From the NCBI RefSeq assembly GCF_024223415.1, contig NZ_CP100500.1: 64,000 bases of DNA. The stretch is one strand, 5' to 3'. Below the pieces are notes generated by a model. The model saw only the letters and a program-made list of their open reading frames with translations, did not search any database and was not told where the DNA came from. The translations under genes were made by a program, and so were the position numbers. Positions 1-64,000 of the stretch are shown here, one piece after another. Positions within the stretch are counted from its first letter, which is position 1. Every line of letters starts with the position of its first letter. Source of the stretch: Escherichia coli (lineage in GTDB: Bacteria > Pseudomonadota > Gammaproteobacteria > Enterobacterales > Enterobacteriaceae).

Positions 1-158
1 GAGAATAGCATAGCGAAGCGCATTATAGAGCCGTTTGTGCAGAAGTTTATCCTGCTCCTGACCCATTCTGAACAGCAGCAGATCGCCTATGAATGCCCTC
101 AACTGGATCCCTCAGATAATCAAAATTGGTACTCGATTATAGTGCCATCGCCTGCCTA
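1..158 (+). CDS. 3' end of an upstream gene running off the window (about 52 codons, stop at 156-158); product unknown
   Basis: Open frame from position 1 (ENSIAKRIIEPFVQKF...IVPSPA*); no start in window, not in the ORF track. Confidence 0.25.
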
Positions 159-220
159 AATAAACAACACAGCGTCTCATTTGTTGCAGTTAAGTGACAT
201 ATTTAACAGGAGAGTCGGGA

Positions 221-1486
221 ATGAAAAATTCTGAACTGAATCATCGTCGCCAGCAGGCGACTCCCCGTGGTGTGGGGGTAATGTGTGACTACTTTGTCGG
301 GAAAGCGGAGAACGCCACGCTGTGGGATGTGGAAGGCAATGAAGTTATCGACTTTGCCGCCGGTATTGCCGTACTGAACACCGGCCATCGGCATCCAAAA
401 ATTGTGGCGGCGGTAGAGCAGCAGTTGCAGTCGTTTACCCATACCGCTTATCAGATTGTCCCTTATGAGAGTTACGTTTCGCTTGCAGAACGTATTAATG
501 CTGTCGCCCCTGTCGATGGACCTGCCAAAACGGCATTTTTTACCACCGGTGCCGAAGCAGTTGAAAATGCGGTGAAAATTGCGCGCGCATACACCGGTCG
601 TCCGGGGATTATTACTTTTGGCGGTGGGTTCCATGGTCGTACATTCATGACCATGGCACTCACGGGCAAAGTCGCTCCCTACAAAACAGGGTTTGGCCCG
701 TTCCCGGGCTCAGTTTACCACGCCGTCTATCCTAATGATGCCCATGGCATTTCCGTTGATGATGCTCTCAGGAGTCTTGATCGTATCTTTAAAGCAGATA
801 TTCCTGCTGATCAGGTCGCCGCGATTGTACTGGAGCCCGTTCAGGGAGAAGGCGGGTTCAATGTCGCTCCGGCCGCTTTTATGCAGGCATTGCGTGAGTT
901 GTGCGATACACACGGGATCCTGCTGGTTGCCGACGAAGTACAGACCGGTTTTGCCCGTACTGGCAGGCTATTTGCGATGCAGCACTACGCTGTGAAAGCC
1001 GATCTGATAACAATGGCGAAAAGTCTGGCTGGCGGCTTCCCGTTATCGGGGGTTGTGGGGCGTGCCGAAGTCATGGATGCCCCGGCTCCGGGAGGACTGG
1101 GAGGTACTTATGCCGGTAATCCGCTGGCAGTAGCTGCTGCGCATGCGGTGCTGGATATCATTGAAGAAGAACAGCTCTGCCAGCGTGCCGATCAACTTGG
1201 CGAACATCTGAAAGAGGTGCTCAGTCAGGCCCGGGCAGGATGTCCGGCAATTGCGGATGTGCGTGGACTGGGTTCAATGGTGGCAGTGGAGTTTAACAAT
1301 CCGCAAAGCGGTGAGCCGTCGGCGGAATATGCACGACAGGTACAGCACAAAGCCCGGGAAAACGGCCTGCTGCTGTTGAACTGTGGTATCTACGGTAACG
1401 TTATCCGTTTTCTCTACCCTTTAACAATCCCGGATGCTCAGTTCAGCAAAGCGCTGAATATTCTGACCCGAATTCTGCGTACCTGA
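221..1486 (+). CDS. Class-III PLP aminotransferase, 4-aminobutyrate aminotransferase family (GabT/PuuE-like)
   Basis: Full-length similarity by eye to E. coli GabT/PuuE (…GIAVLNTGHRHP…, …TGFARTG…); start moved to ATG 221, which follows AGGAGA. Confidence 0.85.
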   Translation: MKNSELNHRRQQATPRGVGVMCDYFVGKAENATLWDVEGNEVIDFAAGIAVLNTGHRHPKIVAAVEQQLQSFTHTAYQIVPYESYVSLAERINAVAPVDGPAKTAFFTTGAEAVENAVKIARAYTGRPGIITFGGGFHGRTFMTMALTGKVAPYKTGFGPFPGSVYHAVYPNDAHGISVDDALRSLDRIFKADIPADQVAAIVLEPVQGEGGFNVAPAAFMQALRELCDTHGILLVADEVQTGFARTGRLFAMQHYAVKADLITMAKSLAGGFPLSGVVGRAEVMDAPAPGGLGGTYAGNPLAVAAAHAVLDIIEEEQLCQRADQLGEHLKEVLSQARAGCPAIADVRGLGSMVAVEFNNPQSGEPSAEYARQVQHKARENGLLLLNCGIYGNVIRFLYPLTIPDAQFSKALNILTRILRT

Positions 1487-1620
1487 TATGCACGGAAAAT
1501 TGCCACAACGGCAGGGAAGCCTTTCTTTCCCACGTGTCGTTTGTGCCAGGCGTGAGTGATTTATTCCTGATATCACCTTTTTCCGGCGGCAATAGTCGCC
1601 GGTGTAATACGGAATCTGTT

Positions 1621-2865
1621 ATGTCTGAAAATGCCACCTTTTCCCCTGAACAGTCATGCCGCAAACATACCGCTGCGCCGGCGAAATCCCTGAGTTTCGT
1701 TGAAGGTGTGTCGATGATTGTCGGCACGAACATTGGCGCAGGTGTACTGTCTGTGGCCTACGCCTCCGGTAAAGCCGGTTTTCTGCCGCTGTTATTCTGG
1801 CTCGTGCTGGTCGGGAGCCTGACCACCATAACCATGCTGTATGTGGCTGAATCGACTTTACGTACCCGTAAACATTTGCAGTTAAGCGGATTGTCACATC
1901 GTTATGTCGGACGCTGTGGCGCGCTGATAATGTTCCTTTCCGTCTGTGTGAACAGCGTTGGCGCTCTGATTGCATATATGAGCGGAAGCGGTAAGCTGCT
2001 GCACTCACTGCTGGGCATTTCTCCAGCTCTGGGTAGCATGTTATTTTTCATTCCCGCCGCAGGAGTGCTTTATCTCGGCCTGAAAGCGATAGGTCGCGGG
2101 GAAAAATTTATAAGTATCGGTATGGTGGTGATGCTCACTATCCTTATCGTCGCCACAATGCTGAAAGACACAACACAAATGCGTTACCTGCTGGATGGCA
2201 ACTGGCTGTATATGGTGCCGGTCTTTAACGTTGTGGCATTTTGTTTCTCGGCACAATATATTGTTCCGGAAATGGCGCGCGGTTTTTCTGATAAACCAGA
2301 AAAATTGCCGAAGGCAATTATGGTCGGGATGGGAATTACCTTCATTCTGCTGGCTCTGGTGCCTATGTCTGTCATAGCACTCAACGGGCTGGACAATATT
2401 TCTGATGTGGCGACCATTTCCTGGGGACGTGCGCTGGGTGAGTGGGCCTTTTTCTCTGCGAATCTGTTTGCTCTTTGCGCGATGCTGACTTCTTACTGGG
2501 GACTTGGTGGCAGTTTTCTGACCAATATCGTTGACCAGTTCAGTCCGGGCGATGACAGCCAGCCTCTAAGACGCTTTCTGTTACTGCTGATCGTTGTCAT
2601 ACCACCGTTTATTCTTGCTTATAGCGGCATGGTATCGTTTGTAAATGCGCTTTATTTTGCGGGGGTCTTCAGTGGCGTGGTCCTGTCTGTTATGCCCATT
2701 CTGATACTGAAAGGGGCGCGCCAGCACGGTGACCTGACACCTGGCTGGACGTGTCCTGCACTCATTATTCATCCGCTACTCCAGAGCTTTATTGTGTTGT
2801 TATATCTCTGTAGCGCTGCGTATGCAATTGCTTCTGCGCTGGGCCATCTCCCGGCAGGCTGGTAA
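1621..2865 (+). CDS. Amino acid permease, hydroxy/aromatic amino acid permease family (TyrP/Mtr/TnaB-like)
   Basis: Polytopic hydrophobic protein with the TyrP-like N-terminal motif (IVGTNIGAGVL); start chosen at internal ATG 1621. Confidence 0.7.
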   Translation: MSENATFSPEQSCRKHTAAPAKSLSFVEGVSMIVGTNIGAGVLSVAYASGKAGFLPLLFWLVLVGSLTTITMLYVAESTLRTRKHLQLSGLSHRYVGRCGALIMFLSVCVNSVGALIAYMSGSGKLLHSLLGISPALGSMLFFIPAAGVLYLGLKAIGRGEKFISIGMVVMLTILIVATMLKDTTQMRYLLDGNWLYMVPVFNVVAFCFSAQYIVPEMARGFSDKPEKLPKAIMVGMGITFILLALVPMSVIALNGLDNISDVATISWGRALGEWAFFSANLFALCAMLTSYWGLGGSFLTNIVDQFSPGDDSQPLRRFLLLLIVVIPPFILAYSGMVSFVNALYFAGVFSGVVLSVMPILILKGARQHGDLTPGWTCPALIIHPLLQSFIVLLYLCSAAYAIASALGHLPAGW

Positions 2866-3424
2866 ACATAAAGGAAAAGTATTATCGACCTCCTGTATAT
2901 TAAAATTGAGTTAGCATAGTGACGAACAGATTTGGCAGGGCATATGTAGCCTGCTCCCCTCCGGGGTTTAAAGCTCTTTTTGTAAGCAACGGGCGCATGT
3001 GCTGACCCACTCATTTGACATCATGACGGTTTATCTGTACGTCACCATAACGCATTTTATAAGAATGTTTTTTGTCCCATAACAGGTGTCCACTGGTTAA
3101 AAAGGTGGGCACCTGTCGTTACCAGTACTGGCTTAATTGCTACATACGGCTGTCGGTTTACGCTTACTTTCAACTTGTGGGTAAGGGGATGGAGTGCGAA
3201 TAAATGATCGAGCTTCGTGCGAATCACTGATCGAATACATCGGAATGCGCACTCTGAAGCAAACTTAAAACATCTCTGCACCATTCCATGCACGCATAAA
3301 AGTCATTCCGGCATTTCATTTTACATAACATAAACAGAACAATAATAATTACAACAACATTCACACCAGCATTACAGAACACACTCTGTCTGTTGTTATC
3401 ACCAGAAATATCAGGAGTATTTAA

Positions 3425-4591
3425 ATGATTATTTCCTCACCTGCAGATTACAGGGACGCCGCAAAACACAGACTGCCACGCTTTCTTTTTGATTACATAG
3501 ACGGCGGGGCTGTTACTGAAAAAACCATGCATGAAAATATGACCTCTTTATCTTCGGTCAGCCTCCGGCAGCAGGTGCTTTGTGGCGCCGGAGCCCCCGA
3601 ACTGAACACCACCATCCTTGATTCAGAATGGGCCATGCCTGTTGCTCTGGGCCCCGTCGGTGCCACTGGCATGTACGCCCGTCGTGGAGAGGTGCAGGCA
3701 GCCAGAGCGGCCTCAGCAATGAACATCCCTTATACTCTCTCAACCGTCTCCGTCTGCCCGATCGAAGAGGTCGCCGGACACGCTGACGGGCAACTGTGGT
3801 CCCAGTTATACGTCCTTCGGGATCGTGGTTATATGCAAAACGCACTTGAACGCGCCTGGACTGCAGGTATGAAAACCCTGGTATTTACCGTCGACATGCC
3901 TGTGCCGGGCTCCCGGTACAGGGATAACCATTCAGGGATGTCAGGTCCCCACGCCACACTGCGTCAGTATCTTCAGGCCGTTCTTCATCCCCGCTGGGCG
4001 CTGGATGTGGGAATTGCCGGTCGTCCTCTGTCATTTGGTAACATCGAAACGTACACCGGGCATAAAATGTCGATGGATGACTATATGGGCTTTATCAGCA
4101 AAAACTTTGATCCCTCTATTGCATGGAACGATCTCGAATGGATCCGTGATGGCTGGAAAGGTAAACTGATAATAAAAGGGATCCTTGTTCCGGAAGATGC
4201 AAAAAATGCTGTACGGCTTGGCGCGGATGGCATCATTGTCTCCAATCATGGCGGACGTCAGCTTGATGGTGCCATCCCCACGGCCAGGGCATTACCGGCG
4301 ATAGCAGATGCAGTGGGTGATGACATCACGGTACTGGCGGATTCAGGTATTCGTTCCGGTGTGGATGTGGTCCGGATGCTTGCTCTGGGGGCAAAAGGTG
4401 TGCTGCTGGGAAGAGCGTATATTTACGCACTTGCCGCTGCGGGAAAAAAAGGCGTTGAGCACCTGCTCAGACTTTATGCTGAAGATATGAAAGTCACCAT
4501 GACGCTGATCGGCGCTTCTTCTCCCGCTGATATCAGCAGCAGAAATCTTGAATATCTGGAAAAAGAATTCTCCCGACATTCATCATCCTGA
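3425..4591 (+). CDS. FMN-dependent alpha-hydroxy-acid dehydrogenase, L-lactate dehydrogenase (LldD) paralogue
   Basis: Collinear with E. coli LldD as recalled (…[12 protein letters not shown]…, …[11 protein letters not shown]…). Confidence 0.85.
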
Positions 4592-4667
4592 CCAAAGTAA
4601 ACCAGGCACATATCCTCCATGCTCCCGGGACAACAGAGCGCAGTTCGGGCACTACAGCCTTACTGGT

Positions 4668-4958
4668 TTACCAGTATGGTCTGCATTCAGAAGGGACCGA
4701 CAACAACTCAGCCAGCTCCGCCACAAGGCGGTTGGTTTCCAGTAATTTCCGCAGTCTCACCGAAAAATAGCCTTGTGCCACATCGTGATTTTCACAGGCT
4801 TCCCTGCGCGTCAGCCCCAGAACAAAATAATCCCTCAGCGCCAGGATAACCTTTTTACTGTTAACGGGAGAAAGCGCTGCAAGTATTTCAAAATGTGCAT
4901 CTGACATGCTTCCGGGCGTGTCATATATCCCGGCAACACGACTGTGATATATCCCCAC
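4668..4958 (-). CDS. PapB/FocB-family small transcriptional regulator (fimbrial-switch type)
   Basis: PGSMSDAHFEILAAL…VILALRDYFVLGLTRREACENHDVAQGYFSVRLRKL matches the PapB core; long AT-rich region upstream. Confidence 0.6.
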   Translation of the reverse strand: MGIYHSRVAGIYDTPGSMSDAHFEILAALSPVNSKKVILALRDYFVLGLTRREACENHDVAQGYFSVRLRKLLETNRLVAELAELLSVPSECRPYW

Positions 4959-5839
4959 GGATACCCCCTGATTACCGCCTGCCCTTATTCCCCGGGAGAC
5001 TGAGAACAGGCTGAGATATAAGTATATTTATATAATATTATATTTCGGATTATTCGCAGAATACTGAAAAAACCGGTCGGGTCAACCGCAGGAAAACAGA
5101 AAGAGCCTGTAATAACGCATAGAAACGATATTTAAAACCAGAACAACCATCAAAAACAGAACATAAAGTCACAAAAACCGTCAAAAACGACCAGGTACTG
5201 CATTTTTAACACCTTTTTTAAATTTTGGTATCTTTACAAAAAACACCACCTGAAAATCATTTATTTAATTAAATAAAGTAAATTGCTTAGCCTGATAAAT
5301 ATTGTTCTGCAACACTCCGGTTCAGGCAGAATGTATTTTCATGGCTTACCCATTCAGGCGTAAATGCGATATTCCGCACATGACAGAGACCACACAAAGA
5401 AAAACAGGCGCAGACAGCCGGATACAGGATAAATTAACACTTCACAATCCGGCATTATTACGCTACAACATTCACGGGCAACTGCCCTTGTAACGAAAAC
5501 TTCCTTAATTTGGGTATTTGTGTGCCGTACGTCTGTGGTGTACGGCTTTTTTTCATTTTTTTATAATTTCTATAAATAAAGATATAATCAATACGTATAT
5601 ACCGTCGTATAAGATCCTTCTTCACCTTTCATTAAAAAGATCCGGAACAAAACAGACGATGAGATTGTGGTACTACCAGATTTACACCCTTACTCCGGAT
5701 AATTCACAAATCCTGAAATTACGACCTTCCTCCCGTTGCCGGACTGAAACAATATGCAGACACTCTGACGGACATGTCAGCAATGCACTCGCTCTCTGCT
5801 GTACAGGTATTACACCATACTTCACCAGGAGGTCTGTTC

Positions 5840-7483
5840 ATGGATATCTGGTCACAGGACTATGATCCCGTCGGAAATATCTGGCTGTCCAGCCTGACAG
5901 CATCGCTTCCCATTCTGTTTTTTTTCTTTGCCCTGATTAAGCTGAAGCTTAAAGGCCATGTTGCTGCCACATGGACTGTCATTATCGCGCTCATCGTGGC
6001 CCTTCTTTTTTATAAGATGCCTCTCACAGCCGCACTCGCTTCCGTGCTCTATGGTTTCTTCTATGGCCTGTGGCCCATTGCCTGGATAATTATTGCCGCA
6101 GTTTTTGTTTATAAAATTTCTGTAAAAACCGGACAGTTCGATATCATTCGCGCTTCAGTGCTGTCCGTTACGCCTGATCAGCGTATTCAGATGCTGATTG
6201 TGGGGTTTGCCTTTGGTGCCTTTCTCGAAGGGGCCGCCGGTTTTGGAGCACCTGTGGCCATAACAGCAGCACTGCTCGTGGTGCTTGGGTTCAGACCACT
6301 TTACGCGGCCGGGTTGTGTCTGATCGTCAATACAGCTCCCGTGGCCTTTGGTGCGATGGGGATCCCCATTCTCGTCGCAGGCCAGGTTACCGGGCTGGAC
6401 AGCTTTGAAATCGGTCAGATGGTTGGTCGTCAGTTACCCTTCCTGACCATTATTGTGTTGTTCTGGATCATGGCAATTATGGATGGCCTGCGTGGCATTA
6501 AGGAAACCTGGCCCGCCGTTCTGGTTGCCGGAGGTTCCTTCGCCATAGCCCAGTTTCTCAGTTCCAACTTTCTGGGCCCGGAGCTCCCGGACATCATATC
6601 ATCACTGGTGTCGCTGGTTTGTCTGACGCTTTTCCTGAAACGCTGGCAGCCTGTACATATTTTTCGCTTTGACAACACCCCGTACCAGAATACGGACTCA
6701 TCACCACTGAGCCGTTCACAGGTGATACGGGCATGGTCGCCATTTCTGTTTCTGACTGCCACGGTGACACTCTGGAGTCTTCCTCCCTTTAAAACACTGT
6801 TCGCACCGGGCGGTACACTGCATGACCTGGTGATTACTGTTCCTGTGCCGTATCTTGATAAACTCATTGCACGTATGCCTCCGGTAGTCAGCGAAGCCAC
6901 TGCTTATGCCGCGGTGTTTAAGTTTGACTGGTTCTCTGCCACCGGTACCGCCATCCTGTTTGCAGCATTGCTCTCTGTGATCTGGCTGAAGATGAAACCG
7001 TCAGATGCTGTCAGCACCTTTGGCAGTACACTGAAAGAACTTGCCCTGCCCGTCTATTCCATCGGCATGGTGCTGGCTTTCGCCTTTATCTCTAATTATT
7101 CGGGGCTTTCATCCACACTTGCCCTGGCTCTGGCACAGACAGGCAGCGCCTTTACGTTCTTCTCACCGTTTCTGGGCTGGCTGGGCGTATTTCTGACGGG
7201 ATCAGATACCTCATCCAATGCATTATTTGCATCACTCCAGGCAACGGCAGCTCATCAGATCGGGGTCTCCGATATTCTGATGGTTGCCGCCAACACCACA
7301 GGGGGAGTAACCGGCAAAATGATTTCTCCACAGTCCATTGCCATCGCCTGCGCAGCAACCGGACTTGTTGGCAAAGAATCAGAACTCTTTCGTTTTACTG
7401 TTAAACACAGCCTGATCTTCACCTGTATTGTGGGAGTCATCACCTCTCTCCAGGCATGGGTATTCACCTGGATGATCCCATGA
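5840..7483 (+). CDS. L-lactate permease (LctP family), LldP paralogue
   Basis: Near-collinear with E. coli LldP from [10 protein letters not shown]; start at ATG 5840. Confidence 0.85.
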
Positions 7484-7658
7484 AATATTTGTTGTGCCGG
7501 ATCTTTTCCGGCATGATGATGTGTGTTACAGCCTCTGGCTTATAACACTCTGCAGTAGTGCTGGCTGACGTGACTGCCGGATATTCTGGTTTTCTTAAGT
7601 CACGGATATACTGACGACAGGGTTTCACATTCAATATTCAACTGACAGGTATGTTTAT

Positions 7659-8951
7659 ATGGCACACCGCTACCTGACACGACAGGATCACAGGACCTTA
7701 TCTCTGGCTGCGCTCGGAGGCGCACTTGAATTCTATGACTTCATCATTTTTGTTTTTTTCGCCGCCGTCATTGCTGAGCTCTTTTTCCCGCCGGATATAC
7801 CGGAATGGCTCCGTCAGCTCCAGGCATTTGGTATATTTGCTGCCGGGTACCTGGCACGACCTCTCGGCGGAATAATTCTGGCCCATTTTGGCGATATACT
7901 TGGGCGAAAGAAAATGTTCACCCTGAGTATTTTGCTTATGGCAGTACCGACACTTGTTATCGGTATTTTGCCAACCTACAGCTCTGTGGGTACCCTGGCT
8001 CCTGTGCTGCTTCTTCTGATGCGTCTGCTTCAGGGCGCAGCGATTGGCGGTGAAGTGCCCGGTGCCTGGGTTTTTGTTGCTGAGCATGTACCGGAGCGCC
8101 GAACCGGTATTGCATGCGGAACACTGACAGCAGGTTTAACCGCCGGGATCCTGCTTGGTTCAGTGGTTGCCACACTTGTCAATTCAGTATTGTCTCAGGA
8201 TATTGTTTACGATTACGGCTGGCGATTCCCCTTCCTTCTTGGTGGTGTTTTTGGCCTGGCAGCAATGTACCTGCGCCGCTGGCTGGAGGAAACTCCGGTA
8301 TTTCTGGAAATGAAAGCCAGAAAAAAACTGGCTCAGGAATTACCGGTAAAAGCTGTCGTTTTAAGACATAAAAAAGCTGTTGTGATTTCCATGCTGTTGA
8401 CATGGCTGATATCCGCAGGGATTATTGTGGTGATACTGATGGCACCGGTCTGGTTACAGAAACAGTATGACTTTTCGCCGACAGTCACCTTACAGGCTAA
8501 CAGCATTGCAACTATTATGCTGAGTCTGGGATGCCTGCTGGCCGGTATGGCCATTGATTCTTTTGGTGCCGGAAAAACCTTTATATCAGGCAGTATTCTG
8601 CTTGGATGTTCAGGATGGCTGTTCTATCACACTGTCGGTGAGTATCCTGAAATGTTGTTCTGGCTGTATGGGCTAGCGGGATTCAGTGTGGGCATTGTCG
8701 GGGCCGTCCCTTATGTTCTCGTGCGTATTTTCCCCGCAGAGGTCAGGTTTACCGGCATTTCATTCTCTTACAATGTCGCTTATGCAGTGGTGGGGGGACT
8801 GACTCCTGTTGTGGTCACGATGTTAACGGAAATCTCCCCGATGGCTCCAGCATGGTATGTTATGCTGTTATCACTTGTGGGATCAGGACTGGGAATATGG
8901 TTCTGCAGGGATCCCCGTCTTTTTATCTGTCACGCAGACAAAGACAAATAA
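7659..8951 (+). CDS. MFS transporter, metabolite:H+ symporter family
   Basis: 12-TM-like hydrophobic profile with MFS motifs (GDILGRKK). Confidence 0.8.
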   Translation: MAHRYLTRQDHRTLSLAALGGALEFYDFIIFVFFAAVIAELFFPPDIPEWLRQLQAFGIFAAGYLARPLGGIILAHFGDILGRKKMFTLSILLMAVPTLVIGILPTYSSVGTLAPVLLLLMRLLQGAAIGGEVPGAWVFVAEHVPERRTGIACGTLTAGLTAGILLGSVVATLVNSVLSQDIVYDYGWRFPFLLGGVFGLAAMYLRRWLEETPVFLEMKARKKLAQELPVKAVVLRHKKAVVISMLLTWLISAGIIVVILMAPVWLQKQYDFSPTVTLQANSIATIMLSLGCLLAGMAIDSFGAGKTFISGSILLGCSGWLFYHTVGEYPEMLFWLYGLAGFSVGIVGAVPYVLVRIFPAEVRFTGISFSYNVAYAVVGGLTPVVVTMLTEISPMAPAWYVMLLSLVGSGLGIWFCRDPRLFICHADKDK

Positions 8952-8992
8952 TGTTTCACCGTTATATAACGGTATCATTCAGTTTTTAAAAA

Positions 8993-9016
8993 TGGCGACA
9001 GGTTAACCTGTCGCCA
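8993..9016. terminator. GC-rich hairpin (TGGCGACAGG-TTAA-CCTGTCGCCA) after the MFS gene
   Basis: Perfect 10-bp inverted repeat; T-run lies on the minus-strand side. Confidence 0.4.
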
Positions 9017-9585
9017 TCCGGTCAGATGCTCACCAGACCGCGCCCCCCATCAGTCTCCATATCCTCCCCCTTGCCCTGCCGGATGATAGCGCCACGCGAC
9101 ATCACCAGGTAGTGGTCCGCCGTAATGTTCCGGTGAAATCGTCCTGACACGTTTCCGGGCTCGTTATCAGCGGTTTTTGCGAATGATCGCCGCCCTGCGA
9201 TGGTTGATTTATTTTATTGCGCCCCGGCGTCTGCCTTGCCAGGTACCGGAGGCGGGCTCTGAAGTACTGAGTAGGGTGAGCGCGTCAGGCCACGAAGTAC
9301 TGACACGGGAGTTTGTGGCAGGCAGTGAAGTCCTGACCAGGGTAAGGGAGGGGCTGACGTGCATGCCCTGACTGTCAGCCAGGGCGCGTGGTGACTGACT
9401 TTCTCAATAACCCGCTGTCAGGCGCTCAACGCCCGACAGCAGGCCATGGCCCGGTGTGCAAAGACCTGACGGCAGGCCTTGTGTCACCCGGATAAGGTAA
9501 ATCCCTCAAGAGGCAGCAACTCAGCCAGTCGGTCCTCAGGCCACTCCGGCAGGCGCGTCAGTACGTCCGTCAGCCAGGCATGTTG

Positions 9586-11300
9586 CAAAATCGCATCGTG
9601 TTCGATCGCCGATTCGCATCGTACTCGATCGCTGATTCGCATTGTCCGATCATTGATTCGCATCCTGCAGTCACTCCTGGAATTAACTTTTCTGCATAGT
9701 CTCTACTGCTGAATTTTCTTCTCAGTAGAGGTCTTGATGGCTAAAAAGAAAATCTCCCGGAGTTCTATGGAAACCTGTTTAAAAATTCTCCAACTTAAGT
9801 TCGAGCAGCATCAGACAAACCGGACTATCGCACTTACACTGAACATCAGTCCCTCGACTGTTTCCGATGTATTGTCCCGCTTTAAGAACACGTCAATATC
9901 GTGGCCTTTGCCTGAATCGATGACAACTCAACGTCTTGAGGTGCTTATCTTTCCTGGCAAGCAAGCCCCGGAAATGACGCCGGCACTGCCTGACTGGCTC
10001 TACATTGATACCGAACTACGTCGTGTGGGAGTCACTCGTCAGCTCTTATGGATGGAATACAAACATCAGGCTGGTGAATATGCTCTGGGATACTCACAGT
10101 TCTGTCGTCGTTATCTGCACTGGAAAAAAAGCGTGCGTTACTCCATGCGGCAGGAACATCGTGCTGGTGAAAAACTCTTTATCGACTTCTGTGGTCCTAC
10201 AGTCCCTGTTGTTAATCCGGAAACCGGAGAAGAACGCAGAGTGGCCATCTTTGTAGCCGTGATGGGAGCATCTAACTATACCTATGTTGAAGCGTGCGAA
10301 GGTCAGGATCTGATGTCGTGGCTAAACGCCAACAGCCGATGTCTGACCTTCCTTGGTGGTGTACCAAAACTGCTGATCCCGGATAACCTTAAAAGTGCTG
10401 TCAAAAAAGTCGATCGCTACGAACCGGTCATCAATGAGAGTTACCAAGCATTCGCAGAGCACTACAATACAGTGATACTCCCAGCAAGACCAAGAAAACC
10501 AAAGGATAAAGCGAAAGCCGAAACGGCTGTACTTATCGTCGAACGATGGCTGCTTGCCCGCATTCGCAACGAGACCTTCTTTACACTCAGGAGCCTGAAC
10601 AGTCGTCTACGCGAGTTGTTGGTAGAGCTGAATAACCGTCCCATGAAAGGATACGGCAACCAGACGCGTGCAGAGCGTTTTGCCCTGCTGGATGCCCCTG
10701 CATTATCAGCCCTGCCAGTATCAGAGTATGAGTTCGCTGAATACAAAACGGTGAAAGTTGCACCTGATTACCATGTTGAATACGCCCACCACTGGTACTC
10801 AGTACCTCATGAACTGATCGGACAACGGTTATCCCTGAAAGCCACTCAGACAGTGATCCAACTCTGGCATCAGGGGCAATGCGTGGCACAACATCCGCGC
10901 AGCCTCCATGAGTACAAGCACACGACCAACCCTCTACACATGCCTGCAGCACATCAGGCACACAGCAGATGGACACCGGAAAGTCTTCAGGAAGCAGCCA
11001 GAAAGATAGATCCTTATACAGCAATGACAGTGGATAGCATGCTGAACAGTAAACGTCATCCTGAACAGGCTTACCGGACAGTCCTGGGGCTGCTGAGCCT
11101 GAAAAAACACTATGGTCGTGAGCGTCTGGAAAAAGCCTGTCATGTTGCCCGGGAGTGCAGAACGTCGGAAAGAAGGTTCATCGAAAACCTTCTGCGTAAT
11201 AACAGGGAAAACCTTTCCCTCCGGAAAAAGAGAGGCAGACGGAGGGAAACGTATCAAAAATCCAGTTAATACGCGTGATGACTGCCTGCATCACGTTTTC
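9586..11300 (+). mobile_element. IS21-family element remnant (istA only; boundaries approximate)
   Basis: Tandem ~21-bp repeats at 9586-9670 upstream of istA; element truncated before istB. Confidence 0.45.
9734..11269 (+). CDS. istA: IS21-family transposase IstA (cognate istB absent)
   Basis: N-terminal HTH plus catalytic core typical of IstA; no IstB-like ORF follows. Confidence 0.8.
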   Translation: MMAKKKISRSSMETCLKILQLKFEQHQTNRTIALTLNISPSTVSDVLSRFKNTSISWPLPESMTTQRLEVLIFPGKQAPEMTPALPDWLYIDTELRRVGVTRQLLWMEYKHQAGEYALGYSQFCRRYLHWKKSVRYSMRQEHRAGEKLFIDFCGPTVPVVNPETGEERRVAIFVAVMGASNYTYVEACEGQDLMSWLNANSRCLTFLGGVPKLLIPDNLKSAVKKVDRYEPVINESYQAFAEHYNTVILPARPRKPKDKAKAETAVLIVERWLLARIRNETFFTLRSLNSRLRELLVELNNRPMKGYGNQTRAERFALLDAPALSALPVSEYEFAEYKTVKVAPDYHVEYAHHWYSVPHELIGQRLSLKATQTVIQLWHQGQCVAQHPRSLHEYKHTTNPLHMPAAHQAHSRWTPESLQEAARKIDPYTAMTVDSMLNSKRHPEQAYRTVLGLLSLKKHYGRERLEKACHVARECRTSERRFIENLLRNNRENLSLRKKRGRRRETYQKSS

Positions 11301-11395
11301 ACCCGTCATGATTTTCTTTTTCACGGCCTCTCCGTCATCTTCAGTTCACACCTTTGTATAAAAAACAGGGCGTGATACACATCACGCCCTGCGCT

Positions 11396-12391
11396 TCAGT
11401 GGCTGATTTTTTTCAGCTGTTCTTCACTCAGCCCCGTAATTTTCATGATTGTCTGGAAACCCATCCCTTCAGCCAGCATATTACGCGCGGTTTCCAGTTT
11501 GCCTTCCAGTTGTCCTTCGAGTCGACCTTCGGCACGGCCTTCCATTCTGCCTTCCATTCTGCCTTCCAGCTTACCACGCTCCATACCCTGCGCCATGCCC
11601 AGCGCAATGCCTTCCTCGCGTCCGCTCTGCTTCAGTTGTTCAGCCAGTGTCATTATGTTGCCCTCGTGCTGTGGCAGCCGCTCCGCCAGCGTCTGCAAAA
11701 ACCTTACCGTCACATGTTCACTGCCGTTCAGCAGATAGTGGAACAGAACCTGCGCCAGCTCTTCATTCAGCGAAGTCTGTATCAGCTGAACCAGCCTGTC
11801 CATCTGCAGCATGATGTCGCGGCTGCGGCTGTGTTTCATCAGCAGCGTCAGTGCCCCCATACGACGGTGCTGCATTATTTCATCGTCATCCAGTACCGTC
11901 ACGTCCACCAGGTGGAACGGTCTGGTGTAGATTTTAGCAGCAAGTTCCGGATTTCTGAAACACTCCAGCCAGTTCATGCTGTACGGGTACGGACTCCGCT
12001 CACCGTGGTAGAATAACAGCGGGATCACCAGCGGCAGCTCATGGTGCTGTTCAAAGTGACGCTGCATCGCCGCCACCGCATATCTGAGCATCCTGAACGC
12101 CATAAACGCGTTTTCCGTGCTCTGGTGTTCCGCGAGGCAATAAATATACCCCTCCTCACCGCTGACGGTCTTCATGCTGAACAGCGCATCGCACGCATAC
12201 TGTTTCAGATCCTGGTCCACAAAGGTACAGGGCTCCAGCCGCAGCGTTGACAGATCACACAGCTGCCGGTATTCCGCCGGAAGATGCAGTTCAACAAAAT
12301 CACGGGCCACCTCTGCGGAGGCCATAAACGCCCTGAAGGCAGCATCATGCGGCGTGGGGGTATTTTTCTCTTTCCTGCTGCTCACCGTCAT
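11396..12391 (-). CDS. Rpn-family recombination-promoting nuclease (YhgA-like putative transposase)
   Basis: Rpn/YhgA-like N-terminus and the characteristic C-terminal EGR(M/L)EG repeat tail; hairpin 11368-11393 just downstream. Confidence 0.75.
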   Translation of the reverse strand: MTVSSRKEKNTPTPHDAAFRAFMASAEVARDFVELHLPAEYRQLCDLSTLRLEPCTFVDQDLKQYACDALFSMKTVSGEEGYIYCLAEHQSTENAFMAFRMLRYAVAAMQRHFEQHHELPLVIPLLFYHGERSPYPYSMNWLECFRNPELAAKIYTRPFHLVDVTVLDDDEIMQHRRMGALTLLMKHSRSRDIMLQMDRLVQLIQTSLNEELAQVLFHYLLNGSEHVTVRFLQTLAERLPQHEGNIMTLAEQLKQSGREEGIALGMAQGMERGKLEGRMEGRMEGRAEGRLEGQLEGKLETARNMLAEGMGFQTIMKITGLSEEQLKKISH

Positions 12392-12506
12392 CCACTCAAC
12401 TGTCCGGTATCACTCTTTTTTGCAATCATACCAGCCGTAACCATTTCAGTCACCGGTGCAGCCTCCGCCTGAAACCTGTACCGGAGAGAATAACATCGCG
12501 AATGGC

Positions 12507-13079
12507 TTAGCGGATGATGCCGGCCATCACAGGCCAGGATAACGAAAGGCACGCGTTTCTGAATGCCCTGAGTGGCTCAGCGCCTTCAGGTGTGGCTGCA
12601 CGCACCACCCTGTAACAGCATACCACCGTACACTGCCCTTCTGGTGTGAGTGTGGTGCCGGCCTGTTGCAGTAACGCCACCAGGAGCGAATCAGCTGTTA
12701 GGCCGGATCCCGGTGGGCAAATGAGATCCTGGCTGATCAGCAACAGACAACGTATCCCGGTGCTGTCTGTCGTTTCCCGCAGCCAGCGTAACACCACCGG
12801 CAGTAACGGATATCCGGCATGGCTTCGCTGATTCAGCTGTCTGTAAAATGCCCGGTAAAACGCATGAATCTGCCCCCCGTCACGATTTCCTCCTGTTGAA
12901 TGAAGTGTGAACTGAACGGCCAGCAGACGCGGCCAGTGATCCACCGCCTGCTGAATAAAACGCCGGATTTCCACCGGCTCTGAAAGTACGGTTTCGGTTA
13001 TCTGCACGATTTGCTCTCTTTGAATGTTTCTGAACCGGTGTCGGTGCACAGGGAAACGCATACCCACACCACCACGCAT
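12507..13079 (-). CDS. YagK/YfjJ (inovirus Gp2-like) family paralogue with degenerate HUH motif
   Basis: Aligns by eye with ORF 14155-14748, but the HYHLLLL position reads IRCLLLI. Confidence 0.45.
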   Translation of the reverse strand: MRGGVGMRFPVHRHRFRNIQREQIVQITETVLSEPVEIRRFIQQAVDHWPRLLAVQFTLHSTGGNRDGGQIHAFYRAFYRQLNQRSHAGYPLLPVVLRWLRETTDSTGIRCLLLISQDLICPPGSGLTADSLLVALLQQAGTTLTPEGQCTVVCCYRVVRAATPEGAEPLRAFRNACLSLSWPVMAGIIR

Positions 13080-13125
13080 ACCCGGTCACAGCGTCACCGC
13101 CGTAAACTGCGACCGGGAACGCGCA

Positions 13126-13548
13126 TTACAGCAACGAATTGTCCGTCCCGGTATCTTCCATCAGGGGCTCCCGGCGTTCCCTGCTGTACAGCCCGCTTCC
13201 ACACCCCGGGCAGACCTTTTCTCCTTCATAGCTTTCATCACACATCACACAAAACCACCTTCTTACCTTCACCGCATAATCAGGCACCAGCATGCCCTGC
13301 AGATACACACGACGGGATTCTTTCTCTGCCGGGTCAAGCCAGGTACATCGCAGGAGAACTTTCTCAGAGACCGTCATCTGGTCATGTTCAAACCACGGTG
13401 GTTGTCCGTCCGTGCCCCGCTTAAGCGTTAACGGGCAACCACAGGACACACAGCACAAAACGTCCTGGCGGTTGTGCTCCGCAGCTTCTTTCGCGGTGAC
13501 AAAATGGCCCTTGCTGTCATTCGCCATATAGCAGTTCAGAATTCGCAT
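13126..13548 (-). CDS. Cys-rich zinc-ribbon protein, prophage-associated
   Basis: CxxC pairs and a PWFEH motif; start moved to internal ATG to remove overlap with the neighbour. Confidence 0.5.
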   Translation of the reverse strand: MRILNCYMANDSKGHFVTAKEAAEHNRQDVLCCVSCGCPLTLKRGTDGQPPWFEHDQMTVSEKVLLRCTWLDPAEKESRRVYLQGMLVPDYAVKVRRWFCVMCDESYEGEKVCPGCGSGLYSRERREPLMEDTGTDNSLL

Positions 13549-13562
13549 ATCCCCCCCTGAGC

Positions 13563-13949
13563 TTAAGCTGTCCGGGAAATACTGAAGCGCCCGGTCCGGC
13601 AGTGTGTGCAGTACTGCTCCCCATAATAATCGTGGTGACATTGTCTGCAGTGCCGGCTGGCTTTACGCACCACGGGTAAGGCATCCGGTACAAACTGCCG
13701 TAAGCGTTTAATCAGTTGCACCTCCCTGCGCTCAGGCTGTACGTAAGGACACTGCTGACCGTGCTCCGTCAGCCCTTCGTCAGTGTGTTCAAACCAGGGG
13801 CGTTCAGTGTTGTATTGCGGGTGGTATCTGAGCGCACTGCCGCAAAGGTGGCAGGTGTAGCGGTCGTAAGGTGCAGTCTGTGCGGTACGGGCACCGGTCA
13901 GACGTCCGTTGCCATCAAACGCGAGAAAAGATTTTGCGTACATCGTCAT
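13563..13949 (-). CDS. Cys-rich zinc-ribbon protein, paralogue of 13126-13548
   Basis: Shares CxxC…PWFEH with the neighbour; second CxxC cluster at the C-terminus. Confidence 0.5.
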   Translation of the reverse strand: MTMYAKSFLAFDGNGRLTGARTAQTAPYDRYTCHLCGSALRYHPQYNTERPWFEHTDEGLTEHGQQCPYVQPERREVQLIKRLRQFVPDALPVVRKASRHCRQCHHDYYGEQYCTHCRTGRFSISRTA

Positions 13950-14154
13950 ACTCCGGGGCCGCCAGACGACACGCAGGCGTCAGCCGTCCCTTTACGGGCA
14001 GCGTGGACAGAGTGTGAATGGCGGTACAGTTAAGGGTGGAAAATGGGTGGGCTGTTGTTACAGCACTGTGGGTGTCACATCATGGTGTACCAACGTAAAA
14101 AATAATCAGCAGGATGTCGCCGGACATCAGCCCGTCCTGCTGGTTTTGCCGGGC

Positions 14155-14748
14155 TCAGCCCCGACTGCAGCCGAAATTACGTTCACCGGTGCCACAGGCT
14201 TTGGTATGCTCCTTCGCCAGATAGTCAGCCCGTTCCAGTAGCTGCTGAAAGCCGGCGTCATCATCACGCGTCAGCCACAGTGCGGGATGTTCCGGAAAGG
14301 TCGCCAGCGTGGCATGGTATCCGGCATCCACACCCAGGGCACTGCACCACGCCTGTTTAATCATCCCGGCCAGTGACCCCGGAACGCGGTAATCGCCGGC
14401 ACGGCACCAGGTATCCCGGTTGACCAGCAACAGCAGGTGATAATGTTTTTTACCTTTACGCTCCCCGAACTCCCGGGCCCAGGCGTAATGCAGGGTTGTG
14501 GGATGTACGCGTTTACCTTCACGGCGCCTGCGTTTCTGGTAAGCGTAAATTCGGGCTTTCAGGGCATTGACGAAGCGGGATATCACCGCAGCATCGGTCT
14601 CTGCGGGGTGCTCCGGCAGACGCAGATCCACCTGGAGCGCTGTCAGGCGGGGATGCACCGCCAGTGCCTGCTGCACCGTCTCACGGATACGCTTCTGCCA
14701 GAAGCTGTTGTACTTGTGTATCATGGTTGAATCTCCTCCGTGACTCAC
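14155..14748 (-). CDS. YagK/YfjJ-family protein (inovirus Gp2-like, HUH-motif replication-initiator-like)
   Basis: HYHLLLL HUH-type motif; resembles CP4-type prophage YagK/YfjJ proteins. Confidence 0.65.
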   Translation of the reverse strand: MSHGGDSTMIHKYNSFWQKRIRETVQQALAVHPRLTALQVDLRLPEHPAETDAAVISRFVNALKARIYAYQKRRRREGKRVHPTTLHYAWAREFGERKGKKHYHLLLLVNRDTWCRAGDYRVPGSLAGMIKQAWCSALGVDAGYHATLATFPEHPALWLTRDDDAGFQQLLERADYLAKEHTKACGTGERNFGCSRG

Positions 14749-15167
14749 AGACGTTACTTAAGGAAGAAGATGAGCAACAGGCTACACGTACGATAAAAGA
14801 CATTTGGGTCATGAATACACGATCTGGATGGACGACATAAAGGTGATGATCTGCTCAAACCAACCAGCGTTTATGATCGATGCGACAGACAGAAGGAATG
14901 AACTACTACAATAAATAAAATCTGTCGCTGTGTGGCAAGGAAGATTTTCTTCAGGAGTGCTGGCTTATTGGGATTTTTAACACAATTTAGAGTGAGTTCA
15001 ATCAGCCACAAATCTGGATTCCTATGTCCGGATTTTTACCACAATCCCCTTATTGATTTTTATTAATCATTCACAATCTGTGATCTAGCTCGATTGCGAT
15101 TTGTATTTGACTTAATATAATCACCATGATTGTATTAAATCAAATTATAACAACAGGCGTAAAAACC

Positions 15168-16121
15168 ATGAACATTAAAAAATCAATAGAACGAGTACCC
15201 GGCGGTATGATGGTTGTACCACTGGTGATTGGCGCCATTATCAATACCTTTTCACCACAAGTGCTGGAGATCGGCGGGTTCACCACCGCGTTGTTCAAAA
15301 ACGGCGCTGCTCCTCTGATTGGTGCCTTCCTGCTCTGTATGGGAGCAGGGATCAGCGTGAAAGCCGCACCTCGGGCGTTGTTTCAGGGGGGGGCAATAAC
15401 CCTGACCAAACTGCTTGTCGCCATTGCGATTGGCCTAGGTGTTGAGCATCTGTTCGGTCAGGAAGGTATCTTCGGATTGAGCGGCGTGGCAATCATTGCG
15501 GCAATGAGTAACTCAAACGGCGGACTTTACGCGGCGCTAGTGGGAGAGTTTGGCAACGAACGCGATGTCGGCGCTATTTCAATTCTATCTCTGAATGATG
15601 GACCGTTCTTTACAATGATCGCGCTGGGAGCTGCTGGTATGGCGAACATACCAATCATAGCGCTGGTCGCAGTGCTGATTCCGCTGGTGATAGGGATGCT
15701 CCTCGGTAACCTTGATCCCAACATGCGTGACTTCCTGACCAAAGGTGGACCACTATTGATCCCGTTCTTCGCGTTTGCGCTGGGTGCGGGGATCAACCTT
15801 GAAATGCTTCTGCAGGGTGGGCTGGCTGGGATTCTGCTTGGCGTACTGACCACCTTTATCGGCGGTTTCTTTAACATTCGCGCCGACCGTCTGGCTGGGG
15901 GAACCGGTATTGCCGGCGCGGCGGCTTCCAGCACAGCCGGAAATGCGGTAGCGACGCCGCTGGCGATTGCTCAGGCAGACCCTTCGCTGGCTGAAGTGGT
16001 TACCTCTGCCGCACCGCTGATTGCCGCATCGGTGATCACAACCGCAATTCTGACGCCAGTCCTAACCTCTCGGGTCGCCAAAAATCGGGCGCGTCAGATC
16101 TCTGAGGAGAAAAAAGTATGA
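15168..16121 (+). CDS. KdgT-family permease (2-keto-3-deoxygluconate transporter-like)
   Basis: MNIKKSIERVPGGMMVVPL matches the KdgT N-terminus; polytopic membrane protein. Confidence 0.75.
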   Translation: MNIKKSIERVPGGMMVVPLVIGAIINTFSPQVLEIGGFTTALFKNGAAPLIGAFLLCMGAGISVKAAPRALFQGGAITLTKLLVAIAIGLGVEHLFGQEGIFGLSGVAIIAAMSNSNGGLYAALVGEFGNERDVGAISILSLNDGPFFTMIALGAAGMANIPIIALVAVLIPLVIGMLLGNLDPNMRDFLTKGGPLLIPFFAFALGAGINLEMLLQGGLAGILLGVLTTFIGGFFNIRADRLAGGTGIAGAAASSTAGNAVATPLAIAQADPSLAEVVTSAAPLIAASVITTAILTPVLTSRVAKNRARQISEEKKV

Positions 16122-17389
16122 AGATGATCGTTATCGCCGACGACTTTACGGGTTCTAACGATACTGGCGTGCAGTTGGCGAAGAAAGGAGCTCGCACGGA
16201 AGTTTTGCTAACGCCGGAGCAAAAGCCTTCGCGTCGCACGGATGTACTGGTGCTCAACACTGAAAGTCGTGCGGTGCCGGCCGCACAGGCAGCGAAAGCG
16301 GTAACGCATGCTCTGGCTCCCTGGTGCAAAGGAGAGATGCTCCCGCTGGTATACAAGAAAATCGACTCCACATTTCGCGGCAACGTCGGCGCGGAAGTGA
16401 CGGCAGCGATGCGAGCCGCTAAACGGACTCTGGCAGTGATCGCTGCGGCGATCCCAGCTGCAGGACGCACAACCCGTAACGGATTATGCCTGGTCAACGG
16501 TACGCCTCTACTGGAAACCGAGTTTGCCAGCGATCCGAAAACGCCGGTTTTCTCCTCGCGCATTGCGGAACTGATCGCGCTACAAAGCGATATCCCGGTA
16601 CATGACGTGTCGCTTGATGACGTGCGACGCGGACAGCTCAGCGCCCTTCTTAAAGCTTTTGCAGCCCAGGGGGAATGCATGGTGGTAGTCGATGCGGTGG
16701 AAGATCACGACCTGTCTCTGATTACCCAGGCTATTTGTGAACAGGCTACATTTCCTCTACTGGTCGGTGCGGCAGGACTGGCGAATGCGCTACCGGTCAG
16801 AATGTTCATGCAGGAGAAGAAGGCTCTGCCAGTGCTAGTAGTTGCAGGATCGATGAGCGAAGCCACCCGGCGGCAGGTTGAAAAAGCGCTCACCCAGGCA
16901 CACGCCAACGTGGTGGACATTGATGTCTCACGACTGATTTCCTCGAAGGCCGAACAGGAAATAGCCTCTGTGGTGGAACAGGCCAGCGTGTTGCTCAGTC
17001 ACCAGAAACACACGATTCTTCGCACCAGCCGTAGTGCGGATGACCGACTGATGATCGATGCTCTGTGTACTGAAGCAGGCGTAGGCCGCCAACAGCTTGG
17101 CGAGATGCTCAGCCAATGTCTAGGGATCATTACACTGCGCATTATCGAACAGGCGCGTATTGGCGGCCTGTTCCTGACCGGAGGAGATATTGCCACTGCT
17201 GTTGCCAGTGCGCTTGGTGCTGAAGGCTATCGCATCCAGAACGAGGTCGCCCCATGCATTCCCTGCGGGATGTTTGTGAACAGCGAAATCGACGATCTTC
17301 CGGTGATCACGAAAGCTGGCGGATTCGGTTCAGACAGCACCCTTTGTGATGCACTTTATTTTATTGAGGAGATGTACAGTGGTAACTAA
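16118..17389 (+). CDS. Four-carbon acid sugar kinase, DUF1537 family (OtnK/DtnK-like)
   Basis: MKMIVIADDFTGSNDTG N-terminus typical of the family; overlaps the KdgT stop. Confidence 0.75.
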   Translation: MKMIVIADDFTGSNDTGVQLAKKGARTEVLLTPEQKPSRRTDVLVLNTESRAVPAAQAAKAVTHALAPWCKGEMLPLVYKKIDSTFRGNVGAEVTAAMRAAKRTLAVIAAAIPAAGRTTRNGLCLVNGTPLLETEFASDPKTPVFSSRIAELIALQSDIPVHDVSLDDVRRGQLSALLKAFAAQGECMVVVDAVEDHDLSLITQAICEQATFPLLVGAAGLANALPVRMFMQEKKALPVLVVAGSMSEATRRQVEKALTQAHANVVDIDVSRLISSKAEQEIASVVEQASVLLSHQKHTILRTSRSADDRLMIDALCTEAGVGRQQLGEMLSQCLGIITLRIIEQARIGGLFLTGGDIATAVASALGAEGYRIQNEVAPCIPCGMFVNSEIDDLPVITKAGGFGSDSTLCDALYFIEEMYSGN

Positions 17390-18362
17390 AACAATAGCGA
17401 TTACGATGGGCGATCCGGCAGGTATCGGTCCAGAAATAATTGTCAAGGCACTTTGTGAAAATGAACTTAGCGGCGCACCGCTGGTAGTGGTGGGATGCCT
17501 ACAGACCCTACAACGTTTGCAAACCAAAGGACTGGCAGAAGGAGTGACTTTTCGCGCAATTGACAATGTCACGCAGGCGCGATTTTCACAGGGCGTGATT
17601 CACGTAATCGATGAGCCGCTGGCACAGCCCCAAGCGCTGGAGCCAGGTAAAGTGCAGGCCGAGGCGGGAGATCTGGCCTACCGTTGCGTAAAACGTGCGA
17701 CGGAGTTGGCACTGAAAGGTGATGTACACGCCATCGCCACTGCGCCGCTGAATAAAGAAGCACTACATCAGGCGGGACATTATTATCCGGGACATACCGA
17801 ACTGCTGGCGACGTTGACCGGAAGCCGTGACTATGCGATGGTGCTTTACACCGACAAGCTGAAGGTGATTCACGTTTCGACCCATATTGCGTTACGCAAG
17901 TTTCTCGACACTCTCAACAGGCAACGCGTGGAGACTGTTATAGGCATCGCGGATCACTTCCTTAAGCGTATTGGCTTAGCCCAACCGCGCATCGCCGTAG
18001 CCGGGATCAATCCCCATGCAGGCGAAAACGGTCTGTTTGGCGATGAAGAAATTCGCATTGTATCGCCAGCCATTGAAAACATGAGGGCGAAAGGAACAGA
18101 CGTTTTCGGACCATGTCCACCGGATACCGTGTTTTTGCAGGCATACGAGGGTCATTATGACATGGTGGTGGCGATGTACCACGATCAGGGACATATTCCG
18201 CTCAAACTGCTTGGATTCTATGATGGCGTGAATATCACCGCCGGTCTGCCGTTTATTCGTACCTCTGCTGATCACGGGACTGCGTTTGATATTGCCTGGA
18301 CGGGCAAAGCAAAATCTGAGAGCATGGTCATATCGATTAAACTGGCAATGCAACTGGCATAA
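17379..18362 (+). CDS. PdxA-family NAD-dependent dehydrogenase (PdxA2-like 4-phospho-hydroxy-acid dehydrogenase)
   Basis: IAITMGDPAGIGPE plus MYHDQGH/ADHGTAFD motifs; GTG start overlapping the kinase stop. Confidence 0.75.
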   Translation: MVTKTIAITMGDPAGIGPEIIVKALCENELSGAPLVVVGCLQTLQRLQTKGLAEGVTFRAIDNVTQARFSQGVIHVIDEPLAQPQALEPGKVQAEAGDLAYRCVKRATELALKGDVHAIATAPLNKEALHQAGHYYPGHTELLATLTGSRDYAMVLYTDKLKVIHVSTHIALRKFLDTLNRQRVETVIGIADHFLKRIGLAQPRIAVAGINPHAGENGLFGDEEIRIVSPAIENMRAKGTDVFGPCPPDTVFLQAYEGHYDMVVAMYHDQGHIPLKLLGFYDGVNITAGLPFIRTSADHGTAFDIAWTGKAKSESMVISIKLAMQLA

Positions 18363-18371
18363 TTTCCTGTT

Positions 18372-19142
18372 ATGAAAGGACAACACCGTCTGGATAAAAT
18401 AGTGGCGTATTTGAAAAATCATACGCTGGCGACCGTGGAACAACTTGTAGATGTGGTAGAAGCATCGCCCGCGACGATCCGACGTGATCTGATCAAACTG
18501 AATAAACAGGGTGTGATCAGCCGCAGCCACGGAGGTGTTGCCCTGCGGCGTTTTGAACCCGCGCAACCCACAACCAATGAAAAGCAATTACGATCGCCTG
18601 CGGAAAAGCGGGCGATCGCGCGTTTTGCAGCCTCAATAGTACAGGCCGGCGACGCAGTGGTTTTGGACGCCGGCACCACCATGCTGGAGTTGGCTAAATG
18701 CCTGACTCATTTGCCACTCAGGGTGATCACGGTCGATCTGCATATCGCCCTGTTTTTGTCCGAATTTCCCCAGATTGAAGTCACCATTGTGGGTGGTCGT
18801 ATTGATGAAAGCAGTCAGTCCTGTATCGGCGACTTTGGTCGCAAAATGTTACGTAGCGTCTACCCTGATATCGCATTCATGAGCTGTAACACCTGGAGTA
18901 TGGAAAAAGGTGTCACAACTCCGACGGAGGACAAAGCAGGACTCAAGCAGGAGATTATCGCTAACGCCCAACGTAAGGTTCTACTGGCCGACAGCAGCAA
19001 ATATGGCGCGCATTCGCTGTTCAACGTAACGCCGCTGAGCAGTTTTACCGATGTTGTGACCGATGTGCATCTGCCACGCCCTGTCCAGGCAGAGCTGGAA
19101 GCCCACTCCATTGCCCTTACGCTAGTCCAGCCTGGATTTTAA
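18372..19142 (+). CDS. DeoR-family transcriptional regulator
   Basis: N-terminal HTH ([22 protein letters not shown]) with DeoR-type C-terminal domain. Confidence 0.8.
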
Positions 19143-19429
19143 AGGGACCGTTCACAGTTATCAGGACGGACGGCATGTTGCGCCAACAGTCTTACCTGTG
19201 AACTGTATAGTGAACGTCTTTATGCTTATGGCAGTAAATCCACCAGTTGCAAACATCCCCCGCTGACCGGGGGAAAGTATTCATGTACCTGTTGTTGATT
19301 TACTGATGTCCATATCGGACATTCAGCATGATACGCGTTGTCATCCGGAACACGACTCTCTGTCGTATAAATATACCCCCGGATGAACGCTGTTTCGGAT
19401 GTGCGTACCTGGGGGCCTCAGGTGACAGC

Positions 19430-20464
19430 TCAGACGGTGGTCATATCAATAACGATTCTGCCGTTGATTTTTCCTGCGCGCATGCGGCCGAATACAGAGT
19501 TGATATTTTCCAGTGGCTCCGTGGTGACCTCTGCATGAACCTTGTGCTGACCGGTAAAGAAGAGAGCTTCCTGCAAATCCTTACGGGTCCCTACAATAGA
19601 ACCCCTCACAGTTATACCATCAAGCACCATATCGAATATCGACAAATCAAATTTCCCCGGCGGCAGACCGTTCAGTACCATCGTTCCGCCACGACGCATC
19701 ATACCTGTGGCCTGAGAAAATGCGGCTGGTGACACTGCCGTGACCAGTACACCATGTGCACCACCAGTTTCTGCATGAATGCGCTGTACCGGATTTTCAC
19801 GCACGGCGTTCACCACAACAGAGGCTCCAAGTCTGCAGGCCAGCTCCAGTTTACTGTCATCCACATCAACAGCCGCAACATTCATCCCCATCGCGGCGGC
19901 ATACTGAACGGCCAGATGTCCCAGTCCTCCGACACCGGAAATCACCACCCATTCCCCCGGGCGGGCTTCCGTCATTTTCAGTCCTTTGTAAACAGTCACG
20001 CCGGCGCAAAGCACGGGGGCTATATGGTGAAAATCAACATTATCCGGAAGAAGTCCGACATAATTCGCATCCGCAAGACAGTATTCCGCAAACGTGCCAT
20101 TCACCGAATAACCAGCATTTTGTTGGGAATGACACAGGGTTTCCCAGCCCCCCAGGCAATGCTCACAGTAGCCGCATGCAGAATACAGCCAGGGAACCCC
20201 TACCCGATCGCCTTCCCTGATATGTTTTACGCCGGCACCCACGGCCACCACGTGACCTACCCCTTCATGTCCCGGAATAAACGGCGGACGTGGTTTGACT
20301 GGCCAGTCACCATCTGCAGCATGAAGATCGGTATGGCATACCCCCGTGGCTGCTATTCTGACCAGAATTTTTCCGGGTTCAATGGCCGGCACGGTAACTT
20401 CATCAATAACCAGCGGTTTTCCAAATTCTGTGACAATAGCGGCTTTCATGGTTTTGAGTTGCAT
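19430..20464 (-). CDS. Zinc-dependent alcohol dehydrogenase (AdhP-like)
   Basis: GVCHTDLH and GHEGVG zinc-binding motifs, GLGGLG NAD-binding motif. Confidence 0.85.
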
Positions 20465-20494
20465 TTTTGATTCCTCTGTTAGCGAAAGACAAAA

Positions 20495-22015
20495 TCAGAA
20501 CAGACCAGCCGGTGATGTGTCATAACTGACCAGAATATTTTTAACCTGCTGATAGTGGCTGAGAGCCAGCTTATGTGTTTCCCTGCCAATACCAGAATTT
20601 TTATACCCTCCGAATGCGGCATGTGCCGGGTAATAATGGTAACAGTTTGTCCATATACGCCCGGCCTGGATCCCTTTTCCCATTCTCCATGCCCGGTTTA
20701 TATCTGTCGTCCACACACCCGCGCCAAGTCCGTATTCCGTATCGTTGGCGATACTGAGCGCCTCTTCTTCTGTCCTGAACGTGGTTATGCCAATGACAGG
20801 TCCGAAGATTTCCTCCCTGAAACATCGCATCTGATTATGGCCTTTGATCAGGGTCGGCTGAATGTAGAAGCCATTCTGTAAATGTCCCTCGTGGATGACA
20901 GGTGCACCACCGGTGAGTATTTCTCCGCCCTCATCCCTTGCTATGCGGATCCAGGAAAGGATCCTGTCATACTGTTCCCGGGAAGCCTGTGCACCTATCA
21001 TTGTGTCTGTATCAAACGGATCTCCACGGCGGATATTTTCGATTTTATGCAGAACCCGCTCCACAAAAGCCTGAAAGATCGTTTCCTGAACCAGGATACG
21101 TGAGGGACAGGTACAGACCTCCCCCTGATTAAAGAAGCCAAGTACAGCACCTTCAACCGCCTTTTCAAGGTAGCTGTCATCTCCGTTCATCACATCGTCA
21201 AAGAAAATATTGGGGGATTTACCGCCCAGTTCGACTGTACTGGGGATAATATTTTCAGCTGCGCAGGAGAGAATATGCCGCCCGACGGGCGTGGAGCCTG
21301 TGAATGCAATTTTATCGATACGACGGCTGCGGGCCAGAGCTTCACCAGCTTCCTGCCCGAAACCATGAACAACGTTAAGCACACCCGGCGGTAAAAGATC
21401 ACCGATTAATTCCAGCAGTACGCAAATACCCAGAGGGGTCTGTTCTGCGGGCTTCAGTACCACACAGTTTCCTGCCGCAAGTGCCGGTGCCAGTTTCCAG
21501 GCCGCCATCAGCAAAGGAAAATTCCATGGAATAATCTGACCGACCACTCCCACAGGTTCATAGATGTGCCATGCCATCATATCCCTGCCCACCTCTGCTG
21601 CACTGCCTTCCTGCGCCCGGAGACAGCCCGCAAAATAACGGAAGTGGTCAACTGCCAGTGGAATATCGGCCGCGAGTGTTTCGCGTACCGGCTTGCCGTT
21701 ATCCCAGGTTTCTGTCAGTGCCAGGATTTCTGTGTTCGCTTCAATACGATCGGCAATGGCAAGCAGTATATTCGCCCGCTCCGTGACCGGTGTTGCCCCC
21801 CATCGGGCTCTGGCCTCATGTGCCGCAGTGAGCGCGCTTTCAATATCCATCTCACCCGAACGTGGGAATTCAGCAATATTTTCTCCGGTAACAGGAGTGG
21901 TGCTGGTGAACCATCGCCCGCCGACAGGATCAACAAACTGACCGTTGATAAAGTTACCGTAGCGTTTTTTGAATGACACTTTTGAGCCGGGTAATCCCGG
22001 ATGTATGTATTTCAT
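20495..22015 (-). CDS. NAD-dependent aldehyde dehydrogenase (AldB-like)
   Basis: Collinear by eye with E. coli AldB; ELGGKSP and catalytic Cys context GEVCTCPSR. Confidence 0.9.
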   Translation of the reverse strand: MKYIHPGLPGSKVSFKKRYGNFINGQFVDPVGGRWFTSTTPVTGENIAEFPRSGEMDIESALTAAHEARARWGATPVTERANILLAIADRIEANTEILALTETWDNGKPVRETLAADIPLAVDHFRYFAGCLRAQEGSAAEVGRDMMAWHIYEPVGVVGQIIPWNFPLLMAAWKLAPALAAGNCVVLKPAEQTPLGICVLLELIGDLLPPGVLNVVHGFGQEAGEALARSRRIDKIAFTGSTPVGRHILSCAAENIIPSTVELGGKSPNIFFDDVMNGDDSYLEKAVEGAVLGFFNQGEVCTCPSRILVQETIFQAFVERVLHKIENIRRGDPFDTDTMIGAQASREQYDRILSWIRIARDEGGEILTGGAPVIHEGHLQNGFYIQPTLIKGHNQMRCFREEIFGPVIGITTFRTEEEALSIANDTEYGLGAGVWTTDINRAWRMGKGIQAGRIWTNCYHYYPAHAAFGGYKNSGIGRETHKLALSHYQQVKNILVSYDTSPAGLF

Positions 22016-22081
22016 GACATTCTCCCTGAGCGAAATTCAGTGTACGTTCATGCAGGAACAAAACTGTTGCAGATAACCTTA

Positions 22082-22098
22082 AGCAACACCCATGCCAC
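22082..22098 (-). promoter_or_regulatory. Candidate sigma-54 (-24/-12) promoter for the aldehyde/alcohol dehydrogenase operon
   Basis: Minus strand reads TGGCAT-N5-TTGCT with GG…GC spacing as in the TGGCAC-N5-TTGCW consensus, about 70 bp upstream of the ALDH start. Confidence 0.5.
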
Positions 22099-22256
22099 CA
22101 AGTTGTTACACACAGTTAACAACAACAAAAACAGCCTGTTAGCCCAAAAAACAGACAACCGAAAAAGAATCACCACAGGAAAATGTGAAGCAAATAAAAC
22201 ATTTTCGATACACAAATGATACAATCATGCAACACAACTGTTGCAAGGATTGAATT

Positions 22257-24017
22257 ATGTTACGTAAGAGATCTGCAACTGAGTATCAGAAAGAAAAAGC
22301 CACGCTTCCGGTACTCCTGAGTGCATCATGGCAACGATGTACCGGCTATCATCTCGAAAGAGACAGTGCGCCCTCAGTATGTGTTGAGCATGACCAGTTA
22401 CGGGATCTCCGGTCGCACAACGGCTGGTCAGATATCCTTAAACAACAGTTCCCTGAATCAGGCTCTGATTTTTTCAGTAAATCACTGGTACTGGTTATTG
22501 CTGATGCATCAGGCGTGATCCTTGACACCTGCGGTAACAGGAAATTTCTGAATAAAGCCGAAGGTTTTTTCCTTTCCCCCGGTCATATCTGGACCGAACA
22601 ACACTACGGCACAAATGCCATAGGTACAGCGCTGGCTGTACAGCAGGCATGTGAAGTGAGGGGGAGTGAACACTGGCTCAACAGAAATTCAGGACTCTGT
22701 TGTTCGGCATACCCGCTATTTTCACCTGAAGGTTATCTTGCCGGTATCCTGGATTTATCGTCACCGGCAGATTTACCATTCCGTGATGCACCGGTGATTA
22801 TCAGGCGGTTTGTTCAGCAAACCGAATATCTCTGGACAACAAAACGACTCAATGCAGAGAGATATCTGTTGCATCTCCGCCGGGAAAACAACGCAGACAT
22901 CAGTGACAGTAGTGAATTTTTACTGGTCATTGAAGGTGATGTGATTGTTGGTGCCAACAGGCTCGCTGTGAATGAATTTGGCCTTCTTCCACCTTATGAT
23001 TCCGTCACTCTGGATACTCTCTTTACCGGGGGTAACAGACAGTCTGATTTTCTGGAATCGTGCAGCGGACAACGTTATCTGCAGCGACGCACCCGCCCCC
23101 ACAGAGCTGCCGTGAATCTGTCACCCCGCCTCCGTTTTCCATCGCGGCGTGAAGCGGACAACGAAAAAAAGGAAAAAGCACAGCAGTTAATCAACCACGG
23201 AATATCGGTCTGTATTACAGGAGAAACCGGAACGGGGAAAGAATATCTGGCGCGGGAGCTTCACCGTAACAGTTGCCGGAAAAACGGCAACTTTGTTGCA
23301 ATTAACTGTGCTGCCCTGCCGGAACACCTGACAGAATCAGAGCTTTTCGGATACGCTCCGGGAGCATTTACCGGCGCGAATTCCAGAGGTTATCCCGGGA
23401 AAATCAGGGAAGCCAGTGGCGGGATCCTGTATCTTGATGAAATCGGCGATATGCCGGCAACACTTCAGACACGGTTATTACGTGTACTGCAGGACAAAAA
23501 AGTGATTCCTCTGGGTTCAAACACGCCTGTGGACGTTGACTTCGTACTGATATCAGCCACGCACCGTGATCTGGATAAGATGTGTGCAGAAGGGACTTTT
23601 CGGGATGATCTGTTATACCGAATACGGGAATTTCACCTGCATCTTCAGCCACTTCGGGAAAGAAGCGACCTGGGTAAACTGATAGTTAAACTCTGGGAAG
23701 AATCTGAACAGGAGATGAAAAAAACCGTCATGCTGGGCAGTGAAATTATTGAAGATTTAAAACGACATTCATGGCCGGGGAATGTACGTCAGTTGCTGAA
23801 TGTGCTCAGAGTTCTGATGGCGCTGGCACGACCTGGAGGAAGAATCACTCCAGGTGATCTCAGCGTAGTGTCTGAAGATATTTGTCATATCCATAATACC
23901 GTAAAGATAGTGACCGAAAGAAAAATAGTGGATGAGGCCGGAGGAAACATCAGCAGAGCGGCAAAAATGCTGGGTATTTCCCGAAGCACATTATACAGAC
24001 GACTGAAAAGTCTGTAA
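22257..24017 (+). CDS. Sigma-54-dependent transcriptional activator (AcoR-like)
   Basis: AAA+ Walker A GETGTGKE, GAFTGA signature, C-terminal HTH; divergent from the ALDH operon. Confidence 0.85.
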   Translation: MLRKRSATEYQKEKATLPVLLSASWQRCTGYHLERDSAPSVCVEHDQLRDLRSHNGWSDILKQQFPESGSDFFSKSLVLVIADASGVILDTCGNRKFLNKAEGFFLSPGHIWTEQHYGTNAIGTALAVQQACEVRGSEHWLNRNSGLCCSAYPLFSPEGYLAGILDLSSPADLPFRDAPVIIRRFVQQTEYLWTTKRLNAERYLLHLRRENNADISDSSEFLLVIEGDVIVGANRLAVNEFGLLPPYDSVTLDTLFTGGNRQSDFLESCSGQRYLQRRTRPHRAAVNLSPRLRFPSRREADNEKKEKAQQLINHGISVCITGETGTGKEYLARELHRNSCRKNGNFVAINCAALPEHLTESELFGYAPGAFTGANSRGYPGKIREASGGILYLDEIGDMPATLQTRLLRVLQDKKVIPLGSNTPVDVDFVLISATHRDLDKMCAEGTFRDDLLYRIREFHLHLQPLRERSDLGKLIVKLWEESEQEMKKTVMLGSEIIEDLKRHSWPGNVRQLLNVLRVLMALARPGGRITPGDLSVVSEDICHIHNTVKIVTERKIVDEAGGNISRAAKMLGISRSTLYRRLKSL

Positions 24018-24337
24018 GAACAACGTGCTGCCGGATACGTTATTTGCGGGAAATTCCTGTTCTGTAAAATATATCTCAGGTTGTTAAAACCCTGTCATTC
24101 TTCCATGTGAACAGTATGAGAAACATCACACGGGTATATTCACGGCCGGCACAACCACAGACATAAATGATATCCTGCGCATCATTTCCTGATGCTCTGA
24201 TACTGAGTTAACCACTTATTTACATCTGACGATAAATTGTTTATTCATTCTTCAGGGTAAATAAAGCCATAAGGAGTGTGATATTCACGATACGCTGAAA
24301 ATCGGTGAACTGAAAAATGGCAGTTACAGGGGGAAAT

Positions 24338-25822
24338 ATGAGTGATTTAATTAATTTTATTAATGGCATAATATGGAGCCCGGCACTGGTCTGGCTTTGT
24401 CTTGGAACAGGCCTCTGGTTTTCTGTCAGGGGACGCTTCCTGCAGCTCCGGCATATTAAAGAAATGCGCCGTCTGATATTCCGGAGTAAACAGAATGATG
24501 CGGGCGTTTCCTCTTTTCAGGCACTCACGATGACACTGGCCGGACGGGTCGGAACCGGTAATATTGCCGGTGTTGCCACGGCTATCACCTTTGGTGGTCC
24601 CGGTGCATTATTCTGGATGTGGGTGGTGGCATTTCTCGGCGCAAGCTCAGCCTTTGTCGAATCCACACTGGGGCAAATTTATAAGGAAAAAATTAACGGA
24701 GAATACCGGGGCGGACCCGCTTTTTACATAGAAAAAGGGCTTGGGTTACGATGGTACGCATGGCTGTTTGCTGTGGTGACGGTGCTTTCCTGTGGGCTGT
24801 TATTACCCGGTGTCCAGGCGAATTCGATAGGAAGCAGCCTGAACCTTGCATTCGGGATTAGCCCCAATGTGACGGCAGCATTTATCGCCCTCCTTCTTGG
24901 ATTCATCATCTTTGGTGGTGTAAAACGGATTGCTGTATTTACCAGTACTGTCGTGCCTTTCATGGCTCTCGGCTATATCATTGTCGCGTGTGTCATTGTT
25001 GCACTTCATATTGAAAAACTTCCCGGCGTGCTCCTCCTTGTCTGGCGCTCTGCTTTTGGACTGGATGCAGGTTTTGGTGCCATTGTCGGGCTTGCCATTT
25101 CATGGGGGGTCAAACGTGGTGTCTATTCCAATGAAGCCGCTCAGGGAACCGGACCTCACGCCTCTTCCGCTGCGGCAGTGACACATCCGGTTAAACAGGG
25201 ACTGGTGCAGGCCTTTTCTGTATATATCGACACGCTTTTTGTCTGTTCAGCTACGGGATTTATGCTTCTTGTTACCGGTCTGTATAATGTTCAGGGCCCC
25301 GGTGATGTTGCCTTATATACCGGTATCGCCGGTGTGGCAGCCGGGCCCGGCTATGTGCAGACAGCCATGGAAAGTATGATGCCGGGGTTTGGTAATTATT
25401 TTGTCGCAATCGCACTGTTCTTTTTCGCATTCACCACGATTGTTGCTTACTATTATATCGCAGAAACTAACATTGCCTGGATTTGCCGTAAAACAGCACG
25501 CCCCTGGCTTATGATTGTACTGAAGATTATGCTGATGGTTTCTGCGGTATACGGTACGGTCAAAACCGCAGATATGGCATGGGGACTGGGTGATATAGGG
25601 GTTGGTATGATGGCATGGCTTAATATCATCGCTATATTGCTTATGGGAGGGACTGCGTTTAATTGCCTCAGGGACTACGAAAAACAGATGTCACAGAATG
25701 CTGACCCGGTATTTGATCCCGAACGCCTCAGTCTGCAAAATGCTGATTACTGGACAGAACACCGTGATGAAGTTAAAAAATTGAGTGAGCCCGGGCCCAC
25801 ATTCCGGACAACGTCGTCGTAA
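24338..25822 (+). CDS. Alanine/glycine:cation symporter (AGCS family)
   Basis: Collinear with YaaJ-type carriers from MSDLINFINGIIW. Confidence 0.85.
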   Translation: MSDLINFINGIIWSPALVWLCLGTGLWFSVRGRFLQLRHIKEMRRLIFRSKQNDAGVSSFQALTMTLAGRVGTGNIAGVATAITFGGPGALFWMWVVAFLGASSAFVESTLGQIYKEKINGEYRGGPAFYIEKGLGLRWYAWLFAVVTVLSCGLLLPGVQANSIGSSLNLAFGISPNVTAAFIALLLGFIIFGGVKRIAVFTSTVVPFMALGYIIVACVIVALHIEKLPGVLLLVWRSAFGLDAGFGAIVGLAISWGVKRGVYSNEAAQGTGPHASSAAAVTHPVKQGLVQAFSVYIDTLFVCSATGFMLLVTGLYNVQGPGDVALYTGIAGVAAGPGYVQTAMESMMPGFGNYFVAIALFFFAFTTIVAYYYIAETNIAWICRKTARPWLMIVLKIMLMVSAVYGTVKTADMAWGLGDIGVGMMAWLNIIAILLMGGTAFNCLRDYEKQMSQNADPVFDPERLSLQNADYWTEHRDEVKKLSEPGPTFRTTSS

Positions 25823-26084
25823 ATCAGAAACATTTTCCCGTCAGATGCCCGACGTATTCTGACGGTTAAGGGGCTGCAGGAGACGATATGCTCATTCCTG
25901 CAGCCCTGATTATTTCCCCTCCCTCCACAGGAAAAACATGCTCCCCTGTATTTTATACCAGATATTTTTATCTTTATCGTCCGGCCACCTTATGGTATAA
26001 AATCCGCAAACGGCAAGGCTGAACAGTACCTCGTTCCGGGTGGTTTGAGACTTTTCTGCCTTAGCCGTTTTCTGATCTTCAACC

Positions 26085-26303
26085 GTGGTATCAAAAATGA
26101 AAACAAAACAGGACTGGTTATTTCAGTTACGGCGATGCTCCAGTATTGAAACCCTGGAAAAAGTTATTGAGAAAAATCATTACTGCCTGACCCCATCAGA
26201 AATGGAAACATTCAATTCAGCGGCAGATCACCGGCTTGCAGAACTTAAAATGAATAAGCTTTATGACAAAATTCCGCCGTCAGTCTGGAAATATGTTTAT
26301 TAA
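26085..26303 (+). CDS. Hha/YmoA-family nucleoid-associated modulator
   Basis: 72 aa, near-collinear with Hha (…LRRC…[11 protein letters not shown]…[20 protein letters not shown]…). Confidence 0.8.
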
Positions 26304-26585
26304 GTCTGCGCCACATACGGGACAAATTCCCGGGGATACGTGACATATGCCGGTAACACAATCACAAATATCGCGGTTGTATCAGCAATTGTTGATACAA
26401 CGAAAAATTTGCACCTGACAGCGGGCAGAAATGAACAGGAAGAATCAAAGCACAACAACTTATTACAAAACTCCGCACTGCCATATCCTGCTTTCAGGAC
26501 CATGCTGATTTTCATGACTGTTCCGGCAGGAACAGTCATTACGCAAAAAACTCCCCGGTAAAACCATTATCTGCCCTCCTGAAAA

Positions 26586-26774
26586 TCACTTCTTCGCAAG
26601 AGTACAACTGAGTTCAGGTATTTTGAGCTGAACACGCACTTTTTTCTGCGCCGGAAAAAATTTACGGTATTCCTCTTCCTTCAGCACTTCACCGGTATTG
26701 CGCCGCCAGATAAATGGTATGCCATCACTTTTCTGAATAACTGCATTAATCTGATAACAGCTCATTTTTCTCAC
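26586..26774 (-). CDS. Hypothetical small protein (62 aa)
   Basis: ORF only; overlaps the 3' end of the GrlA-like gene. Confidence 0.25.
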   Translation of the reverse strand: MRKMSCYQINAVIQKSDGIPFIWRRNTGEVLKEEEYRKFFPAQKKVRVQLKIPELSCTLAKK

Positions 26775-27195
26775 TTTGTTCCGGCGGCATTTCTCCTGCC
26801 CGACGCGAACACATCCAGCGACGCAGAGCCGTCAGCGTGTCTTCTTCCTGAACGCTGCAGGATTTTGGTGTGGCTGGCTGTGGAGCGGGTTGCCGGTAAC
26901 GTATCCCTGAGGCTGGCACAGACGTCACGCCCGGAGATACTGACAGGATCCGGATGGCACGGATTTTCTGACGGTGCGCATCAATCAGGTTAAGTACTTC
27001 GCTGTCAATGAACTCCCGCGCATCGCGGGTAATGAAAAGCAGAATATCGTGTGCCTCTGCCTGGCTGATGCCGAATGCACGCGCAACACAGATTTCGGTC
27101 AGCAATACTTTTTCTCTCAATCCCCACATGGCAACAGCGACATGCAGCGGAGCATGCTCAAAATCACAGACAATTCCCGGTAACATTTTTCTCAT
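26746..27195 (-). CDS. CaiF/GrlA-family transcriptional regulator
   Basis: PLHVAVAMWGLREKVLLTEICVARAFGIS fits the CaiF/GrlA winged-helix pattern. Confidence 0.5.
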   Translation of the reverse strand: MRKMLPGIVCDFEHAPLHVAVAMWGLREKVLLTEICVARAFGISQAEAHDILLFITRDAREFIDSEVLNLIDAHRQKIRAIRILSVSPGVTSVPASGIRYRQPAPQPATPKSCSVQEEDTLTALRRWMCSRRAGEMPPEQSEKNELLSD

Positions 27196-27603
27196 GCCAT
27201 CATCACCACACTAATCCCGCATGACTGGTAATACTTTAACTTCACACGCCATGGACGACAATATGCTGTAAAATCGCATCGTGCCGATCACTGATTCGCA
27301 TCGCATCATCCAGCACATTTACTTTTCCCGGTGTTGAAAGGAAGTATTTGTGGCAGCTTGTTGAAAATACAACTCCACCGGTCAATCCCCAGGATATAAA
27401 GACAGCAACGATAATGCAGGCCAGCCCCGGAGAATAACCTGCAAGAAAAAATGATCCCCCACCCGGTATTAAGGCTGTATGGGCAGGTTAACACGGTGAT
27501 TACTGTCAGTTAATACCATCACGCCGGCCCCAAAAACCTGTGGGCAAGGGGATGTCGTGCGGATCACTGAGCAAATTCATCGGAATGCGCAGCAAAGCAC
27601 TCC

Positions 27604-29955
27604 TCAGAATAACCCCCCTTCACCATCAGCCACAATCCTGTATCCCATCGCCTTATAACCCCGCTGGCGTTTATCCCACATTCTGAGCAGCACAGGATAC
27701 GCTTTATCCACAAAATCAATGATCCTGACATCGCTTTTACCGGTATACTGTCTGTGCAGACGCCCTGCATACTGCTGTAACGTCCCTTTCCATGACACCG
27801 GCATCGCCAGAATCAGCGTATCCAGCGGTGGGTGGTCAAATCCCTCACCAATAAGTTTACCGGTTGACAACAGAATGCGGGGAGAATCCTGAGGAAGCGC
27901 ATTTAACTCAGAAATCAGCATTGTACGCTTTTTTTTCGATAACCGGCCATGAAGCACAAAGGGTGACAGGTTCAGTGAATGCATTACTGATGCTATATCA
28001 TCCAGATGCTCTTTTCGTTCAGTCAGTACCAGAACTTTACGTCCCTGCGCGAATGCCTTCATGGCTTCTTCAGCTATCGCCACAGTCCTGTCATGATCAA
28101 GCGCAATTTCTCTGAAAATATCCTGGATCCCCGCATCCGATGGTAAATGTCCGGATGTAAAACGGAAACGGAGCTGCACTTCCAGATTATGCGGACTTTC
28201 CTTCGGGCTGGCCGCTGTGTGACGAAGGGCACCACAGTACATAAAAATGATGGGATGCAGACCATCCCGTCGGACAGGCGTTGCCGTCAGTCCCAAAAGA
28301 TATCTGGCATTCGTTTCCTTCAGAACAGCAGAAAATGAAAACGCTCCAGCATGATGGCACTCATCAACTATGACTTGCCCGTAATTCCTGACCACAGGTG
28401 CAACTTTGCCATGCCTGAACAGAGACTGCACAACAGCAATATCAATATTGCCAGAGGGGTTATGTTTGCCCCCTCCGATAATACCAATACCGTCACTGGT
28501 CTGCAGAAATACCCCAAGCCGCTCCTGCCATTGCTTTAATAACTCAGTCCGGTGTACCAGTACAAGTGTATTAACTCTCCGTCGTGCAATCACAGCCGCG
28601 GCGGTAACCGTCTTACCAAAAGCCGTTGGCGCACAAAGTACACCAGAATCATAACGGAGCAATACCGAAACAGCCTCTTCCTGATCCGCTCTGAGGTTTC
28701 CCGTGAACACAGCATGACATTCTGTACCTGCAAATCGTTCATCGATGATTTCTGCAGCAATATTGTTGTCACTGAGGAAGGATAATGCGCTGTCCAGACA
28801 TCCACGGGGTAACGCAATGTGTTGCGGATAATTTTCCGCACAACCTGTAACCCGGGGTTTATTCCAGACAGACATTCTCATGGCCTGAGCCTTATAAAAC
28901 ACAGGATTAGGAAACGCAGCCAGTCGAATAAGCCGGTTGGCCAGCGGCTGAGGTAATTGCGCTTTTTCGAAATAGATCTGGTTTGCCAGCGTGATTCTCA
29001 GCGGCTCAGCAACAGAAACCGTCAGTTTGTTTTCTGATGATGTTTTCCACGGCGTGCTCAGGTCTTCGTCGGTAAAGTTCACATCCAGTGGATGAATACT
29101 TCCTGTAGCCCGTAATATTGTCGGTTCTATATCCTGCACATTCATCGGGATCACCGATGCCAGGAATGCCCACTGATCAGGATAAGGCTGAAAATTCATA
29201 TCAACAAAAACACTGCCTCCCGATTCACGCGGTCTTTTTTGCAGAGGTAACGCGATGAGATTGCCGAATCCCCCTTTTGGCATGGTATCCTGATTAGGAA
29301 ATAATCGGTCATAAGAACTCAACCGCAGTTGCCGGGAACGGCTACACGTATGGCTGATAACGGCTGTCCCCAGTCGGCGTGCATCACGGGCCGAAACCCG
29401 GGAAGCAAAAAATATCCAGACATGCGCCCCCTGACGTGAGCGGGATATTTCCAGCGCTGCGGGTATCCCCAGCTCATCACAGGATCGCATGAATGCGGAT
29501 GCATCCTTCTGCCATTCAGCATCATCAAAATCAACAGCCAGAAAATAACAGGAATCGTCTTCCAGCAGCGGATATACCCCGACTGTATGGTAGCCTGCGA
29601 GATGACGGTAAATGACAGGATCGGATACAGGTAGCAACTGACGGTGTGCGCAGTCACCGCATTTTATCCCGGGCTTACCGCAGATTCCCGGCTTCCATTC
29701 GTTAGCACAGGCCGGCGAATACCCTGATTTACCACTGACCTGACTTTCCCAGCGAAGGGCCCATACATCATCACGCCCACGAAACAACCGACGAAATAAT
29801 GAAACCTTCTGTTCAGCAGATAATGCGGAAACATGATGTACAGAACGCTGCGGTTTACGTCGCCATTCAATCCCGTGAGCTTCAAGTAATGAGGCCAGAC
29901 GGGCATTTTCTGCCCTCAGTGCAGCTAATTCGTCGTTATCAGATTGACACACCAT
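27604..29955 (-). CDS. Putative primase-polymerase / SF2 (DEAD/DEAH-type) helicase fusion protein
   Basis: C-terminal helicase motifs I AFGKT, II DECHH, III TAT, VI QYAGRLHR; N-terminal zinc ribbon CGKPGIKCGDCAHRQ and acidic DFDD motif. Confidence 0.75.
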   Translation of the reverse strand: MVCQSDNDELAALRAENARLASLLEAHGIEWRRKPQRSVHHVSALSAEQKVSLFRRLFRGRDDVWALRWESQVSGKSGYSPACANEWKPGICGKPGIKCGDCAHRQLLPVSDPVIYRHLAGYHTVGVYPLLEDDSCYFLAVDFDDAEWQKDASAFMRSCDELGIPAALEISRSRQGAHVWIFFASRVSARDARRLGTAVISHTCSRSRQLRLSSYDRLFPNQDTMPKGGFGNLIALPLQKRPRESGGSVFVDMNFQPYPDQWAFLASVIPMNVQDIEPTILRATGSIHPLDVNFTDEDLSTPWKTSSENKLTVSVAEPLRITLANQIYFEKAQLPQPLANRLIRLAAFPNPVFYKAQAMRMSVWNKPRVTGCAENYPQHIALPRGCLDSALSFLSDNNIAAEIIDERFAGTECHAVFTGNLRADQEEAVSVLLRYDSGVLCAPTAFGKTVTAAAVIARRRVNTLVLVHRTELLKQWQERLGVFLQTSDGIGIIGGGKHNPSGNIDIAVVQSLFRHGKVAPVVRNYGQVIVDECHHAGAFSFSAVLKETNARYLLGLTATPVRRDGLHPIIFMYCGALRHTAASPKESPHNLEVQLRFRFTSGHLPSDAGIQDIFREIALDHDRTVAIAEEAMKAFAQGRKVLVLTERKEHLDDIASVMHSLNLSPFVLHGRLSKKKRTMLISELNALPQDSPRILLSTGKLIGEGFDHPPLDTLILAMPVSWKGTLQQYAGRLHRQYTGKSDVRIIDFVDKAYPVLLRMWDKRQRGYKAMGYRIVADGEGGLF

Positions 29956-30115
29956 ACCCTGAATCCATATTTCTTATAACCTGCCCCGGGATACTGCGCT
30001 GCACACGACAGAAACTCGTGTCGTCCCCCGGCACTGACAGCTCCCCGTACCTTACGATACATTAACGTTATCCCCTCACGATCCCTTACGGCAATCTTGC
30101 TTTATTCTCCCCCTT

Positions 30116-30679
30116 TCAGTTGTGTCGCGGTCGGCCGCGGTTACTTTTTTCAGGTAGTCTGCTACGCATCAGAATAATACCGTGTTCTTTCTGATCCTGT
30201 TTAGCCAGGTAGCTAAGGGCGTAACGTAAGTCATCTACCGCAGATTTATTACTATAGCGAATTACGTGATCAATACGCACCGGGTATTTATCTTTAGCCC
30301 GGCACAGGTGAAAATAACCATCCCCTTCCGTGATCCGCCTCCAGATATCTCCCAGCAGCCTGGATATCCGGTAAGATTTCTTGTGCCGTTGTCCATCCAG
30401 ATAGCCGATAAAATGAATATGAAGTCCCTTGTTTTGTGTATATTCCATAACCCAGTAATATCCTGCCAGAATCGTTTGGGTTTCGCTAAGTAAGCGCTGC
30501 ATCTCAATACACATACTGTGCTTACAGGAATGACCGAAACTGGGCGTGTCTTTCCTGTAGGCAAAATCAATTCTGAAAGGTAACAGTTTAGAAAAACGTT
30601 GAAACATACCTTCCATGTGTTTATTCACGTCTTTCAGAATCGTGAAATTCATTTCGTAATTGGGATTGGCATTGTACAT
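30116..30679 (-). CDS. HUH-motif protein, inovirus Gp2-like / YfjJ-YagK family
   Basis: GLHIHFIGYLD HUH-type motif; alignable with ORF 14155-14748. Confidence 0.65.
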   Translation of the reverse strand: MYNANPNYEMNFTILKDVNKHMEGMFQRFSKLLPFRIDFAYRKDTPSFGHSCKHSMCIEMQRLLSETQTILAGYYWVMEYTQNKGLHIHFIGYLDGQRHKKSYRISRLLGDIWRRITEGDGYFHLCRAKDKYPVRIDHVIRYSNKSAVDDLRYALSYLAKQDQKEHGIILMRSRLPEKSNRGRPRHN

Positions 30680-31628
30680 TTCATAGTCCTTACTTTATGA
30701 AGGTTGCAGGAAGAAGGAATTACGTAAATACTGAGGGCACAGAAAGGCCGTACCACGGCATTAATAAAAGAGATAACCAGCAGCACAGACAACCTGATAA
30801 AAATGTTTTGTATTACCTCATTACAGCAACGAGGTAATATTTCAGAATACAGTGAGACTCTCTTAAACTGAGGACCAGTACGACTTACAACGGTAAAAAC
30901 ACACCTCATATAATTGAGTTTCAGGAAGCACCATTCAATTACTGTCTCCCTGACATTCACAAAAGTCAGTATCGGGTAGCTACAGGCAACATCGCTATTG
31001 ATACTCCCGCACCATTAAATAAAAACAGAGACTCTGCAGAGAGAGCCTACAGATATTTAACCTCTCCACATAAGAATAATGGTATACAGTCCCCACACCA
31101 TCAAAAGATTGCTTCAGGATAATATTTCCTCATACCTGTAAACAGTACTGAGCCATAACACCAAAACTGAAGATAACATGCACTGATACGTACTTAACAT
31201 CAGTTACGTATCAGACACACATCAGTGGATTAGCTCCCTCAACATCACAGCGAACATTATAATTTATCGCACTACTAAACACTCTCTGGCTGTATGAAGG
31301 CACATGCATTACGCATCTACGGAATGGTCAGCATACAGAGGAGTGACATTGTAAACAGATAACAGATAACATAACTCCCATTAATAATACTAATTAACCT
31401 AAATTATTTATTGAATACGAGAACAATGAGGGAACCTCCTCATCCAGGACTAATGCCAGCAATATCCTGAGCAACACTCTATCCAATAGTAAATAATGGT
31501 TATAACTGTTATATTTACTGACTGACCTGTACCAGCGTTCTGTAATACAACAACGCTGAGATGCTAATGGCATAAGTCTCCTCCGCTATTTACGGAGGAG
31601 ACTATATGTTACTCAACGATTAAGTCAT

Positions 31629-33062
31629 TCAGAGGTCAAAGTTAGGTGCGACATACCACGTTTTATCGTCCATAAGCTGTACAACTCTGTTTTGCTCATA
31701 CAGTAAATCCAGTAACCAGTTGAGTTTATCTTTTTTACGGAAACGATTCGGGCCACGCTGTAAAATGTCATTTTTTTTCATACAGGGAACCCCCTTCTCA
31801 ATGCAATAGCTTTTTATCCAGTTAAAAAGTTCAAGCTCCTCCGGAATGAGTCGCATAGTTACGGTCTGGGCAGAGTTTTCAAACGTTAACGGACTGGATA
31901 ACCGAATATACTCATTACCGTACCATATTGCTAATTCTCTCGCCATTTCAGCTGTGTAGGGGGAAATGTCACCTTCCTCACCGCTGACATGGTGAATAAG
32001 CCCAGCCAGTCTTGCCATATACTCTGCATTTTTAGCAGCATATTCTCTGAAGTCTCTTAAAGGCCCCAGAACCGCCATCTTCGATTCCACATCGTTGTAA
32101 TAGTCCGTCCAGATTCTGGCTGCCTGAGGAGAAAAGTGAAGGCAACGTCGCTCTCCCCTCATAGCCAGGCTTTCATCAATAAGTTCATTGATCCTCTTGT
32201 CAAATAACTCCTGATACTGTGATGAATAATTATCTCCGGTTATTATCCTTGTCCCCTGCGTTGATGTTGGTTGACACATCAAAAACCGTGCATGATGTCC
32301 TGATGTCTTCACCAGTTCTTTTTTTCGTGTACAAAAACCTTTGTGGTAAACATCAGGCTGAATCATCACCGATATCGTCAGTCTTGGGTCCTTCAAAAAA
32401 ATCCCGGGAGATGATTTCCTGTCGATGAAAAGGGAACTACCATCCCATAAAGAGTTAAGTATTCCCAGTTTGCTCATTGCCCGGCTGTCAAAAATCACCC
32501 CGCCCTCACTGGATACAAGAGCAAAAGAGCGATTGCTGTCGGAATAATATTTAAACATTCCCTCTGTCGTCGTATCATTAAAAATTGTCCGATTTATCTG
32601 CGGTGGAACAGGACAACTATTCAGATGCATTCTGAGCTCTGATTCTGTTGCTTCATACTCTTTACCGGCACGAATCTCTTTATGAAGTTTTGACTCCAGT
32701 GCCTTTTGTTTTTGCTCCCATATTTCCTTTTCTGCACTGTAATTCTCAACCAGTTTCGCATATTCTTCCGCAAGAGTTTCATCCCTGAGATAAAATGCTT
32801 TCATAAAAACTTTATCCACGGTCGTTTTCCTTTCGCCGGAATCAGCCAGAATCATAGCGTAAAGATTAGAGGGGCCACGTAAATTACCAGGTCTGCACAC
32901 ATCAATCTGATTCTGACAGGCAACTGACACCGCTGTTAATGCTGCTGTTGCAACCAGAGCCCCGGGCGCCTGTGTATTTTGCTGAGTTTCAATTATTGCA
33001 TTTCTCACCAGAGATGTTAATGCATTTATCGGAAAAGGGGCTTCCTGTTCAAGTAAGGACAT
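31629..33062 (-). CDS. DUF3987-type protein (YfjI-like)
   Basis: Position and composition match CP4-57 YfjI; start set at internal ATG 33062 (GAGG RBS); hairpin 31576-31606 downstream. Confidence 0.7.
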   Translation of the reverse strand: MSLLEQEAPFPINALTSLVRNAIIETQQNTQAPGALVATAALTAVSVACQNQIDVCRPGNLRGPSNLYAMILADSGERKTTVDKVFMKAFYLRDETLAEEYAKLVENYSAEKEIWEQKQKALESKLHKEIRAGKEYEATESELRMHLNSCPVPPQINRTIFNDTTTEGMFKYYSDSNRSFALVSSEGGVIFDSRAMSKLGILNSLWDGSSLFIDRKSSPGIFLKDPRLTISVMIQPDVYHKGFCTRKKELVKTSGHHARFLMCQPTSTQGTRIITGDNYSSQYQELFDKRINELIDESLAMRGERRCLHFSPQAARIWTDYYNDVESKMAVLGPLRDFREYAAKNAEYMARLAGLIHHVSGEEGDISPYTAEMARELAIWYGNEYIRLSSPLTFENSAQTVTMRLIPEELELFNWIKSYCIEKGVPCMKKNDILQRGPNRFRKKDKLNWLLDLLYEQNRVVQLMDDKTWYVAPNFDL

Positions 33063-33321
33063 AAATACCTCAATTTTAGTTAATAAATCAGTAAAGTAGC
33101 AGATATTCCCGCTATAATAGCCAAAATAGCTGCTATGCATAGCCGATATGTTCTGAAAAATACAGTAATCGGGCATACCTGATGTTGAACAAAACGATAA
33201 GGTTGATTCAATTCAGCCTGTATTATTAGCTACGTAACATCATTCACATTGCTCACTCCTGACATCTTCTGATGATTATTTCAACGACGCCTTATTCATG
33301 GTCGTTTTCCTTTTTCATGAA

Positions 33322-33543
33322 TCAAAAAACAACCATAGTGTAAATATTCATGGGTTCACGAAAATTATCTAATCTGCACACATTAGTCAGATCCTGACGG
33401 GAAATTGACATATCTGTTAATACTGGCATTGCCATCAGAGTCAGAGGTACTTGTTTATTATATTGAGCTTTAATCATTGCCTTTCCCATCATTAATGATC
33501 GCGCATATACTGAATACGGCGTATCCGGTTTTATGTAAGACAT
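33322..33543 (-). pseudogene. Truncated tandem duplicate of the YfjI-like N-terminus (73 aa)
   Basis: DNA and protein alignable with the first ~90 codons of 31629-33062 (…VCR..N.R.P.N.Y.M…), then frame break and stop. Confidence 0.5.
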
Positions 33544-33718
33544 AAATGCTTCCTTTGTCGTAATGCGTGTCGGTTATAGCAGCAATTACCGCTACAATAG
33601 CGACAATAGCTGCTCTTTCAACAATGAATGCTGGAAATTCTGTTTATCAATTAAACTTCTGGCTAAATTATTCTTATGCTTCTTTTTCCTCCTGAGGTGA
33701 TCACGTGATGACAAAAAC

Positions 33719-34015
33719 TTATCTGCTCATGGTCATATCTGAAGAAAGCGTATGTCGCACTTCGTCATTAACACCTTTTACTGCTGATCTGGCTGGTACA
33801 GTATGTAAAGTAAGCCATTCGTCAATAGCTGATGAACGCCAGCCCACAGAACCACTACCAAGACGTACCGGCCTTGGGAAGGTTGCATCGTAATATTTCG
33901 ATAACGGATTCATTTTTTCGTAAATTGTCGAACGAGATATACCTAACAATTGGCTCAGTTCAGGCATCCGTAAGATGCGTGAAGGAGTCCAGCAGTGTCC
34001 GGATTGATCTGGCAT
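33719..34015 (-). CDS. alpA: AlpA-family phage regulatory protein
   Basis: …ILRMPELSQLLGISRSTIYEKMNPLSKYYDATFPRPVRLGSGSVGWRSSAIDEWL… matches the AlpA fold; start at internal ATG. Confidence 0.7.
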   Translation of the reverse strand: MPDQSGHCWTPSRILRMPELSQLLGISRSTIYEKMNPLSKYYDATFPRPVRLGSGSVGWRSSAIDEWLTLHTVPARSAVKGVNDEVRHTLSSDMTMSR

Positions 34016-34223
34016 TTTATCCCCCTTAGTGTGGTGAACTGTCGTTACAGTTTGTATTCCTCGGGTAAATTTTTCTGCGTAAAAAAATGGGTTGAGCAAA
34101 AAGACAATAAACAACTAAAAATCAATATGATAGGAAACAACAGCATTATTGTTATTTTACTTTTCCCTTATCGCTGTCGATTCTCATTATCATTCATGGC
34201 AAAAAAACAGTAAAAGAGGCCCT

Positions 34224-34971
34224 AGTAATGACTCCGGTCAGTAGTACATGTGCTTCGATAAATGAACCAATGGCTTTTCGTTAATTTCCACGGAGCGTGA
34301 AAAGCAAATCGTTTTCAGGGATGGGAGTTTGATGTGAGTACGAAGTATCAGATTGTTGCGCTCAATGCGCCGGGTAAATATCCTGCCGACAGGATGCTTA
34401 TCCTGTGGTACTTCTCTGGTATAACTGCACCAGTTTTCACTGGTTATCATGCCTGAGGAGAATGGCTTCAGAAGTTCCGGCAACTCACTACATGTTTCAT
34501 CAGTACGAGGACCAAAAGTGTAAGCCCGCACACCGCCAGATTTGGTGTTATACGCATACCAGAGCCAGTGCTGACGAGCTTTGTTTCCGACAAAGCTCCA
34601 TTGTTCATCAAGTTCGCATATAAGCGCCACATCGGCACTGGCGACTGGAGATGTGGTTACTTTGCATGGTGAGCGTTTTTTAAAGTGCGAATGACTGTGT
34701 TGATACCCACCTTCAGTGTTCTGGAGGTATCGCGAACCCCGGTTCCGTTATGAGCCATTTCAACGATTTGCTCTTTAACACTTGGTTTTCGGGCTTCGCA
34801 GGTGTAATTCAGTTGAAATACACGTTTGCAGGAGCGGCACTGGAAACAGTGCTGTGACCGTGACGGTACACTTTATCGGAATTACAGCGGGGACAATGTA
34901 CGGTAACTGTTGCCATATGGACTCCGGATACCAACAGAATACCCCATTAATCTGCCCCCGGAAGTCATCCC
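34224..34971 (-). mobile_element. IS1-family insertion sequence, divergent copy with frameshifted insA
   Basis: Terminus AGTAATGACTCC at 34224-34235; InsA-like start at 34916; A6C frameshift motif before insB'. Confidence 0.7.
34238..34630 (-). CDS. insB: IS1 transposase InsB' segment
   Basis: ICELDEQWSFVGNKARQHWLWYAYN…RTHIKLPSLKTICFSRSVEINEK matches IS1 InsB. Confidence 0.75.
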   Translation of the reverse strand: MALICELDEQWSFVGNKARQHWLWYAYNTKSGGVRAYTFGPRTDETCSELPELLKPFSSGMITSENWCSYTREVPQDKHPVGRIFTRRIERNNLILRTHIKLPSLKTICFSRSVEINEKPLVHLSKHMYY

Positions 34972-35111
34972 GGTGCCTTCTGACATAATCTGTTAATACA
35001 TGAATTATTGCCCTGTTCAGAAAATATTAATTAAAAAATGAAAACCAGTTAACAGAAAAGCCACATGACATAATGTTAAAATTTTATATCGTGCAATAAA
35101 AGGAGAATGTT

Positions 35112-36938
35112 ATGTACAATTTTATCACTATAATGTATGATGTCTTTTCATGTTTTGGTGTTCTGGCTAAAAACCAGAATATCCGTGACATCCGAAATAT
35201 TAAAAACTTTTCCTCACATCAACATTCACTGGCCGACATGTTTGATGAATTAACATACATTATTGACAAAGAACAGGTACTGAGCACAGAACAACGAAAA
35301 GTTATATTCAGGAGATATGAAGATCTGTATGTTAAACTCATGCACTATTCTGTTTTTACAGACAAAACACATCAAATAATAAAACAAAAATATTTTAATG
35401 ATGTTGTTCCAATGATTCTCGCGCTCGACATCAGGAACACATATCGCCCGGATAATGAGATGGCATTTTACTATCATATCCATTCTTTTCTCACTCAGAT
35501 ACCGGATAATGAGGATGATATATATCATGCTGTAAGGACATATATGAGAAATTATGTTAAGTTATGTTTATCCGGATACACACCAACGAATGCGCATTTC
35601 AAAAATATCTTTGATGGAGTATATGAATTCATTCGTAATATTCGCAAAAACAGTACACCCGGAAAAACAAAACTTATTGCAGCTATCAACATATGCAAAG
35701 AAGCCTGTAAATATCTGCTTTGTTTAAGTGATAAAGACAAGGAAATAATATTTTCCGACTTAGATAAAATTCAGGTTGCATGTTATTCTCTCACTATATT
35801 ACTGGCTTTCGAAAGACGAACATCATTAACAAGTAACCTGGCAACTTTATATAAAATGCTGATAAACGAAAGAGAAGTTTCAGAATATGAATGTCAGCAA
35901 TTATATTTAATCAACCCAATAGATGTAATGAATATACTGAACAAATACATATATTACTTCCCTGGTGAGAATTCACCTCTTTATACACTGAAAATTGACA
36001 GTGCATTATCGTGGGATGCCATTGATGCAATACGAGACTATAGTATTTCTGATATTTATCTTTATCCTGAACAAAAAACAATAAATTGTATCGTTGAGAT
36101 TGAAAACATTGTCTTTGGCGGTTACATTTATACATTGAGCGACGGCGTCACATTACAAAATATGGAAAACACTTTAAAAGATTCCTCATGTCATTATGTA
36201 TTAAATGGCTATACAGAATTTGTTAACTGTTTAAGACAACTTACTTCAGGAAAGACTGAAAGTGTTCAGCGTACCATTAATAAACTGGAGTACGAAAAAT
36301 TACCTTTTGGATTTATCATTGCCGCGTTTGCTATATTAAAAATAGCATTTAAGATAAAGTTCAGTAAAAATCATGTAAATACCAGGGCATTATTAAATGA
36401 CATCAGTTATTTTATGACTTATCAGGGCGAGTCCATTAATCTTATTTCACTGGATCATGAATATCCAGAGTTCCGTCTTCAAAATGACACAAATACATAT
36501 TTATTGGGAAGGATGATATTTCTATATAACTCAATGATCTATAAATTCAGAAACTGCCAGGAACATGAAACCAATAACATTAACTCAGTTATGATAAATA
36601 ACCTATTACAGGAAGTTGATATAGCCCTTGGTAAAATAAATGACATTATAGACAGCAGAAACATATCAGTCCCCCATGAACTGGCAAATATTCTTATCCA
36701 CGAAAAAATACTTACAACACGTGAAAAAAAAGGAAACCTGATAAGCCTGTTTGATGGATTCACTTTATTCCATTGTGTTGGAATGATAACCTTTCTTATC
36801 CATTACCTCAGAACTCCTGAAGAAAAAGTAGAAAATGTATTTATGTTATATGGTGCAGATAAAAACAATAAACTACGCAGAAGACTGATTTATGATGCAC
36901 TAGAAATAATTCAGTCTCAGCAGGAGATGAAACCTTAA
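35112..36938 (+). CDS. Hypothetical protein, 608 aa, AT-rich orphan (no recognisable domain)
   Basis: AAGGAG six nt upstream of the ATG; composition far more AT-rich than flanks; hairpin 36962-36986 downstream. Confidence 0.8.
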   Translation: MYNFITIMYDVFSCFGVLAKNQNIRDIRNIKNFSSHQHSLADMFDELTYIIDKEQVLSTEQRKVIFRRYEDLYVKLMHYSVFTDKTHQIIKQKYFNDVVPMILALDIRNTYRPDNEMAFYYHIHSFLTQIPDNEDDIYHAVRTYMRNYVKLCLSGYTPTNAHFKNIFDGVYEFIRNIRKNSTPGKTKLIAAINICKEACKYLLCLSDKDKEIIFSDLDKIQVACYSLTILLAFERRTSLTSNLATLYKMLINEREVSEYECQQLYLINPIDVMNILNKYIYYFPGENSPLYTLKIDSALSWDAIDAIRDYSISDIYLYPEQKTINCIVEIENIVFGGYIYTLSDGVTLQNMENTLKDSSCHYVLNGYTEFVNCLRQLTSGKTESVQRTINKLEYEKLPFGFIIAAFAILKIAFKIKFSKNHVNTRALLNDISYFMTYQGESINLISLDHEYPEFRLQNDTNTYLLGRMIFLYNSMIYKFRNCQEHETNNINSVMINNLLQEVDIALGKINDIIDSRNISVPHELANILIHEKILTTREKKGNLISLFDGFTLFHCVGMITFLIHYLRTPEEKVENVFMLYGADKNNKLRRRLIYDALEIIQSQQEMKP

Positions 36939-36961
36939 ACAGGAAAATTATTTTTTATAAA

Positions 36962-36986
36962 CAGGGGATTATTGAGTAATCCCCTG
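36962..36986. terminator. Hairpin CAGGGGATTA-N5-TAATCCCCTG between the convergent 608-aa ORF and int
   Basis: Perfect 10-bp inverted repeat; T-run on the minus-strand side. Confidence 0.5.
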
Positions 36987-37122
36987 CTCATCAAAACCCA
37001 CTTTCCTGACAATCTGATAACTATCAGCTCAATACATTTGACATAAAAGAGATCCCTTAATTATTACCGTTACGGTCACAATCACATATCAAATCATGAT
37101 TGTACAATATACATTTTCACTA

Positions 37123-38325
37123 TTATTTATTCATAATCTGAGACATCACATAATCCGCCCATGCCTGCATCATCGGTACACGCTGCTCCAGTAGATCAGT
37201 ACGATGATATGCCGCCTCAACCTTATTTTTCAGCGTATGAGCGAGCGCCCTTTCAGCCAGATCCCGCGAATACCCCTGCTCACTACACCAGTCCCTGAAT
37301 GTTGAACGAAAACCATGTGCCGTGGCGACTCGCCCCGGAATATCACTGACGGCTTTCTTTTTACGCAGAAAACTGGTCAACACCATATCTGAAAGGATCT
37401 GCTGCTTTCTGGGTGAAGGAAACACCAGTTCATCATGCAGACCACGTATATTTTCCAGAATGTAAATAGCCTGTCGGGATAAAGGAACACGATGCTGTAC
37501 CCTGGCTTTCATTCTTTCTGCTGGTATCGTCCATATCTGCTTATGAAAATCAATTTCAGTCCAGCGCATTCCCCTGGCTTCACCCGAGCGGGTTGCTGTA
37601 AGTATCACCATTAATAACAATGCGCGGGTAACATTATAGGGTTCATCGGTATACACACTGGTCGCCACAAAAAGCGGTAACTGCCTCCATGGCATTGCGG
37701 GTTGGTGTTCATCACGTCCTCTTGTCTGCTGGGGAAGCAAATGATCAACCACATCCACAGGATTTGCCACACAAAAACCATGTGCCCATCCCCACTGCAT
37801 AACAACATGAATGCGCTGTTTAACCCGGCTTGCCGTTTCTGACAAAGTTAACCAGACTGGCCGCAGTGTTTCTGCCACGTCCGCAGCCGTAATCGAATCC
37901 AGCGTTTTCGCTCCCAGTTGAGGAAAGGCGTAATTCTCAAGCGTCGATAACCACTGCCGGACATGCTTTGGATTTTCCCATCCAGGAGACAGTTCTGCAT
38001 GTACACGTCTGGCTGCATCGGCAAATGTTGGGATAACAACTTTTTCAGCCTCAGCCTTTTTAATCTCCAGAGGATCATCACCAGCAGCAAGTTGCTCTCG
38101 CATTATCCGGGCAGTACGTGCAGCTTCAGCAATGCTGATCTCAGGGTAAGTTCCCAATCCAGCATTACGCCTTTTTTGTGTCACCGGACTTACATAACGA
38201 AAAACCCATTTACCCCGACCCTTTACTGAAGAAGGATGAAGGGTCAGTCCTGTAATTCCCCCATGGGGCAATGGTTTGTCATCAGGTTTGATATGCCTTG
38301 CTTTCGTATCCGTCAATACTGCCAT
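37123..38325 (-). CDS. int: Tyrosine-type site-specific integrase (P4/CP4-57 IntA-like)
   Basis: IntA-like N-terminus and C-terminal catalytic region (…HGFRSTFRDW…, …LAHTLKNKVEAAYHR…). Confidence 0.9.
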   Translation of the reverse strand: MAVLTDTKARHIKPDDKPLPHGGITGLTLHPSSVKGRGKWVFRYVSPVTQKRRNAGLGTYPEISIAEAARTARIMREQLAAGDDPLEIKKAEAEKVVIPTFADAARRVHAELSPGWENPKHVRQWLSTLENYAFPQLGAKTLDSITAADVAETLRPVWLTLSETASRVKQRIHVVMQWGWAHGFCVANPVDVVDHLLPQQTRGRDEHQPAMPWRQLPLFVATSVYTDEPYNVTRALLLMVILTATRSGEARGMRWTEIDFHKQIWTIPAERMKARVQHRVPLSRQAIYILENIRGLHDELVFPSPRKQQILSDMVLTSFLRKKKAVSDIPGRVATAHGFRSTFRDWCSEQGYSRDLAERALAHTLKNKVEAAYHRTDLLEQRVPMMQAWADYVMSQIMNK

Positions 38326-38343
38326 ACGCTAATTCCTGTTACT

Positions 38344-38367
38344 CTGGTATGCCATCTGGTATGCCAT
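38344..38367. repeat. Tandem 12-bp direct repeat CTGGTATGCCAT x2 upstream of int
   Basis: Two exact adjacent copies; possible integrase arm-type or promoter element. Confidence 0.5.
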
Positions 38368-38485
38368 TATCTTCACGCTTCAGTCAGAATACAGTAGATG
38401 ACATCAGACAGTAAAATATGCAATATACTGTTTATAATCAAATTTTATGACACAACAGGACTCATTCAGATTCATTTCAGGCGGT

Positions 38486-38499
38486 CCCCCTCACCGCCA
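38486..38499 (+). other. 3' remnant of tRNA-Ser (serW-type att core)
   Basis: CCCCCTCACCGCCA matches the last 14 nt of E. coli tRNA-Ser(GGA); the remainder of the tRNA is absent upstream. Confidence 0.5.
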
Positions 38500-38500
38500 T

Positions 38501-38540
38501 ATTTAAAGAAGAGCTCGTACGAAAGTGCGAGCTTTTTTTT
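38501..38540 (+). terminator. Rho-independent terminator after the tRNA remnant
   Basis: GAGCTCG-N10-CGAGC followed by a nine-T run. Confidence 0.6.
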
Positions 38541-38543
38541 TCG

Positions 38544-38692
38544 CATTTTATCTGCCTGTACGGCAGTGAACATGGTGGGCGGGTGGAGTATGTTACCAGT
38601 GAATTTCTAAGCTGCCTGTACGGCAGTGAACGTTTGCTGCAACCGCTAGCCAAGACGGTAGGTTTTTCTAAGCTGCCTGTACGGCAGTGAAC
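38544..38692 (-). CRISPR. Orphan type I-F CRISPR mini-array (3 repeats, 2 spacers, no cas genes in window)
   Basis: Two exact copies of TTTCTAAGCTGCCTGTACGGCAGTGAAC (38604-38631, 38665-38692) plus a degenerate copy ending at 38571; spacers of 32-33 bp. Confidence 0.8.
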
Positions 38693-38850
38693 TCAAATAC
38701 TACACGTTTAGCCCGTTGTTAATAAAGCAAAACCATCCCATTCTCCTGCAGCACCCTTTTTTATCCTTACCTTCCAGCAGCACTAATTATCAACAACTTA
38801 CCTTCACCTCCAAAAATAGGGTTTTCACCGTTCCACCCCATAAATAAAAA

Positions 38851-38878
38851 GTCCGTAACCTCTTTCGAGATTACGGAC
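38851..38878 (-). terminator. clpA rho-independent terminator
   Basis: GTCCGTAA…TTACGGAC hairpin just downstream of the clpA stop, with a T-run on the minus strand. Confidence 0.6.
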
Positions 38879-38903
38879 TTCACCAACCTACCTGACAATC
38901 AGA

Positions 38904-41180
38904 TTAATGCGCTGCTTCCGCCTTGTGCTTTTGTGCACTCTGAAATCCGTAAGTCAGCTCATTTTTCTCTTTATCCAGCGCGACGGTGACCTGACCGCCG
39001 TCCACCAGCGAACCAAACAGCAGTTCGTTGGCAAGCGGTTTTTTCAGGTTGTCCTGGATGACACGCGCCATCGGACGAGCGCCCATTGCCCGGTCGTAAC
39101 CTTTCTCGGCCAGCCAGTTACGCGCTTCCTGGCTCACTTCCAGAGAAACACCTTTCTGATCCAGCTGAACCTGCAACTCGACGATGAATTTATCCACCAC
39201 CTGATGGATCACGTCAGTTGACAGATGATCGAACCAGATAATGTTGTCGAGACGGTTACGGAATTCCGGTGTAAAGATCTTCTTGATCTCTTCCATCGCA
39301 TCGGTGCTGTTATCCTGGTGGATAAGACCAATGGATTTGCGCTCAGTTTCCCGTACCCCGGCGTTAGTGGTCATCACCAGTACCACGTTACGGAAGTCCG
39401 CTTTGCGTCCGTTGTTATCGGTCAGCGTACCGTTGTCCATCACCTGCAACAGAATATTGAACACGTCCGGATGCGCTTTCTCGATTTCGTCCAGCAGCAG
39501 CACCGCATGTGGATGCTTGATGACCGCATCAGTCAGCAAACCGCCCTGATCAAAACCAACGTATCCCGGAGGCGCACCAATCAGACGGCTGACGGTATGG
39601 CGTTCCATATACTCGGACATATCAAAGCGCAGAAGCTCAATGCCCAAAGCTTTCGAAAGCTGTACCGTCACCTCTGTTTTCCCGACCCCGGTAGGACCGG
39701 CAAACAGGAACGAACCGACCGGTTTATGTTCGTGACCTAAACCTGCACGCGCCATCTTAATGGCTTCAGTCAGCGCCTCAATGGCTTTATCCTGACCGAA
39801 GACCAGCATTTTCAGGCGATCGCCGAGGTTTTTCAGGGTATCGCGGTCACTCTGAGAAACACTCTTCTCTGGAATGCGTGCAATACGGGCCACCACGGAC
39901 TCAATATCCGCCACATTAACGGTTTTCTTGCGTTTGCTTACCGGCATCAGGCGTGCGCGAGCGCCCGCTTCGTCGATAACATCAATCGCTTTATCCGGCA
40001 GATGACGATCGTTAATGTATTTCACCGCCAGCTCTACCGCCGCACGCACCGCTTTTGCGGTATAACGCACGTCGTGGTGCGCTTCATACTTCGGTTTCAG
40101 GCCATTGATGATTTGAACAGTTTCTTCGATCGACGGTTCAGTAATATCAATTTTCTGGAAGCGACGCGCCAGAGCACGGTCTTTCTCGAAAATGTTGCTG
40201 AACTCCTGATAGGTTGTCGAACCAATTACGCGAATTTTACCGCTGGAGAGCAACGGTTTGATTAGGTTAGCCGCATCGACCTGACCACCAGACGCTGCAC
40301 CCGCACCGATAATGGTGTGGATCTCATCAATAAACAGGATGCTGTTAGTGTCCTGCTCCAGCTGCTTGAGCAACGCTTTAAAACGTTTTTCAAAGTCGCC
40401 GCGATATTTTGTGCCCGCTAACAGAGAACCGATATCGAGAGAGTAAATCGTACAGTCAGCCATCACTTCCGGCACATCGCCCTGAACAATTCGCCAGGCA
40501 AGACCTTCTGCAATCGCGGTTTTACCGACACCAGATTCCCCCACTAGCAGCGGGTTGTTTTTACGGCGACGGCAGAGAACCTGAATAGCACGCTCCAGCT
40601 CCTTCTCACGACCAATCAGTGGGTCGATTCCGCCCACGCGCGCAAGCTGATTCAGGTTCGTCGTGAAATTCTCCATACGTTCCTCCCCACCAGCTTGTTC
40701 TTCGCTGTTTGGCTGGCTGCCAGGATCAGAAGACTGTGTCGGCTCGTCTTTACGCGTGCCATGAGAGATAAAGTTCACCACATCGAGACGGCTGACTTCA
40801 TGTTTACGCAACAGATATGCCGCCTGCGACTCCTGTTCGCTAAAGATAGCGACCAGAACGTTTGCACCGGTAACCTCATTGCGACCGGAGGACTGGACAT
40901 GGAAGACCGCACGTTGCAGTACACGCTGAAAACTCAGCGTCGGCTGTGTGTCGCGCTCCTCTTCACTGGCAGGCAGAACGGGTGTGGTTTGTTCAATAAA
41001 GGCTTCCAGTTCCTGACGGAGCGCAACCAAATCCACAGAACACGCTTCCAGCGCCTCCCGGGCAGATGGGTTACTGAGCAGCGCCAGTAACAAGTGCTCG
41101 ACGGTCATAAACTCATGACGGTGCTCGCGCGCTCTGGCGAAAGCCATATTTAAACTGAGTTCCAGTTCTTGATTGAGCAT
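38904..41180 (-). CDS. clpA: ATP-dependent Clp protease ATP-binding subunit ClpA
   Basis: Matches E. coli ClpA throughout as recalled ([24 protein letters not shown]…); two AAA+ modules. Confidence 0.95.
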
Positions 41181-41210
41181 AGGCACCTCCCCCAATTTTT
41201 ATGCCTGCAT

Positions 41211-41531
41211 TCAGGCTTTTTCTAGCGTACACAGCAATGGATGCTCATTCTCCCTCGCGTACTTGTTCACCATCGCCACTTTGGTTTCTGCAACCTCGGC
41301 GGTAAAGACTCCGCAAATGGCCTTCCCCTGGTAGTGAACAGCGAGCATCAATTGCGTTGCACGTTCTACATCATAAGAAAAGAATTTTTGTAACACGTCA
41401 ATAACAAACTCCATCGGAGTGTAATCATCATTGACTAATATCACTTTATACATAGATGGCGGTTTTAGCGCGTCGCGAACTTTTTCTTCCGCCAGTTGAT
41501 CAAAGTCCAGCCAGTCGTTCGTTTTACCCAT
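41211..41531 (-). CDS. clpS: ClpS adaptor protein
   Basis: 106 aa matching E. coli ClpS ([43 protein letters not shown]…). Confidence 0.95.
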
Positions 41532-41615
41532 TGTCAGTTATCATCTTCGGTTACGGTTATCGGCAGAACGCCCTGCCGCTGACAAGAGCTTATTTGCCTG
41601 ACCAATCTACTCCAC

Positions 41616-41637
41616 ATGATAGATAACTATCATTTAT
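41616..41637. repeat. Left attachment-site direct repeat ATGATAGATAACTATCATTTAT
   Basis: Matches the right repeat at 52086-52107 at 20 of 22 positions. Confidence 0.6.
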
Positions 41638-42554
41638 ATCATTTAGTTAATTAGTCTTTATTTTTCATTATGTTGCAAATAACAAGCCCGTCAAAAACAG
41701 TGATATTAACTACACCATTAACTACACCGCTTCACGAACAATATCGAACAACCGCGAACAAAGATCAACACGCTTTAATCATTATCATTTTCCGGCTATC
41801 CGTCATGAAGCTGGTGGATGATCTGCGTGGTGATTTCCACCATTCAGAGCAGGTGCGGTCATCATGACCATGCCATAACAAAAACCCCATATTCGTGGTT
41901 TTTCTGTGTCGGGGCTATTCTGCTGTTGCCGTGCTGGTGGATATTCTCCGGTATGCGGCTCCCCATATCGGCATCAGGCCCACCAGCGTGAAGCGTTTTT
42001 CATTTTTCGCGGGTATAAAAAATCGATGGGGCGGGCAGTCCTGAAGACGTCAGGGTACAGAGATTTGACCCGCCCCTCCCTGTGCATGAGCACAATAAGT
42101 AACCGAAGGCGGAATTCCGCCCTCGGTACTTACATATGAGAAACGATATTTCTTCCACCGATACCCTTTATTTGGGTATCGCGAGTAAGCCCCAAAATCT
42201 GGGTGTTACTCTTACTACCCAAACTACGGGTAGTTTCCGTAGTTTCATGGTCGAGTTGCAAATCTGCAACTCACCCACCAGCCAGCGCAATGTCGCATTA
42301 TCAGTCCTCAGATGTGAGGGATGTAGCCAGCTTTTCCCCCAGTGGGGATTATCCAGTTACCGACGGTTTAACCGCCTGTACCAGCACAACGAAAGAATTT
42401 GCGGGTAGCTTTAAACTACTCACAACATCCCATCTTACAGGCCGTGCCTTTCTAACTTTTTACAATGCAATAAGTCAGGTAACGCTATGCGTTCCACCGT
42501 GTACACCGCGCCAGTAAAACCCCCGGATTCGTGGTTTTCCTGAATATCAGGAAT

Positions 42555-42929
42555 CTACCGCCGCAACCGTTCCGGCTTCTTCCACTGATAAGTGTTTTTC
42601 GCGCTCTCCCTCCGTTGTTGAGAACGGCGACGGTATGCCAGCAACTCAAGGACTCTGGTTCGTATGTTGCGCATATCCACGCCGTTAAGCTCAATACCAT
42701 CACGGCGCATCACCTCAGCAACAACACACGCGTAATTTTCGGCTATCACGCTGTCCGGCTGCGTGGCCTCCTGTTCGCCAGCCTGCTGGCTGATTCCGGT
42801 AATACTGCGGATTATCCCGAGCGCTTCGGTCTCGGTCATGGTCATGGCCTCCATAGTGATGGCGGGTCCTCCTTGTGGGGTGCCCTGCCACGGGGCGGGA
42901 GCATCGCGGAAAAAGGCTAGTTTTTGCAT
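42555..42929 (-). CDS. Hypothetical protein (PICI accessory end; start uncertain)
   Basis: ORF only; no motif recognised. Confidence 0.35.
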   Translation of the reverse strand: MQKLAFFRDAPAPWQGTPQGGPAITMEAMTMTETEALGIIRSITGISQQAGEQEATQPDSVIAENYACVVAEVMRRDGIELNGVDMRNIRTRVLELLAYRRRSQQRRESAKNTYQWKKPERLRR

Positions 42930-43090
42930 TTTTATTCGTTATCACCACCAATGCAATATATTGATATGACTTGATGTTTTATTTTTCGGTGTCGATTTCG
43001 ATTGTTTTTTGTTCATCACTGACGCATAACGCCCACCAGCGCAACGCTGAAAGCCAGTCAGTAAACTGGCTTCGGTCATTGTGCACTACG

Positions 43091-43618
43091 TTACTTGTCT
43101 TTATCCGGCTGAAACTTATCAGGCACATTTCCGGTAGTTTCCATCAGATAATCGGACAGCATTCGCGGGATGTTTTCATCAAGTTTTGTGCATGCGTTAC
43201 AGGCTCTGACAACTTCTTTTTTCAGGCCATCCAGCATGGCGGGGGTCATCTGTGGGAAGCTCCTTTGCATAGTAAGCGGGAGGCTGTCCATGATTGATGA
43301 AATCTGACTCGCCAGTTTTGAAAGCGCGTACATGCAAAACTCTGTATCAATCACGTCACCGCGATCGCGCTCGTTTTTAAGTTCCTGCGCCTCCGCCTGT
43401 GCTGTCAGTAATCTGATCCTGACTCGTAAAAGTTCATCATCGTCAATCTCGCCTTTGTCGTTTGTAATCTGGCTGATTGCATTGTTAACCCGATTATCTA
43501 TTACACTGGCGACATCATAAAACGTCTCACGGCCCTTACGCTCGACGGGAATCACTCCCCACTTATCGAACGCAGTGGCGCTTACTCGGCAGCTTTTCGC
43601 CATGTTTTTTTTATTCAT
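43091..43618 (-). CDS. Small-terminase (lambda Nu1-like) homologue, candidate packaging-redirecting protein
   Basis: Collinear with lambda Nu1 as recalled (N-terminal HTH region, then …LTAQAEAQELKNERD…DTEFCMYALSKLASQISSIMDSLPLTMQRSFP…). Confidence 0.8.
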   Translation of the reverse strand: MNKKNMAKSCRVSATAFDKWGVIPVERKGRETFYDVASVIDNRVNNAISQITNDKGEIDDDELLRVRIRLLTAQAEAQELKNERDRGDVIDTEFCMYALSKLASQISSIMDSLPLTMQRSFPQMTPAMLDGLKKEVVRACNACTKLDENIPRMLSDYLMETTGNVPDKFQPDKDK

Positions 43619-43699
43619 CAGGTGCGATTTCATCAATACCCCCACTTAATTAATGCTTCAGGTTGGTGTGTTGGTGTTATCTTTCCATTTTTATTCATA

Positions 43700-43840
43700 G
43701 AGATAGAGCGAACAACAAAACCACCACCAACCCGAAAAGGCTCATAAATAGCGAAAATCCGCAAGGTCGACGCCCCGTAACGGGTCCACATGCCGGAAAG
43801 GACCCATAAAAAATAAAGCCGGACTACTCCGGCTTCGTCT
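43700..43840 (-). other. Lambda-type cos site (cosQ-cosN-cosB-like)
   Basis: Minus strand reads GGGTCCTTTCCGG…GTTACGGGGCGTCGACCTTGCGGATTTTCGCTATTTATGA, near-identical to the lambda cos region as recalled. Confidence 0.7.
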
Positions 43841-43858
43841 CTTCATGTGGTCAGGGTT

Positions 43859-44443
43859 TTATGCTTTCCGTACGCCCGAGGAACTGGCATTTTTCAGAAT
43901 AATATTATGCCCTGCTGGTGGCTTACCGTTATGCTTATTTTCTGCCTTCATGTTTCTGCGCTCCTGCTGTTTTTTCTTCATCTCATCCAGTCGCTTCCCC
44001 GCGTTCAACTGGTGCTCCTGTGTCACCTCCCCGCACGGATGGCCTTTCAGGTCGTAACGCACGCCACCAGCCATCAGGGAACGGTAATATCGCACTGAAC
44101 TGACATAATACGCCAGCGTTGCGCGAAGCGCTCCCTGACCTAATGAAATACCTCTCGCAGTAATATCCTCCATCAGGTCATCAAATATGCCAACCTTAAG
44201 CGGTCTGGGCGATTCCTGGCTGAAAAGTTCAGGCCAGAGCGCGGCAAGGCGTTCAACGCGTCTGATATTTTTTTTCCGGCTCTTTTCTGATTTGCGTTTT
44301 GCTGCCGTCTTCTGTTGTGTTTTCTGCTCGCGGCTCTGCTTTTGCGCTGGTGTGGTTTTATCCGGCTGTTCAGCCTCCTGCGTCTTTTTCTGCGGTGTGC
44401 CGTATATGCCTTTTGGTTTTCGGTTAATGGTCAGCTTTGTCAT
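43859..44443 (-). CDS. ProQ/FinO-domain RNA-binding-like protein
   Basis: Basic Lys-rich N-terminus followed by LAALWPELFS…PLKVGIFDDL… typical of ProQ/FinO domains. Confidence 0.55.
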   Translation of the reverse strand: MTKLTINRKPKGIYGTPQKKTQEAEQPDKTTPAQKQSREQKTQQKTAAKRKSEKSRKKNIRRVERLAALWPELFSQESPRPLKVGIFDDLMEDITARGISLGQGALRATLAYYVSSVRYYRSLMAGGVRYDLKGHPCGEVTQEHQLNAGKRLDEMKKKQQERRNMKAENKHNGKPPAGHNIILKNASSSGVRKA

Positions 44444-44522
44444 GTTCTCCCCCTTTGTGCTGTTCCACCAGCGGCATCTGCTACCCCGTGTCGCTCCCGC
44501 TGGTGTCGTGTTTCCCCGCCTG

Positions 44523-44843
44523 TTAATAACCGTCATCATTTACGTTATCAGGGTAATCACGCCATATTTCATCAGTAAGCGACGGTAGCCCCATCTGTTG
44601 TATTGTCCTGTCTGCGGCCCTTCTGACTGCGTGAACATCATAACGGTTTTCAGGTATCGGGCGCTTTGCCTTCCTGATACATTCCCTTGCTCTCATTGCC
44701 GCAAGTTCTCTGTGCCTGTCTTCCTGAAGAGTAATCATCACATCCTGCCACCTTCTGGCAGCCCGTCGCCACAGTCCCCTGCTCTCGAGTTCTTCTGCTG
44801 TCGCGTCGCTTATTGTCCGGTTCTTCGGTGTGCTGTTGTTCAT
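44523..44843 (-). CDS. PerC-family transcriptional activator-like protein
   Basis: …AEELESRGLWRRAARRWQDVM… PerC-like signature. Confidence 0.55.
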   Translation of the reverse strand: MNNSTPKNRTISDATAEELESRGLWRRAARRWQDVMITLQEDRHRELAAMRARECIRKAKRPIPENRYDVHAVRRAADRTIQQMGLPSLTDEIWRDYPDNVNDDGY

Positions 44844-44860
44844 GTTGCTCCCCGCCTGAT

Positions 44861-45271
44861 TCAGAAGGGTATATCATCTCCGTAGGGGTCATCGCCTCCC
44901 GCTGGTGGCTTATTCCCCTGTGCGCCTGTGGTTTTGCGTGTTTTTCCGCCCGGTCGCACTGTCCGCGCACTGATTACGCTGTCTGCGATAACCTGCCAGC
45001 CCTGCCGCGTTTCCCCGTTCTGTCCGGTCCACTGGCTCACCTGCATGTTACCCGCCACGCTCAGGAGTTCACCCTTGCGGTGCTTTGCCAGTGCTTCGGC
45101 CTGTCTGCCAAACGCCAGCACAGATAACCACATCGTCGCCGTTCCGTCATCTGCCTGGCTGCACGGAAGGGGGACCGCCATACTCGCCATCGCCATTTGT
45201 GTCCCCTTGCTGGTGGTCTTTAACTGCGGGTCAGCCACCAGCCGCCCGTAAGCCGCTATCTGTGCTGTCAT
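44861..45271 (-). CDS. ssb: Single-stranded DNA-binding protein (SSB-like)
   Basis: OB-fold-like N-terminus and Gly/Pro-rich tail ending in the acidic DDIPF motif. Confidence 0.75.
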   Translation of the reverse strand: MTAQIAAYGRLVADPQLKTTSKGTQMAMASMAVPLPCSQADDGTATMWLSVLAFGRQAEALAKHRKGELLSVAGNMQVSQWTGQNGETRQGWQVIADSVISARTVRPGGKTRKTTGAQGNKPPAGGDDPYGDDIPF

Positions 45272-45525
45272 GCTGTATGCTCTCCGGTTTTAACGTTGAT
45301 GGTTGTCACCTGTTCCGCTCCGGCAATCTCCCGTTCTGTCAGCGTGGCAAAATTTGCCGCTACCGTTGTCATGAATGCGCTTATCAGTGCGGGATGTGCT
45401 TTCGCGTATCCTTCTCCCGCGCTGCGGTCGATAATTTTTATCGCCACCCTCAGCCAGTGCTCTGTAAGGTCAATGGCGCGGTTATGTGGTTTCTTCTGAT
45501 TATTAAGTTTTCCTGATGTGTGCAT
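45268..45525 (-). CDS. Hypothetical protein (85 aa)
   Basis: ORF coupled by overlap to ssb. Confidence 0.4.
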   Translation of the reverse strand: MHTSGKLNNQKKPHNRAIDLTEHWLRVAIKIIDRSAGEGYAKAHPALISAFMTTVAANFATLTEREIAGAEQVTTINVKTGEHTA

Positions 45526-45569
45526 TTTTATTTTTACCCCCTCGTTTAAAAAGTTTTGTGTTGTGGTGC

Positions 45570-45805
45570 ACCTCCTCTACCTCTCTACACAATCATCTTT
45601 CAGGTCAGTAATGGCGCGGCTTTCAGCGGGGTAGAGGGCTTTTTTGGCCCTCTACCTGCCATCTACCACCCCCTCACAAATGCCCTGAATTATGGTAGAG
45701 GGTGTAGAGGGCTTTTAAGTACCTTCTACCTGCCATCTACCCAATCTATCAACATGAAATATATGTAATTATTTTCTTAAGGTAGAAGGGGTAGAGGGCT
45801 TTTGT
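45570..45805. repeat. Iteron cluster, candidate replication origin of the island
   Basis: GTAGAGGGCTTTT x3 (45631, 45704, 45790) and CT(C/T)CTACCTGCCATCTACC x2 (45651, 45724), directly downstream of the replication gene. Confidence 0.6.
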
Positions 45806-45811
45806 CTAAAA

Positions 45812-47560
45812 CTATAAAAACGCGTCGCAGTCGTCTGTTGTTGTCACGTTGGTTTGCGTAACCCCTTTAATCCTGCGCGTTATATATTCATGTCCGTAAA
45901 CTTTCGCCGCTGGCTTCATGGCCTTGCTGAACTCAGCCACGTTCAGCGGTTTGCTCCTGCCTGCATACGCCATAAACGCCAGATAGACGCGGTAAAGGCT
46001 GTTTCTGGTCGTGTACTTCACGGAATCGCCACCGCCCCCCATCATCAGGCCACGTGCTTCCTCCAGAAAATTCAGGAACTGGCAAAACTCAATAACCGGA
46101 TCCGTTTGCTGCTTTATCGCCAGTGCTTCATCACCGTCACGCTGTTCCAGTAGTAAAGCCCGCGCCTTTTCAGGGTCTGCAAAGTTCGCCAGTAATCGGC
46201 GGATAATGACGGGGATTTCAGCCGCAATCCTTTCCGGTAGCTCCCTGTCTTTTTCAGCCTCACTGACGATATTGTCGAAACGAAAAATCACGCGACGACG
46301 TGCCACACCTCCGGCCCGTTCGGTGAATATCATCGGGTTATTGTTGGTCGCCAGCACCACCGCCCTGATTACAGCCGTGAAACGCTTTTCGTATTTCGGG
46401 TTAATTTCCACGGGGTCACCGCCCGTGATTTTCTTGATGCCCGTTCCTTCGCCTGTATATTTCGGCTGGTCTGCCAGGACGATAAGACGACTCCCGACAA
46501 CCTGCGCACGCCCACCAGCATCATCAAGCGATGTCATCTCAGCGCTTACCGTGTTCTGTTTCCCTGCCAGAAGGCTGGCTATGTGCGTGAATGTACTTTT
46601 ACCGCTCCCGCCGTCTCCGGTGGCCTCAATAAACATCTGCCAGTCGTACCGGTTCGCCATAATCATGTACAGCGCGGCACATATACGCATCATCTTGCGC
46701 GGGTCTTTTCCGGCTGCGTGCTCAAGCCATTTATGAAAGTTTGGCGCGTTATCGCGGATGTTCTCCCCAGGTGCTGGTGGCGTGTACTCAATGCCATTGT
46801 GCGTGGTGATCCAGTTCTCCGGCGTGTGCGGGGAAAATTCCCCCGTTTTCAGGTCAAGCGCACCATTGGCGAACGGCAGCAAATCGCCGGACGGCTCGCC
46901 CATTGGTTCGGCAATAACTTTTAACGCTTCCACGGCGTTATTGATTACGCGCTTGCTGAAAGTGGCCCTGTGCTCTGAATAGATCGCCACCATTTCGCGG
47001 CTCAGTTCCATTGTGCTGACCGGACACCATACCCCGCCGCGCCATACGTGAACGATTTCACTTTCCGGATGCACACAAACGCCATCAAATCGACCAGCAA
47101 GCATCTGTGCGCGCTCACTGTCTGCCATTTGTGCCAGTTGCGTATTTTTCTGCTCCGGCATGGTAAGCCCTGCAGCAATATTTTCACGCTCAGCATTCAG
47201 ATAACGCCGCCAGTTTTCACACTTCTGACCGTGCATTCCTTCGGGGTAAAAATTTGCGTCCTGTACGCCAGCCGCCGCCAGCTTCTGACCAATCGCCTTT
47301 ATCATTACTGGCGCAAGATATCCGGCCCTGAATATACGCACGGATTTTCTGCCTTCCGGCACAATTTGCAGCTTATCCAGTTCGGATAACTGCTGCTCCC
47401 CAAGCCACACAGGAGGCTCATTATCTCCGGCCATACGCGCGTCATGTTCCTGCCATTGTTTCGCGTGTGCCCAGGCATCACTACCCGCAAAAATAATGAC
47501 TTCAGTTCCTTTGTGTTTTATGCCGCGTGACTGCAGTTTTACGTTCGGTGCCAGTTTCAT
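45812..47560 (-). CDS. Replication protein with SF3-type helicase domain (P4-alpha/D5-like primase C-terminal region)
   Basis: Walker A ATGDGGSGKST and Walker B-like RLIVLAD in the C-terminal half. Confidence 0.8.
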   Translation of the reverse strand: MKLAPNVKLQSRGIKHKGTEVIIFAGSDAWAHAKQWQEHDARMAGDNEPPVWLGEQQLSELDKLQIVPEGRKSVRIFRAGYLAPVMIKAIGQKLAAAGVQDANFYPEGMHGQKCENWRRYLNAERENIAAGLTMPEQKNTQLAQMADSERAQMLAGRFDGVCVHPESEIVHVWRGGVWCPVSTMELSREMVAIYSEHRATFSKRVINNAVEALKVIAEPMGEPSGDLLPFANGALDLKTGEFSPHTPENWITTHNGIEYTPPAPGENIRDNAPNFHKWLEHAAGKDPRKMMRICAALYMIMANRYDWQMFIEATGDGGSGKSTFTHIASLLAGKQNTVSAEMTSLDDAGGRAQVVGSRLIVLADQPKYTGEGTGIKKITGGDPVEINPKYEKRFTAVIRAVVLATNNNPMIFTERAGGVARRRVIFRFDNIVSEAEKDRELPERIAAEIPVIIRRLLANFADPEKARALLLEQRDGDEALAIKQQTDPVIEFCQFLNFLEEARGLMMGGGGDSVKYTTRNSLYRVYLAFMAYAGRSKPLNVAEFSKAMKPAAKVYGHEYITRRIKGVTQTNVTTTDDCDAFL

Positions 47561-47856
47561 TTTTTACCCCTGAATCCGTTAATCATGGTTTTCATCTTCT
47601 GAATATTGGCGCGTGCTTTCTCCCTGCTGGTGGGCACGTTACGCGGTACGGCCTGCACAAGAGAAAAATCACGCACAAACTGATAAACAGGCATCACGCA
47701 ATCATATTCGTAACCTTCATGGCGGTAGGTGATGCGCCGTTCTGCCACGCCTTTAATCGTTACCGTACCGCCGTAGTTATCACGGAAAATATCGCCGGGA
47801 CGGATTTCAGGCCGAGTGAGGCCGCTGGCAGTAAAGCCAGAATTTTTCTTTTTCAT
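47557..47856 (-). CDS. Hypothetical protein (99 aa), overlap-coupled to the replication gene
   Basis: ORF with 4-bp overlap to the downstream gene. Confidence 0.45.
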   Translation of the reverse strand: MKKKNSGFTASGLTRPEIRPGDIFRDNYGGTVTIKGVAERRITYRHEGYEYDCVMPVYQFVRDFSLVQAVPRNVPTSREKARANIQKMKTMINGFRGKK

Positions 47857-48052
47857 GGTTTTATTTTCCTGTCAGTGATTCCGGCTTTATTCCGGCGCGA
47901 ATACAGGCTTCAGAAAAAAAGCCAGAGAACCAATAACCTCATTATTTCTAAGGCGGCATTGCGATTTCACTTTCCCTTTATCCAGGAATATCAAAACGCG
48001 CCCCGTATAATCAGATGGCACATTAAGCACTACAGGTAAGTGCGCTTCATGA

Positions 48053-48340
48053 TTATTCATGGCTAACCACCTCCTGGAATTTTCTTCTGTAACGCGCCTC
48101 TGCCACATATTCAGCATAGTCCGACGCAATATTGAGAATATCGCTACCCGTTCCTGAATGTTCGGCGGTTTCCAGTAAAAAACATGCAGCTTTTACCATG
48201 TCAGCAACACATAACAGCGCAATATCTGTATCTTCCGGTGTGCCATCAAATTCCTGTTTCAGGGCATTAAAACGATCATCACGCATAACCCCATATTCAC
48301 AATCAGCAATCAGGATGGCTTTGGCCTCATTCAGTGCCAT
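48053..48340 (-). CDS. Hypothetical protein (~95 aa; only plausible part of the long ORF 48053-50041)
   Basis: C-terminal segment reads like protein while the rest of the 662-aa frame is low-complexity; start at ATG 48340 assumed. Confidence 0.35.
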   Translation of the reverse strand: MALNEAKAILIADCEYGVMRDDRFNALKQEFDGTPEDTDIALLCVADMVKAACFLLETAEHSGTGSDILNIASDYAEYVAEARYRRKFQEVVSHE

Positions 48341-49381
48341 ATCAGCGGTAAGCTGTGCGTAGGCCAGCAAATGCGGGATTATTGCCCCTGTATATTCCGG
48401 CTCTCTGATAATGTGGTCGGATGTGTTGATTAAATAGTTTGTGCGAAAAATGCACCTGTAACCATCAGTTAACAACGGATATACAGGGGGGACCATGAAT
48501 GATAAGGGGGTGCCGTTTGATGTGCTCCTGCAAAAGCTGAATGCTGCACGCGCCGCAAGGGAACGTGAGCGCATGAGTAATAACCCTGTCCCTCCTGAAT
48601 TACCTCGCCCTGAACATTTTCCGCTTGAGGATTTCATCAGGGGACGAATCCGAACAAAACGATAACCGCCGCCGTGATATGAGGCATCACGACGCAATGC
48701 ATTACAGGTGAGCACCATGAACAAATCCATATTATCCCCCACAGTTCTGGACGTAAACACAAAGCAGCGACAGATATTATTACGCGCCGTCATTAAAGCC
48801 AGACACGAGAAATTAAACCAAATCTTAAAATAAGATACGCCGCTACCGCTGTAAGTCTTCATCAGAAACAGAAAACGCCAGAGCAGATGAGCACGGAGGT
48901 AACTCTTTATGAAAATAAACGAATCAGGGGAAATTACCGAAGCCAGCGTGGTACGCCAGCGGAGGCGGGAACGACGGGTACGGCCCCCCGCGCCATCCGA
49001 TAATTTCCCGCTTGAGCGCTTCATCAGTGAACGGCCCCGCATACGCTGGAACGGCACAACCCCATACCCCGAGGAGAGACAGACAAAAAACAAACAGCGA
49101 TGATGAAATCTGGAGGCCAATACCATCACCCAGCCAGTCGGGGATTGCTGGCGGGCTTCCTGTTCGCTGGTGGCCCCGATGGTAATAACGCGTGGTTGTG
49201 CTGTGCTCAGGGCGATAAAACGCCAGATGTATTTATTCAGGTTGTGCGGGTCCCGCCCTTGCGGGTGTGTGGTATGATTTAACATAGCTACCTCGATACG
49301 CTTTCTATCGTTGGTGGTTAGAAGCCCCGTTACTGCTCCAACAGTGCGGGGTTTCGTCGTTTCTGCACCTTTCATCAACAA

Positions 49382-49435
49382 GGTGTTGAACACCAATTTA
49401 AGCCTAGGTGTTAAACACGCCAAGTGTTGAACACT
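49382..49435. promoter_or_regulatory. Three operator-like palindromes (GGTGTTGAACACC / GGTGTTAAACACG / AGTGTTGAACACT)
   Basis: Three 13-bp near-identical inverted repeats within 55 bp, in the regulatory region downstream of alpA. Confidence 0.5.
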
Positions 49436-50051
49436 TATTTTTTTTCCTGCATACTGCATTTGTTTTTTGTAAGGGGTACACAACATGGCGACAAAAGCAG
49501 TAAACGCAAAATCACAAACAGTTGCGGCAAGGGTTCCGCATGAAGTTATGAACAATGTTGAGGCGGTAAAAATGCCTGGTGAAAGTACAGGGCAGTTTGT
49601 AACAGCAGCATTAAAGCGAGAAGTTGAATACCGCCAGCGCCGCAAGGCCAAAGAATCAGAATAATCACTATCAGCGCCGTGGTGTGAGGTACTGCGGCGC
49701 ATTGTTTTAAAGGTGATAATTATGAATAACCAGGAACTACAAAATAAAGCATTATCAATTATCATGCGCCAGCGTGAGAAAACCCGCAGGGAAATAAATA
49801 AGGCATTAACCCGTACTGAAAATCTTAAAGTTCCTGATAAGTTCGCCCTTGATCCTTTTGTCGAGAAATACCCTCGGCGCTTAAAAGCAAACAAAAACCG
49901 CCCACCTGGCTGACAATCCACCAGCAAGCCACCACACTGGACACATTGCCCACCAGCCAGCAAATCGCTATGATGTTCGGGCTTATGTTTAGTGTTTTCC
50001 CATTGGCGACCGCCCCCGGTCGCCTTTGTTTTATGTGTCATATACTCCCCT

Positions 50052-50348
50052 TTACGCTGCCTTGCCTGAATTAATGCGATCCCGGCTTTTAACCCATTCC
50101 ATAACCTCGGACAGCAGCCAACCTACAGAACGCCCACCAAGATTACGGCGAGACGGAAAGCTCCCTTTTTTCTCCAGTTCGTAGCGTGTAGTGCGACACA
50201 CTCCAGTTAACTTACGACATTCATCCTCACGGATTACGCGATCTTCATTTATTTCACGCATACAAAAACCTACATAAAAATTACGTATATAAACTTTTCT
50301 CTTAGCTGTAGATATATGAGATCGGATATTACTTAGATTCTTTTTCAC
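50052..50348 (-). CDS. alpA: AlpA-family regulator/excisionase-like protein (start uncertain)
   Basis: …RKLTGVCRTTRYELEKKGSFPSRRNLGGRSVGWLLSEVMEWV… AlpA signature; the 50348 start is GTG. Confidence 0.6.
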   Translation of the reverse strand: MKKNLSNIRSHISTAKRKVYIRNFYVGFCMREINEDRVIREDECRKLTGVCRTTRYELEKKGSFPSRRNLGGRSVGWLLSEVMEWVKSRDRINSGKAA

Positions 50349-50680
50349 CTCTTAAATTAAAAACACAACCATGCTAAAGGCTTTGTTCGCTAAGGTTCGT
50401 AGAAGCTCGTTAGTGTTTAAAATCGTGTCACGAGTTTTTAAGCGACGCAACAAAAAATGTCGTCATTTGGCATGTCACCTGAATTACCTCATTAAAAACA
50501 AATAGATAAACCATCAGATGTTGGAACAATCAAGAAACAGAGAATAAGAACTCAGAAGAAGACATTTCAATTTTTTTCGATAGTTGACACATATAAAGAG
50601 AAGATATTTGCAGATATTCCCCGATATTCTAAGATCTATTCACGGCTGTAATCTCTTAAAGAAAAAACAGCCGTAATTTG

Positions 50681-51919
50681 TCAAGAATTTTGGGGGTAAA
50701 TTCGCGGGGTCATAACAACGATTTTTTCATCATTGTTCTGGAGAAGCTCGAGACGGTCTACCCATAGATTAAGAGCGTCACGCTTTGCATCGAGATAACG
50801 GGAGTGGTTATAGACGCGTTGCATTCCTGGCATCTGGTGGGCAGTAAGCTGTTCAACAATATGCGGATCCACGCCTAAATCGTTCAGCATGGTTGTAAAT
50901 GTGTGCCGGATGTCGTGCAACGACCAGGGGGCTTGATTAATGCGTCTGTGTGCCGTTCTTCCGTACTCTGCTACGGATGATTGCCCTTTCAGTTCTCCAA
51001 GCAATAAGCCCGTGTGCCTGTTCTGCTCCACCAGCTTCATGACGAACGGCAAGATCGCTTCCGGTATTGGCCTGAATATTGCTACCTTCGTTTTGCTGTG
51101 TTCTTTCGGCACAGTCCAGAGCATTTCTTTAAAATCCCATTCCCGAACCTCGGAGCGTCTTAGCTCAGTGGTACGGCATCCGAAGACAATCAGAAGGCGA
51201 ATTAAAGCGCTGTAGTACGGCGGGAAAATTTTTTCATCCAGTGCGCGGAGTAGCTCGCCAAGCTCCTTGTTTGTTAGCACTCGCTCGCTTATTTCTGCTT
51301 TTTTTCCCACATCACCTACGACCATATCATCAAGAACGTTACTGACGGCGTAGCGACGTTTACGGCAGTACTTAAGCGCCTGTTTGCATACCTGCAACAA
51401 AAAGCCGGCTGATACCGGATTACGCTTAGCAAGCTGGTCAAAACAGGCCAGCCAGTGGCGTAGCTCGCATTTATCCAGCGGCATAGCACCAATCTGGCTG
51501 ATTATGTGCTTATTGATACGGCTTTTCAGTGATTCGTGGTCAGTGCGCTTTTCCTTCGCATACGACTCAAGCCAGTAAGTGAGCGCGTCCTTAACCGTCA
51601 CGGGGGCTAACGCTTCCTGCACTGTGTGATTAAGCTCATGGCGTGGATTTTTCCCCTCCGCCAGCCAGGCGCGACACTGTGCCGCTTTTTCCCTGGCTGC
51701 TTTCAGGCTCAGATCGGGATAGTTGCCCAGTCTCAGGCGTTCCGGTGATACCTGCCTGCCAGTTCCGGCCCTGTAAGTGAAATACCAGGTTAACAGGCCG
51801 CTGGTGGAATGTCTTACGCTAAGATTGCCACCGTCATTAAAAAAGGCGTTTTTTGTGGTTGGTGATCCGCTTAATTTTCGTAAAAGAGTGTCGCTAAGTC
51901 TATGAATTGCGCTGCTCAT
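50681..51919 (-). CDS. int: Tyrosine-type site-specific integrase
   Basis: C-terminal catalytic region with …LHDIRHTFTTML… and …VYNHSRYLD…; hairpin 50644-50676 downstream. Confidence 0.9.
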   Translation of the reverse strand: MSSAIHRLSDTLLRKLSGSPTTKNAFFNDGGNLSVRHSTSGLLTWYFTYRAGTGRQVSPERLRLGNYPDLSLKAAREKAAQCRAWLAEGKNPRHELNHTVQEALAPVTVKDALTYWLESYAKEKRTDHESLKSRINKHIISQIGAMPLDKCELRHWLACFDQLAKRNPVSAGFLLQVCKQALKYCRKRRYAVSNVLDDMVVGDVGKKAEISERVLTNKELGELLRALDEKIFPPYYSALIRLLIVFGCRTTELRRSEVREWDFKEMLWTVPKEHSKTKVAIFRPIPEAILPFVMKLVEQNRHTGLLLGELKGQSSVAEYGRTAHRRINQAPWSLHDIRHTFTTMLNDLGVDPHIVEQLTAHQMPGMQRVYNHSRYLDAKRDALNLWVDRLELLQNNDEKIVVMTPRIYPQNS

Positions 51920-52085
51920 GTTTCGCGTTTCCGGTCATCAAAATTAACTACACCATTGACTACACCGTGCATCGTACAAGGGCAAACCGTGACGAACAAG
52001 AGCGAACAAGTAAAACAAAATTTTCCTTTATAATCATAGCGATGAATGCACACAAAACACTACCACGAACACCCGCGAACACTAG

Positions 52086-52107
52086 ATGATAAATAACTAT
52101 CATCTAT
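52086..52107. repeat. Right attachment-site direct repeat ATGATAAATAACTATCATCTAT
   Basis: Pairs with 41616-41637. Confidence 0.6.
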
Positions 52108-52323
52108 CGTTGGCATCAGCGACATCTGTCACATTCCTGTCAATAGCGTTAACTGCTTCAAATTTTTGATTCATACCTGCCCCCTGTCCCCTGTCAAATG
52201 CTTGACGGCTCGCCCTAATTCTCTAAATTGTATTTCTAGAGTTGGCGAGGTTTTGAACAGCCCCCTCTCTGACCCCGGTTTATTCCATCTTACTTGTATA
52301 AGATTTGCGAAGGATGTCGAAGC

Positions 52324-52548
52324 ATGGAAAAGGGTACTGTTAAGTGGTTCAACAATGCCAAAGGGTTTGGTTTCATCTGCCCTGAAGGCGGCGGCGAAGA
52401 TATTTTCGCTCATTATTCCACCATTCAGATGGATGGTTACAGAACGCTAAAAGCTGGACAATCCGTTCAGTTTGATGTCCACCAGGGGCCAAAAGGCAAT
52501 CACGCCAGTGTTATTGTGCCCGTCGAAGTAGAAGCGGCAGTCGCATAG
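52324..52548 (+). CDS. cspD: Cold-shock-domain protein CspD
   Basis: MEKGTVKWFNNAKGFGFICPEGGGEDIFAHYSTIQMDGYRTLKAGQSVQFDVHQGPKGNHASVIVP matches CspD. Confidence 0.9.
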   Translation: MEKGTVKWFNNAKGFGFICPEGGGEDIFAHYSTIQMDGYRTLKAGQSVQFDVHQGPKGNHASVIVPVEVEAAVA

Positions 52549-52620
52549 CTCTTCTGTCTCATTGTGTACATCCTAAAGGCAAAATGCCAGCCCGATCGGC
52601 TGGCATTTTTATCTCAAAAA

Positions 52621-54567
52621 TTACTCTCGTGCCAGAGCATCTACTGGATCCAGTCGTGCCGCATTTCGTGCGGGTAACCAGCCAAATAAAATCCCGGTGA
52701 CCGTCGAGCAGAGAAACGCCAGCAGCAGTACCAACGGTGAAAAACCAATCTCCCAGCCGGGTAAGAAAAGCTGCAAGGTGAAAGCAATTAACAGTGACAG
52801 TGTTATTCCCAACGCGCCACCGACCAGGCAAACCAGTACGGCTTCGATCAGGAACTGTTGCAAAACATCGCTTGCTCGCGCACCTACAGCCATGCGAATG
52901 CCAATTTCCCGCGTCCGCTCGGTCACTGACACCAGCATAATATTCATTACACCAATACCGCCCACTACCAGCGAAATCACCGCCACCAGCGTCAGAAACA
53001 GTTGTAAAGTACGTGTGGTCTTTTCAACGGTTTTCAAGACGCCGTCCATGTTCCAGGTAAAGAAATCCTTCTTACCGTGGCGCAGTGAAAGTAAACGCGT
53101 GAGTTGCTGTTCCGCCTCGGCGCTGTCAAATCCTTCTTTCACCCTGACAGTAATGGAGTTCAGCCACGACTGGCCCATAACTCGCCCGGACATCGTGCTG
53201 TAAGGTAGCCAGACACGCAGCACTTTACTGCTACCAAACATCGACTGTTTTTCTTCCGCCACACCAATGACTCTGGCGGGCATATTGCCGACCAGAATCA
53301 CCTCGCCAACCACATCTGCTTTATGGGGGAAAAGCTGGCGGCGAGTATTACTGTCGAGAACCACGACCTGCGCACGACCGTTCAGCTGTTCCTGATTAAA
53401 GGTGTTTCCTTCACTGAAGGTCATGCCATAGACATTAAAATAATCGCCGCTCACGCCATTGGCACTGGCAGCAACATCAACATTGTTGTAACGCAGGCGC
53501 AGGTTTTGCGAGACGGCAGGTGTGGCTGAAGCGACCCACGGTTGTTTTTGGATGGCGATTAAGTCATCGTACTTCAGCGCCTGCTGATATTGCGGATCGT
53601 CATCGCCAAAATCTTTCCCGGGATAGACATCAATAGTATTCGTACCAATAGAACGAATATCCGCCAACACCATTTGTTTGGCGGCGTCGCCCACCACGAC
53701 AATGGAAACCACCGACGCAATACCGATTATAATCCCCAGCATGGTCAGTAAAGTACGCATTTTATTCGCTGCCAGCGCCCGCCATGCCATCGTCAGCGCC
53801 TCGTTAAAACCGCTGACAAACTGCCGCCAGCCAGACACCGTGTTGACAACAGGTTCCGTCCCGCCAGCAACATTCACTTTTTCAATGGCGGGAGGATTGC
53901 GCACAATTTCGCCGTCGCGAATTTCGATCACCCGCTCGGCCTGAGCAGCGACCTGCGGATCGTGGGTGACGATAATCACCGTATGTCCGCGATCGCGCAG
54001 CTGATGCAGGATCGCCATCACCTCTTCGCCAGAATGGCTGTCCAGTGCGCCGGTTGGTTCATCGGCAAGAATTACCTGACCGCCGTTCATCAATGCCCGC
54101 GCGATGCTGACGCGCTGTTGCTGACCGCCCGAAAGCTGTGCCGGATAATACTCTGTACGGTCTTCCAGCCCCAGCCGTTGCAGCAACTCCTGGGCGCGAA
54201 GCAGCCGCTGTTTCCGCTCAAGACCGGCATAGACGGCGGGTACTTCAACGTTCTGCTCGGCGGTTAAATGCGAAAGCAAATGGTAACGCTGGAAAATAAA
54301 GCCGAAATGCTCGCGGCGCAGTTGCGCCAGCGCATCGGCGTCCAGCGTGGCAACATCCTGACCGGCGACGCGATAGGTGCCGCTGGTGGCCTTATCCAGA
54401 CAGCCGAGAATATTCATCAGGGTCGATTTACCGGAACCCGAAGCGCCAACAATCGCCACCATCTCACCAGCATAAATATCGAGGGTGATGCCCTTCAGCA
54501 CCTCAACCTGCTCATCACCGGCAGGATAGCTGCGACGAATATCCTTTAATTCGAGCAAAGGCGTCAT
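52621..54567 (-). CDS. macB: Macrolide export ABC transporter ATP-binding/permease MacB
   Basis: 648 aa matching E. coli MacB as recalled; Walker [13 protein letters not shown] signature LSGGQQQR. Confidence 0.95.
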
Positions 54568-55679
54568 TGTGCAGCTCCTGGTTTGGCCTCACCAATCACC
54601 ACTTCATCGCCCGCTTCCAGCCCTTTGACAATCTCAACATCGGTATCGTTACGTGCGCCAATCGTCACTTCACGCTCACGTGTTTCACCATTACGCAACA
54701 ATTTGACTTTATAACGATTATCGCCAACCGGATCGCCTAACGCCGACAGAGGGATCGTCAGCACATTTTTCACATCGGTGAGCTGAATATGCACTTGCGC
54801 AGTCATATCCAGCCGCAGCAAACCATTGGGGTTGGGGACTTCAAAACGGGCGTAATAGAAAATAGCGTCGTTAACCTTTTCCGGCGTCGGTAGTACATCC
54901 TTGATTTGCCCCTCGTAGCGCGTCAGTGGATCGCCAAGTACCGTAAACCAGGCTTTTTGCCCCGGCTTCAGGTGGATTACATCCGCTTCAGAAACCTGCG
55001 CTTTTACCAGCATGGTGCTCATATCTGCCAGCGTCAGAATGTTCGGTGCTTGTTGTGCGGCAATCACCGTCTGGCCTTGCAGAGTGGTGATTTGCGTGAC
55101 TTCCCCGGCCATCGGGGCAACGATGCGAGTGTAATCGAGATTGGTTTTAGCCGTATCGAGAGAAGCCTGATTGCGCTTGATTTGCGCGTCAATGGTGCCA
55201 ATTTGCGCCTGTTTCACAGCCATCTCCGTCGCGGCGGTGTCGAGATCCTGCTGTGAAACCGCCTGCGTTTGTGCCAGACGTTGCTGACGGGAATACGTCA
55301 CCCGCGCCAGTTTCAGCTCCGCTTCCGCCTGCTGCCGCTGCGCGCGTAGCTCCATCAGCGTTGCTTCGACCTCCTTGATCTGGTTTTCAGCCTGTTCAGG
55401 ATCAATGGCCCCTAAAAGCTGGTCTTTTTTTACTTTATCGCCAATCGCCACCGACAGCGTTTTCAACTGACCGCTGACCTGCGCGCCCACATCAACCTTA
55501 CGCAGCGCGTCCAGCTTTCCGGTCGCCAGCACGCTTTGCTGTAAATCACCGGGGCGCACAATCAGTGTCTGATAAGTCGGCACGGGTGCGTTAAGAATTC
55601 TCCATAACGTAATCAGTCCGGCGATGACTATCACCAGCGCAATAACGTAACGCTTCTTCACGGTTTTCCGCTTTTTCAT
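54564..55679 (-). CDS. macA: Macrolide efflux periplasmic adaptor MacA
   Basis: [26 protein letters not shown]… matches MacA; overlaps macB. Confidence 0.95.
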
Positions 55680-55793
55680 AAATATTCTGAATACTCCATA
55701 TGCCAATCCGGGTCATTAACTTCAACGAAATATCAACAAAACCCTAAAATTTACGTTAGTAATCACACTATTGATGTTTGGTTAAGATACGCA

Positions 55794-56786
55794 ATGGTGA
55801 AATCGACGTCATGTACAACCATTGATTTCATGAATATGTCGCAGCTAACTGAACGGACCTTTACGCCATCTGAATCTCTCAGCAGCCTGTCACTTTTTCT
55901 TAGTCTGGCACGTGGACAGTGTCGGCCGGGTAAATTCTGGCATCGCCGTAGTTTTCGCCAGAAATTTTTGCTGCGCTCGTTGATTATGCCGCGTTTAAGC
56001 GTTGAGTGGATGAACGAACTTTCCCACTGGCCTAATCTCAATGTGTTGTTAACGCGCCAGCCGCGACTGCCTGTACGTCTGCATCGCCCTTACCTTGCGG
56101 CGAATCTTAGCCGTAAGCAATTGCTGGAGGCGTTACGTTACCATTATGCGTTACTCCGCGGGTGTATGTCGGCGGAAGAATTCAGCTTATATTTGAATAC
56201 CCCCGGGCTGCAACTGGCGAAGCTGGAAGGCAAAAACGGCGAGCAGTTCACGCTTGAGCTGACCATGATGATCTCAATGGATAAAGAAGGTGACAGCACA
56301 ATCCTGTTCCGCAACAGCGAAGGTATTCCTCTGGCAGAAATCACGTTTACCCTGTGTGAATATCAGGGGAAAAGAACGATGTTTATTGGAGGACTGCAAG
56401 GCGCAAAATGGGAAATTCCACATCAGGAAATCCAGAATGCGACGAAAGCCTGCCACGGGCTATTTCCCAAACGCCTCGTGATGGAAGCGGCCTGTCTGTT
56501 TGCCCAACGTTTGCAGGTAGAGCAGATTATTGCCGTCAGCAATGAAACGCATATTTACCGCAGCCTGCGTTATCGCGATAAAGAAGGCAAGATCCATGCC
56601 GATTACAACGCTTTCTGGGAATCGGTTGGCGGCGTATGTGATGCTGAACGCCATTACCGCCTTCCAGCACAGATAGCACGAAAAGAGATTGCCGAAATCG
56701 CCAGTAAAAAACGGGCTGAATACCGTCGGCGCTATGAGATGCTCGACGCTATTCAGCCACAAATGGCCACGATGTTTCGCGGTTAA
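55794..56786 (+). CDS. ybjX: VirK/YbjX-family protein (DUF535)
   Basis: Position between macA and ybjD as in E. coli; 330 aa. Confidence 0.75.
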   Translation: MVKSTSCTTIDFMNMSQLTERTFTPSESLSSLSLFLSLARGQCRPGKFWHRRSFRQKFLLRSLIMPRLSVEWMNELSHWPNLNVLLTRQPRLPVRLHRPYLAANLSRKQLLEALRYHYALLRGCMSAEEFSLYLNTPGLQLAKLEGKNGEQFTLELTMMISMDKEGDSTILFRNSEGIPLAEITFTLCEYQGKRTMFIGGLQGAKWEIPHQEIQNATKACHGLFPKRLVMEAACLFAQRLQVEQIIAVSNETHIYRSLRYRDKEGKIHADYNAFWESVGGVCDAERHYRLPAQIARKEIAEIASKKRAEYRRRYEMLDAIQPQMATMFRG

Positions 56787-58441
56787 TCCGCGCGACCGCG
56801 CGCCAGCCACAGCACGCGTGAGAACATTTTTTTCAGCAGCGTCGGTACGGAGTCCACACCACGACGTCCGGCCTCCATTGCCACTTCAATGGCAAGATCG
56901 GGTTTGGAAGAGCGATGGATCGCTTTCGAGATAATTTTGCGCAGATTCATCGGGACATTTTCCGGGATTTGCGCCACGCGGTGGAACACATCGGAAAATC
57001 CCTGGCGATACATAAAATGTTCCATATCCAGCGCCGGTAACGCCGTTAAATGTTCTCGTTCGGCTTCCCGATCATTATTCAACAGGCTGCGTACCGTAGC
57101 GGCATATTTCTTCCCTGCTTCATCGCCATCGACCAGTACATGCCATTCAATCCCCATTCGGCGGGCAAATTTAACCAGTGGCTTTAGCCCGGACTGGGCA
57201 AACTCAATGACCTTGATCCCTTCGGCATCAAAATGATGTCCGCACTGACGCGCCAGTTCATTGATAACCCAGGTTTCCGTTTCCCCTTCCACCAGCAACC
57301 AGCAGCGAGCAAACAGCGATGACGGACGATTAAAACGAATGTGAAAAGAGATGCGGCGGCTGTCTTCGGTGCTCAAGCCACTTGGCCCCAGACGCCAGGC
57401 GGCAACACGAGAAGATTCACGCACCAGGCGGCAAACATGTTCCACTGGAGTTAACGAAAGCAGCTCGCCAGAGTTGGTGGTAGCAATACGTTGTAAAGGC
57501 AAAAGATTCAACAGATGCCAGGCAACTGAAAGCATAATGGGGTGTAAACGCGTTTCTGGATCTTCGATCAGCAACAATGGACGGGCGTCTTTATCCAGTC
57601 GCAATGTGCCTTTTGCCTGCAATAAAGTAGCAAACAGGCCGAGCAAAATAACCCGATACGAGCGCCCTCCAGGTCGGTCAATCATCCGGTTGATGATGTC
57701 CAGATAGCGCCAGCTTCGTTGCTCATTGCTGGCCCGCCGCCGCATTAAACGATATCGCGCCTGTCCAGCCCCCTGCTCAGAGAAATAATGCTCAAGCAAC
57801 TGCACCATTGCGGAAAGTCCCTGACGAATCTGTCCATCAGAGAGATTTTGCGGATGTGAGGACAACTCACGGGCGAGGAAATCGAGCTGGCGCGCGGTGA
57901 CTTCCACATTGGGGACATTTGGCACCGTGCCGTTACGAATACGGCGCATAAAACGGGCATCACGCAAGCGCAGCACCGGCATTAAACGCACCAGATGGCG
58001 TGCCTGATCGTTAATATCCTCAACATCAATCGGATGTCCGTCTTTATCGAGAAAACTGCGCAGTGTCATCACGCTGCCGTCTTCCGCACTCTCCCCTTCC
58101 AGACGATAAAAAATACGGTGATAGCCATCGGTGCATGGCGTCCAGCACGCTTCCAGCGGCCGATAACGGCGAACCCGATGTCGGCCTGGCAGCGATTCGC
58201 GGAAGGTCAAAATAATATGCAGATGATGTTCTCGCCCGTTGATATCTCCCGGCGGGAACCAGAAATCGTCGCGCTCAAAATGGTAGAGATCTGATTCTGG
58301 CGATAGCAGCAGGGTTAAGGCGTCCAACAAGCTGGATTTACCCCACGCGTTCTCCCCAATCAGGACGTTGTTTTGTTCCAGCATCAACGACAAACGGTTG
58401 ATACCGCGAAAACCCACAATTTCAACGCGCTCAAGAATCAT
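56783..58441 (-). CDS. ybjD: OLD-family ATP-dependent endonuclease YbjD
   Basis: N-terminal ABC-type ATPase (GENAWGKSSLLDAL) with C-terminal Toprim-like region; matches YbjD. Confidence 0.9.
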   Translation of the reverse strand: MILERVEIVGFRGINRLSLMLEQNNVLIGENAWGKSSLLDALTLLLSPESDLYHFERDDFWFPPGDINGREHHLHIILTFRESLPGRHRVRRYRPLEACWTPCTDGYHRIFYRLEGESAEDGSVMTLRSFLDKDGHPIDVEDINDQARHLVRLMPVLRLRDARFMRRIRNGTVPNVPNVEVTARQLDFLARELSSHPQNLSDGQIRQGLSAMVQLLEHYFSEQGAGQARYRLMRRRASNEQRSWRYLDIINRMIDRPGGRSYRVILLGLFATLLQAKGTLRLDKDARPLLLIEDPETRLHPIMLSVAWHLLNLLPLQRIATTNSGELLSLTPVEHVCRLVRESSRVAAWRLGPSGLSTEDSRRISFHIRFNRPSSLFARCWLLVEGETETWVINELARQCGHHFDAEGIKVIEFAQSGLKPLVKFARRMGIEWHVLVDGDEAGKKYAATVRSLLNNDREAEREHLTALPALDMEHFMYRQGFSDVFHRVAQIPENVPMNLRKIISKAIHRSSKPDLAIEVAMEAGRRGVDSVPTLLKKMFSRVLWLARGRAD

Positions 58442-58866
58442 ATCCCCTCCAGAAATATGTGACTTATCCTTTACGCTGGCAGTATAACGGGAAAGGCCTT
58501 GCTAATACGTGATGACATCACATTTAAGCATGGCAAATGTCTGAAAAATGAGCGAATAATCGCGTTATACTCCCTCTTGCTGATAAGTCTGCAAAAACAA
58601 CAAAATCAAATAATTAGCATGATAAATTATTTTTTATTACGCCTAAAGGATTAAATCTTTTGCTTGCACTACACTGTCAATCAGACAAATGACTATATGG
58701 GGCAACCCGCTGTTGCCCTAAATCAAATTTACTGGATTTATTTATCTGGTGAATGACTCGCCTTCGTTTTTAAAATAGCCGCGCATTATTTCCGTCGTCA
58801 CTTTTTTACGACGACCCTATAAAACGACCATATTTTTCACAGGGTCAATTTTTAATTGAGGTGGAT

Positions 58867-59562
58867 ATGTTCAGAAAATTAGCAGCTGAATGTTTTGGTA
58901 CTTTCTGGCTTGTTTTTGGTGGCTGTGGTAGTGCTGTACTGGCCGCAGGCTTCCCGGAATTAGGCATTGGTTTTGCCGGCGTGGCGCTGGCATTCGGTTT
59001 GACCGTTCTGACGATGGCCTTTGCTGTTGGTCATATTTCTGGTGGTCATTTTAACCCGGCGGTCACTATTGGTTTATGGGCTGGCGGACGTTTTCCGGCA
59101 AAAGAAGTCGTTGGCTACGTAATTGCCCAGGTTGTCGGCGGTATTGTTGCAGCGGCGCTGCTGTATTTAATTGCCAGTGGTAAAACGGGTTTTGACGCGG
59201 CAGCCAGCGGTTTTGCTTCTAACGGTTATGGCGAGCATTCACCAGGCGGTTATTCCATGCTTTCCGCGCTGGTAGTTGAACTGGTATTGAGTGCAGGTTT
59301 CCTGTTGGTGATCCACGGCGCAACCGACAAATTCGCTCCGGCAGGTTTTGCGCCGATCGCTATTGGTCTGGCCTTAACCCTGATTCACTTAATCAGTATT
59401 CCGGTGACTAACACTTCTGTTAACCCGGCGCGCAGCACCGCGGTTGCCATCTTCCAGGGCGGCTGGGCATTAGAACAACTGTGGTTCTTCTGGGTGGTGC
59501 CAATTGTCGGCGGCATTATCGGTGGTCTGATTTACCGGACCCTGCTGGAAAAACGTAATTAA
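58867..59562 (+). CDS. aqpZ: Aquaporin Z
   Basis: Two NPA motifs ([14 protein letters not shown]); matches AqpZ. Confidence 0.95.
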
Positions 59563-60019
59563 TTAGCATTGGCATTTTATCTGCCCTGGTTGTTTTATCT
59601 TCGACGTTACAAACCGCACGGGTGTTGGTGGCGTCAAAATCGCTGAAGCGTTCCCCGAAGGCCGGGGCAGCCCACATGGATGTGGGCTGAGGGCGCGTCT
59701 TACAGGACGTTACCTCGCGCCCGACCCGGTAGCAGAAGGGGATAAGCTGAAGGTACCGCGCAGCGGCGATTTTTTTCGCCAGAGCCCGGGGGGGCAGGGG
59801 GCGGCGGCGACTGGCCGCCCCCTGCGCGCTCCCTGCGCCAGTGGCTTTATATGGCATTGCACATGAAAGGAGCGCAACAATGCTAAACACTCATATAGAA
59901 TTAAAAATCCCCCTCTGATGCATAACATTTCCTTTTAATTGCAACTTTACTCGTCCTTCCGCTTTCAGTAGTGTGACATCGCGCATTTCGACTTCTTTCT
60001 TTGCAAGGGCTGGGTTTTC

Positions 60020-60919
60020 ATGTTTTCTGGGCTGTTAATCATTCTGGTTCCCCTGATTGTGGGTTACCTCATTCCGCTTCGCCAAAAAGCTGCATTAAGA
60101 GTTATTAATCAGCTATTAAGCTGGATGGTTTACCTTATTCTCTTTTTTATGGGTATCAGTCTGGCGTTTCTCGATAACCTCGCCAGTAACCTGTTGGCGA
60201 TTCTGCATTATTCTGCCGTCAGTATTACCGTTATTTTACTGTGTAATATTGCCGCCCTTATGTGGCTGGAGCGCGGTCTGCCGTGGCGCAACCACCATCA
60301 GCAAGAAAAACTCCCGTCGCGTATTGCGATGGCGCTTGAGTCGCTAAAACTGTGCGGCGTAGTAGTGATTGGTTTTGCCATTGGCCTGAGTGGACTGGCT
60401 TTCTTACAACACGCGACCGAAGCCAGTGAATACACCTTAATTCTGCTACTTTTCCTCGTCGGTATTCAGTTGCGCAATAATGGCATGACCTTAAAGCAGA
60501 TTGTCCTTAATCGCCGGGGAATGATTGTCGCCGTGGTGGTGGTTGCCAGTTCATTAATTGGTGGTTTAATTAACGCCTTTATTCTTGATCTACCCATCAA
60601 TACCGCGCTGGCAATGGCCTCTGGTTTCGGCTGGTATTCTCTTTCCGGTATTTTATTGACCGAATCTTTTGGTCCGGTAATCGGGAGCGCGGCGTTTTTT
60701 AATGATCTGGCCCGTGAGCTGATTGCAATTATGTTGATCCCTGGGCTGATTCGCCGCAGCCGCTCTACCGCACTGGGCTTATGCGGTGCGACGTCGATGG
60801 ATTTCACCCTGCCCGTTCTTCAACGTACTGGCGGGCTGGATATGGTCCCGGCGGCAATTGTTCACGGTTTTATTCTTAGCCTGTTAGTGCCGATCCTCAT
60901 GGCCTTTTTCTCTGCGTAA
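60020..60919 (+). CDS. lysO: Lysine exporter LysO (YbjE)
   Basis: 299-aa polytopic membrane protein in the conserved aqpZ-ybjE-hcp position. Confidence 0.85.
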   Translation: MFSGLLIILVPLIVGYLIPLRQKAALRVINQLLSWMVYLILFFMGISLAFLDNLASNLLAILHYSAVSITVILLCNIAALMWLERGLPWRNHHQQEKLPSRIAMALESLKLCGVVVIGFAIGLSGLAFLQHATEASEYTLILLLFLVGIQLRNNGMTLKQIVLNRRGMIVAVVVVASSLIGGLINAFILDLPINTALAMASGFGWYSLSGILLTESFGPVIGSAAFFNDLARELIAIMLIPGLIRRSRSTALGLCGATSMDFTLPVLQRTGGLDMVPAAIVHGFILSLLVPILMAFFSA

Positions 60920-61062
60920 TACCTCTCTGGCGGTAGATCCCTGCCGCCAAAATTGCGCTAAATCAATCTCCCTTAAAGTTGCATGAAAAATCCCTTTTAT
61001 CCCCGCGTTAAGCGTCTTAACCTTAAACATGTATATTAAATATAACTTTAAAAGGTGTGATC

Positions 61063-62715
61063 ATGTTTTGTGTGCAATGTGAACAAACTATCCGTACTCC
61101 GGCAGGAAACGGCTGCTCATACGCGCAGGGGATGTGTGGTAAAACGGCGGAAACCTCTGACCTTCAGGATTTACTCATCGCGGCGCTGCAAGGGCTTTCT
61201 GCCTGGGCGGTAAAAGCGCGTGAATACGGCATCATCAACCACGATGTCGACAGCTTCGCGCCACGCGCCTTTTTCTCAACCCTGACCAACGTTAACTTCG
61301 ATTCTCCGCGTATTGTCGGCTACGCTCGTGAAGCGATTGCCTTGCGCGAGGCGCTGAAAGCACAATGCCTGGCTGTAGATGCCAACGCCCGCGTCGATAA
61401 CCCGATGGCTGACCTGCAACTGGTGAGCGACGATCTCGGCGAACTGCAACGTCAGGCAGCAGAATTTACCCCTAACAAAGATAAAGCGGCGATTGGCGAA
61501 AACATTCTCGGCCTGCGTCTGCTGTGCCTGTATGGCCTGAAAGGTGCGGCGGCCTATATGGAACACGCACACGTTCTCGGTCAATACGACAACGATATTT
61601 ATGCCCAGTATCATAAAATCATGGCGTGGCTGGGGACCTGGCCTGCCGATATGAACGCGCTTCTTGAGTGTTCAATGGAAATCGGCCAGATGAACTTCAA
61701 AGTGATGAGCATTCTGGATGCAGGCGAAACCGGTAAATACGGTCACCCGACGCCAACCCAGGTCAACGTCAAAGCGACGGCGGGTAAATGCATCCTGATT
61801 TCCGGTCACGATCTCAAAGATCTCTACAACCTGCTGGAACAGACCGAAGGCACGGGCGTTAATGTCTACACCCACGGCGAAATGCTGCCTGCGCATGGCT
61901 ACCCGGAGCTGCGTAAATTCAAGCATCTGGTCGGTAACTACGGCAGCGGCTGGCAGAATCAGCAAGTGGAGTTCGCTCGTTTCCCTGGCCCCATCGTGAT
62001 GACCTCGAACTGCATCATCGACCCAACCGTAGGCGCTTATGACGATCGTATCTGGACCCGCAGCATCGTTGGCTGGCCTGGCGTGCGTCATCTGGATGGC
62101 GAAGATTTCTCTGAGGTCATCGCCCAGGCGCAACAAATGGCGGGCTTCCCGTACAGCGAAATTCCGCACCTGATCACCGTGGGCTTTGGCCGCCAGACGC
62201 TGCTTGGCGCAGCGGATACGCTGATTGATCTGGTGAGCCGTGAAAAACTGCGTCATATCTTCCTGCTTGGTGGCTGTGACGGCGCACGCGGCGAACGTCA
62301 CTACTTCACCGATTTCGCCACCAGCGTGCCGGATGACTGCCTGATCCTGACTCTCGCCTGTGGTAAATATCGCTTTAACAAACTTGAGTTTGGCGATATC
62401 GAAGGTCTGCCTCGTCTGGTGGATGCCGGTCAGTGTAACGATGCTTACTCAGCAATTATTCTGGCGGTTACGCTGGCAGAAAAACTGGGCTGCGGTGTCA
62501 ACGATCTGCCGCTGTCGCTGGTGCTCTCCTGGTTTGAACAGAAAGCGATTGTCATTCTGCTGACGCTGCTTTCTCTGGGCGTGAAAAATATCGTCACCGG
62601 CCCGACTGCACCTGGTTTCCTGACACCAGATCTGCTGGCGGTGCTGAACGAGAAATTCGGCCTGCGTTCTATCACCACTGTTGAAGAAGACATGAAGCAA
62701 CTGTTGAGCGCGTAA
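61063..62715 (+). CDS. hcp: Hybrid-cluster protein (hydroxylamine reductase) Hcp
   Basis: N-terminal Cys cluster MFCVQCEQT…[11 protein letters not shown]; matches Hcp. Confidence 0.95.
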
Positions 62716-62726
62716 GGAGTTAGCAG

Positions 62727-63695
62727 ATGACGATGCCAACGAATCAATGCCCGTGGCGGATGCAGGTTCATCACATTAAGCAAGAAACGCCGGATGTGTG
62801 GACGATTTCCCTGATTTGCCACGATTACTACCCATATCGCGCCGGGCAATATGCACTGGTCAGCGTGCGAAACTCAGCGGAAACGCTGCGTGCTTACACC
62901 ATTTCCTCCACGCCAGGAGTGAGTGAATATATCACCCTGACCGTGCGGCGGATTGATGACGGTGTAGGCTCCCAGTGGCTGACGCGCGATGTAAAACGCG
63001 GTGATTATCTCTGGCTTTCGGACGCGATGGGGGAATTTACCTGCGACGATAAAGCAGAAGATAAATTCCTGTTGCTGGCGGCAGGCTGCGGCGTCACGCC
63101 GATTATGTCGATGCGTCGCTGGCTGGCGAAGAACCGTCCACAGGCCGATGTACAGGTGATCTACAACGTGCGTACGCCGCAGGATGTTATTTTCGCCGAT
63201 GAGTGGCGTAACTATCCGGTAACGCTGGTGGCGGAAAATAACGTTACCGAAGGCTTTATCACTGGTCGTCTCACTCGCGAACTCCTGACTCGCGTTCCTG
63301 ACTTAGCTTCACGTACCGTGATGACCTGCGGCCCGGCTCCGTATATGGATTGGGTAGAGCAGGAAGTGAAAGCGCTCGGCGTGACGCGTTTCTTTAAAGA
63401 GAAATTCTTCACCCCAGTAGCGGAAGCGGCGACCAGCGGTCTGAAATTCACCAAACTGCAACCGGCGCAAGAATTTTACGCTCCGGTTGGCACCACGCTG
63501 CTGGAGGCGCTGGAAAGCAATAAAGTTCCGGTTGTCGCCGCCTGCCGCGCGGGTGTTTGCGGCTGCTGTAAGACGAAAGTGGTTTCCGGTGAATATACGG
63601 TGAGCAGTACAATGACGCTGACCGACGCCGAAATCGCTGAAGGTTACGTACTGGCCTGCTCCTGCCATCCGCAGGGGGATTTGGTTCTCGCATAA
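62727..63695 (+). CDS. hcr: NADH oxidoreductase Hcr (FAD/2Fe-2S partner of Hcp)
   Basis: Flavin reductase-like N-terminus and C-terminal 2Fe-2S motif CRAGVCGCC. Confidence 0.95.
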   Translation: MTMPTNQCPWRMQVHHIKQETPDVWTISLICHDYYPYRAGQYALVSVRNSAETLRAYTISSTPGVSEYITLTVRRIDDGVGSQWLTRDVKRGDYLWLSDAMGEFTCDDKAEDKFLLLAAGCGVTPIMSMRRWLAKNRPQADVQVIYNVRTPQDVIFADEWRNYPVTLVAENNVTEGFITGRLTRELLTRVPDLASRTVMTCGPAPYMDWVEQEVKALGVTRFFKEKFFTPVAEAATSGLKFTKLQPAQEFYAPVGTTLLEALESNKVPVVAACRAGVCGCCKTKVVSGEYTVSSTMTLTDAEIAEGYVLACSCHPQGDLVLA

Positions 63696-63827
63696 TCGCC
63701 TTATGCCCGATGATATTCCTTTCATCGGGCTATTTAACCGTTAGTGCCTCCTTTCTCTCCCATCCCTTCCCCCTCCGTCAGATGAACTAAACTTGTTACC
63801 GTTATCACATTCAGGAGATGGAGAACC

Positions 63828-64000
63828 ATGAAACAAACGGTTGCAGCTTATATCGCCAAAACACTCGAATCGGCAGGCGTGAAACGCATCTGGGGAGTCA
63901 CGGGCGACTCTCTGAACGGTCTTAGCGACAGTCTTAATCGCATGGGCACCATCGAGTGGATGTCCACCCGCCATGAAGAAGTGGCGGCGTTTGCCGCTGG
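63828..64000 (+). CDS. poxB: Pyruvate oxidase PoxB, 5' part (runs off window)
   Basis: [57 protein letters not shown] matches the PoxB N-terminus. Confidence 0.85.

Follow-up and report, generated by a model that had tools for sequence, protein, structure and literature searches.

The stretch of Escherichia coli DNA analysed here, referred to as the window (64 kb), carries a 14-bp fragment identical to the end of a serine tRNA gene, placed between a P4-type integrase gene on its left and a CRISPR array and clpA on its right (Table 1). A Rho-independent terminator follows the fragment, and the hexamer GGCGGT precedes it. To the left of the integrase gene there are several further genes of a mobility module, and then a long run of metabolic genes and IS elements that continues up to the left edge of the window. 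A sequence-only reading had taken the fragment and its terminator for a displaced attachment site at one end of an island integrated in a tRNA gene, and here we follow up that proposal by comparison with complete genomes and related islands.

Table 1. Position of the features discussed in the text; coordinates are those of the window unless another locus is named.
Feature	Position	Strand	Remarks
Island DNA, partial	1..38485		Metabolic cargo, IS elements; continues past the window's left edge
TOTE-type AEP primase-helicase	27604-29955	-	Pfam
187-aa protein	30116-30679	-	
DUF3987/YfjI-family protein	31629-33176	-	Pfam
AlpA-family small DNA-binding protein	33719..34016	-	98-aa gene call in related loci
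IS1 fragment	34238-34630		
608-aa hypothetical protein	35112..36938	+	Second gene of the mobility module; beside int in all related loci
P4-type tyrosine integrase, 400 aa	37123..38325	-	Pfam Arm-DNA-bind_3, Phage_int_M, Phage_integrase
Tandem 12-bp repeat TCTGGTATGCCA, two copies	38343..38366	+	Candidate arm-type integrase sites, just upstream of the int start codon
GGCGGT, island side	38480..38485	+	Inverted repeat of the ACCGCC within the core, 7 bp (CCCCCTC) between
14-bp att core / direct repeat, CCCCCTCACCGCCA	38486..38499	+	Displaced original serW 3' end (cryptic serW')
Native serW Rho-independent terminator	38505..38540	+	Has stayed joined to the displaced end
Orphan type I-F CRISPR array (CRISPR4.1-2)	38544..38692	-	Three repeats and two spacers; Rfam CRISPR-DR4
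clpA	38904..41195	-	Chromosomal flank right of the attachment site; ORF, annotated clpA in matching genomes
Island-supplied terminator after the reconstituted tRNA	L003 19225-19310, L020 26466-26545, L023 6925-6994		GCGCATGTTATTGTTTAACATGCGC and a T run

The displaced end of serW and its terminator

The sequence-only reading had claimed an exact match of 14 nt to the 3' end of tRNA-Ser(GGA), with the rest of the gene missing upstream, and had named two observations that would speak against it, i.e., an intact tRNA found at this position with a different tool and a 14-mer occurring at chance frequency. The match is exact and corresponds to nt 75–88 of the 88-nt tRNA-Ser(GGA) gene serW/serX, taken from a K-12-type genome. 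Only one exact copy of the 14-mer exists in the window, and a search that allowed up to two mismatches gave a single further match at 34525, an unrelated site. As a reference, simple arithmetic gives a chance expectation of about 5e-4 exact matches to a 14-mer in 2 x 64 kb. No tRNA was detected by ARAGORN in the whole 64-kb window, nor by Rfam at E≤10 over positions 37000-39500, and a BLAST of the window showed that the 5' part of serW, infA and aat are all absent. Because neither ARAGORN nor Rfam finds a tRNA, the rest of the gene can be taken as truly missing. Both parts of the claim are confirmed, and neither of the two contrary observations was made.

The terminator had been described as canonical and native, lying immediately after the remnant, and this description was correct. 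The segment folds into a hairpin with a GAAA loop followed by nine T residues (-21.3 kcal/mol, z = -5.3), and the same sequence is found behind the intact serW gene in the K-12-type empty locus and also behind serX. A few weak Rfam matches over this segment (a Thr leader and MicC, the latter scoring 33 bits where the gathering score is 90) were discarded as they were driven by the terminator hairpin. With regard to the native context of these genes, serW and serX share the terminator, and fragments of the tRNA end occur at serX without any integration. Units of the RtT type were seen at positions 7160-7790 of a K-12-type serX locus (L018) and at 9560-9830 of another locus (L006), each containing 19 nt of the tRNA end.

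The boundary between chromosome and island

The comparison with the clpA-serW-infA region of K-12, which had been put forward as a way to check the proposal, placed the boundary where the 14-mer begins. When the window is aligned pairwise with the unoccupied K-12-type infA-serW-clpA locus, similarity starts exactly at 38486, and the aligned native part then runs through the terminator, the CRISPR array and clpA. Directly to the left of the 14-mer the window reads GGCGGT, versus GAATCC in the tRNA gene. The same limit was found when a query of 651 bp across the site was compared with 5426 complete E. coli genomes. All but one of them (5425) contained a match, which in the great majority (>5000 genomes) begins at query base 187, equivalent to position 38486 of the window, and the features annotated at the matched boundary were tRNA-Ser and clpA. 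The whole sequence left of 38486 is island DNA, foreign to the empty locus, and that on the right is native.

The right-hand backbone is that of E. coli, with 98.9% identity to the closest complete genomes. The CRISPR array adjoins the serW terminator on its right side and is present in the K-12-type empty locus as well, with one spacer fewer; it belongs natively to the clpA-infA interval, outside the island, and had gone unnoticed in the sequence-only reading. This orphan CRISPR4 locus has been already described (PMC3903273). Its three repeats, 28 nt long, score 50.1, 50.1 and 29.7 bits against the Rfam model, and the leader-distal one is degenerate. The extra spacer (38632-38664) is common to 530 of the 5426 complete E. 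coli genomes and had no protospacer in the phages or plasmids searched.

A second integrated element was found further to the right, between clpS and cspD (41616-52107, ca. 10.4 kb), and is absent from a related locus (L005). It is flanked by imperfect direct repeats of 22 bp, ATGATAGATAACTATCATTTAT (41616-41637) and ATGATAAATAACTATCATCTAT (52086-52107), and codes for a P4-type integrase of its own (50681-51919, minus strand), a primase with D5_N/DUF5906 domains (45812-47560), a ProQ/FinO-domain protein (43859-44539) and a small terminase-type protein similar to Nu1 (43091-43645). In its gene content this element looks like a phage satellite, either P4-like or PICI-like.

Integrase and mobility module

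The start codon of the integrase gene lies 161 bp from the 14-bp core, the distance of about 160 bp given by the sequence-only reading being accurate. The protein has the domain set of the P4 type. The Phage_integrase domain was recognized by Pfam with an E value of 7e-20, and the catalytic residues R246, H337-x-x-R340, H363 and Y373 can be read from the sequence of the C-terminal domain. The integrase of OI-43 in strain EDL933 is identical to it at 392 of 400 residues (98%). An identical integrase protein was found in 420 blocks of the genome collection, and in other assemblies it adjoins clpA, i.e., the serW site, as well as ycdU/dgcT, i.e., the serX site. In this look-up of exact proteins, the contigs of draft assemblies that contain the identical integrase end within the mobility module or just past it. 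Over its 11.4 kb, the int module is 99.9% identical between serW-located and serX-located copies in other assemblies, as would be expected because the integrase targets two identical tRNA genes. Some of the serX-located islands (L009 and L019) directly abut a DUF2726 gene and phoH, without the usual pgaABCD-dgcT-ycdU genes, an arrangement that points to a deletion beside the island in these two cases.

The next gene of the module, coding for the 608-aa protein, belongs to no Pfam or NCBIfam family. The AlpA-like gene is the third from the island end and is intact, with a match to Phage_AlpA (Pfam, E 1e-18, for 33719-34114). The excision factor of the SRL pathogenicity island (PAI) of Shigella, rox, is the orf3 of that island. 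By analogy of position, the AlpA-family protein is likely the equivalent of Rox and would act as a recombination directionality factor. Deeper in the module, the product of the primase-helicase gene is a 783-aa fusion of an archaeo-eukaryotic primase domain of the type found in TOTE conflict systems and a DEAD/ResIII helicase, with the DUF3987/YfjI-family gene beside it.

Cargo and distribution of the island

The cargo detected by Pfam in the first 27000 positions of the window is metabolic in character, and not of the virulence or resistance kind. It comprises a class-III aminotransferase, an amino-acid permease, an LldD-like FMN dehydrogenase, a lactate permease and an MFS transporter, together with a KdgT permease, a four-carbon acid-sugar kinase-like protein, a PdxA-like dehydrogenase, an aldehyde dehydrogenase, a sigma-54 activator and an alanine symporter. 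An IS21-like transposase (9734-11269) and a YhgA-like gene are also part of the island. This exact island was not found in any of the complete E. coli genomes of the collection, where the best match of the mobility module had about 90% DNA identity. The region between 13.5 and 27.6 kb was never contiguous with the int module in the complete E. coli genomes, and the best single place covers 42% of positions 13500-38485.

The far end in related islands

The sequence of the far-end junction is not present within the 64-kb window. As there is no tRNA, serW 5' part, infA, aat or far-end junction anywhere in it, the island runs off the window, and we have looked at the architecture of its relatives. 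An intact tRNA with a second copy of the 14-bp core was found at the far end of three related islands, as the sequence-only reading had predicted. In EDL933 (L003) the junction next to the integrase is the same as in the window, and an intact serW is located 87 kb from the integrase end, its last 14 nt being the second repeat. The bases following serW in this strain, GATTATAAGCGCATGTTATTGTTTAACATGCGC and then a T run, are island DNA that provides a new terminator for the gene. Strain 23CRST013 (L020) has the same two-ended arrangement at serX, and its cargo is 100% identical to positions 1-9700 of the window. The third case is the assembly GCA_964249815.1 (L013/L023), in which, a single contig contains both the shared cargo and, at a distance of 26.4 kb on its left, an intact serW with infA, aat and cydCD next to it. 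The shared DNA is 99.96% identical to positions 1-9742 of the window (L013), and the serW of this contig has the same orientation as the remnant described here (L023). The terminator supplied by the island at the far end is predicted to be a stable hairpin (-18.3 kcal/mol, z -6.7), and a tandem pair of the motif GTATGCCA comes next to it.

Size and far end of the island in our strain can be estimated from these relatives. It is at least 38.5 kb long and probably about 65 kb, if its left part is organized as in L013/L023. By the same comparison, the second repeat and the intact serW of this genome would be located beyond the window. The junction expected there would lie some 65 kb left of 38486 and is predicted to consist of the 88-nt tRNA-Ser(GGA) gene by infA, with GATATTGAGCGCATGTTATTGTTTAACATGCGC-T7 and a GTATGCCA pair behind it.

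Candidate arm sites and a possible attP

The tandem 12-bp repeats that the sequence-only reading had noticed near the integrase gene, and had considered as possible arm sites, are present just upstream of its start codon. The 8-mer GTATGCCA within them forms a tandem pair in all the integrase ends examined, its copies lying 139 and 127 nt away from the core. At every tRNA end a second tandem pair is located 56-57 and 68-69 nt beyond the core, always in the same strand, and the 8-mer is otherwise nearly absent from loci of 9-49 kb. In the two sequence lineages compared, the 8-mer is invariant and the 3-nt linker between its copies varies. In the window, the 10-mer RGTATGCCAT appears four times versus 0.38 expected. 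Single copies of GGTATGCCAT at 20333 and 26716 were considered as internal att arms and rejected, given that they are not paired in tandem, have no core nearby and, in one case, have a coding context. The integrase itself carries an arm-DNA-binding domain (Arm-DNA-bind_3, Pfam). The occurrence of the GTATGCCA repeats at both ends with fixed spacing supports the view that they may be arm-type sites for the N-terminal domain of the integrase. The presence of the repeats is a matter of observation; their proposed function draws on this comparison, and we still refer to them as candidates. No biochemical mapping of the arm motif was found in the literature searched, which did not include the primary SRL papers (Turner 2001, 2004).

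The hexamer GGCGGT precedes the core in every island and is invariant in the four island ends aligned (4/4), and a hairpin is predicted by folding for the GGCGGT/ACCGCC pair. These two hexamers could be the core-type half-sites of the integrase, with the 7-bp CCCCCTC between them as the overlap region, and the geometry is as expected. A broader proposal can be made from the comparative anatomy of the islands, which would define a full attP composed of two GTATGCCA pairs and the GGCGGT/CCCCCTC/ACCGCC core, with self-repression of the integrase through the arm pair that overlaps the 5' region of int, and with a replacement terminator for the tRNA. We consider that the chances of this complete scheme being right are about even.

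Origin of the junction

The explanation that we favor, with a probability of roughly 0.93, is that the segment represents the junction, on the integrase side, of the chromosome with a large genomic island of the SRL/OI-43 family, inserted in a site-specific way in the 3' end of serW. The interpretation of the remnant as a displaced att copy of a tRNA-integrated island is upheld by the exact break of similarity, the OI-43-like integrase and the published 14-bp repeat. The comparisons described above directly demonstrate where the junction lies, what the core is, to which family the integrase belongs and that the related islands have a two-ended architecture. In the proposed sequence of events, the P4-type integrase would have recombined the 14-bp core carried by the island in its circular form with the same 14 nt at the end of serW. 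The tRNA body and one copy of the core would have been carried to the far end beside infA, outside the window, where a terminator supplied by the island would follow the completed tRNA. The second copy of the core, together with the native terminator of serW, would have been left stranded between the integrase gene and the flank formed by CRISPR4 and clpA. The AlpA/Rox-like protein might stimulate excision by recombination of the two 14-bp copies, after which serW would be whole again and followed by its native terminator.

A different view of the same junction, which we consider unlikely, would be that it is genuine but belongs to an island that is now a fixed fossil, i.e., the repeat or the junction at the far end has been lost by deletion or IS rearrangement and the remnant is inactive in recombination. 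The far end cannot be seen within the window, and the island does contain IS elements and fragments (the IS1 fragment, the IS21-like transposase and the YhgA-like gene). In the published family internal deletions mediated by IS are frequent, and strain 95S has no upstream junctions (PMC3064760). On the other hand, the integrase gene is full length, with the identical protein so widely found in the collection, and the AlpA-like gene is intact. The core, the arm repeats and the spacing between them are the same as in islands known to excise, and a related serW island with the same cargo retains a perfect junction at its far end.

Explanations other than integration were also considered. In the serX locus of K-12 there are tandem units of about 181 bp, annotated as RtT sRNA, each ending in AATCCCCCCCTCACCGCCA and the same terminator, and some strains have units of the RtT type annotated at the clpA-serW locus too. 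The sequence-only reading had been made without knowledge of these native units. The remnant and its terminator might be one more of these native repeats, as after serX/tyrT, instead of an integration scar, but the details at this site make such an origin very improbable. The fragment here has 14 nt and five C residues versus seven, and no RtT-unit sequence is found upstream; what is found there, i.e., GGCGGT and the preceding 160 bp, is conserved in the islands and absent from the empty locus. In L006, moreover, the island junction and a native unit coexist and are plainly different. Nothing other than the shortness of the match would favor a coincidental 14-mer, or what remained after a deletion had taken the 5' part of serW with no relation to site-specific recombination. 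We give this last possibility hardly any credit. Very few exact matches are expected by chance, the 14-mer is colinear with the native terminator downstream, the same junction is repeated base for base in independent islands at two chromosomal sites, and a deletion extending leftwards would have taken the essential gene infA. We retain site-specific integration in the 3' end of serW as the explanation of the junction.

Relation to known islands

The attachment site found here is already described for the islands OI-43 and OI-48 and for the SRL islands; the finding holds, but it is an ordinary one. OI-43 and OI-48 are bounded on both sides by perfect 14-bp repeats, TGGCGGTGAGGGGG. These correspond to the final 14 bp of serW/serX, and the Shigella SRL island has identical repeats (Bielaszewska et al. 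2011, PMC3064760). The published repeat is the reverse complement of the CCCCCTCACCGCCA of the window. Both islands excise precisely between the repeats, which in the case of OI-43 happens in ca. 1.8e-3 of the cells (PMC3064760). The resemblance to OI-43 (EDL933; SpLE1 in Sakai) is close and includes the location in serW between infA and clpA, the 14-bp repeat, the junction of GGCGGT with the core and the arm repeats. The int gene of OI-43 is likewise at the remnant end, with a DUF4942/DUF957/CbtA module at its intact-tRNA end. The differences lie in the cargo of OI-43/48, which carry ter, ure and iha in contrast to the metabolic genes found here, and in the mobility module, with a DNA identity of ca. 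90-95%.

The SRL PAI of Shigella shares with our island the 14-bp repeats at the 3' end of serX/serW, a P4-family integrase as orf1, and rox as orf3, comparable to the AlpA-family gene. A 2020 review gives serX and serW as the sites of the SRL PAI, with 14-bp repeats. Genes for DUF957 and DUF4942 proteins are found near the opposite end of the SRL PAI. Unlike the island described here, it is inserted in serX, and its cargo includes antibiotic-resistance, fec and D-aspartate genes. The link between the SRL PAI and the window goes through the published nucleotide identity of 99% between the SRL int and the P4-family integrase genes carried by OI-43 and OI-48 (PMC3064760).

At a more general level, the integrases of the P4/CP4-57 type, with a lambda-style attP, have the same succession of an N-terminal arm-DNA-binding domain, a central domain and a catalytic one (R, H-x-x-R, H, Y). 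They also share the tRNA 3'-end target, a short duplicated core and repeated motifs at either side. In the present case, however, the target is tRNA-Ser(GGA), and the candidate arm motif, GTATGCCA arranged as tandem pairs, is peculiar to the SRL/OI-43 family. The RtT repeats resemble the remnant in that the same terminator comes after a piece of the tRNA 3' end, but they contain 19 nt of this end, are native and arranged in tandem, and bear no relation to any integrase.

Implications

For this strain of E. coli, the analysis fixes the right boundary of the island to the base and assigns its integrase system to the SRL/OI-43 family. Beyond annotation the consequences are small. The full attP outlined above, if true and not already mapped, would be a modest refinement of a known system, obtained in a variant island with metabolic cargo. 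The native RtT repeats of serX are a warning that a fragment of tRNA 3' end with a terminator is, by itself, no proof of an integration scar. The combination of the core with GGCGGT and the GTATGCCA pairs makes a signature with which both ends of these islands can be located in draft assemblies. The island of this strain is predicted to be able to excise precisely and also to occupy serX.

Follow-up and report, generated by a model that had tools for sequence, protein, structure and literature searches.

An orphan type I-F CRISPR4.1-2 array with spacers matching I-F cas genes at the serW–clpA locus of Escherichia coli

The window, meaning the whole 64-kb stretch of Escherichia coli DNA that was analysed, carries a small CRISPR array at 38544–38692, located between the 3' end of serW and clpA. 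The backbone around it (38486–41637) is E. coli core chromosome, with 99.97% identity to strain SCU-316, and is bounded on the left by an island integrated into serW and on the right, beyond clpA, by a phage-inducible chromosomal island (PICI)-like satellite. The features of this segment are as follows, in order of position:

38486–38499, plus strand: displaced 3'-terminal 14 nt of serW (CCCCCTCACCGCCA), which forms the chromosome/island junction and the att core; homology to island-free strains starts at 38486
38505–38541, plus strand: serW terminator, a hairpin then a run of 9 T, found by folding and conserved in all strains compared
38544–38571, minus strand: terminal degenerate repeat, in crRNA sense GTTCACTGCCGTACAGGCAG followed by ATAAAATG, with the first 20 nt intact and the last 8 nt diverged
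38572–38603, minus strand: leader-distal spacer, 32 nt, TTCACTGGTAACATACTCCACCCGCCCACCAT, anti-cas1f by its cas1f matches in comparison loci L004 and L007
38604–38631, minus strand: repeat 2, a perfect I-F repeat by self-comparison and Rfam CRISPR-DR4
38632–38664, minus strand: leader-proximal spacer, 33 nt, AACCTACCGTCTTGGCTAGCGGTTGCAGCAAAC, anti-cas3f by its match to cas3f of strain 504838
38665–38692, minus strand: repeat 1, leader-proximal, a perfect I-F repeat (GTTCACTGCCGTACAGGCAGCTTAGAAA) by self-comparison, CRISPR-DR4 (50.1 bits) and a 5-bp hairpin of -8.6 kcal/mol
38693–38903, minus strand: leader, 211 nt, reaching from the clpA stop codon (38904) to repeat 1, by homology to the clpA-proximal array leader of cas-positive strains
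38904–41180, minus strand: clpA, upstream of the array on the same strand, given for context only

In agreement with the original prediction, the array consists of three 28-nt direct repeats of the I-F type with start-to-start spacings of 60 and 61 nt, enclosing two mutually unrelated spacers of 32 nt and 33 nt, which is the regular I-F spacing with unique spacers. The two perfect repeats (38604–38631 and 38665–38692) are identical to each other and to the reference copy, their reverse complement being GTTCACTGCCGTACAGGCAGCTTAGAAA, and the third repeat (38544–38571) is 82% identical to that copy. Both perfect repeats are matched on the minus strand by Rfam CRISPR-DR4 (RF01317) over the full model, positions 1–28, with a score of 50.1 bits against a gathering score of 35 and with E = 8.5e-9. 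The palindromic core CTGCCGTACAGGCAG has three exact occurrences, confined to the array; allowing up to two mismatches, it has 6 matches against 0.1 expected from shuffled sequences. The array was not reported by Tandem Repeats Finder, a silence that is expected because its spacers are mutually unrelated.

The degeneracy foreseen for the leader-distal repeat is restricted to its last 8 nt, in which CTTAGAAA has become ATAAAATG in crRNA sense, and the first 20 nt, comprising the hairpin and the predicted Cas6f site, are unchanged. Folding accordingly gives the same structure for the perfect and the degenerate repeats, namely a 5-bp stem with a 5-nt loop at -8.6 kcal/mol, which is the predicted Cas6f/Csy4 stem-loop. 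The terminal repeats of a K-12-like strain and of strain ET729 are the same as the version in the window except for one base (T for C).

Repeat sense and Rfam strand both place the crRNA sense on the minus strand, and the leader is thus to be sought on the clpA side. The 211 nt between repeat 1 and clpA align to positions 13595–13806 of L004, the locus of cas-positive strain 504838, that is, to the leader of its clpA-proximal array; the clpA terminator hairpin (38848–38881) lies inside this leader. A simple promoter scan of 38300–39000 gave no sigma-70 consensus, and the same scan also missed the obvious serW terminator. On the opposite flank, that terminator folds on the plus strand at -21.3 kcal/mol (z = -5.3), with a weak hairpin on the minus strand (-9.4 kcal/mol, z = -1.8), and the distance from the end of serW to the terminal repeat is 44 nt in every E. 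coli compared.

The main point of the locus, which the original prediction missed, is that both spacers match I-F cas genes, cas3f and cas1f. In cas3f of E. coli 504838 (L004 11001–11033), the leader-proximal spacer finds a match with three mismatches, at positions 11, 30 and 33, so that positions 1–10, the PAM-proximal seed, match perfectly. For the leader-distal spacer the matching gene is cas1f, with two mismatches in L004 (12486–12517; positions 4 and 10) and one in L007 (9001–9032; position 4). All of these cas3f and cas1f protospacers are preceded by 5' CC on the spacer-identical strand, which corresponds to the E. coli CRISPR4 PAM, described as GG on the target strand at the leader-proximal end, i.e., CC (PMC3506596). 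The chance expectation for a match within the operon with such a PAM is about 1e-12 per spacer. Lower-identity hits of the two spacers in the genome collection likewise fall under features annotated as cas3f for the proximal spacer (hits matching at 30/32 nt) and as cas1f for the distal one. Neither spacer is perfect against the cas alleles examined, and the distal spacer has its seed mismatch at position 4 against both alleles.

Searches of the spacers against phage and plasmid databases, which had been proposed as a check, returned no protospacer: there was none among 50,697 phage records, where the whole array gave only 19-nt chance matches (E = 5), and none among 72,556 plasmid records for the two spacers searched alone. 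The plasmid matches of the whole array were only repeat-driven hits to other I-F arrays, besides E. coli records of 0.7–4.9 Mb filed as plasmids. The companion suggestion, that the spacers be compared with the integrative elements of this genome, also yielded nothing, as no further match occurs in the window at up to 8 mismatches; hence, the spacers do not target the island or the satellite. By their matches, the spacers of this array are 'anti-cas' spacers in the sense of Almendros et al. 2016, according to which orphan CRISPR4 spacers nearly always find their best match in an I-F cas gene (as summarised in PMC8616872).

The same spacers recur among complete E. coli genomes. The distal spacer has an exact copy in 545 genomes, and K-12 has a variant with one mismatch; the proximal spacer is common to about 480 genomes, of which 5 are exact and about 473 carry one mismatch. 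The A at position 30 of the proximal spacer is a rare variant (5 of 5426 genomes) that leads away from the target, the copy in ET729 having the G that matches cas3f. In the four-repeat array of ET729 (L003 3058–3263), a middle spacer absent from the window matches the opposite strand of cas3f with a CC PAM and one mismatch, which makes each of the three spacers known in this array lineage anti-cas.

Position and gene content place the array within a described family. The 220-nt array region is matched in 5417 of 5426 complete E. coli genomes, and in SCU-316, which has neither the serW island nor the satellite, it is 100% identical over its whole length. An alignment of the serW–clpA interval with three other strains gave one spacer (two repeats) in the K-12-like strain, two spacers identical to those of the window in NCTC10444, and three spacers (four repeats) in ET729. 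The annotation pipeline PGAP labels the four-repeat array of ET729 as CRISPR and gives no annotation to the three-repeat array, identical to that of the window, in SCU-316 and NCTC10444; this gap reflects a detection threshold and is no evidence against the array. In the literature, the clpA–infA locus is designated CRISPR-III, at least one CRISPR4 repeat was present in every strain examined, and a single cassette at the locus is designated CRISPR4.1-2, implying absent cas-F genes (PMC3903273). The original prediction had recognised this location as that of I-F arrays in strains devoid of cas, which both the strain alignment and the same publication confirm.

The two cas-positive loci compared (L004 and L007) are arranged as infA, array, serW, cas6f-csy3-csy2-csy1-cas3f-cas1f, array, clpA, and where these strains have the 8.3-kb cas operon, the window has the 44 nt between serW and its array. 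No I-F cas gene (Cas1f, Cas3f, Csy1-3 or Cas6f) was found in the 64-kb window by tblastn with six E. coli I-F Cas proteins, the best E value being 0.04, which is noise; the predicted lack of cas genes is thereby upheld for the window. Repeat, stem-loop, spacing and leader are all those of a type I-F (CRISPR4 repeat) array, and no I-F cas operon is adjacent, for which reason the array is termed 'orphan'. As a single clpA-serW/infA cassette with no cas-F genes at the locus, it falls under the definition of CRISPR4.1-2.

Comparison with known systems bears out this placement. The array shares with the E. coli orphan CRISPR4.1-2 (Diez-Villasenor 2010; Almendros et al. 2016, Nat Microbiol 1:16081; PMC8616872, PMC3903273) its locus, repeat, leader, degenerate terminal repeat and absent cas genes, and likewise spacers that match I-F cas genes with a CC PAM; there is no difference in kind, this allele having two spacers where K-12 has one, and the rare A30 variant in its proximal spacer. 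With the complete E. coli I-F locus (strains 504838 and FDAARGOS_1284 compared here; LF82 according to the literature) it shares the repeat, the clpA-side leader and the chromosomal position. However, the complete locus has cas1f-cas3f-csy1-csy2-csy3-cas6f between serW and the array and a second array between infA and serW, both of which are missing from the window, and its arrays are long, with spacers that appear by inspection unrelated to the anti-cas spacers, whereas the array of the window is short. Mini-arrays of phages, plasmids and CRISPR-associated transposons resemble it in their size of one or two spacers, in having no adjacent cas genes and in depending on Cas proteins in trans; in contrast, they travel with the mobile element, and their targets are competitors or attachment sites, while the array described here belongs to the core chromosome and targets cas genes.

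The island to the left of the array integrated independently, with the 3' end of serW as its attachment site; the limit of homology to island-free strains is 38486, which falls within the final 14 nt of the gene. Its integrase-proximal part, 27604–38485, is a conserved module with about 90% identity to islands in many STEC genomes, and the following genes were located at this end:

27604–29955: 783-aa TOTE conflict-system AEP-primase/helicase (AEP-TOTE, 331 bits), part of the module
30116–30679: inovirus Gp2-like protein, part of the module
31629–33176: DUF3987 protein, part of the module
35112–36938: 608-aa hypothetical protein with no Pfam match, part of the module
37123–38325, minus strand: tyrosine integrase of the serW island (Pfam Phage_int_M, Phage_integrase and Arm-DNA-bind_3; annotated as integrase in NCTC10444), part of the module and not of the array

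An integrase adjoining an intact tRNA gene is the more usual layout of such islands. Here, the integrase stands at the island end with the displaced 14-nt serW 3' fragment, not beside an intact tRNA gene, and NCTC10444 is arranged likewise. Neither an intact tRNA gene nor a second copy of the serW 3' end (att) is present in the window, so the island must exceed 38.5 kb and continue past the left end of the window. Just upstream of the integrase start, between the gene and the att core, a 12-nt unit (TCTGGTATGCCA) is perfectly repeated in tandem (2.1 copies, 38343–38367) and may be an arm-type or regulatory site of the integrase.

The cargo in 1–27000 is largely metabolic, including a class-III aminotransferase, amino-acid permeases, an FMN-dependent dehydrogenase, L-lactate permease, an MFS transporter, a cluster of KdgT, four-carbon acid kinase and PdxA-like genes, alcohol dehydrogenase (ADH) and aldehyde dehydrogenase with a sigma-54 activator, and a Na:alanine symporter. 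It is mosaic and broken by transposases (9734–11269, Mu-like; 11396–12391, YhgA-like), and coverage of 14000–38500 reaches at most 43% in any complete E. coli genome. A related island with the same integrase end adjoins the identical array in NCTC10444 and extends beyond the 50 kb examined, with a different cargo that includes microcin H47 and iha; the junction of island end and array is common to about 217 genomes.

The integrase gene, starting at 38325 on the minus strand, lies 219 nt downstream of the array in the same orientation as the array and clpA, and on that strand only the weak hairpin of -9.4 kcal/mol stands between them. Read-through from the leader or clpA might in principle feed the integrase, in which case cleavage by an incoming Cas6f would uncouple the two and link the stability of the island to the orphan array, although such a coupling is regarded as highly improbable.

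The PICI-like satellite is a 10.4-kb element at 41638–52085, inserted between clpS and yljB and not at serW. Its genes encode an integrase (50681–51919, minus strand), a primase (45812–47560), Icd-like and ProQ/FinO proteins, a PerC-family regulator, an SSB and a small terminase subunit; both ends are marked by the imperfect 19-nt att repeat ATGATA[G/A]ATAACTATCAT, and the satellite is nearly whole at the same site in five genomes. Strain Br_112_kylling has it at this site with 99.9% identity, together with a different allele of the orphan array and no serW island. In some strains (Br_112_kylling, L006 11601–12000), serW is followed by tandem units of about 190 nt, named 'RtT sRNA' by PGAP, each ending in a copy of the serW 3' end and the terminator; in Br_112_kylling, a two-repeat orphan array with a different spacer (GGTATAAAAATCGAGTTTTTCTTTCGGTTGGC) comes after these units.

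Several explanations of the locus were weighed, chance repeats being considered and rejected. The original prediction drew interest from the placement of the array at the junction with a mobile element; the position is true, the island sitting in the serW 3' end 44 nt away, but no relationship is indicated, since serW adjoins the array in all strains compared. A stronger form of the idea holds that the mini-array is part of the serW island or of the PICI-like satellite, as a device of the hijacking or anti-defence type. Its appeal lies in the distance of 58 nt to the island junction at 38486 and of 2.9 kb to the satellite beyond clpA, as well as in the mini-arrays that are known on viruses (PMC8616872). 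Nevertheless, the array stands on the chromosomal side of the junction, in core backbone between the two elements, with the same place in K-12 and thousands of other genomes and with spacers that match nothing else in the window, and SCU-316 has the identical array, on the nearly identical backbone cited above, without either element. Membership in a mobile element is rejected on the grounds that the array is outside the element boundaries and has this identical copy in an element-free strain, and its probability is considered negligible. It is also very unlikely that the array forms one arm of a functional I-F system with its cas genes in another part of the genome. The window does span only 64 kb of that genome; however, both cas-positive loci compared have their operon between serW and the array, where the window has 44 nt, a single cassette at the locus implies absent cas genes (PMC3903273), and an E. 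coli-type I-F system would become self-targeting through spacers against cas1f and cas3f with the correct PAM.

A more substantial alternative, though one judged on balance doubtful, is that the array is an inert fossil, whose spacers record the self-targeting that removed the cas genes and which owes its persistence only to vertical descent at a site flanked by conserved genes, without any selected function. In its favour, the array is short and unchanging, the same set of one to three spacers being common to thousands of genomes; its spacers have point variants, some of them leading away from the target (A30 here, position 6 in K-12); the simple scan found no promoter consensus; and the absence of Cas proteins implies no activity in the resting state. 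Conversely, expression of orphan CRISPR4 arrays and interference with I-F cas plasmids have been reported (Almendros 2016, via PMC8616872), the repeats stay perfect with the Cas6f hairpin of the terminal repeat intact, and the locus is retained in nearly all of the 5426 genomes. This alternative departs from the preferred explanation in present-day selection only, not in the identity of the array.

The preferred explanation is that the array is very probably a chromosomal orphan I-F CRISPR4.1-2 of E. coli, left as a remnant after the loss of the six I-F cas genes and of the infA-side array, and equipped with anti-cas spacers. It is carried by the clpA-proximal leader identified by homology, the two perfect repeats, the predicted hairpin kept intact in the terminal repeat, and the spacers matching cas3f and cas1f with the I-F PAM. 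Experiments with native orphan CRISPR4 arrays showed interference against plasmids that bear the complete set of I-F cas genes, together with priming of further spacer acquisition, and such arrays are reported to be constitutively expressed (Almendros et al. 2016, via PMC8616872); for this particular array, we infer an anti-cas activity from its sequence.

In a resting cell without Cas proteins, the array would do nothing measurable, giving at most a minus-strand transcript from the leader or from clpA read-through. In I-F processing, Cas6f cleaves at the 3' base of the repeat hairpin. Should a mobile element bring in a cognate I-F cas operon, the Cas6f encoded by that operon would process the array transcript into two canonical crRNAs, each predicted to consist of an 8-nt CUUAGAAA handle, the spacer and a 20-nt hairpin; both would be canonical because the terminal repeat retains its first 20 nt, and the degenerate part of that repeat would only be the handle of a nonexistent third crRNA. 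These crRNAs would direct the Csy complex and Cas3f of the new operon to the incoming cas3f and cas1f, so that the carrier DNA would be destroyed or new spacers primed, and the lineage would thereby be kept free of I-F cas. Both the distal spacer's mismatch at seed position 4 and the A30 of the proximal one fit neutral drift, so that this allele may interfere only weakly or do no more than prime; this leaves room for the inert-relic view of the present-day function, not of the identity.

The anti-cas arrangement has already been published, so the finding is real but ordinary, and its value is mostly limited to correct annotation: a cas-less array targeting its cognate cas genes is here a textbook example. 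For this genome, the prediction is that there is no E. coli-type I-F cas operon. As a stable landmark on the chromosome, the array also allows the right-hand boundary of the serW island to be set at 38486, and its spacer content, two spacers with the rare A30 variant, can serve as a lineage marker in typing. For the species, the locus helps to explain why most E. coli lineages stay without an I-F system.

Follow-up and report, generated by a model that had tools for sequence, protein, structure and literature searches.

An insertion of 10,470 bp, equal to one repeat unit, separates clpS from cspD at positions 41616-52107 of the analysed Escherichia coli DNA (the window, a stretch of 64,000 nt). 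The element is very probably a Gram-negative cos-type phage-inducible chromosomal island (PICI), a mosaic member of the EcCIIHE3034 lineage that was placed by Int in the yljB attB. Its less ordinary features are a lambda-type small terminase of its own, packaging sites of two phage types and an RNA-chaperone-like cargo gene. A sequence-only reading had proposed a cos-type PICI architecture at this position, and we could confirm every item of the gene order it listed (int, alpA, small ORFs, primase-helicase, iterons, ssb, perC, ProQ/FinO, cos and a Nu1-type TerS; Table 1); size and content fit as well.

Table 1. Features of the island and its flanks (window positions).
Feature	Position	Strand	Evidence and remarks
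clpS	41211-41531	-	left flank
Left att repeat, clpS side	41616-41637	.	ATGATAGATAACTATCATTTAT (= ATGATAGATAACTATCATtTAT); 21/22 vs K-12 attB; island starts directly after
Left-arm repeats	41705-41760	+	2 x ATTAACTACACC at 12-bp spacing, 3 x CGAACA at 10-bp spacing
cos-region copy of SfV/SfII/ST64B/phiP27-type phages	41998-42080	-	83 bp, non-coding tail
Conserved 94-aa hypothetical	42555-42839	-	phrog_1561; final late-region gene
cos2, decayed remnant of inverted second lambda-type cos	42890-42908	-	alignment with relatives
TerS, full-length Nu1 homologue	43091-43633	-	Pfam Phage_Nu1 1.6e-21; phrog_57 9e-53
cos1, lambda-like	43646-43812	-	cosQ-like box 43793-43805; cosN GGGCGTCGACCT 43764-43775
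ProQ/FinO-family protein	43859-44443	-	NCBIfam ProQ 4e-21, FinO 6e-21; RefSeq annotation of identical island; followed by terminator 43815-43836
PerC-family regulator (perC)	44523-44843	-	accessory
Single-stranded DNA-binding protein (ssb)	44861-45271	-	TIGR00621 7e-15; phrog_44
Conserved 85-aa hypothetical	45268-45525	-	phrog_1231; also in EcCICFT073, EcCIIHE3034
Replication origin	45575-45805	.	at least 10 GGTAGA(G/A)G iterons, both orientations, around AT-rich stretch
Pri-Rep, P4-family primase-helicase	45812-47560	-	TIGR01613 3e-31; phrog_864 7e-169; Pfam D5_N, DUF5906, Pox_D5
DUF4222 protein	47557-47856	-	kept upstream of pri in relatives
Small conserved gene	47887-48060	-	phrog_340 homologue
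Small conserved gene, 5' end cut off	48053-48418	-	phrog_2512 homologue
Lineage-specific ~700-bp segment	48419-49115	+
Three candidate small ORFs	48495-48665, 48717-48833, 48909-49103	+ (putative coding strand)	Shine-Dalgarno-like sequences
Icd-like domain	49085-49285	-	NF033153 1.4e-13; phrog_6196
YlcI/YnfO	49485-49664	+	NF041551 2e-16; terminator 49674-49700
63-66-aa ORF	49713/49722-49913	+	terminator 50005-50024
alpA, AlpA-family regulator/excisionase	50052-50261	-	Pfam Phage_AlpA 1.2e-15; phrog_2790; RefSeq coordinates; longest ORF extends to 50348
Tyrosine integrase (int), 412 aa	50681-51919	-	phrog_1 1e-67; Pfam Phage_integrase, Arm-DNA-bind_3
Right-arm repeats	51943-52081	+	2 x ATT(A/G)ACTACACC, 2 + 2 CGAACA at 10-bp spacing
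Right att repeat, yljB/cspD side	52086-52107	.	ATGATAAATAACTATCATCTAT (= ATGATAaATAACTATCATCTAT); overlaps final 8 nt of yljB
yljB	52100-52174	-	small gene between island and cspD
cspD	52324-52548	+	right flank

The integration of the element can be read from its borders. In K-12 MG1655 the empty site consists of one copy, ATGATAGATAACTATCATCTAT, where the two flanking sequences of the window meet exactly, in agreement with the earlier statement that the element splits clpS and cspD. The 22-bp direct repeats of that reading are indeed present at both ends, but they are not perfect, as the two copies are identical at 20 of 22 positions. Compared with attB, each copy has a single mismatch, and the two mismatches lie on opposite sides, which is expected if the crossover took place within ATAACTATCAT, common to both copies. 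Read on the opposite strand, this core (ATGATAGTTAT) is the published att core of EcCIIHE3034. The comparison with the empty K-12 site, and not the repeat alone, lifts the duplication beyond chance and reveals a precise duplication of attB at the 3' end of yljB. Short repeats recur at both the left and the right arm of the island, including a 25-bp ACTACACC block that is 100% identical in EcCICFT073. They are candidate arm-type Int sites and AlpA/Xis sites, at which these proteins may bind.

Among the published E. coli PICIs, with which a comparison had been suggested, EcCIIHE3034 (E. coli IHE3034) had already been catalogued at cspD-clpS by Fillol-Salom et al. (2018, Table S1), and it has the same attC, att core and cosB as our island. 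Over int, alpA, primase, ssb and terS the nucleotide identity is 87-94% (int region ~94%, primase/ssb ~88%, terS/cos1 ~87%), and the TerS proteins are 85% identical. In contrast to our island, EcCIIHE3034 encodes a major capsid protein, a head decoration protein and a 137-aa gene in place of perC and ProQ/FinO. Its cosN is perfect and its inverted cos2 intact; neither the SfV/P27-type cos of 83 bp nor the 700-bp segment of the small-ORF zone is present there. EcCICFT073 is an experimentally characterised E. coli cos PICI, whose induction, replication and packaging by cos have been shown in earlier work. It corresponds gene for gene from int, alpA, the opposite-strand YlcI/YnfO pair, icd-like, DUF4222, pri and ori through the 85-aa gene, ssb, perC, cos1, a packaging-specificity gene and a 93-aa gene, and also has a lambda-type cosQ/cosN and identical arm repeats. 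It differs in its attC (ycfD-phoQ), its cosB and the presence of capsid and decoration genes, and encodes RppA, which depends on the helper TerS, instead of a TerS. Collinearity with EcCICFT073 together with the integrase, att sites and backbone shared with EcCIIHE3034 identifies the element as a mosaic variant of a catalogued E. coli family.

RefSeq annotation and PHROG scans detected no structural, tail or lysis genes in the island. It is therefore not collinear with a full prophage, an arrangement that would have contradicted a satellite; a helper prophage was likewise not found inside the window. Two other readings, a P4-like satellite belonging to P2-type phages and the remnant of a defective lambdoid prophage, we consider hardly credible. 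With P4 the island shares a P4-family integrase and primase-helicase, an alpA-type regulator, an icd-like gene and a size of about 10-11 kb, but homologues of sid, psu, delta and epsilon are missing in the annotation and scans, its cos is of the lambda and not the P2 type, and no plasmid state is known. The lambda-like cos and Nu1 could recall a lambdoid prophage; however, the layout of repressor, lysis and morphogenesis genes is missing, as are genes for TerL, portal, tail and holin, and the gene order is that of EcCICFT073.

The Nu1-like terminase homologue of the sequence-only reading was confirmed and can now be described as a full-length small terminase distinct from Rpp proteins. The 180-aa TerS shares 47% identity with N15 gp1 and 37% with lambda Nu1 over 86-94% of the length, and the alignment with Nu1 takes in the C-terminal LDExIPxLLxxY segment. 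Its gene occupies the exact RppA slot of EcCICFT073, just downstream of cos1, and an N-terminal wHTH fold is common to Rpp and TerS, as published. Both points would be compatible with an Rpp mechanism, in which the Nu1-like protein heterodimerises with the helper TerS instead of replacing it. We regard this as quite improbable, because TerS has no similarity to RppA (E = 1.3) or to RppC (PDB), while RppA and RppC match each other at 5e-31. Moreover, Rpp proteins have 144-153 aa and a different dimerisation domain, whereas TerS is aligned with Nu1 up to its TerL-binding end. Judged by sequence, the Rpp slot thus holds a true TerS, unlike that of the best-studied E. coli PICI, where an Rpp protein is encoded. 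Our literature search found no functional work on a TerS-bearing E. coli PICI.

The adjacent cos1 is about 80% identical to lambda in its cosQ-cosN-proximal part, with one mismatch in cosN. Its cosB is divergent, with inverted GGTTGGTG at 43725-43732 and 43661-43668, and is common only to the TerS-bearing EcCIIHE3034, being absent from lambda and the Rpp-type EcCICFT073. The cosN variant was found in 13 IMG/VR loci, and those examined are satellite-like. At the position of cos2, where EcCICFT073 and EcCIIHE3034 have a perfect GGGCGGCGACCT, the island has GGGCGGGAGCAT (5/12 positions differ), and a search for a second lambda cosN in the island gave no match at ≤2 mismatches. The following 94-aa gene has homologues at the corresponding place of EcCICFT073, EcCIIHE3034 and fS54a-type PICIs.

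A packaging site of another type lies in the tail. The 83-bp copy matches, at 92-95% identity, the region between HNH and terS in SfV/SfII/ST64B/phiP27-type phages, which are HNH-dependent and have a P27-family TerS, and the homology ends sharply at both edges. An inverted GGGGCGGG / CCCGCCCC pair flanks the mapped SfV genome-end position, the phiP27 annotation places a cos-site inside the matching region, and the polarity is that of cos1. The same tail context is present in 242 of 5426 genomes, and the examined copies are in PICIs at two chromosomal sites. In fS54a / GN06489-type PICIs the tail between attL and 42302, this cos included, has 99.3% identity, and the last gene (93 aa) is common to both; these islands differ by a DUF1441 TerS (phrog_141), a ClpP (protease)-capsid fusion gene and the lack of a lambda-type cosN. 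We hypothesise that the 83-bp copy may open a second helper family to the island, whose HNH-dependent terminases could package it. SaPIbov5 is reportedly packaged by both pac and cos helpers. Its bare captured helper cos, used by HNH-dependent terminases, is a published parallel to the tail copy, as is the SaPI pac strategy of SaPI1/SaPIbov1, pairing a satellite TerS with helper TerL, to the island TerS. The SaPIs differ in their unrelated sequences, Gram-positive lineage and Stl repression; in the island both signals are cos-type and TerS belongs to the Nu1 family.

The origin lies directly 3' of the primase gene, which is how PICI origins are defined, and contains five exact GTAGAGGG copies; one more is found elsewhere in the window, against 0.9 expected per whole window. 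Downstream of pri-ori, perC and ProQ/FinO are cargo in an accessory hotspot and take the place of the capsid/decoration module of the relatives. Both had been placed outside the minimal described gene set, and their accessory nature holds, but PerC is not new, as it has been listed among the accessory genes of E. coli PICIs.

Helper induction, excision, packaging, transfer and interference are predicted for the island from these parts. As in EcCICFT073, a lambdoid helper in lytic growth would turn on alpA, and AlpA would activate the leftward operon and, together with Int, excise the island, regenerating attP ATGATAAATAACTATCATTTAT. The primase-helicase would then fire the iteron origin just downstream of its own gene, with the island SSB aiding replication to concatemers. 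The Nu1-type TerS would bind the island-specific cosB and recruit, by its conserved C-terminus, the helper gpA-type large terminase for the cut at the lambda-like cosN, a scheme that resembles the SaPI 'own TerS plus helper TerL' and not the Rpp-TerS heterodimer of EcCICFT073. Since the island is devoid of capsid or size-redirection genes, multimers would be packaged into full-size helper heads, four units amounting to 41.9 kb.

Alternatively, the element could be a PICI by descent that is now a decaying, immobile remnant with damaged packaging and regulatory parts and is inherited only vertically. The cosN mismatch, the degenerate cos2 and the loss of the capsid/decoration genes of EcCIIHE3034 and EcCICFT073 point in this direction, as do the lineage-specific segment, which alters the icd-like 3' end and truncates the phrog_2512 gene at its 5' end, and the rarity of the exact variant, which only 5 of 5426 complete genomes carry, always at one and the same site. 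We nevertheless consider decay unlikely. The core genes are all full length, the att copies keep the exact recombinant pattern, diverse satellite-like loci retain this cosN variant, and the 83-bp foreign cos is still close to working phage cos sites. In EcCICFT073, moreover, cos2 is dispensable and the capsid genes are not needed: the transferable test islands were EcCICFT073-c1499::cat, in which cat replaces c1499, and deletion of c1499 or c1500 left interference unrelieved.

The small-ORF zone of the PICI contains a lineage-specific part. Homology with other islands breaks at about 48415, and the ~700-bp segment that follows is present in only 9 of 5426 complete E. coli genomes; a search for phage matches to it found none. 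RefSeq merges the Icd-like domain into a 410-aa ORF (48053-49285), while the homologues in relatives have about 67 aa. YlcI/YnfO and the 63-66-aa ORF form an opposite-strand pair that is also found in EcCICFT073. A stop-free frame of 690 codons spans the small-ORF zone.

The boundaries of the island were decided by comparison with the empty site of E. coli K-12 MG1655, since short two-copy families are numerous in the repeat listing of the window and att repeats alone are weak evidence. In K-12, the clpS-yljB-cspD interval carries a single copy of ATGATAGATAACTATCATCTAT, and both flanks of the window join exactly there; the island unit is 10,470 bp long. The 22-bp direct repeats reported in the sequence-only reading are present, but their identity is not perfect: 20 of the 22 positions match. 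Relative to attB, the left copy is changed at position 19, the right one at position 7. This pattern is what would be left by recombination of attB with an attP of ATGATAAATAACTATCATTTAT and a crossover inside the shared core ATAACTATCAT. EcCIIHE3034 and EcCI18098, both at cspD-clpS, have ATGATAGTTAT as their published att sequence, which is this core in reverse complement. The right repeat covers the final 8 nt of yljB, a small gene, so that the island inserts at a gene's 3' end without disrupting that gene. Each of the two arms contains two copies of ATTAACTACACC together with phased CGAACA repeats at 10-bp spacing, which are candidate binding sites for the Int arms and AlpA. The arm block ACTACACC is 100 % identical in the experimentally studied cos PICI EcCICFT073, despite the different core att site there.

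The gene order first read from the sequence (int, alpA, small ORFs, primase, iterons, ssb, perC, ProQ/FinO, cos and Nu1-like gene on the minus strand) was recovered in full, and the RefSeq annotation of a 99.9 %-identical island in strain Br_112_kylling gives the same gene content. The proposed cos-type PICI architecture also held, as the gene order is that of EcCICFT073 and every sequence-level feature of Gram-negative PICIs after Fillol-Salom et al. (2018) was found. With regard to size (~8-15 kb), own integrase, specific attC and duplicated att core, the island has 10,470 bp and a duplicated 22-bp attB at an attC listed for PICIs. An AlpA-family regulator stands beside int, a Pri-Rep is followed immediately 3' by an iteron origin, and the helper-hijacking packaging determinant (cos/pac, terS or rpp) is represented by a lambda-like cos with a Nu1-type TerS. 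The PICI core used by SatelliteFinder consists of int, a regulator, pri-rep, terS and a capsid-morphogenesis gene, while tail, holin, portal and connectors are forbidden (de Sousa et al., 2023). Applying this rule by hand, we found four of the five core components, the capsid gene being absent, and none of the forbidden ones; the island would be "Type B" in that scheme.

Features of the island and its surroundings (window positions; island in gene order from int)
Feature	Position	Strand	Remark
Right att repeat	52086-52107		
Right arm repeats	51943-52081		
int		-	tyrosine integrase, 412 aa, with arm-binding domain
alpA		-	next gene after int; Pfam Phage_AlpA 1.2e-15
Small-gene zone		-/+	2 kb; Icd-like domain (-); YlcI/YnfO and second small ORF on opposite strand, own terminator each
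Stop-free frame	48053-50122	-	690 codons
Small ORF	49713-49913	+	
Segment upstream of icd	49286-49484		
Lineage-specific segment	48419-49115		700 bp
ORF B	48909-49103	+	Shine-Dalgarno-like sequence
Small ORF	48717-48833	+	Shine-Dalgarno-like sequence
Small ORF	48495-48665	+	Shine-Dalgarno-like sequence
DUF4222 gene, then primase-helicase		-	primase-helicase of P4 family
Origin			AT-rich stretch surrounded by at least 10 GGTAGA(G/A)G iterons; directly 3' of primase gene
85-aa gene, ssb, perC, ProQ/FinO-family gene		-	terminator behind ProQ/FinO-family gene
cos1 (lambda-like cos)	43646-43812	-	43710-43811 ~80 % identical to lambda cos region
terS	43091-43633	-	Nu1 homologue, 180 aa
94-aa gene			conserved
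cos2 (inverted second lambda cos)	42890-42908		degenerate
Tail			~900 nt, non-coding
SfV/P27-type cos block	41998-42080		83 bp; polarity of cos1
Left arm repeats	41705-41760		
Left att repeat	41616-41637		
Match on cspD leader and gene	52219-52612		Rfam cspA thermoregulator
Two CRISPR-DR4 repeats	38604-38692		Rfam RF01317, 50 bits each
Second integrase	37123-38325		P4-type
Second integrase with adjoining island	~27600-38486		YfjI-family gene, IS1
PrimPol-helicase ORF	27604-29955		in adjoining island
Accessory genes	1-27000		metabolic genes, sigma-54 regulator, IS21 transposase

Neither the RefSeq annotation nor PHROG scans revealed portal, capsid, tail, holin, endolysin or TerL genes in the island, in which TerS is the sole phage-type morphogenesis gene. 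The alternative named at the outset, a region collinear with a full prophage, falls away, because structural, tail and lysis genes are all absent. A capsid-forming PICI would bring its own capsid, protease, portal, head-tail adaptors, HNH, TerS and TerL, and only TerS is present here. For a P4-like satellite, with psu-delta-sid operon, epsilon and P2-type cos, there was no such annotation or PHROG hit, and the cos is of lambda type. The island is a real, well-delimited PICI, a new mosaic member of a lineage that is already catalogued, as is its site. By analogy, helper-dependent induction, packaging and high-frequency transfer as well as interference with the helper would be expected; a search of the window found no helper prophage.

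The closest relative is EcCIIHE3034, which has the same attC and a nucleotide identity of ~94 % over int-alpA, ~88 % over pri-ssb and ~87 % over terS-cos1. Where EcCIIHE3034 carries genes for a capsid protein, a decoration protein and a 137-aa protein, perC and the ProQ/FinO gene stand in the island. EcCICFT073 is collinear with the island gene for gene, and experiments on this PICI have shown that its induction depends on AlpA, that it replicates by means of pri-ori and that lambda and phi80 transfer it in a cos-dependent manner.

The cosN of cos1, GGGCGTCGACCT, differs from that of lambda by one mismatch. The same variant recurs in 13 IMG/VR loci, those examined being satellite-like, and is therefore no private lesion. 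Lambda, EcCICFT073 and EcCIIHE3034 all share with the island a conserved cosQ-like box and the 30 nt that directly follow cosN; cosB, which holds an inverted GGTTGGTG pair, is common only to the island and EcCIIHE3034. The inverted cos2 is perfect in both relatives but degenerate in the island, and it is dispensable in EcCICFT073. The island TerS matches Pfam Phage_Nu1 (1.6e-21) and phrog_57 (9e-53); along almost its entire length, it is 47 % identical to N15 gp1 and 37 % to lambda Nu1. The C-terminal LDExIPxLLxxY segment, the place where Nu1 of lambda binds gpA, is part of the alignment. The gene downstream of cos1 is thus predicted to encode a genuine small terminase.

In the Rpp-type cos PICIs of E. 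coli, the Rpp protein heterodimerises with the TerS of the helper (Fillol-Salom et al., 2019). Although its gene fills the Rpp slot, the Nu1-like protein is, judged by sequence comparison, not an Rpp, having no similarity to RppA, the packaging protein of EcCICFT073, or to RppC. BLASTP of the island TerS against RppA gave E = 1.3, and a PDB sequence search with it returned no RppC, Nu1 or other match, whereas RppA as positive control found RppC at 5e-31. The same search with the 137-aa protein of EcCIIHE3034 yielded no Rpp, Nu1 or other match. Given a genuine small terminase that is not Rpp, the island TerS most likely binds the island cosB and recruits a gpA-type TerL of the helper, whose own TerS would not be needed. 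Such packaging would work in a similar way to the SaPI TerS scheme and raises the question of whether TerS-bearing cos PICIs of E. coli can do without the helper TerS, unlike those of the Rpp paradigm. Since the island has no capsid genes, packaging as multimers would be expected; four units would amount to 41.9 kb or ~86 % of the lambda genome, which falls within the packaging limits of lambda.

A second cos of a different type was found in the non-coding tail. An 83-bp block matches, at 92-95 % identity, the cos region between HNH and terS in SfV/P27-type phages (SfV, SfII, SfIV, SfI, ST64B, phiP27 and related prophages). The annotation of phiP27 places a cos-site inside this block, and the genome ends of SfV map to its centre, between inverted GGGGCGGG and CCCGCCCC. 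Because the homology ends sharply at both edges, no HNH or terS coding sequence came along with it. Of 5426 complete E. coli genomes, 242 share this tail context; the copies examined belong to PICIs, inserted at clpS or thiM, which have a TerS of a different family (DUF1441) and lack lambda cosN. Together, these features suggest that the block may be a cassette that lets these satellites also be packaged by HNH-dependent terminases. It can be likened to the captured cos of SaPIbov5, through which that island is packaged by HNH-dependent terminases, packaging by this route being putative here. A partial literature search found no description of PICIs that combine two kinds of cos site, which is not proof of absence. 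A foreign second cos raises the question of a wider helper range.

The sequence-only reading had taken the PerC-like and ProQ/FinO-like genes and the small ORFs for possible accessory functions outside the minimal described set. For perC and the ProQ/FinO gene the accessory role stands, as a hotspot for accessory genes is recognised downstream of pri in PICIs; PerC, though, is already a known PICI accessory. A ProQ/FinO-family gene also lies behind ssb in the capsid-forming PICI of E. coli tcmA_3 (7906-8436 of that locus), and related sequences occur in ~75 of 5426 genomes, so that this cargo recurs among E. coli satellites. Within a partial literature search, which cannot prove absence, we found no study of ProQ/FinO in E. 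coli satellites; a ProQ/FinO-like regulator is mentioned in passing for Vibrio satellite-plasmids. A PADLOC search with ten accessory proteins gave no defence-system match of weight. What an RNA-binding protein of this family does in a satellite is a question raised by the island.

Tentatively, and with more doubt than confidence, the island could be seen as a two-helper satellite served by two unrelated terminase systems, as could the satellites with the same tail in ~240 sequenced E. coli genomes. The first signal would be the lambda-type cos, read by the own Nu1-type TerS with a lambdoid TerL; the second would be the captured cos of SfV/P27/ST64B type, on which HNH-dependent terminases would act directly. 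The ProQ/FinO protein might in addition serve as an RNA chaperone for transcripts of the island, the helper or the host. PICIs act as vehicles of virulence regulators and block helper phages, so that knowledge of the phages able to move a given island predicts its spread. The island contributes little to how the family is defined; its modest interest lies in TerS taking the place of Rpp, the foreign cos and the ProQ/FinO cargo, the function of all three being predicted.

In the small-gene zone, the minus-strand frame with the Icd-like domain is stop-free over 690 codons and runs antisense to the YlcI/YnfO pair, while the other minus-strand frames contain 11-19 stops in the same stretches. This open frame accounts for the RefSeq call of a 410-aa "Icd-like" protein in the island, compared to ~67 aa in relatives. 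The equivalent frame is open for 333 codons in EcCIIHE3034 (locus positions 9298-10296), 434 in EcCICFT073 (2752-4053) and 399 in the capsid-forming PICI of tcmA_3 (11994-13190). A PHROG scan found no family match for the translated frame of the island and only a short anti-repressor remnant in that of EcCICFT073. In the lineage-specific segment, the best frame had a codon-usage score of ~0, compared to 0.25-0.29 for real genes, which favours neither strand as the coding one. The segment upstream of icd shows no third-position excess of substitutions and evolves as non-coding DNA though it is stop-free. Several lines (no family match, neutral codon usage, no third-position excess) thus argue against a real long protein from this frame.

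The sole diverged relative is identical over the lineage-specific segment, hence there were no substitutions to compare between strands. Two of the three plus-strand ORFs in this segment (starting at 48495 and 48909) would encode an Arg-rich stretch and, after it, the motif F-x-L-(E/D)-x-F in the form FPLExF, as would the ORF at 49713 and its EcCICFT073 counterpart, which suggests a small paralogous family. A search of a large protein database with ORF B returned no homologue, not even itself; evidently, gene callers call the minus strand at this position.

Besides other islands, the left 38 kb of the window contain IS elements and metabolic genes. At 38486 the homology to the Br_112_kylling chromosome ends. 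The second integrase adjoins an island that in relatives is annotated with a TOTE conflict-system primase-domain protein, which corresponds to the PrimPol-helicase ORF. Further left, the accessory genes (GABA transaminase, L-lactate dehydrogenase with permease, D-threonate kinase and aldehyde dehydrogenase among the metabolic ones) replace infA-aat-cydCD, which comes after clpA in relatives. No tRNA was detected by ARAGORN anywhere in the window, whereas a tRNA-Ser (serW) lies near clpA in relatives. The CRISPR-DR4 repeats just downstream of clpA are probably the residual type I-F array known at clpA-infA. An Rfam scan of 41000-53000 gave no C4/CI-type immunity RNA, but only a chance snoRNA match and the cspA-type leader of cspD. 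The latter match is sub-threshold (41.6 bits, gathering score 78) and is expected from paralogy.

Follow-up and report, generated by a model that had tools for sequence, protein, structure and literature searches.

A probable phage-type cos site in the integrase-distal non-coding arm of a PICI-type satellite of Escherichia coli

Within the window, by which we mean the whole 64,000-nucleotide stretch of E. coli DNA that was analyzed, an ORF-poor segment probably lies within the 917-bp integrase-distal non-coding arm of a PICI satellite and, judged by homology, carries a cos core of the SfI/SfV/SfII/ST64B/phiP27 phage group. A feature of this kind is ordinary. The earlier note had called the DNA ORF-poor and placed it at the left end of an island, and both descriptions hold: the ORFs there are all short and overlap one another, the RefSeq annotation of the identical locus in strain Br_112_kylling is empty from clpS to the gene for a 94-aa protein, and alignment to the empty K-12 site sets the true junction at an att core (Table 1). 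The satellite itself is a 10.4-kb island at the insertion site clpS / yljB/cspD, where chromosomal identity to K-12 stops at 41609-41637 and restarts at 52079. Repeats at 41705-41729 and 51943-51967 were also considered as att and were ruled out by the empty-site alignment, being internal arm repeats. The first belongs to the tandem TTAACTACACC repeat of the P' arm, which is mirrored by the second beside int, and the P' arm repeats are probably integrase arm-type sites.

The assignment to PICIs rests on an integrase at one end, an att-flanked 10.4-kb insert, an AlpA regulator, and a primase with iterons. Pfam matches comprised Phage_integrase and Arm-DNA-bind_3 domains in the 412-aa Int, an AlpA-type regulator (3.8e-16), and D5_N/DUF5906/Pox_D5 in the D5-like primase/replicase, with SSB also found; a direct-repeat search placed the iterons at 45628-45803. 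PerC, a ProQ/FinO protein, a Nu1-like TerS, and the 94-aa protein, whose gene is terminal in related cf-PICIs too, complete the gene set. In Br_112_kylling, where the locus is 100% identical, RefSeq lists only regulatory, replication, SSB, PerC, ProQ, TerS, and hypothetical genes, with no lysis genes, tail genes, or full structural module. When the TerS-like and the 94-aa protein were searched against PDB sequences, neither gave a match, and in particular none to Rpp/RppC or gpNu1.

Table 1. Features of the integrase-distal arm and its surroundings, in window coordinates
Feature	Position	Strand	Basis or remark
attL core	41609..41637		direct repeat and alignment to the empty K-12 clpS-yljB site
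attP P' arm	41638..41770		tandem TTAACTACACC repeat (41705-41729) and CGAACAA repeats
Chi GCTGGTGG, left of cos	41810-17, 41933-40, 41980-87	+, +, -	
Motif copy 1 AAAAACCCCATATTCGTGGTTTTTCTG	41880..41906		minus strand reads QKNHEYGVF; also conserved in related islands, inside their block A
Cassette of cos, GC hairpin, and block C, ~295 bp	41988..42282		absent from L009/L010
Phage-type cos region (SfI/SfV/SfII/ST64B/phiP27 type)	41998..42080	+	phage identity upstream of terS
Cohesive-end 10-mer GGGGCGGGCA	42028-42037		inside cos region
Inverted-repeat arms GGGGCGGG / CCCGCCCC	42028-42035 / 42069-42076		within cos
GC palindrome ACCGAAGGCGGAATTCCGCCCTCGGT	42102..42127	-	terminator-like, weak U-tract
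Block C	42136..42282		dyads 42160-80, 42215-33, 42253-72; + strand ORF from ATG 42136
Second hairpin, degenerate copy	42284..42300	+	AACGCAATTTTGCGTT in most relatives
231-bp insertion relative to L002/L008	42303..42533		phage debris
KilA-N domain gene fragment, frameshifted	42483..42541	-	HK620 hkbK residues 52-72, EKNHESVVFTERGVHGGTY
Last island gene	42555..42839	-	94-aa protein, function not assigned, phrog_1561
Nu1-like small terminase (TerS)	43091..43645	-	Pfam Phage_Nu1 4e-23; phrog_57
Lambda-type cos ACGGGGCGTCGACCTTGCGGATTTTCGCTATTTATGAG	43741..43778	-	directly upstream of island terS
attR core	52079..52107		partner of attL; crossover inside ATAACTATCAT

The cos region at 41998-42080 showed 92-95% identity to phages SfII, ST64B, 720R4, and SKA5 and 83% to phiP27, and the phage matches always fell in the gap that follows an HNH gene and immediately precedes a P27-family terS. 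Its 10-mer at 42028-42037 is identical to that of SfI, being the reverse complement of the cohesive end 5'-TGCCCGCCCC-3' determined by experiment (PMC3636060), and the homologous 10-mer GGGGCGGGCG is annotated as the cos-site in the phiP27 record. All columns invariant among the five aligned sequences are retained in the island. Across SfI, SfV, SfII, ST64B, and phiP27, which have 10-nt cohesive ends and encode HNH, a P27-family TerS, and TerL, the 83 bp are 83-95% identical to the island and are accompanied by the same GGGGCGGG / CCCGCCCC flanking dyad. A long inverted repeat had been noted previously at about 42021-42068; the repeat exists, with its arms 7-8 nt away from that placement (Table 1), and on this homology it is a borrowed phage cos site. 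Its identity as cos comes from these matches, and from that identity we infer a function in packaging. A phage-type cos, the segment's main identity, was absent from the readings in the earlier note.

The neighbors of the site differ between phage and satellite: an HNH gene and terS in the former, a conserved stretch termed block C and the attP arm in the latter. P27-family TerS, TerL, and HNH genes were not found in the island, either in the RefSeq annotation of the identical locus or by Pfam, and the cos thus does not lie between HNH and P27-family terS genes. The missing neighbors are expected for a satellite copy, hence we class the site as a cos homolog residing in a satellite. With P27-family TerS, TerL, and HNH all missing from the island, use of the SfI-type cos would rest wholly on a helper. 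At megablast sensitivity, the cos sequence occurs once only in the Br_112_kylling genome, indicating that no helper prophage with this cos is resident there. A cos HMM recovered the site beside block C in ~30 of the retrieved satellite loci. Two sister islands (L009 and L010) are without the cos cassette, which is therefore dispensable for the island family.

Upstream of the island terS lies a second site, of lambda type, in which 11 of the 12 bases of the cosN dodecamer match and the flanks are lambda-like. The two cos sites have the same orientation and occur together in 16 of the retrieved loci. As a pair, the SfI/P27-type and lambda-type sites may allow one satellite to be packaged by two unrelated helper-phage families. 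In the mechanism we propose, a helper of the SfI/SfV/SfII/ST64B/phiP27 group (HK97-like, HNH-dependent cos phages), from which the island cos would have been copied or with which it would be held in common, would induce the island, which would excise, circularize at att, and replicate into concatemers. The helper terminase would cut at GGGGCGGGCA to leave 10-nt cohesive ends, and packaging would run leftward in window coordinates, passing att, int, and the remainder of the island before reaching the next cos. The lambda-type cos, together with the island's Nu1-like TerS, would offer a possible second packaging route via lambda-like helpers.

The surroundings of the cos carry several Chi sites (Table 1), those flanking it including 41933-40 and 42275-82, and RecBCD entering at a cos cut would reach a correctly oriented Chi at most ~90 bp to the left and ~240 bp to the right. 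Chi is found on both strands island-wide (9 on the plus and 10 on the minus strand), and the favorable orientation around cos could be due to chance. A tRNA-like stretch, "...GCAACTCACCCACCA", was tried as a tRNA end, for which ARAGORN returned no tRNA or tmRNA; the CCACCAGC in it is a Chi site. An AATATCA-type repeat that is present in the spacers of relatives was not enriched in the window. We found nothing specific on PICI small RNAs or Chi enrichment in the literature.

Helper cos sites are already on record for both PICIs and SaPIs, and EcCICFT073 has two functional ones (PMC6092414, PMC6739421). EcCICFT073 and EcCIED1a (cos1, cos2; Fillol-Salom 2018, 2019) resemble the island described here in being int-alpA-pri/rep islands with two cos each, located as phage-type sites in the non-coding end of the packaging module, at which a helper terminase is expected to cut. 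In EcCICFT073, however, both sites are of the lambda/phi80 type and act with Rpp, which reprograms the helper TerS, whereas this island has one lambda-type site by its own Nu1-like TerS and another of the unrelated SfI/SfV/phiP27 (HNH-dependent) type. SaPIbov5 and P4 follow the same strategy, whereby a satellite bears the helper cos and the helper terminase packages the satellite, and the helpers of SaPIbov5 are likewise HNH-dependent cos phages. Hosts and sequences are different in those cases; the likeness is one of mechanism, not homology, and, unlike SaPIbov5 and P4, no capsid-size redirection genes were evident in this island. The cf-PICIs (EcCIEDL933 type) have the 94-aa last gene and block C in common with it, and one cf-PICI subtype (L013) carries a diverged cos and GC hairpin at the same distal position. 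In contrast, cf-PICIs encode capsid, portal, protease, HNH, P27-type TerS, and TerL (genes seen in L007 and L013), and the island encodes none of these.

Comparison among islands showed the arm to be a mosaic and bears on the motif that the earlier note had described as two near-identical hairpins bracketing the segment. The repeated motif is real: AAAACCCCATATTCGTGGTTTT occurs at 41881-41902 and a one-mismatch copy at 42517-38, with 0 matches expected from 100 window shuffles, and both lie within a 27-nt direct repeat (41880-41906 / 42516-42542) whose copies are 85% identical. As sequence copies they are thus confirmed, but as hairpins they are weak, at -4.8 to -10.5 kcal/mol (z -1.6 to -2.8). 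That the copies mark where a small mobile insertion (41881-42538) ends, as direct repeats or as hairpins at its termini, is extremely improbable. Two copies of 85% identity, 636 bp apart, are not expected by chance, yet in L009 and L010 the block around copy 1 is present and everything from there to copy 2 is missing, and L002 and L008 retain copy 1 together with cos and block C but not copy 2. Indel junctions fall instead at 41988/42282 and 42303/42533, no target-site duplications were found at the motif copies, and copy 2 sits in a 59-nt fragment of a KilA-N gene. A motif-ended insertion is already contradicted by the comparison of islands. The small inserted module proposed before survives to the extent that modules do come and go between islands, but their limits are not at the motif copies.

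The KilA-N fragment has ~20 codons homologous to hkbK, with a frameshift, in place of an intact ORF. It flanks the 3' side of the last island gene and abuts the last gene in another island (L238) as well. Besides KilA-N sequence, the 231-bp insertion holds 37 nt from the ant gene of a Stx phage (42392-42428, + strand). Block A, around motif copy 1, was considered as a remnant integrase gene but gave no more than a weak blastx match (E 0.019, with 2 stops) and one exact inverted match of 18 nt that includes Chi. The two "near-identical hairpins" belong to recombination debris of phage genes. Could the whole segment, a dead cos copy included, consist of non-functional scars of satellite-helper recombination? 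The frameshifted KilA-N and Ant pieces on opposite strands of the 231-bp insertion, the strongly mosaic arm, and the borders of the ~295-bp cassette, which is flanked by Chi-containing CCCACCAGC repeats (Chi on the minus strand), all fit such an origin, and debris is the best explanation when only the 231-bp piece and the two motif copies are considered. For the segment as a whole, we regard it as improbable. The cos retains all phage-invariant columns and recurs in many islands, and block C with its flanking hairpin occurs in 750 genomes (448 of them at a coverage of 80% or more), within satellites that differ in their integrases and sites; 92-100% identity is not expected of debris when the flanks are unalignable.

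Block C was present, and never annotated, in 750 of the 5426 E. coli genomes (~14% of complete genomes). It is common to PICIs, helper-embedded PICIs, and cf-PICIs, and in the loci compared its occurrence spans three otherwise different satellite lineages, independent of integrase, terminase, and cos type. Searches for more distant relatives were negative: nhmmer detected no further-diverged copies across the retrieved loci, a 16-nt block C pattern had only chance matches in unrelated phyla among genome contigs, and the IMG/VR search by 94-aa protein loci gave only relatives of at least 76% identity, too close to add distant block C homologs to the covariation analysis. Candidates for what block C is are RNA, a small ORF, and a site in the DNA itself.

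The ~206-nt core at 42095-42300, comprising the GC hairpin, block C, and the second hairpin, may tentatively be read as a structured non-coding RNA: a 3'-UTR/sRNA with its end at the terminator-like hairpin of the minus strand, which might bind a ProQ/FinO-type chaperone such as the one the island encodes, or else a plus-strand RNA. Such a reading does not conflict with a cos in the neighboring DNA. Folding energies were far below those of shuffled sequences on both strands (minus, -90.4 kcal/mol, z -9.1; plus, -81.8 kcal/mol, z -8.7). A single 8-nt inverted repeat is not beyond chance (at least one in 36% of segment shuffles), but the segment has 7 perfect 8-nt pairs against a shuffle mean of 0.56 and is therefore truly rich in dyad symmetry. 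The GC palindrome, located at the minus-strand 3' end of the core, reached -26.4 kcal/mol (z -8.5) and was flagged by a terminator scan. Of the 11 pairs in its stem, 8 are GC, and the stem is retained, with changes, in L011, L012, and L013; the minus-strand tail TACTTATTGT has only 5 T in 8 and the plus-strand tail is poorer. This strong GC hairpin may terminate the leftward packaging operon. The stem sequence of the second hairpin differs among relatives with pairing mostly retained. More generally, loops vary and arms are kept, with a few compensatory changes (e.g., GATCCCC...GGGGATC in L120 and C-G to U-A in L125/L098), and between the window and L007 block C is 94% identical, more than the adjacent protein gene (84%).

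Weighing against an RNA, Rfam 15 at the gathering score matched only two CRISPR-DR4 repeats in the whole window, both elsewhere, and at E<=10 only chance-level snoRNA/viral matches appeared in 41500-43200. The RNAalifold covariation term was 0.01 with most pairs invariant, and one-sided changes to G-U and to A-C were about equal (8 vs 7 pairs), so that neither strand is favored. Four-fold variation (ACG/ACC/ACA/ACT) disrupts hairpin 2, a promoter-like site was not found, and the palindromes fold as well in DNA. Thus, of the structured non-coding RNA suggested by the earlier note, the folding of the central 206 nt is borne out, but Rfam and covariation give it no backing, and a plus-strand ORF is open in all variants.

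That ORF, convergent with the other island genes, could be an unannotated small protein gene starting at ATG 42136 (MRNDISSTDTLYLGIASKPQNLGVTLTTQTTGSFRSFMVELQICNSP... followed by a variable tail), which we consider unlikely. The frame is open with its ATG in nearly all of ~45 variants, including those with unrelated 5' parts (MVATD..., MVALMIC...), contains two independent 9-nt in-frame deletions, and in each type has a hairpin downstream of its conserved portion. The frame shows an excess of synonymous changes (14/33, P=0.01, core), as at the ACG/ACC/ACA/ACT site; however, an antisense frame sharing the wobble positions scores even higher (17/30, P<0.001), and the synonymous signal is therefore ambiguous. 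A hand count for the window against L011 gave a dN/dS of ~0.65. No Shine-Dalgarno precedes ATG 42136, C-termini are unrelated across types, second copies in two-copy loci have no ATG, and Pfam and PHROG searches with block C ORFs on both strands yielded no family. Among 5.8 billion proteins there were only 20 sporadic E. coli gene calls, and the AlphaFold mean pLDDT of the plus-strand ORF was an uninformative 49.

In its likeliest form, block C may be an RNA or a cis element acting at the single-strand level. The joint proposal that block C and its flanking hairpins (~42095-42300) constitute an undescribed structured functional element, and that the cos pair serves two-helper packaging, is one we put forward with considerable reserve. 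PICIs move virulence and defense genes at high frequency, and the packaging site largely sets which phages transfer an island; with both an SfI/SfV/phiP27-type and a lambda-type cos, this island family would be expected to accept a broader set of helpers than the lambda/phi80 model established for EcCICFT073. Instead of being left blank, such ORF-poor island ends can be annotated with an attP arm, a cos, a putative terminator, and a cluster of Chi sites. Block C (~150-200 nt, strongly folded, and absent from Rfam) would, if functional, be a PICI/cf-PICI component missing from current models.

The ORF-poor segment at 41881-42538, singled out in the earlier note and without any RefSeq-annotated gene, falls entirely within the 917-bp integrase-distal non-coding arm (41638-42554) of an island. 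The K-12 gene order is clpS, yljB, cspD, whereas in the window cspD is reached only at about 52326. When both window junctions were aligned with the empty K-12 site, chromosomal identity ended at 41637 and restarted at 52079, hence an insert of 10.4 kb, and both ends carry the common core ATGATA-ATAACTATCAT-TAT. The insert is a PICI-type phage satellite with iterons (45628-45803) adjoining its primase gene. A 100%-identical locus in Br_112_kylling is annotated likewise, and that annotation holds no lysis or tail genes. The last gene of the island, hyp94, belongs to a family of 957 protein clusters without a Pfam family or PDB relative; it is common to classical PICIs and capsid-forming PICIs (cf-PICIs) and always adjoins the distal non-coding arm. 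Sister islands encode a major capsid protein and a head-decoration protein where this island has its ProQ/FinO and PerC genes. On the chromosomal side, two CRISPR-DR4 (type I-F) repeats lie just past clpA (38604-38692). Other strains have tRNA-Ser (serW), infA, and aat after clpA and ARAGORN found no tRNA in the whole window, which suggests that the left 39 kb hold other content.

Features of the satellite, its non-coding arm, and the adjoining chromosome (window positions)
Feature	Position	Strand	Remarks
clpA	38904-41195	minus	
clpS	41211-41531	minus	
attP P' arm	41638 to about 41770		
Block A	41770-41987		includes motif copy 1
Chi sites around cos	41933, 41810	plus	
Chi sites around cos	42275, 43033	minus	
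Cassette (~295 bp)	41988-42282		cos, GC hairpin, and block C
GC hairpin	42102-42127	minus	-26.4 kcal/mol, z -8.5
Block C	42136-42282		most conserved part of the arm
231-bp piece	42303-42533		absent from sister islands L002/L008
hyp94 (94 aa, last gene)	42555-42839	minus	phrog_1561
lambda-type cos, ACGGGGCGTCGACCTTGCGGATTTTCGCTATTTATGAG	43741-43778	minus	lambda cosN with one mismatch (11/12 bases), lambda-like flanks
ProQ/FinO-domain protein and PerC-family regulator (gene pair)	43859-44539 / 44523-44843	minus	ProQ/FinO, Pfam 2e-26; PerC, 1e-26
Tyrosine integrase with arm-binding domain			island gene
AlpA			island gene
D5_N/DUF5906 primase-replicase			island gene
SSB			island gene
Nu1-like small terminase			island gene

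The long inverted repeat that had been described in this segment (GGGGCGGG / CCCGCCCC) does exist as a dyad, but its true arms lie at 42028-35 and 42069-76 and not where they had been placed. A single 8-nt dyad is unremarkable, at least one occurring in 36% of shuffles; the segment holds seven against 0.56 expected. BLAST against phages matched 41998-42080 to SfII, ST64B, vB_EcoM-720R4, and SKA5 at 92 to 95% identity and to phiP27, whose terS (small terminase) gene gives the P27 family, at 83%. All of these matches fall in the short gap directly upstream of terS, as gene tables show for SfII, 720R4, and phiP27, and in phiP27 and 720R4 that gap is also downstream of an HNH endonuclease gene. 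Homology extends down to the cohesive-end 10-mer: the phiP27 record labels GGGGCGGGCG, which aligns with 42028-37, as its cos-site, while the SfI cohesive end was experimentally determined as a 10-nt gap, 5'-TGCCCGCCCC-3' (PMC3636060), which, read as its reverse complement, GGGGCGGGCA, matches 42028-42037 at every base. It follows that what had been described as the left arm of an inverted repeat is itself cohesive-end sequence, and, on this homology, we assign the entire 83-bp conserved block to the SfI/SfV/phiP27 class of cos regions. A cf-PICI at fis (L013, 4916-5009) carries a diverged version of this block at its distal end, with GTGTGGTGAGCGG in place of GATGGGGCGGGCA in the cut-site region; this would fit a private cos for that element's own HNH, TerS, and TerL (large terminase).

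Directly upstream of the Nu1-like terS lies a lambda-type cos, so that the island has two cos sites of unrelated types, a pair seen again in 16 fetched loci. Judged by the phage arrangements, both would direct packaging leftwards in window coordinates. P4, SaPIbov5, and E. coli PICIs are established carriers of helper cos sites. Two functional cos sites are known from EcCICFT073; however, both of those are of lambda/phi80 type, whereas here one is of SfI/P27 type and one of lambda type. The present case adds a classical E. coli PICI with a cos of SfI/P27 type, and no description of the pairing of such a cos with a lambda-type one was found in the literature searched.

Pairwise comparison with sister islands gave the layout of the arm and its modular composition. 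In L009/L010, which are without the cassette, GCCCACCAGCC runs straight into AGCGCAATTTTGCGC; in the window, CCCACCAGC repeats lie on either side of the cassette, and each includes a minus-strand Chi. The GC hairpin within it, kept with altered sequence in L011, L012, and L013, is the sole terminator-like site in the arm and, although its U-tract is weak, is probably the terminator of the leftward terS-hyp94 operon. A tandem TTAACTACACC repeat in the P' arm (41705-29) is mirrored beside int (51943-67). The P' arm also holds a sigma-70-like promoter match (41694-41667, minus strand; TTGACG, 16-nt spacer, CATAAT; 10/12 positions) that points outward, toward clpS-clpA, and the insertion parts clpS from its former upstream DNA on the yljB side. 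Block A shows a weak blastx match to the integrase N-terminus (E 0.019, 2 stops), and an 18-nt perfect inverted match that includes a Chi, CGTCATGAAGCTGGTGGA, links the non-coding arm (41801-41818) with the integrase gene (51027-51044).

The motif repeated at both ends of the segment had been taken for near-identical hairpins that bracket it. The repetition is real, with two copies in the window, none expected from shuffles, and 85% identity as a 27-nt repeat, but both copies fold poorly (-4.8 to -10.5 kcal/mol; z-scores -1.6 to -2.8) and neither coincides with a module boundary when sister islands are compared. The 231-bp piece, replaced by another spacer in the locus L238, includes a 37-nt plus-strand stretch of an ant gene from a Stx phage and, counted with the DNA up to 42541, a 59-nt minus-strand stretch of a KilA-N gene. 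The latter translates, frameshifted, as residues 52-72 of HK620 hkbK (EKNHESVVFTERGVHGGTY), and the palindrome AAAAACCAC...GTGGTTTTT arises incidentally from the phage codons for EKNHESVVF. Copy 2 lies within this homology and is hence a remnant of a gene. The minus strand of copy 1 translates as QKNHEYGVF, and this copy is probably a similar remnant.

Block C, a real, conserved, and heavily dyad-symmetric element, is the one component here with real potential for novelty. It was present in 750 of 5426 complete E. coli genomes, with no annotated feature under any listed match, and in 77 IMG/VR contigs. Always downstream of a hyp94 homologue, it occupies the integrase-distal end of islands differing in integrase and insertion site: classical PICIs at clpS and tRNA-Ile, helper-embedded PICIs within prophage late genes, and cf-PICIs at tqsA and fis. 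It is independent of cos, since L007-type cf-PICIs carry it at their end while their sole cos-like match lies ~2.7 kb off, in the gap before terS that is its canonical place. Some IMG/VR contigs (L084, L099, L120, and L141) have two tandem units of cos-like sequence plus block C at a spacing of ~435 bp; in the second unit, cos is more diverged and block C is without the ATG. In the commonest arrangement (L002, 4758-4905, and relatives), an open 49-codon minus-strand stretch runs over block C in frame after the hyp94 stop, and in another contig (L096) that stop is missing and the two form one fused ORF.

A structured RNA would explain why 42095-42300 (206 nt) is, on either strand, far more stably folded than its shuffles (z -9.1 and -8.7), but essentially no covariation (RNAalifold term 0.01), mostly invariant pairs, and one-sided changes favoring neither strand leave this reading of block C doubtful. 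That it encodes a small protein is less likely still. Nearly all variants, even some whose 5' parts are unrelated, keep the plus-strand ORF that starts at ATG 42136 open, its two 9-nt deletions are both in frame, and its frame has an excess of synonymous changes (P about 0.01); however, the antisense frame sharing its wobble positions outscores it, its C-termini are unrelated from type to type, no Shine-Dalgarno is visible before it, it has no family match and an AlphaFold pLDDT of 49, and only 20 sporadic gene calls were made in E. coli. The remaining probability is divided between a site that acts as DNA and a sequence that has spread recently.

The 10.4-kb island (41638-52078) contains 19 Chi octamers (GCTGGTGG), distributed over the two strands, whereas the remaining 53.6 kb of the window have 7, none of them in 1-39001; other PICI and cf-PICI loci likewise have about one Chi per kb and far fewer in their flanks. 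RecBCD recognizes Chi on approach from its 3' side, and the Chi sites around cos thus face the way needed to halt RecBCD that enters on either side of a cos cut. Because Chi sites of both orientations occur all along the island, their arrangement at cos may be due to chance.

In the mechanism we propose, a helper of the SfI/SfV/phiP27 group would induce the island and provide HNH, TerS, and TerL, a complex of which would cut concatemers at 42028-37 and package leftwards. Lambda-like helpers could instead use the lambda-type cos with the island's Nu1-like TerS, the GC hairpin would end transcription of the packaging operon, and Chi sites would curb RecBCD damage. At megablast sensitivity, no copy of the SfI/P27-type cos was found in the Br_112_kylling genome beyond the island, and the cassette is missing in sister islands. 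Hence, the SfI/P27-type cos is an accessory, helper-range-determining module and not a core part of this island family.

Follow-up and report, generated by a model that had tools for sequence, protein, structure and literature searches.

A lambda-like cos site beside a Nu1-family small terminase gene in a PICI-type satellite of Escherichia coli

A PICI-type satellite between cspD and clpS

The window, by which we mean the whole 64-kb stretch of E. coli DNA that was analyzed, carries an integrated satellite that contains the cos site and small terminase gene considered here. Annotation of the island was derived from a near-identical island in NZ_CP182371 and from Pfam matches. The element and the last gene of its array are as follows.

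41616..52103, minus strand: host satellite of ~10.47 kb between cspD/yljB and clpS, from comparison with the empty K-12 site, annotation, and Pfam
42555..42839, minus strand: conserved 94-aa ORF (phrog_1561), found after terS or rpp in all related satellites examined

Comparison with the empty K-12 site identifies the att core as the 18-bp sequence ATGATAGTTATYTATCAT, present at 41616-41633 and 52086-52103. The genes lie on one strand in the order integrase (a tyrosine integrase), AlpA-like HTH, Icd-like, DUF4222, D5-type primase, SSB, PerC, ProQ/FinO, terminator, cos, terS, and the 94-aa ORF. With this gene set (cf. PMC6092414), a size of ~10 kb, its own att, and no tail or lysis genes, the element is a Gram-negative PICI. 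No TerL gene follows terS or lies anywhere else in the island, and we saw no helper prophage within the 64-kb window.

Several further observations concern the island itself. A 15-bp repeat, ATTAACTACACCATT, was considered as the att core and rejected because the comparison with the empty K-12 site gives ATGATAGTTATYTATCAT; these repeats are internal and of the integrase arm type. Tandem pairs of GGTGTAGTTAAT repeats, plus TTGTTCG repeats, occur near both island ends (41660-41790 and 51900-52010) and, judged by sequence, are probably integrase arm-type or accessory binding sites. The ~900 bp between the 94-aa ORF and attR (41634-42555) hold no convincing gene. The Icd-like gene (~48053-49285, minus strand; 14716-15948 in locus L003) encodes 410 aa, compared with the ~65-aa Icd-like ORFs of relatives, and may represent a fusion or the acquisition of an extra domain. 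An Rfam scan of the island returned only a sub-threshold cspA-thermoregulator match, located outside the island.

Just 5' of cos lies a ProQ/FinO-family gene (43859-44539, minus strand; annotated CDS of 194 aa, longest ORF of 226 aa), and a gene for a PerC-family regulator (44523-44843, minus strand) is also 5' of cos. Since relatives have major-capsid, head-decoration, and 137-aa genes 5' of cos, a capsid-related module has been lost or replaced in this island.

Elsewhere in the window, a second integrative element lies 3' of clpA (30116-38900), with a P4-type integrase gene (37123-38325, minus strand) and a gene for a DUF3987 protein (31629-33176). Near this element are three copies of a type I-F CRISPR repeat, CTGCCTGTACGGCAGTGAAC, at about 38560-38760 and a 14-nt remnant of a tRNA-Ser 3' end. 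ARAGORN found no tRNA genes in the window, although serW is expected at the locus of the second element. Collinearity of the window with strain Br_112_kylling begins only at about 38.8 kb.

The cos junction and the adjacent terS gene

We numbered cos on the minus strand with +1 at window position 43775. Immediately 5' of the ORF at 43091-43633, the minus strand reads TTTTTTATGGGTCCTTTCCGGCATGTGGACCCGTTACG, then GGGCGTCGACCT, then TGCGGATTTTCGCTATTTATGAGCCTTTTCGGGTTGG, and the features of this region are, in the direction of transcription:

43815..43836, minus strand: terminator-like hairpin GAAGCCGGAGTAGTCCGGCTTT followed by a T run, from a terminator scan
43793..43805, minus strand: cosQ block GGGTCCTTTCCGG, an exact match to lambda
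43764..43781, minus strand: cosN, composed of GTTACG and the predicted 12-nt cohesive end GGGCGTCGACCT (43775-43764), identical to the lambda cohesive end at 11/12 positions
43742..43763, minus strand: cosN-proximal spacer TGCGGATTTTCGCTATTTATGA at +13..+34, the counterpart of the lambda cosN-R3 interval
43725..43736, minus strand: left arm TTCGGGTTGGTG of a 12-bp inverted repeat, overlapping the start of the R3 equivalent
43711..43728, minus strand: candidate TerS-binding site (R3 equivalent) GGTGGTGGTTTTGTTGTT at +48..+65, proposed from position and co-variation
43657..43668, minus strand: right arm CACCAACCTGAA of the inverted repeat at +108..+119, from a repeat search
43091..43633 (stop included), minus strand: terS, encoding a Nu1-family small terminase of 180 aa, with ATG at 43633 and the RBS GGGGG at 43639-43643

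The sequence-only reading had described this region as almost like the lambda cosQ-cosN-cosB junction. When the lambda reference (NC_001416, with both ends joined into a circular junction) was aligned to the window, the minus strand of 43729-43810 gave a local alignment over lambda -35..+47 with a score of 88, compared to 19.3±2.8 and a maximum of 35 for shuffled sequences (n=200). The similarity to lambda cos is significant, and the description stood for cosQ, cosN, and the first ~35 bp that follow. It failed for cosB, which differs from that of lambda and in architecture resembles the single-R3 cosB of N15 rather than the lambda R3/I1/R2/R1 arrangement.

The cosQ core GGGTCCT (43799-43805) is located at -30..-24 from the top-strand nick, with the same spacing as in lambda. 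The cosQ block GGGTCCTTTCCGG has a single exact occurrence in the window, and in the census described below its core is kept at 24/24 loci of window-type satellites and at almost every phage locus. The nicks are predicted to fall between 43776 and 43775 on the top strand and between 43764 and 43763 on the bottom strand. The cohesive-end 12-mer differs from that of lambda by one base (G6T), a variant also present in 3/24 window-type loci and in 3/3 loci with a chimeric TerS. We found GTTACGGGGCGKCGACCT once in 64 kb, against 0.03 occurrences expected. The 22 bp after the 12-mer are conserved relative to lambda, and CGCTATTTATGA is invariant among lambda, cos1 of the island EcCICFT073, and TerS-type satellites; past about +47 there is no further resemblance to lambda. 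The terS ATG is at +143 from the nick, compared to +191 in lambda and +89 in N15.

The hairpin closes the ProQ/FinO-family gene that lies 5' of it, and cosQ follows directly on the T run; a near-identical hairpin precedes cos in EcCICFT073 and in the island EcCIIHE3034. A promoter scan detected no sigma-70-like promoter between this terminator and terS. Cos-motif searches of the window revealed no second cos (cos2, as in EcCICFT073 and EcCIIHE3034) in the island. In those two islands, a second cos core lies inverted just 3' of rppA or terS (L017 18275-18338; L144 13844-13908), and that of EcCICFT073 is the published cos2.

At the cosB position of the island cos, we detected none of the lambda R3/R2/R1 sequences (CGTTTCC type), and a search between the candidate sites gave no match to the IHF consensus with up to 2 mismatches, whereas lambda I1 matches it with 1 mismatch. 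The candidate TerS-binding site at +48..+65 corresponds in position to lambda R3 at bp 50-65 and to the single N15 R3 at bp 48-60 (PMC9026076), which reads GAGGTTGTTGTTT. The arms of the inverted repeat, which flank an A/T-rich stretch, are 92% complementary and 56 nt apart, a weak signal in that 6/200 shuffles do as well; the repeat is kept in close relatives but not in a 59%-identical relative. The right arm may be a second site of R2 type or may belong to the terS leader.

The (GGT)n run inside the R3 equivalent is 3 bp shorter in the window than in 22/24 relatives. Correspondingly, the TTTTGTT block (site 43711-43736) starts at +56 in the window, at +59 in 22/24 relatives, and at +53 in L014. 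Another relative, L106, encodes a TerS 100% identical to the window protein yet has the longer run. This variation resembles slippage within a protein-binding site, for which the distance to cosN should be critical. Spacing changes of 3 bp between cosN and R3 cripple lambda (PMC9026076), and the shorter run of the window could matter if spacing is critical as in lambda.

The terS product can be aligned over its whole length with lambda Nu1 (181 aa) at 37% identity (E = 1e-36), scores 82.3 bits against Pfam Phage_Nu1 (PF07471; cut-off 30), and matches phrog_57 'terminase small subunit' over residues 1-173 (1.9e-52). An AlphaFold2 model built from a 53-sequence family alignment (pLDDT 90.7) predicts an N-terminal strand-helix-helix-hairpin-helix followed by long helices, as in the TerS winged-helix fold. 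An N15-type winged HTH (~residues 5-58) is followed by a central helical region, and the C-terminal part aligns as far as the end of Nu1. A proposed alignment with Nu1 that included the HTH was thus upheld over the full length and, for the HTH, at the level of fold, but by sequence the DNA-binding domain is of N15 type.

In a 50,697-record phage collection, the best overall TerS identity is 47%, to N15 gp1, which is 50% identical in the N-terminal half and has the same AFDKWG recognition helix; the corresponding lambda helix is IQNWQE. A search with the N-terminal half by itself matched 41 phage records (N15, an Enterobacter phage, Pseudomonas D3-like phages, and one Alteromonas phage), among which there were no lambda-like coliphages. 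By sequence, the DNA-binding half belongs to the N15/D3 subtype and not to the lambda subtype. In the C-terminal half, identity is 46% to lambda and at most 57% to any phage in the collection. Compared with helper or lambda TerS, identity is 44-49% over the C-terminal half and 38-40% over the last 45 residues. Assignment of the protein to the Rpp family was considered and rejected, given a BLASTP E value of 1.3 against RppA (CFT073 c1503) and a 180-aa product with full-length Nu1 architecture.

Satellite relatives, cosB co-variation, and a natural helper-satellite pair

At E ≤ 1e-5, the protein database contains 220 relatives of this TerS, and almost all of them are E. coli proteins with the annotation 'terminase small subunit'. 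All of the relatives whose contexts we opened are in satellites, and none has a large terminase. Their layout runs from int and alpA through a helicase or primase, SSB, and PerC, often with major-capsid and head-decoration homologues, to cos-terS and the 94-aa ORF. This arrangement without TerL is found at several att sites, and other Enterobacteriaceae have it as well.

We then compared cos loci in a redundant sample that combined at least 120 IMG/VR loci containing the 16-mer TTTTCGCTATTTATGA with loci collected earlier, classifying each by the first gene 3' of cos. An adjacent TerL-like ORF was found in 0/24 loci with a window-type TerS, 20 of which had at least 400 nt of room, compared to 65/71 loci for six phage TerS classes combined (47/50, 7/7, 7/8, 2/2, 2/2, and 2/2 by class). 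This difference indicates a satellite lineage of the Nu1 family rather than a phage terminase operon. Across TerS classes, the cosQ core and the cosN 12-mer are nearly constant. The sequence at bp 44-66, by contrast, follows the class of the TerS DNA-binding domain:

bp 44-66, lambda class: GGCGTTTCCGTTCTTC
bp 44-66, phi80-like class: ATCATGTCGGTACTTC
bp 44-66, N15-like phages: GGGTGGTTGTTGTTT
bp 44-66, window-type satellites: GGTGGTGGTGGTTTTGTTG
bp 44-66, RppA-type satellites: GAAGGTGACACCACCACC

A natural chimera, P0099, is the most informative case. This 194-aa satellite TerS (listed on 107 contigs; L008-L010 are satellites beside phoQ) has a lambda-like N-terminal half (59% identical to lambda) and a C-terminal half 100% identical to that of the window protein, and it sits behind a lambda-like R3/R2 cosB. 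From these sequences, cosB and the DNA-binding domain appear to be swapped as a unit. The terS ORF is intact and under purifying selection, with dN/dS of 0.08-0.16 relative to relatives. Synonymous divergence from relatives is 0.34-0.47 in the N-terminal half and ~0 in the C-terminal half, a contrast that marks recombination at the conserved AQELKN stretch.

The 59%-identical relative, P0111, is encoded in a satellite inserted in gene E of a lambda-like prophage; satellites inside a helper prophage have been described as the 'helper-embedded satellite' type (bioRxiv 10.1101/2022.07.18.500453). This locus, L141 (GCA_000493175.1, 967580-987912), brings together helper Nu1, A, and cos with satellite TerS and cos, and L140 and L142 contain the same prophage without the satellite. 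In the helper, a TerS with 86% identity to lambda Nu1 goes with a lambda-like cosB. Satellite and helper share the cosN 12-mer (12/12) and the cosQ core, and the satellite cosB is GGTGGTGGTGTTGTT. The two TerS proteins are 43% identical overall, with 36% in the N-terminal half, 49% in the C-terminal half, and 38% over the last 45 residues.

Possible routes to packaging and comparison with known systems

We consider it probable that the cos-terS module provides a satellite TerS that reads a private cosB and directs the TerL of a lambda-family helper to a shared cosN. A lambda-family helper would induce the island, leading to its excision and replication into concatemers. The satellite TerS would bind its own cosB at +48..+65 through the N15-type winged helix and would bring the helper large terminase (gpA family) to the adjacent cosN, with helper TerL recruited, as we propose, through the conserved C-terminal half of the satellite protein. 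TerL would then make the 12-nt staggered cut and translocate the DNA into helper capsids, and packaging would terminate at a downstream cosQ/cosN. At 10.5 kb per unit, a lambda-sized head would be full with about four units (42 kb). The sequence pattern fits a satellite that keeps the TerL-facing signals (cosN, cosQ, and spacer) and owns the specificity protein and its site.

How helper TerL would be engaged is a separate question. Murialdo and Feiss have argued that Rpps need helper TerS because they are without the C-terminal TerL-binding part (PMC9026076). The window protein keeps an alignable counterpart of this part, and the simplest prediction is direct recruitment of helper TerL. A broader reading, which we hold to be somewhat less likely than not, is that a satellite-only lineage of complete Nu1-type TerS proteins in enterobacterial PICIs binds helper TerL directly, with packaging independent of helper TerS. 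[quoted passage not shown] Direct TerL capture, if true, would be a third route beside carrying the helper's cos (P4 and cos-SaPIs) and converting the helper's TerS (Rpp). TerS-TerL pairing is specific in lambda and phage 21 (PMC9026076), and together with the low C-terminal identity this means that direct TerL binding is not assured. In addition, N15 terminase packages lambda DNA (PMC9026076), and an N15-type domain may therefore not discriminate sharply against a lambda-type helper cos.

Co-assembly of the satellite TerS with helper TerS in the manner of Rpps, through the central region or by DBD-DBD contacts as in RppC, strikes us as unlikely but deserving of attention. The mixed complex would read the island cosB, helper subunits would supply TerL, and helper TerS would be indispensable while helper packaging would be poisoned. 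The central oligomerization region is the stretch best conserved between helper and satellite TerS and would permit mixing with helper TerS just as well. Given this conservation and an extreme C terminus that is only ~40% identical, either direct TerL binding or co-assembly may apply. Against co-assembly, the window protein has no detectable similarity to RppA (BLASTP E = 1.3), the Rpp-specific C-terminal coiled-coil dimerization domain is absent, and the full TerS C-terminal part is kept, although it would be superfluous if TerL came by way of helper TerS (PMC9026076).

We regard as very improbable an interference-only decoy, in which the TerS homologue would sequester helper TerL or mis-target the terminase and cos would add little to spread of the island. 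Satellites often couple packaging proteins to helper interference, as with Rpp (PMC6739421), and EcCIIHE3034 was essentially untransferred (PMC6092414), but a pure decoy would give no reason for cosQ, cosN, and spacer to be almost invariant beside the gene in 24/24 relatives or for cosB to co-vary with the DNA-binding domain. Least credible of all is a relic, that is, the decaying left end of a lambda-like prophage with no present function: the order of cos then nu1 matches the lambda left end, and TerL does not follow, but the 10.5-kb satellite around the segment is intact and has att repeats, the intact ORF has dN/dS of 0.08-0.16, the same TerL-less arrangement occurs at several att sites and in other Enterobacteriaceae, and no phage TerS in the 50,697-record collection exceeds 47% identity.

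PICIs move virulence and defense genes between enterobacteria, and the packaging module decides which phage can mobilize which island. For cos-type Gram-negative PICIs, only the Rpp route is worked out; for TerS-encoding islands such as EcCIIHE3034, noted in 2018, we found no helper or mechanism in the searchable literature. Our comparisons yield specific targets in the R3 equivalent at +48..+65, the natural domain-swap chimera, and the natural helper-satellite pair. Direct binding of helper TerL makes the sharp prediction that transfer survives loss of the helper's terS.

TerS homologues in Gram-negative PICIs were reported in 2018 (PMC6092414), and SatelliteFinder treats terS as a PICI core component (bioRxiv 10.1101/2022.09.14.508007). 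A PICI cos with lambda-like cosQ and cosN and a private cosB is likewise known already and is established for the Rpp type. In the searchable literature, coverage of which is incomplete, we found no account of a Nu1-type PICI TerS that also covers its cos, the co-variation of cosB, or the mechanism.

Relative to the phages, lambda resembles the island in cosQ core and spacing, 11/12 cohesive-end bases, the proximal spacer, and TerS length and domain order, but differs in its R3/R2/R1 and IHF site, the presence of gene A, and another subtype of DNA-binding half. In N15, gp1 is the closest phage TerS, and cosB is short, with one G/T-rich R3 (bp 48-60) and without I1-R2-R1 (PMC9026076). N15 differs in being a complete phage in which gp1 overlaps the TerL gene, and its cohesive end is GGGCGGCGTCCG, whereas the island cosN and spacer are lambda-like. 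The SaPI TerS of S. aureus offers a pac-type parallel in which a satellite small terminase takes helper TerL to the satellite's own site (PMC6092414; bioRxiv 10.1101/2022.09.08.507074). SaPIs, however, use headful (pac) packaging, an unrelated TerS family, and a separate inhibitor, Ppi, in contrast to the cos-type island with cut sites common to the helper.

Rpps share with the window terS the slot just 3' of a PICI cos, and co-variation suggests that the window protein, too, would read the cosB beside it. RppA, RppB, and RppC, at 144-153 aa, have their own C-terminal coiled-coil dimerization domain, which the window protein is without, and RppA works by heterodimerizing with helper TerS (Fillol-Salom 2018, 2019; Murialdo & Feiss 2022). 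With phi80 ΔterS as the helper, EcCICFT073 is no longer transferred.

The closest known island is EcCIIHE3034, named by Fillol-Salom et al. (2018, ISME J) and one of two islands said to encode TerS (PMC6092414). It occupies the same cspD-clpS att site and has the backbone of the window island in integrase, AlpA-like HTH, primase, and SSB. The TerS proteins of the two islands are 87% identical, and the islands share the cosQ-cosN-spacer and the cosB type. EcCIIHE3034 differs in having major-capsid, head-decoration, and 137-aa genes 5' of cos where the window island has PerC and ProQ/FinO, an inverted cos2 3' of terS where the window island has one cos only, and a GGT run 3 bp longer. In the only published test, induction of its resident prophages gave essentially no transfer (PMC6092414, Table 1), which could mean that a matching helper was absent or that the module works poorly.

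EcCICFT073, also a PICI, has cosQ and cosN identical to those of lambda together with a private cosB, and directly 3' it encodes RppA, a winged-helix protein that confers specificity; its flanks are syntenic with those of the window island. It was shown by experiment to be packaged by lambda and phi80 (PMC6092414; PMC6739421). The cosQ-cosN-spacer block of the window is nearly identical to EcCICFT073 cos1, but the cosB sequences differ, and RppA (144 aa), without the TerS C-terminal part, occupies the terS slot. The sequence-only reading had seen direct evidence that the window island can be packaged by a cos-type helper phage. The PICI context, the EcCICFT073 cos1 block, and the L141 pair support an island built for such packaging, but 'direct evidence' is too strong, considering that EcCIIHE3034 is essentially untransferred. 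The island appears to be equipped for cos packaging and to be an ordinary member of the TerS-encoding PICI class. Homology between the window island and EcCICFT073 extends to ~+35 of cos and resumes ~170 nt past the gene, and this break in homology around cosB and the specificity gene indicates that the pair behaves as an exchangeable cassette.
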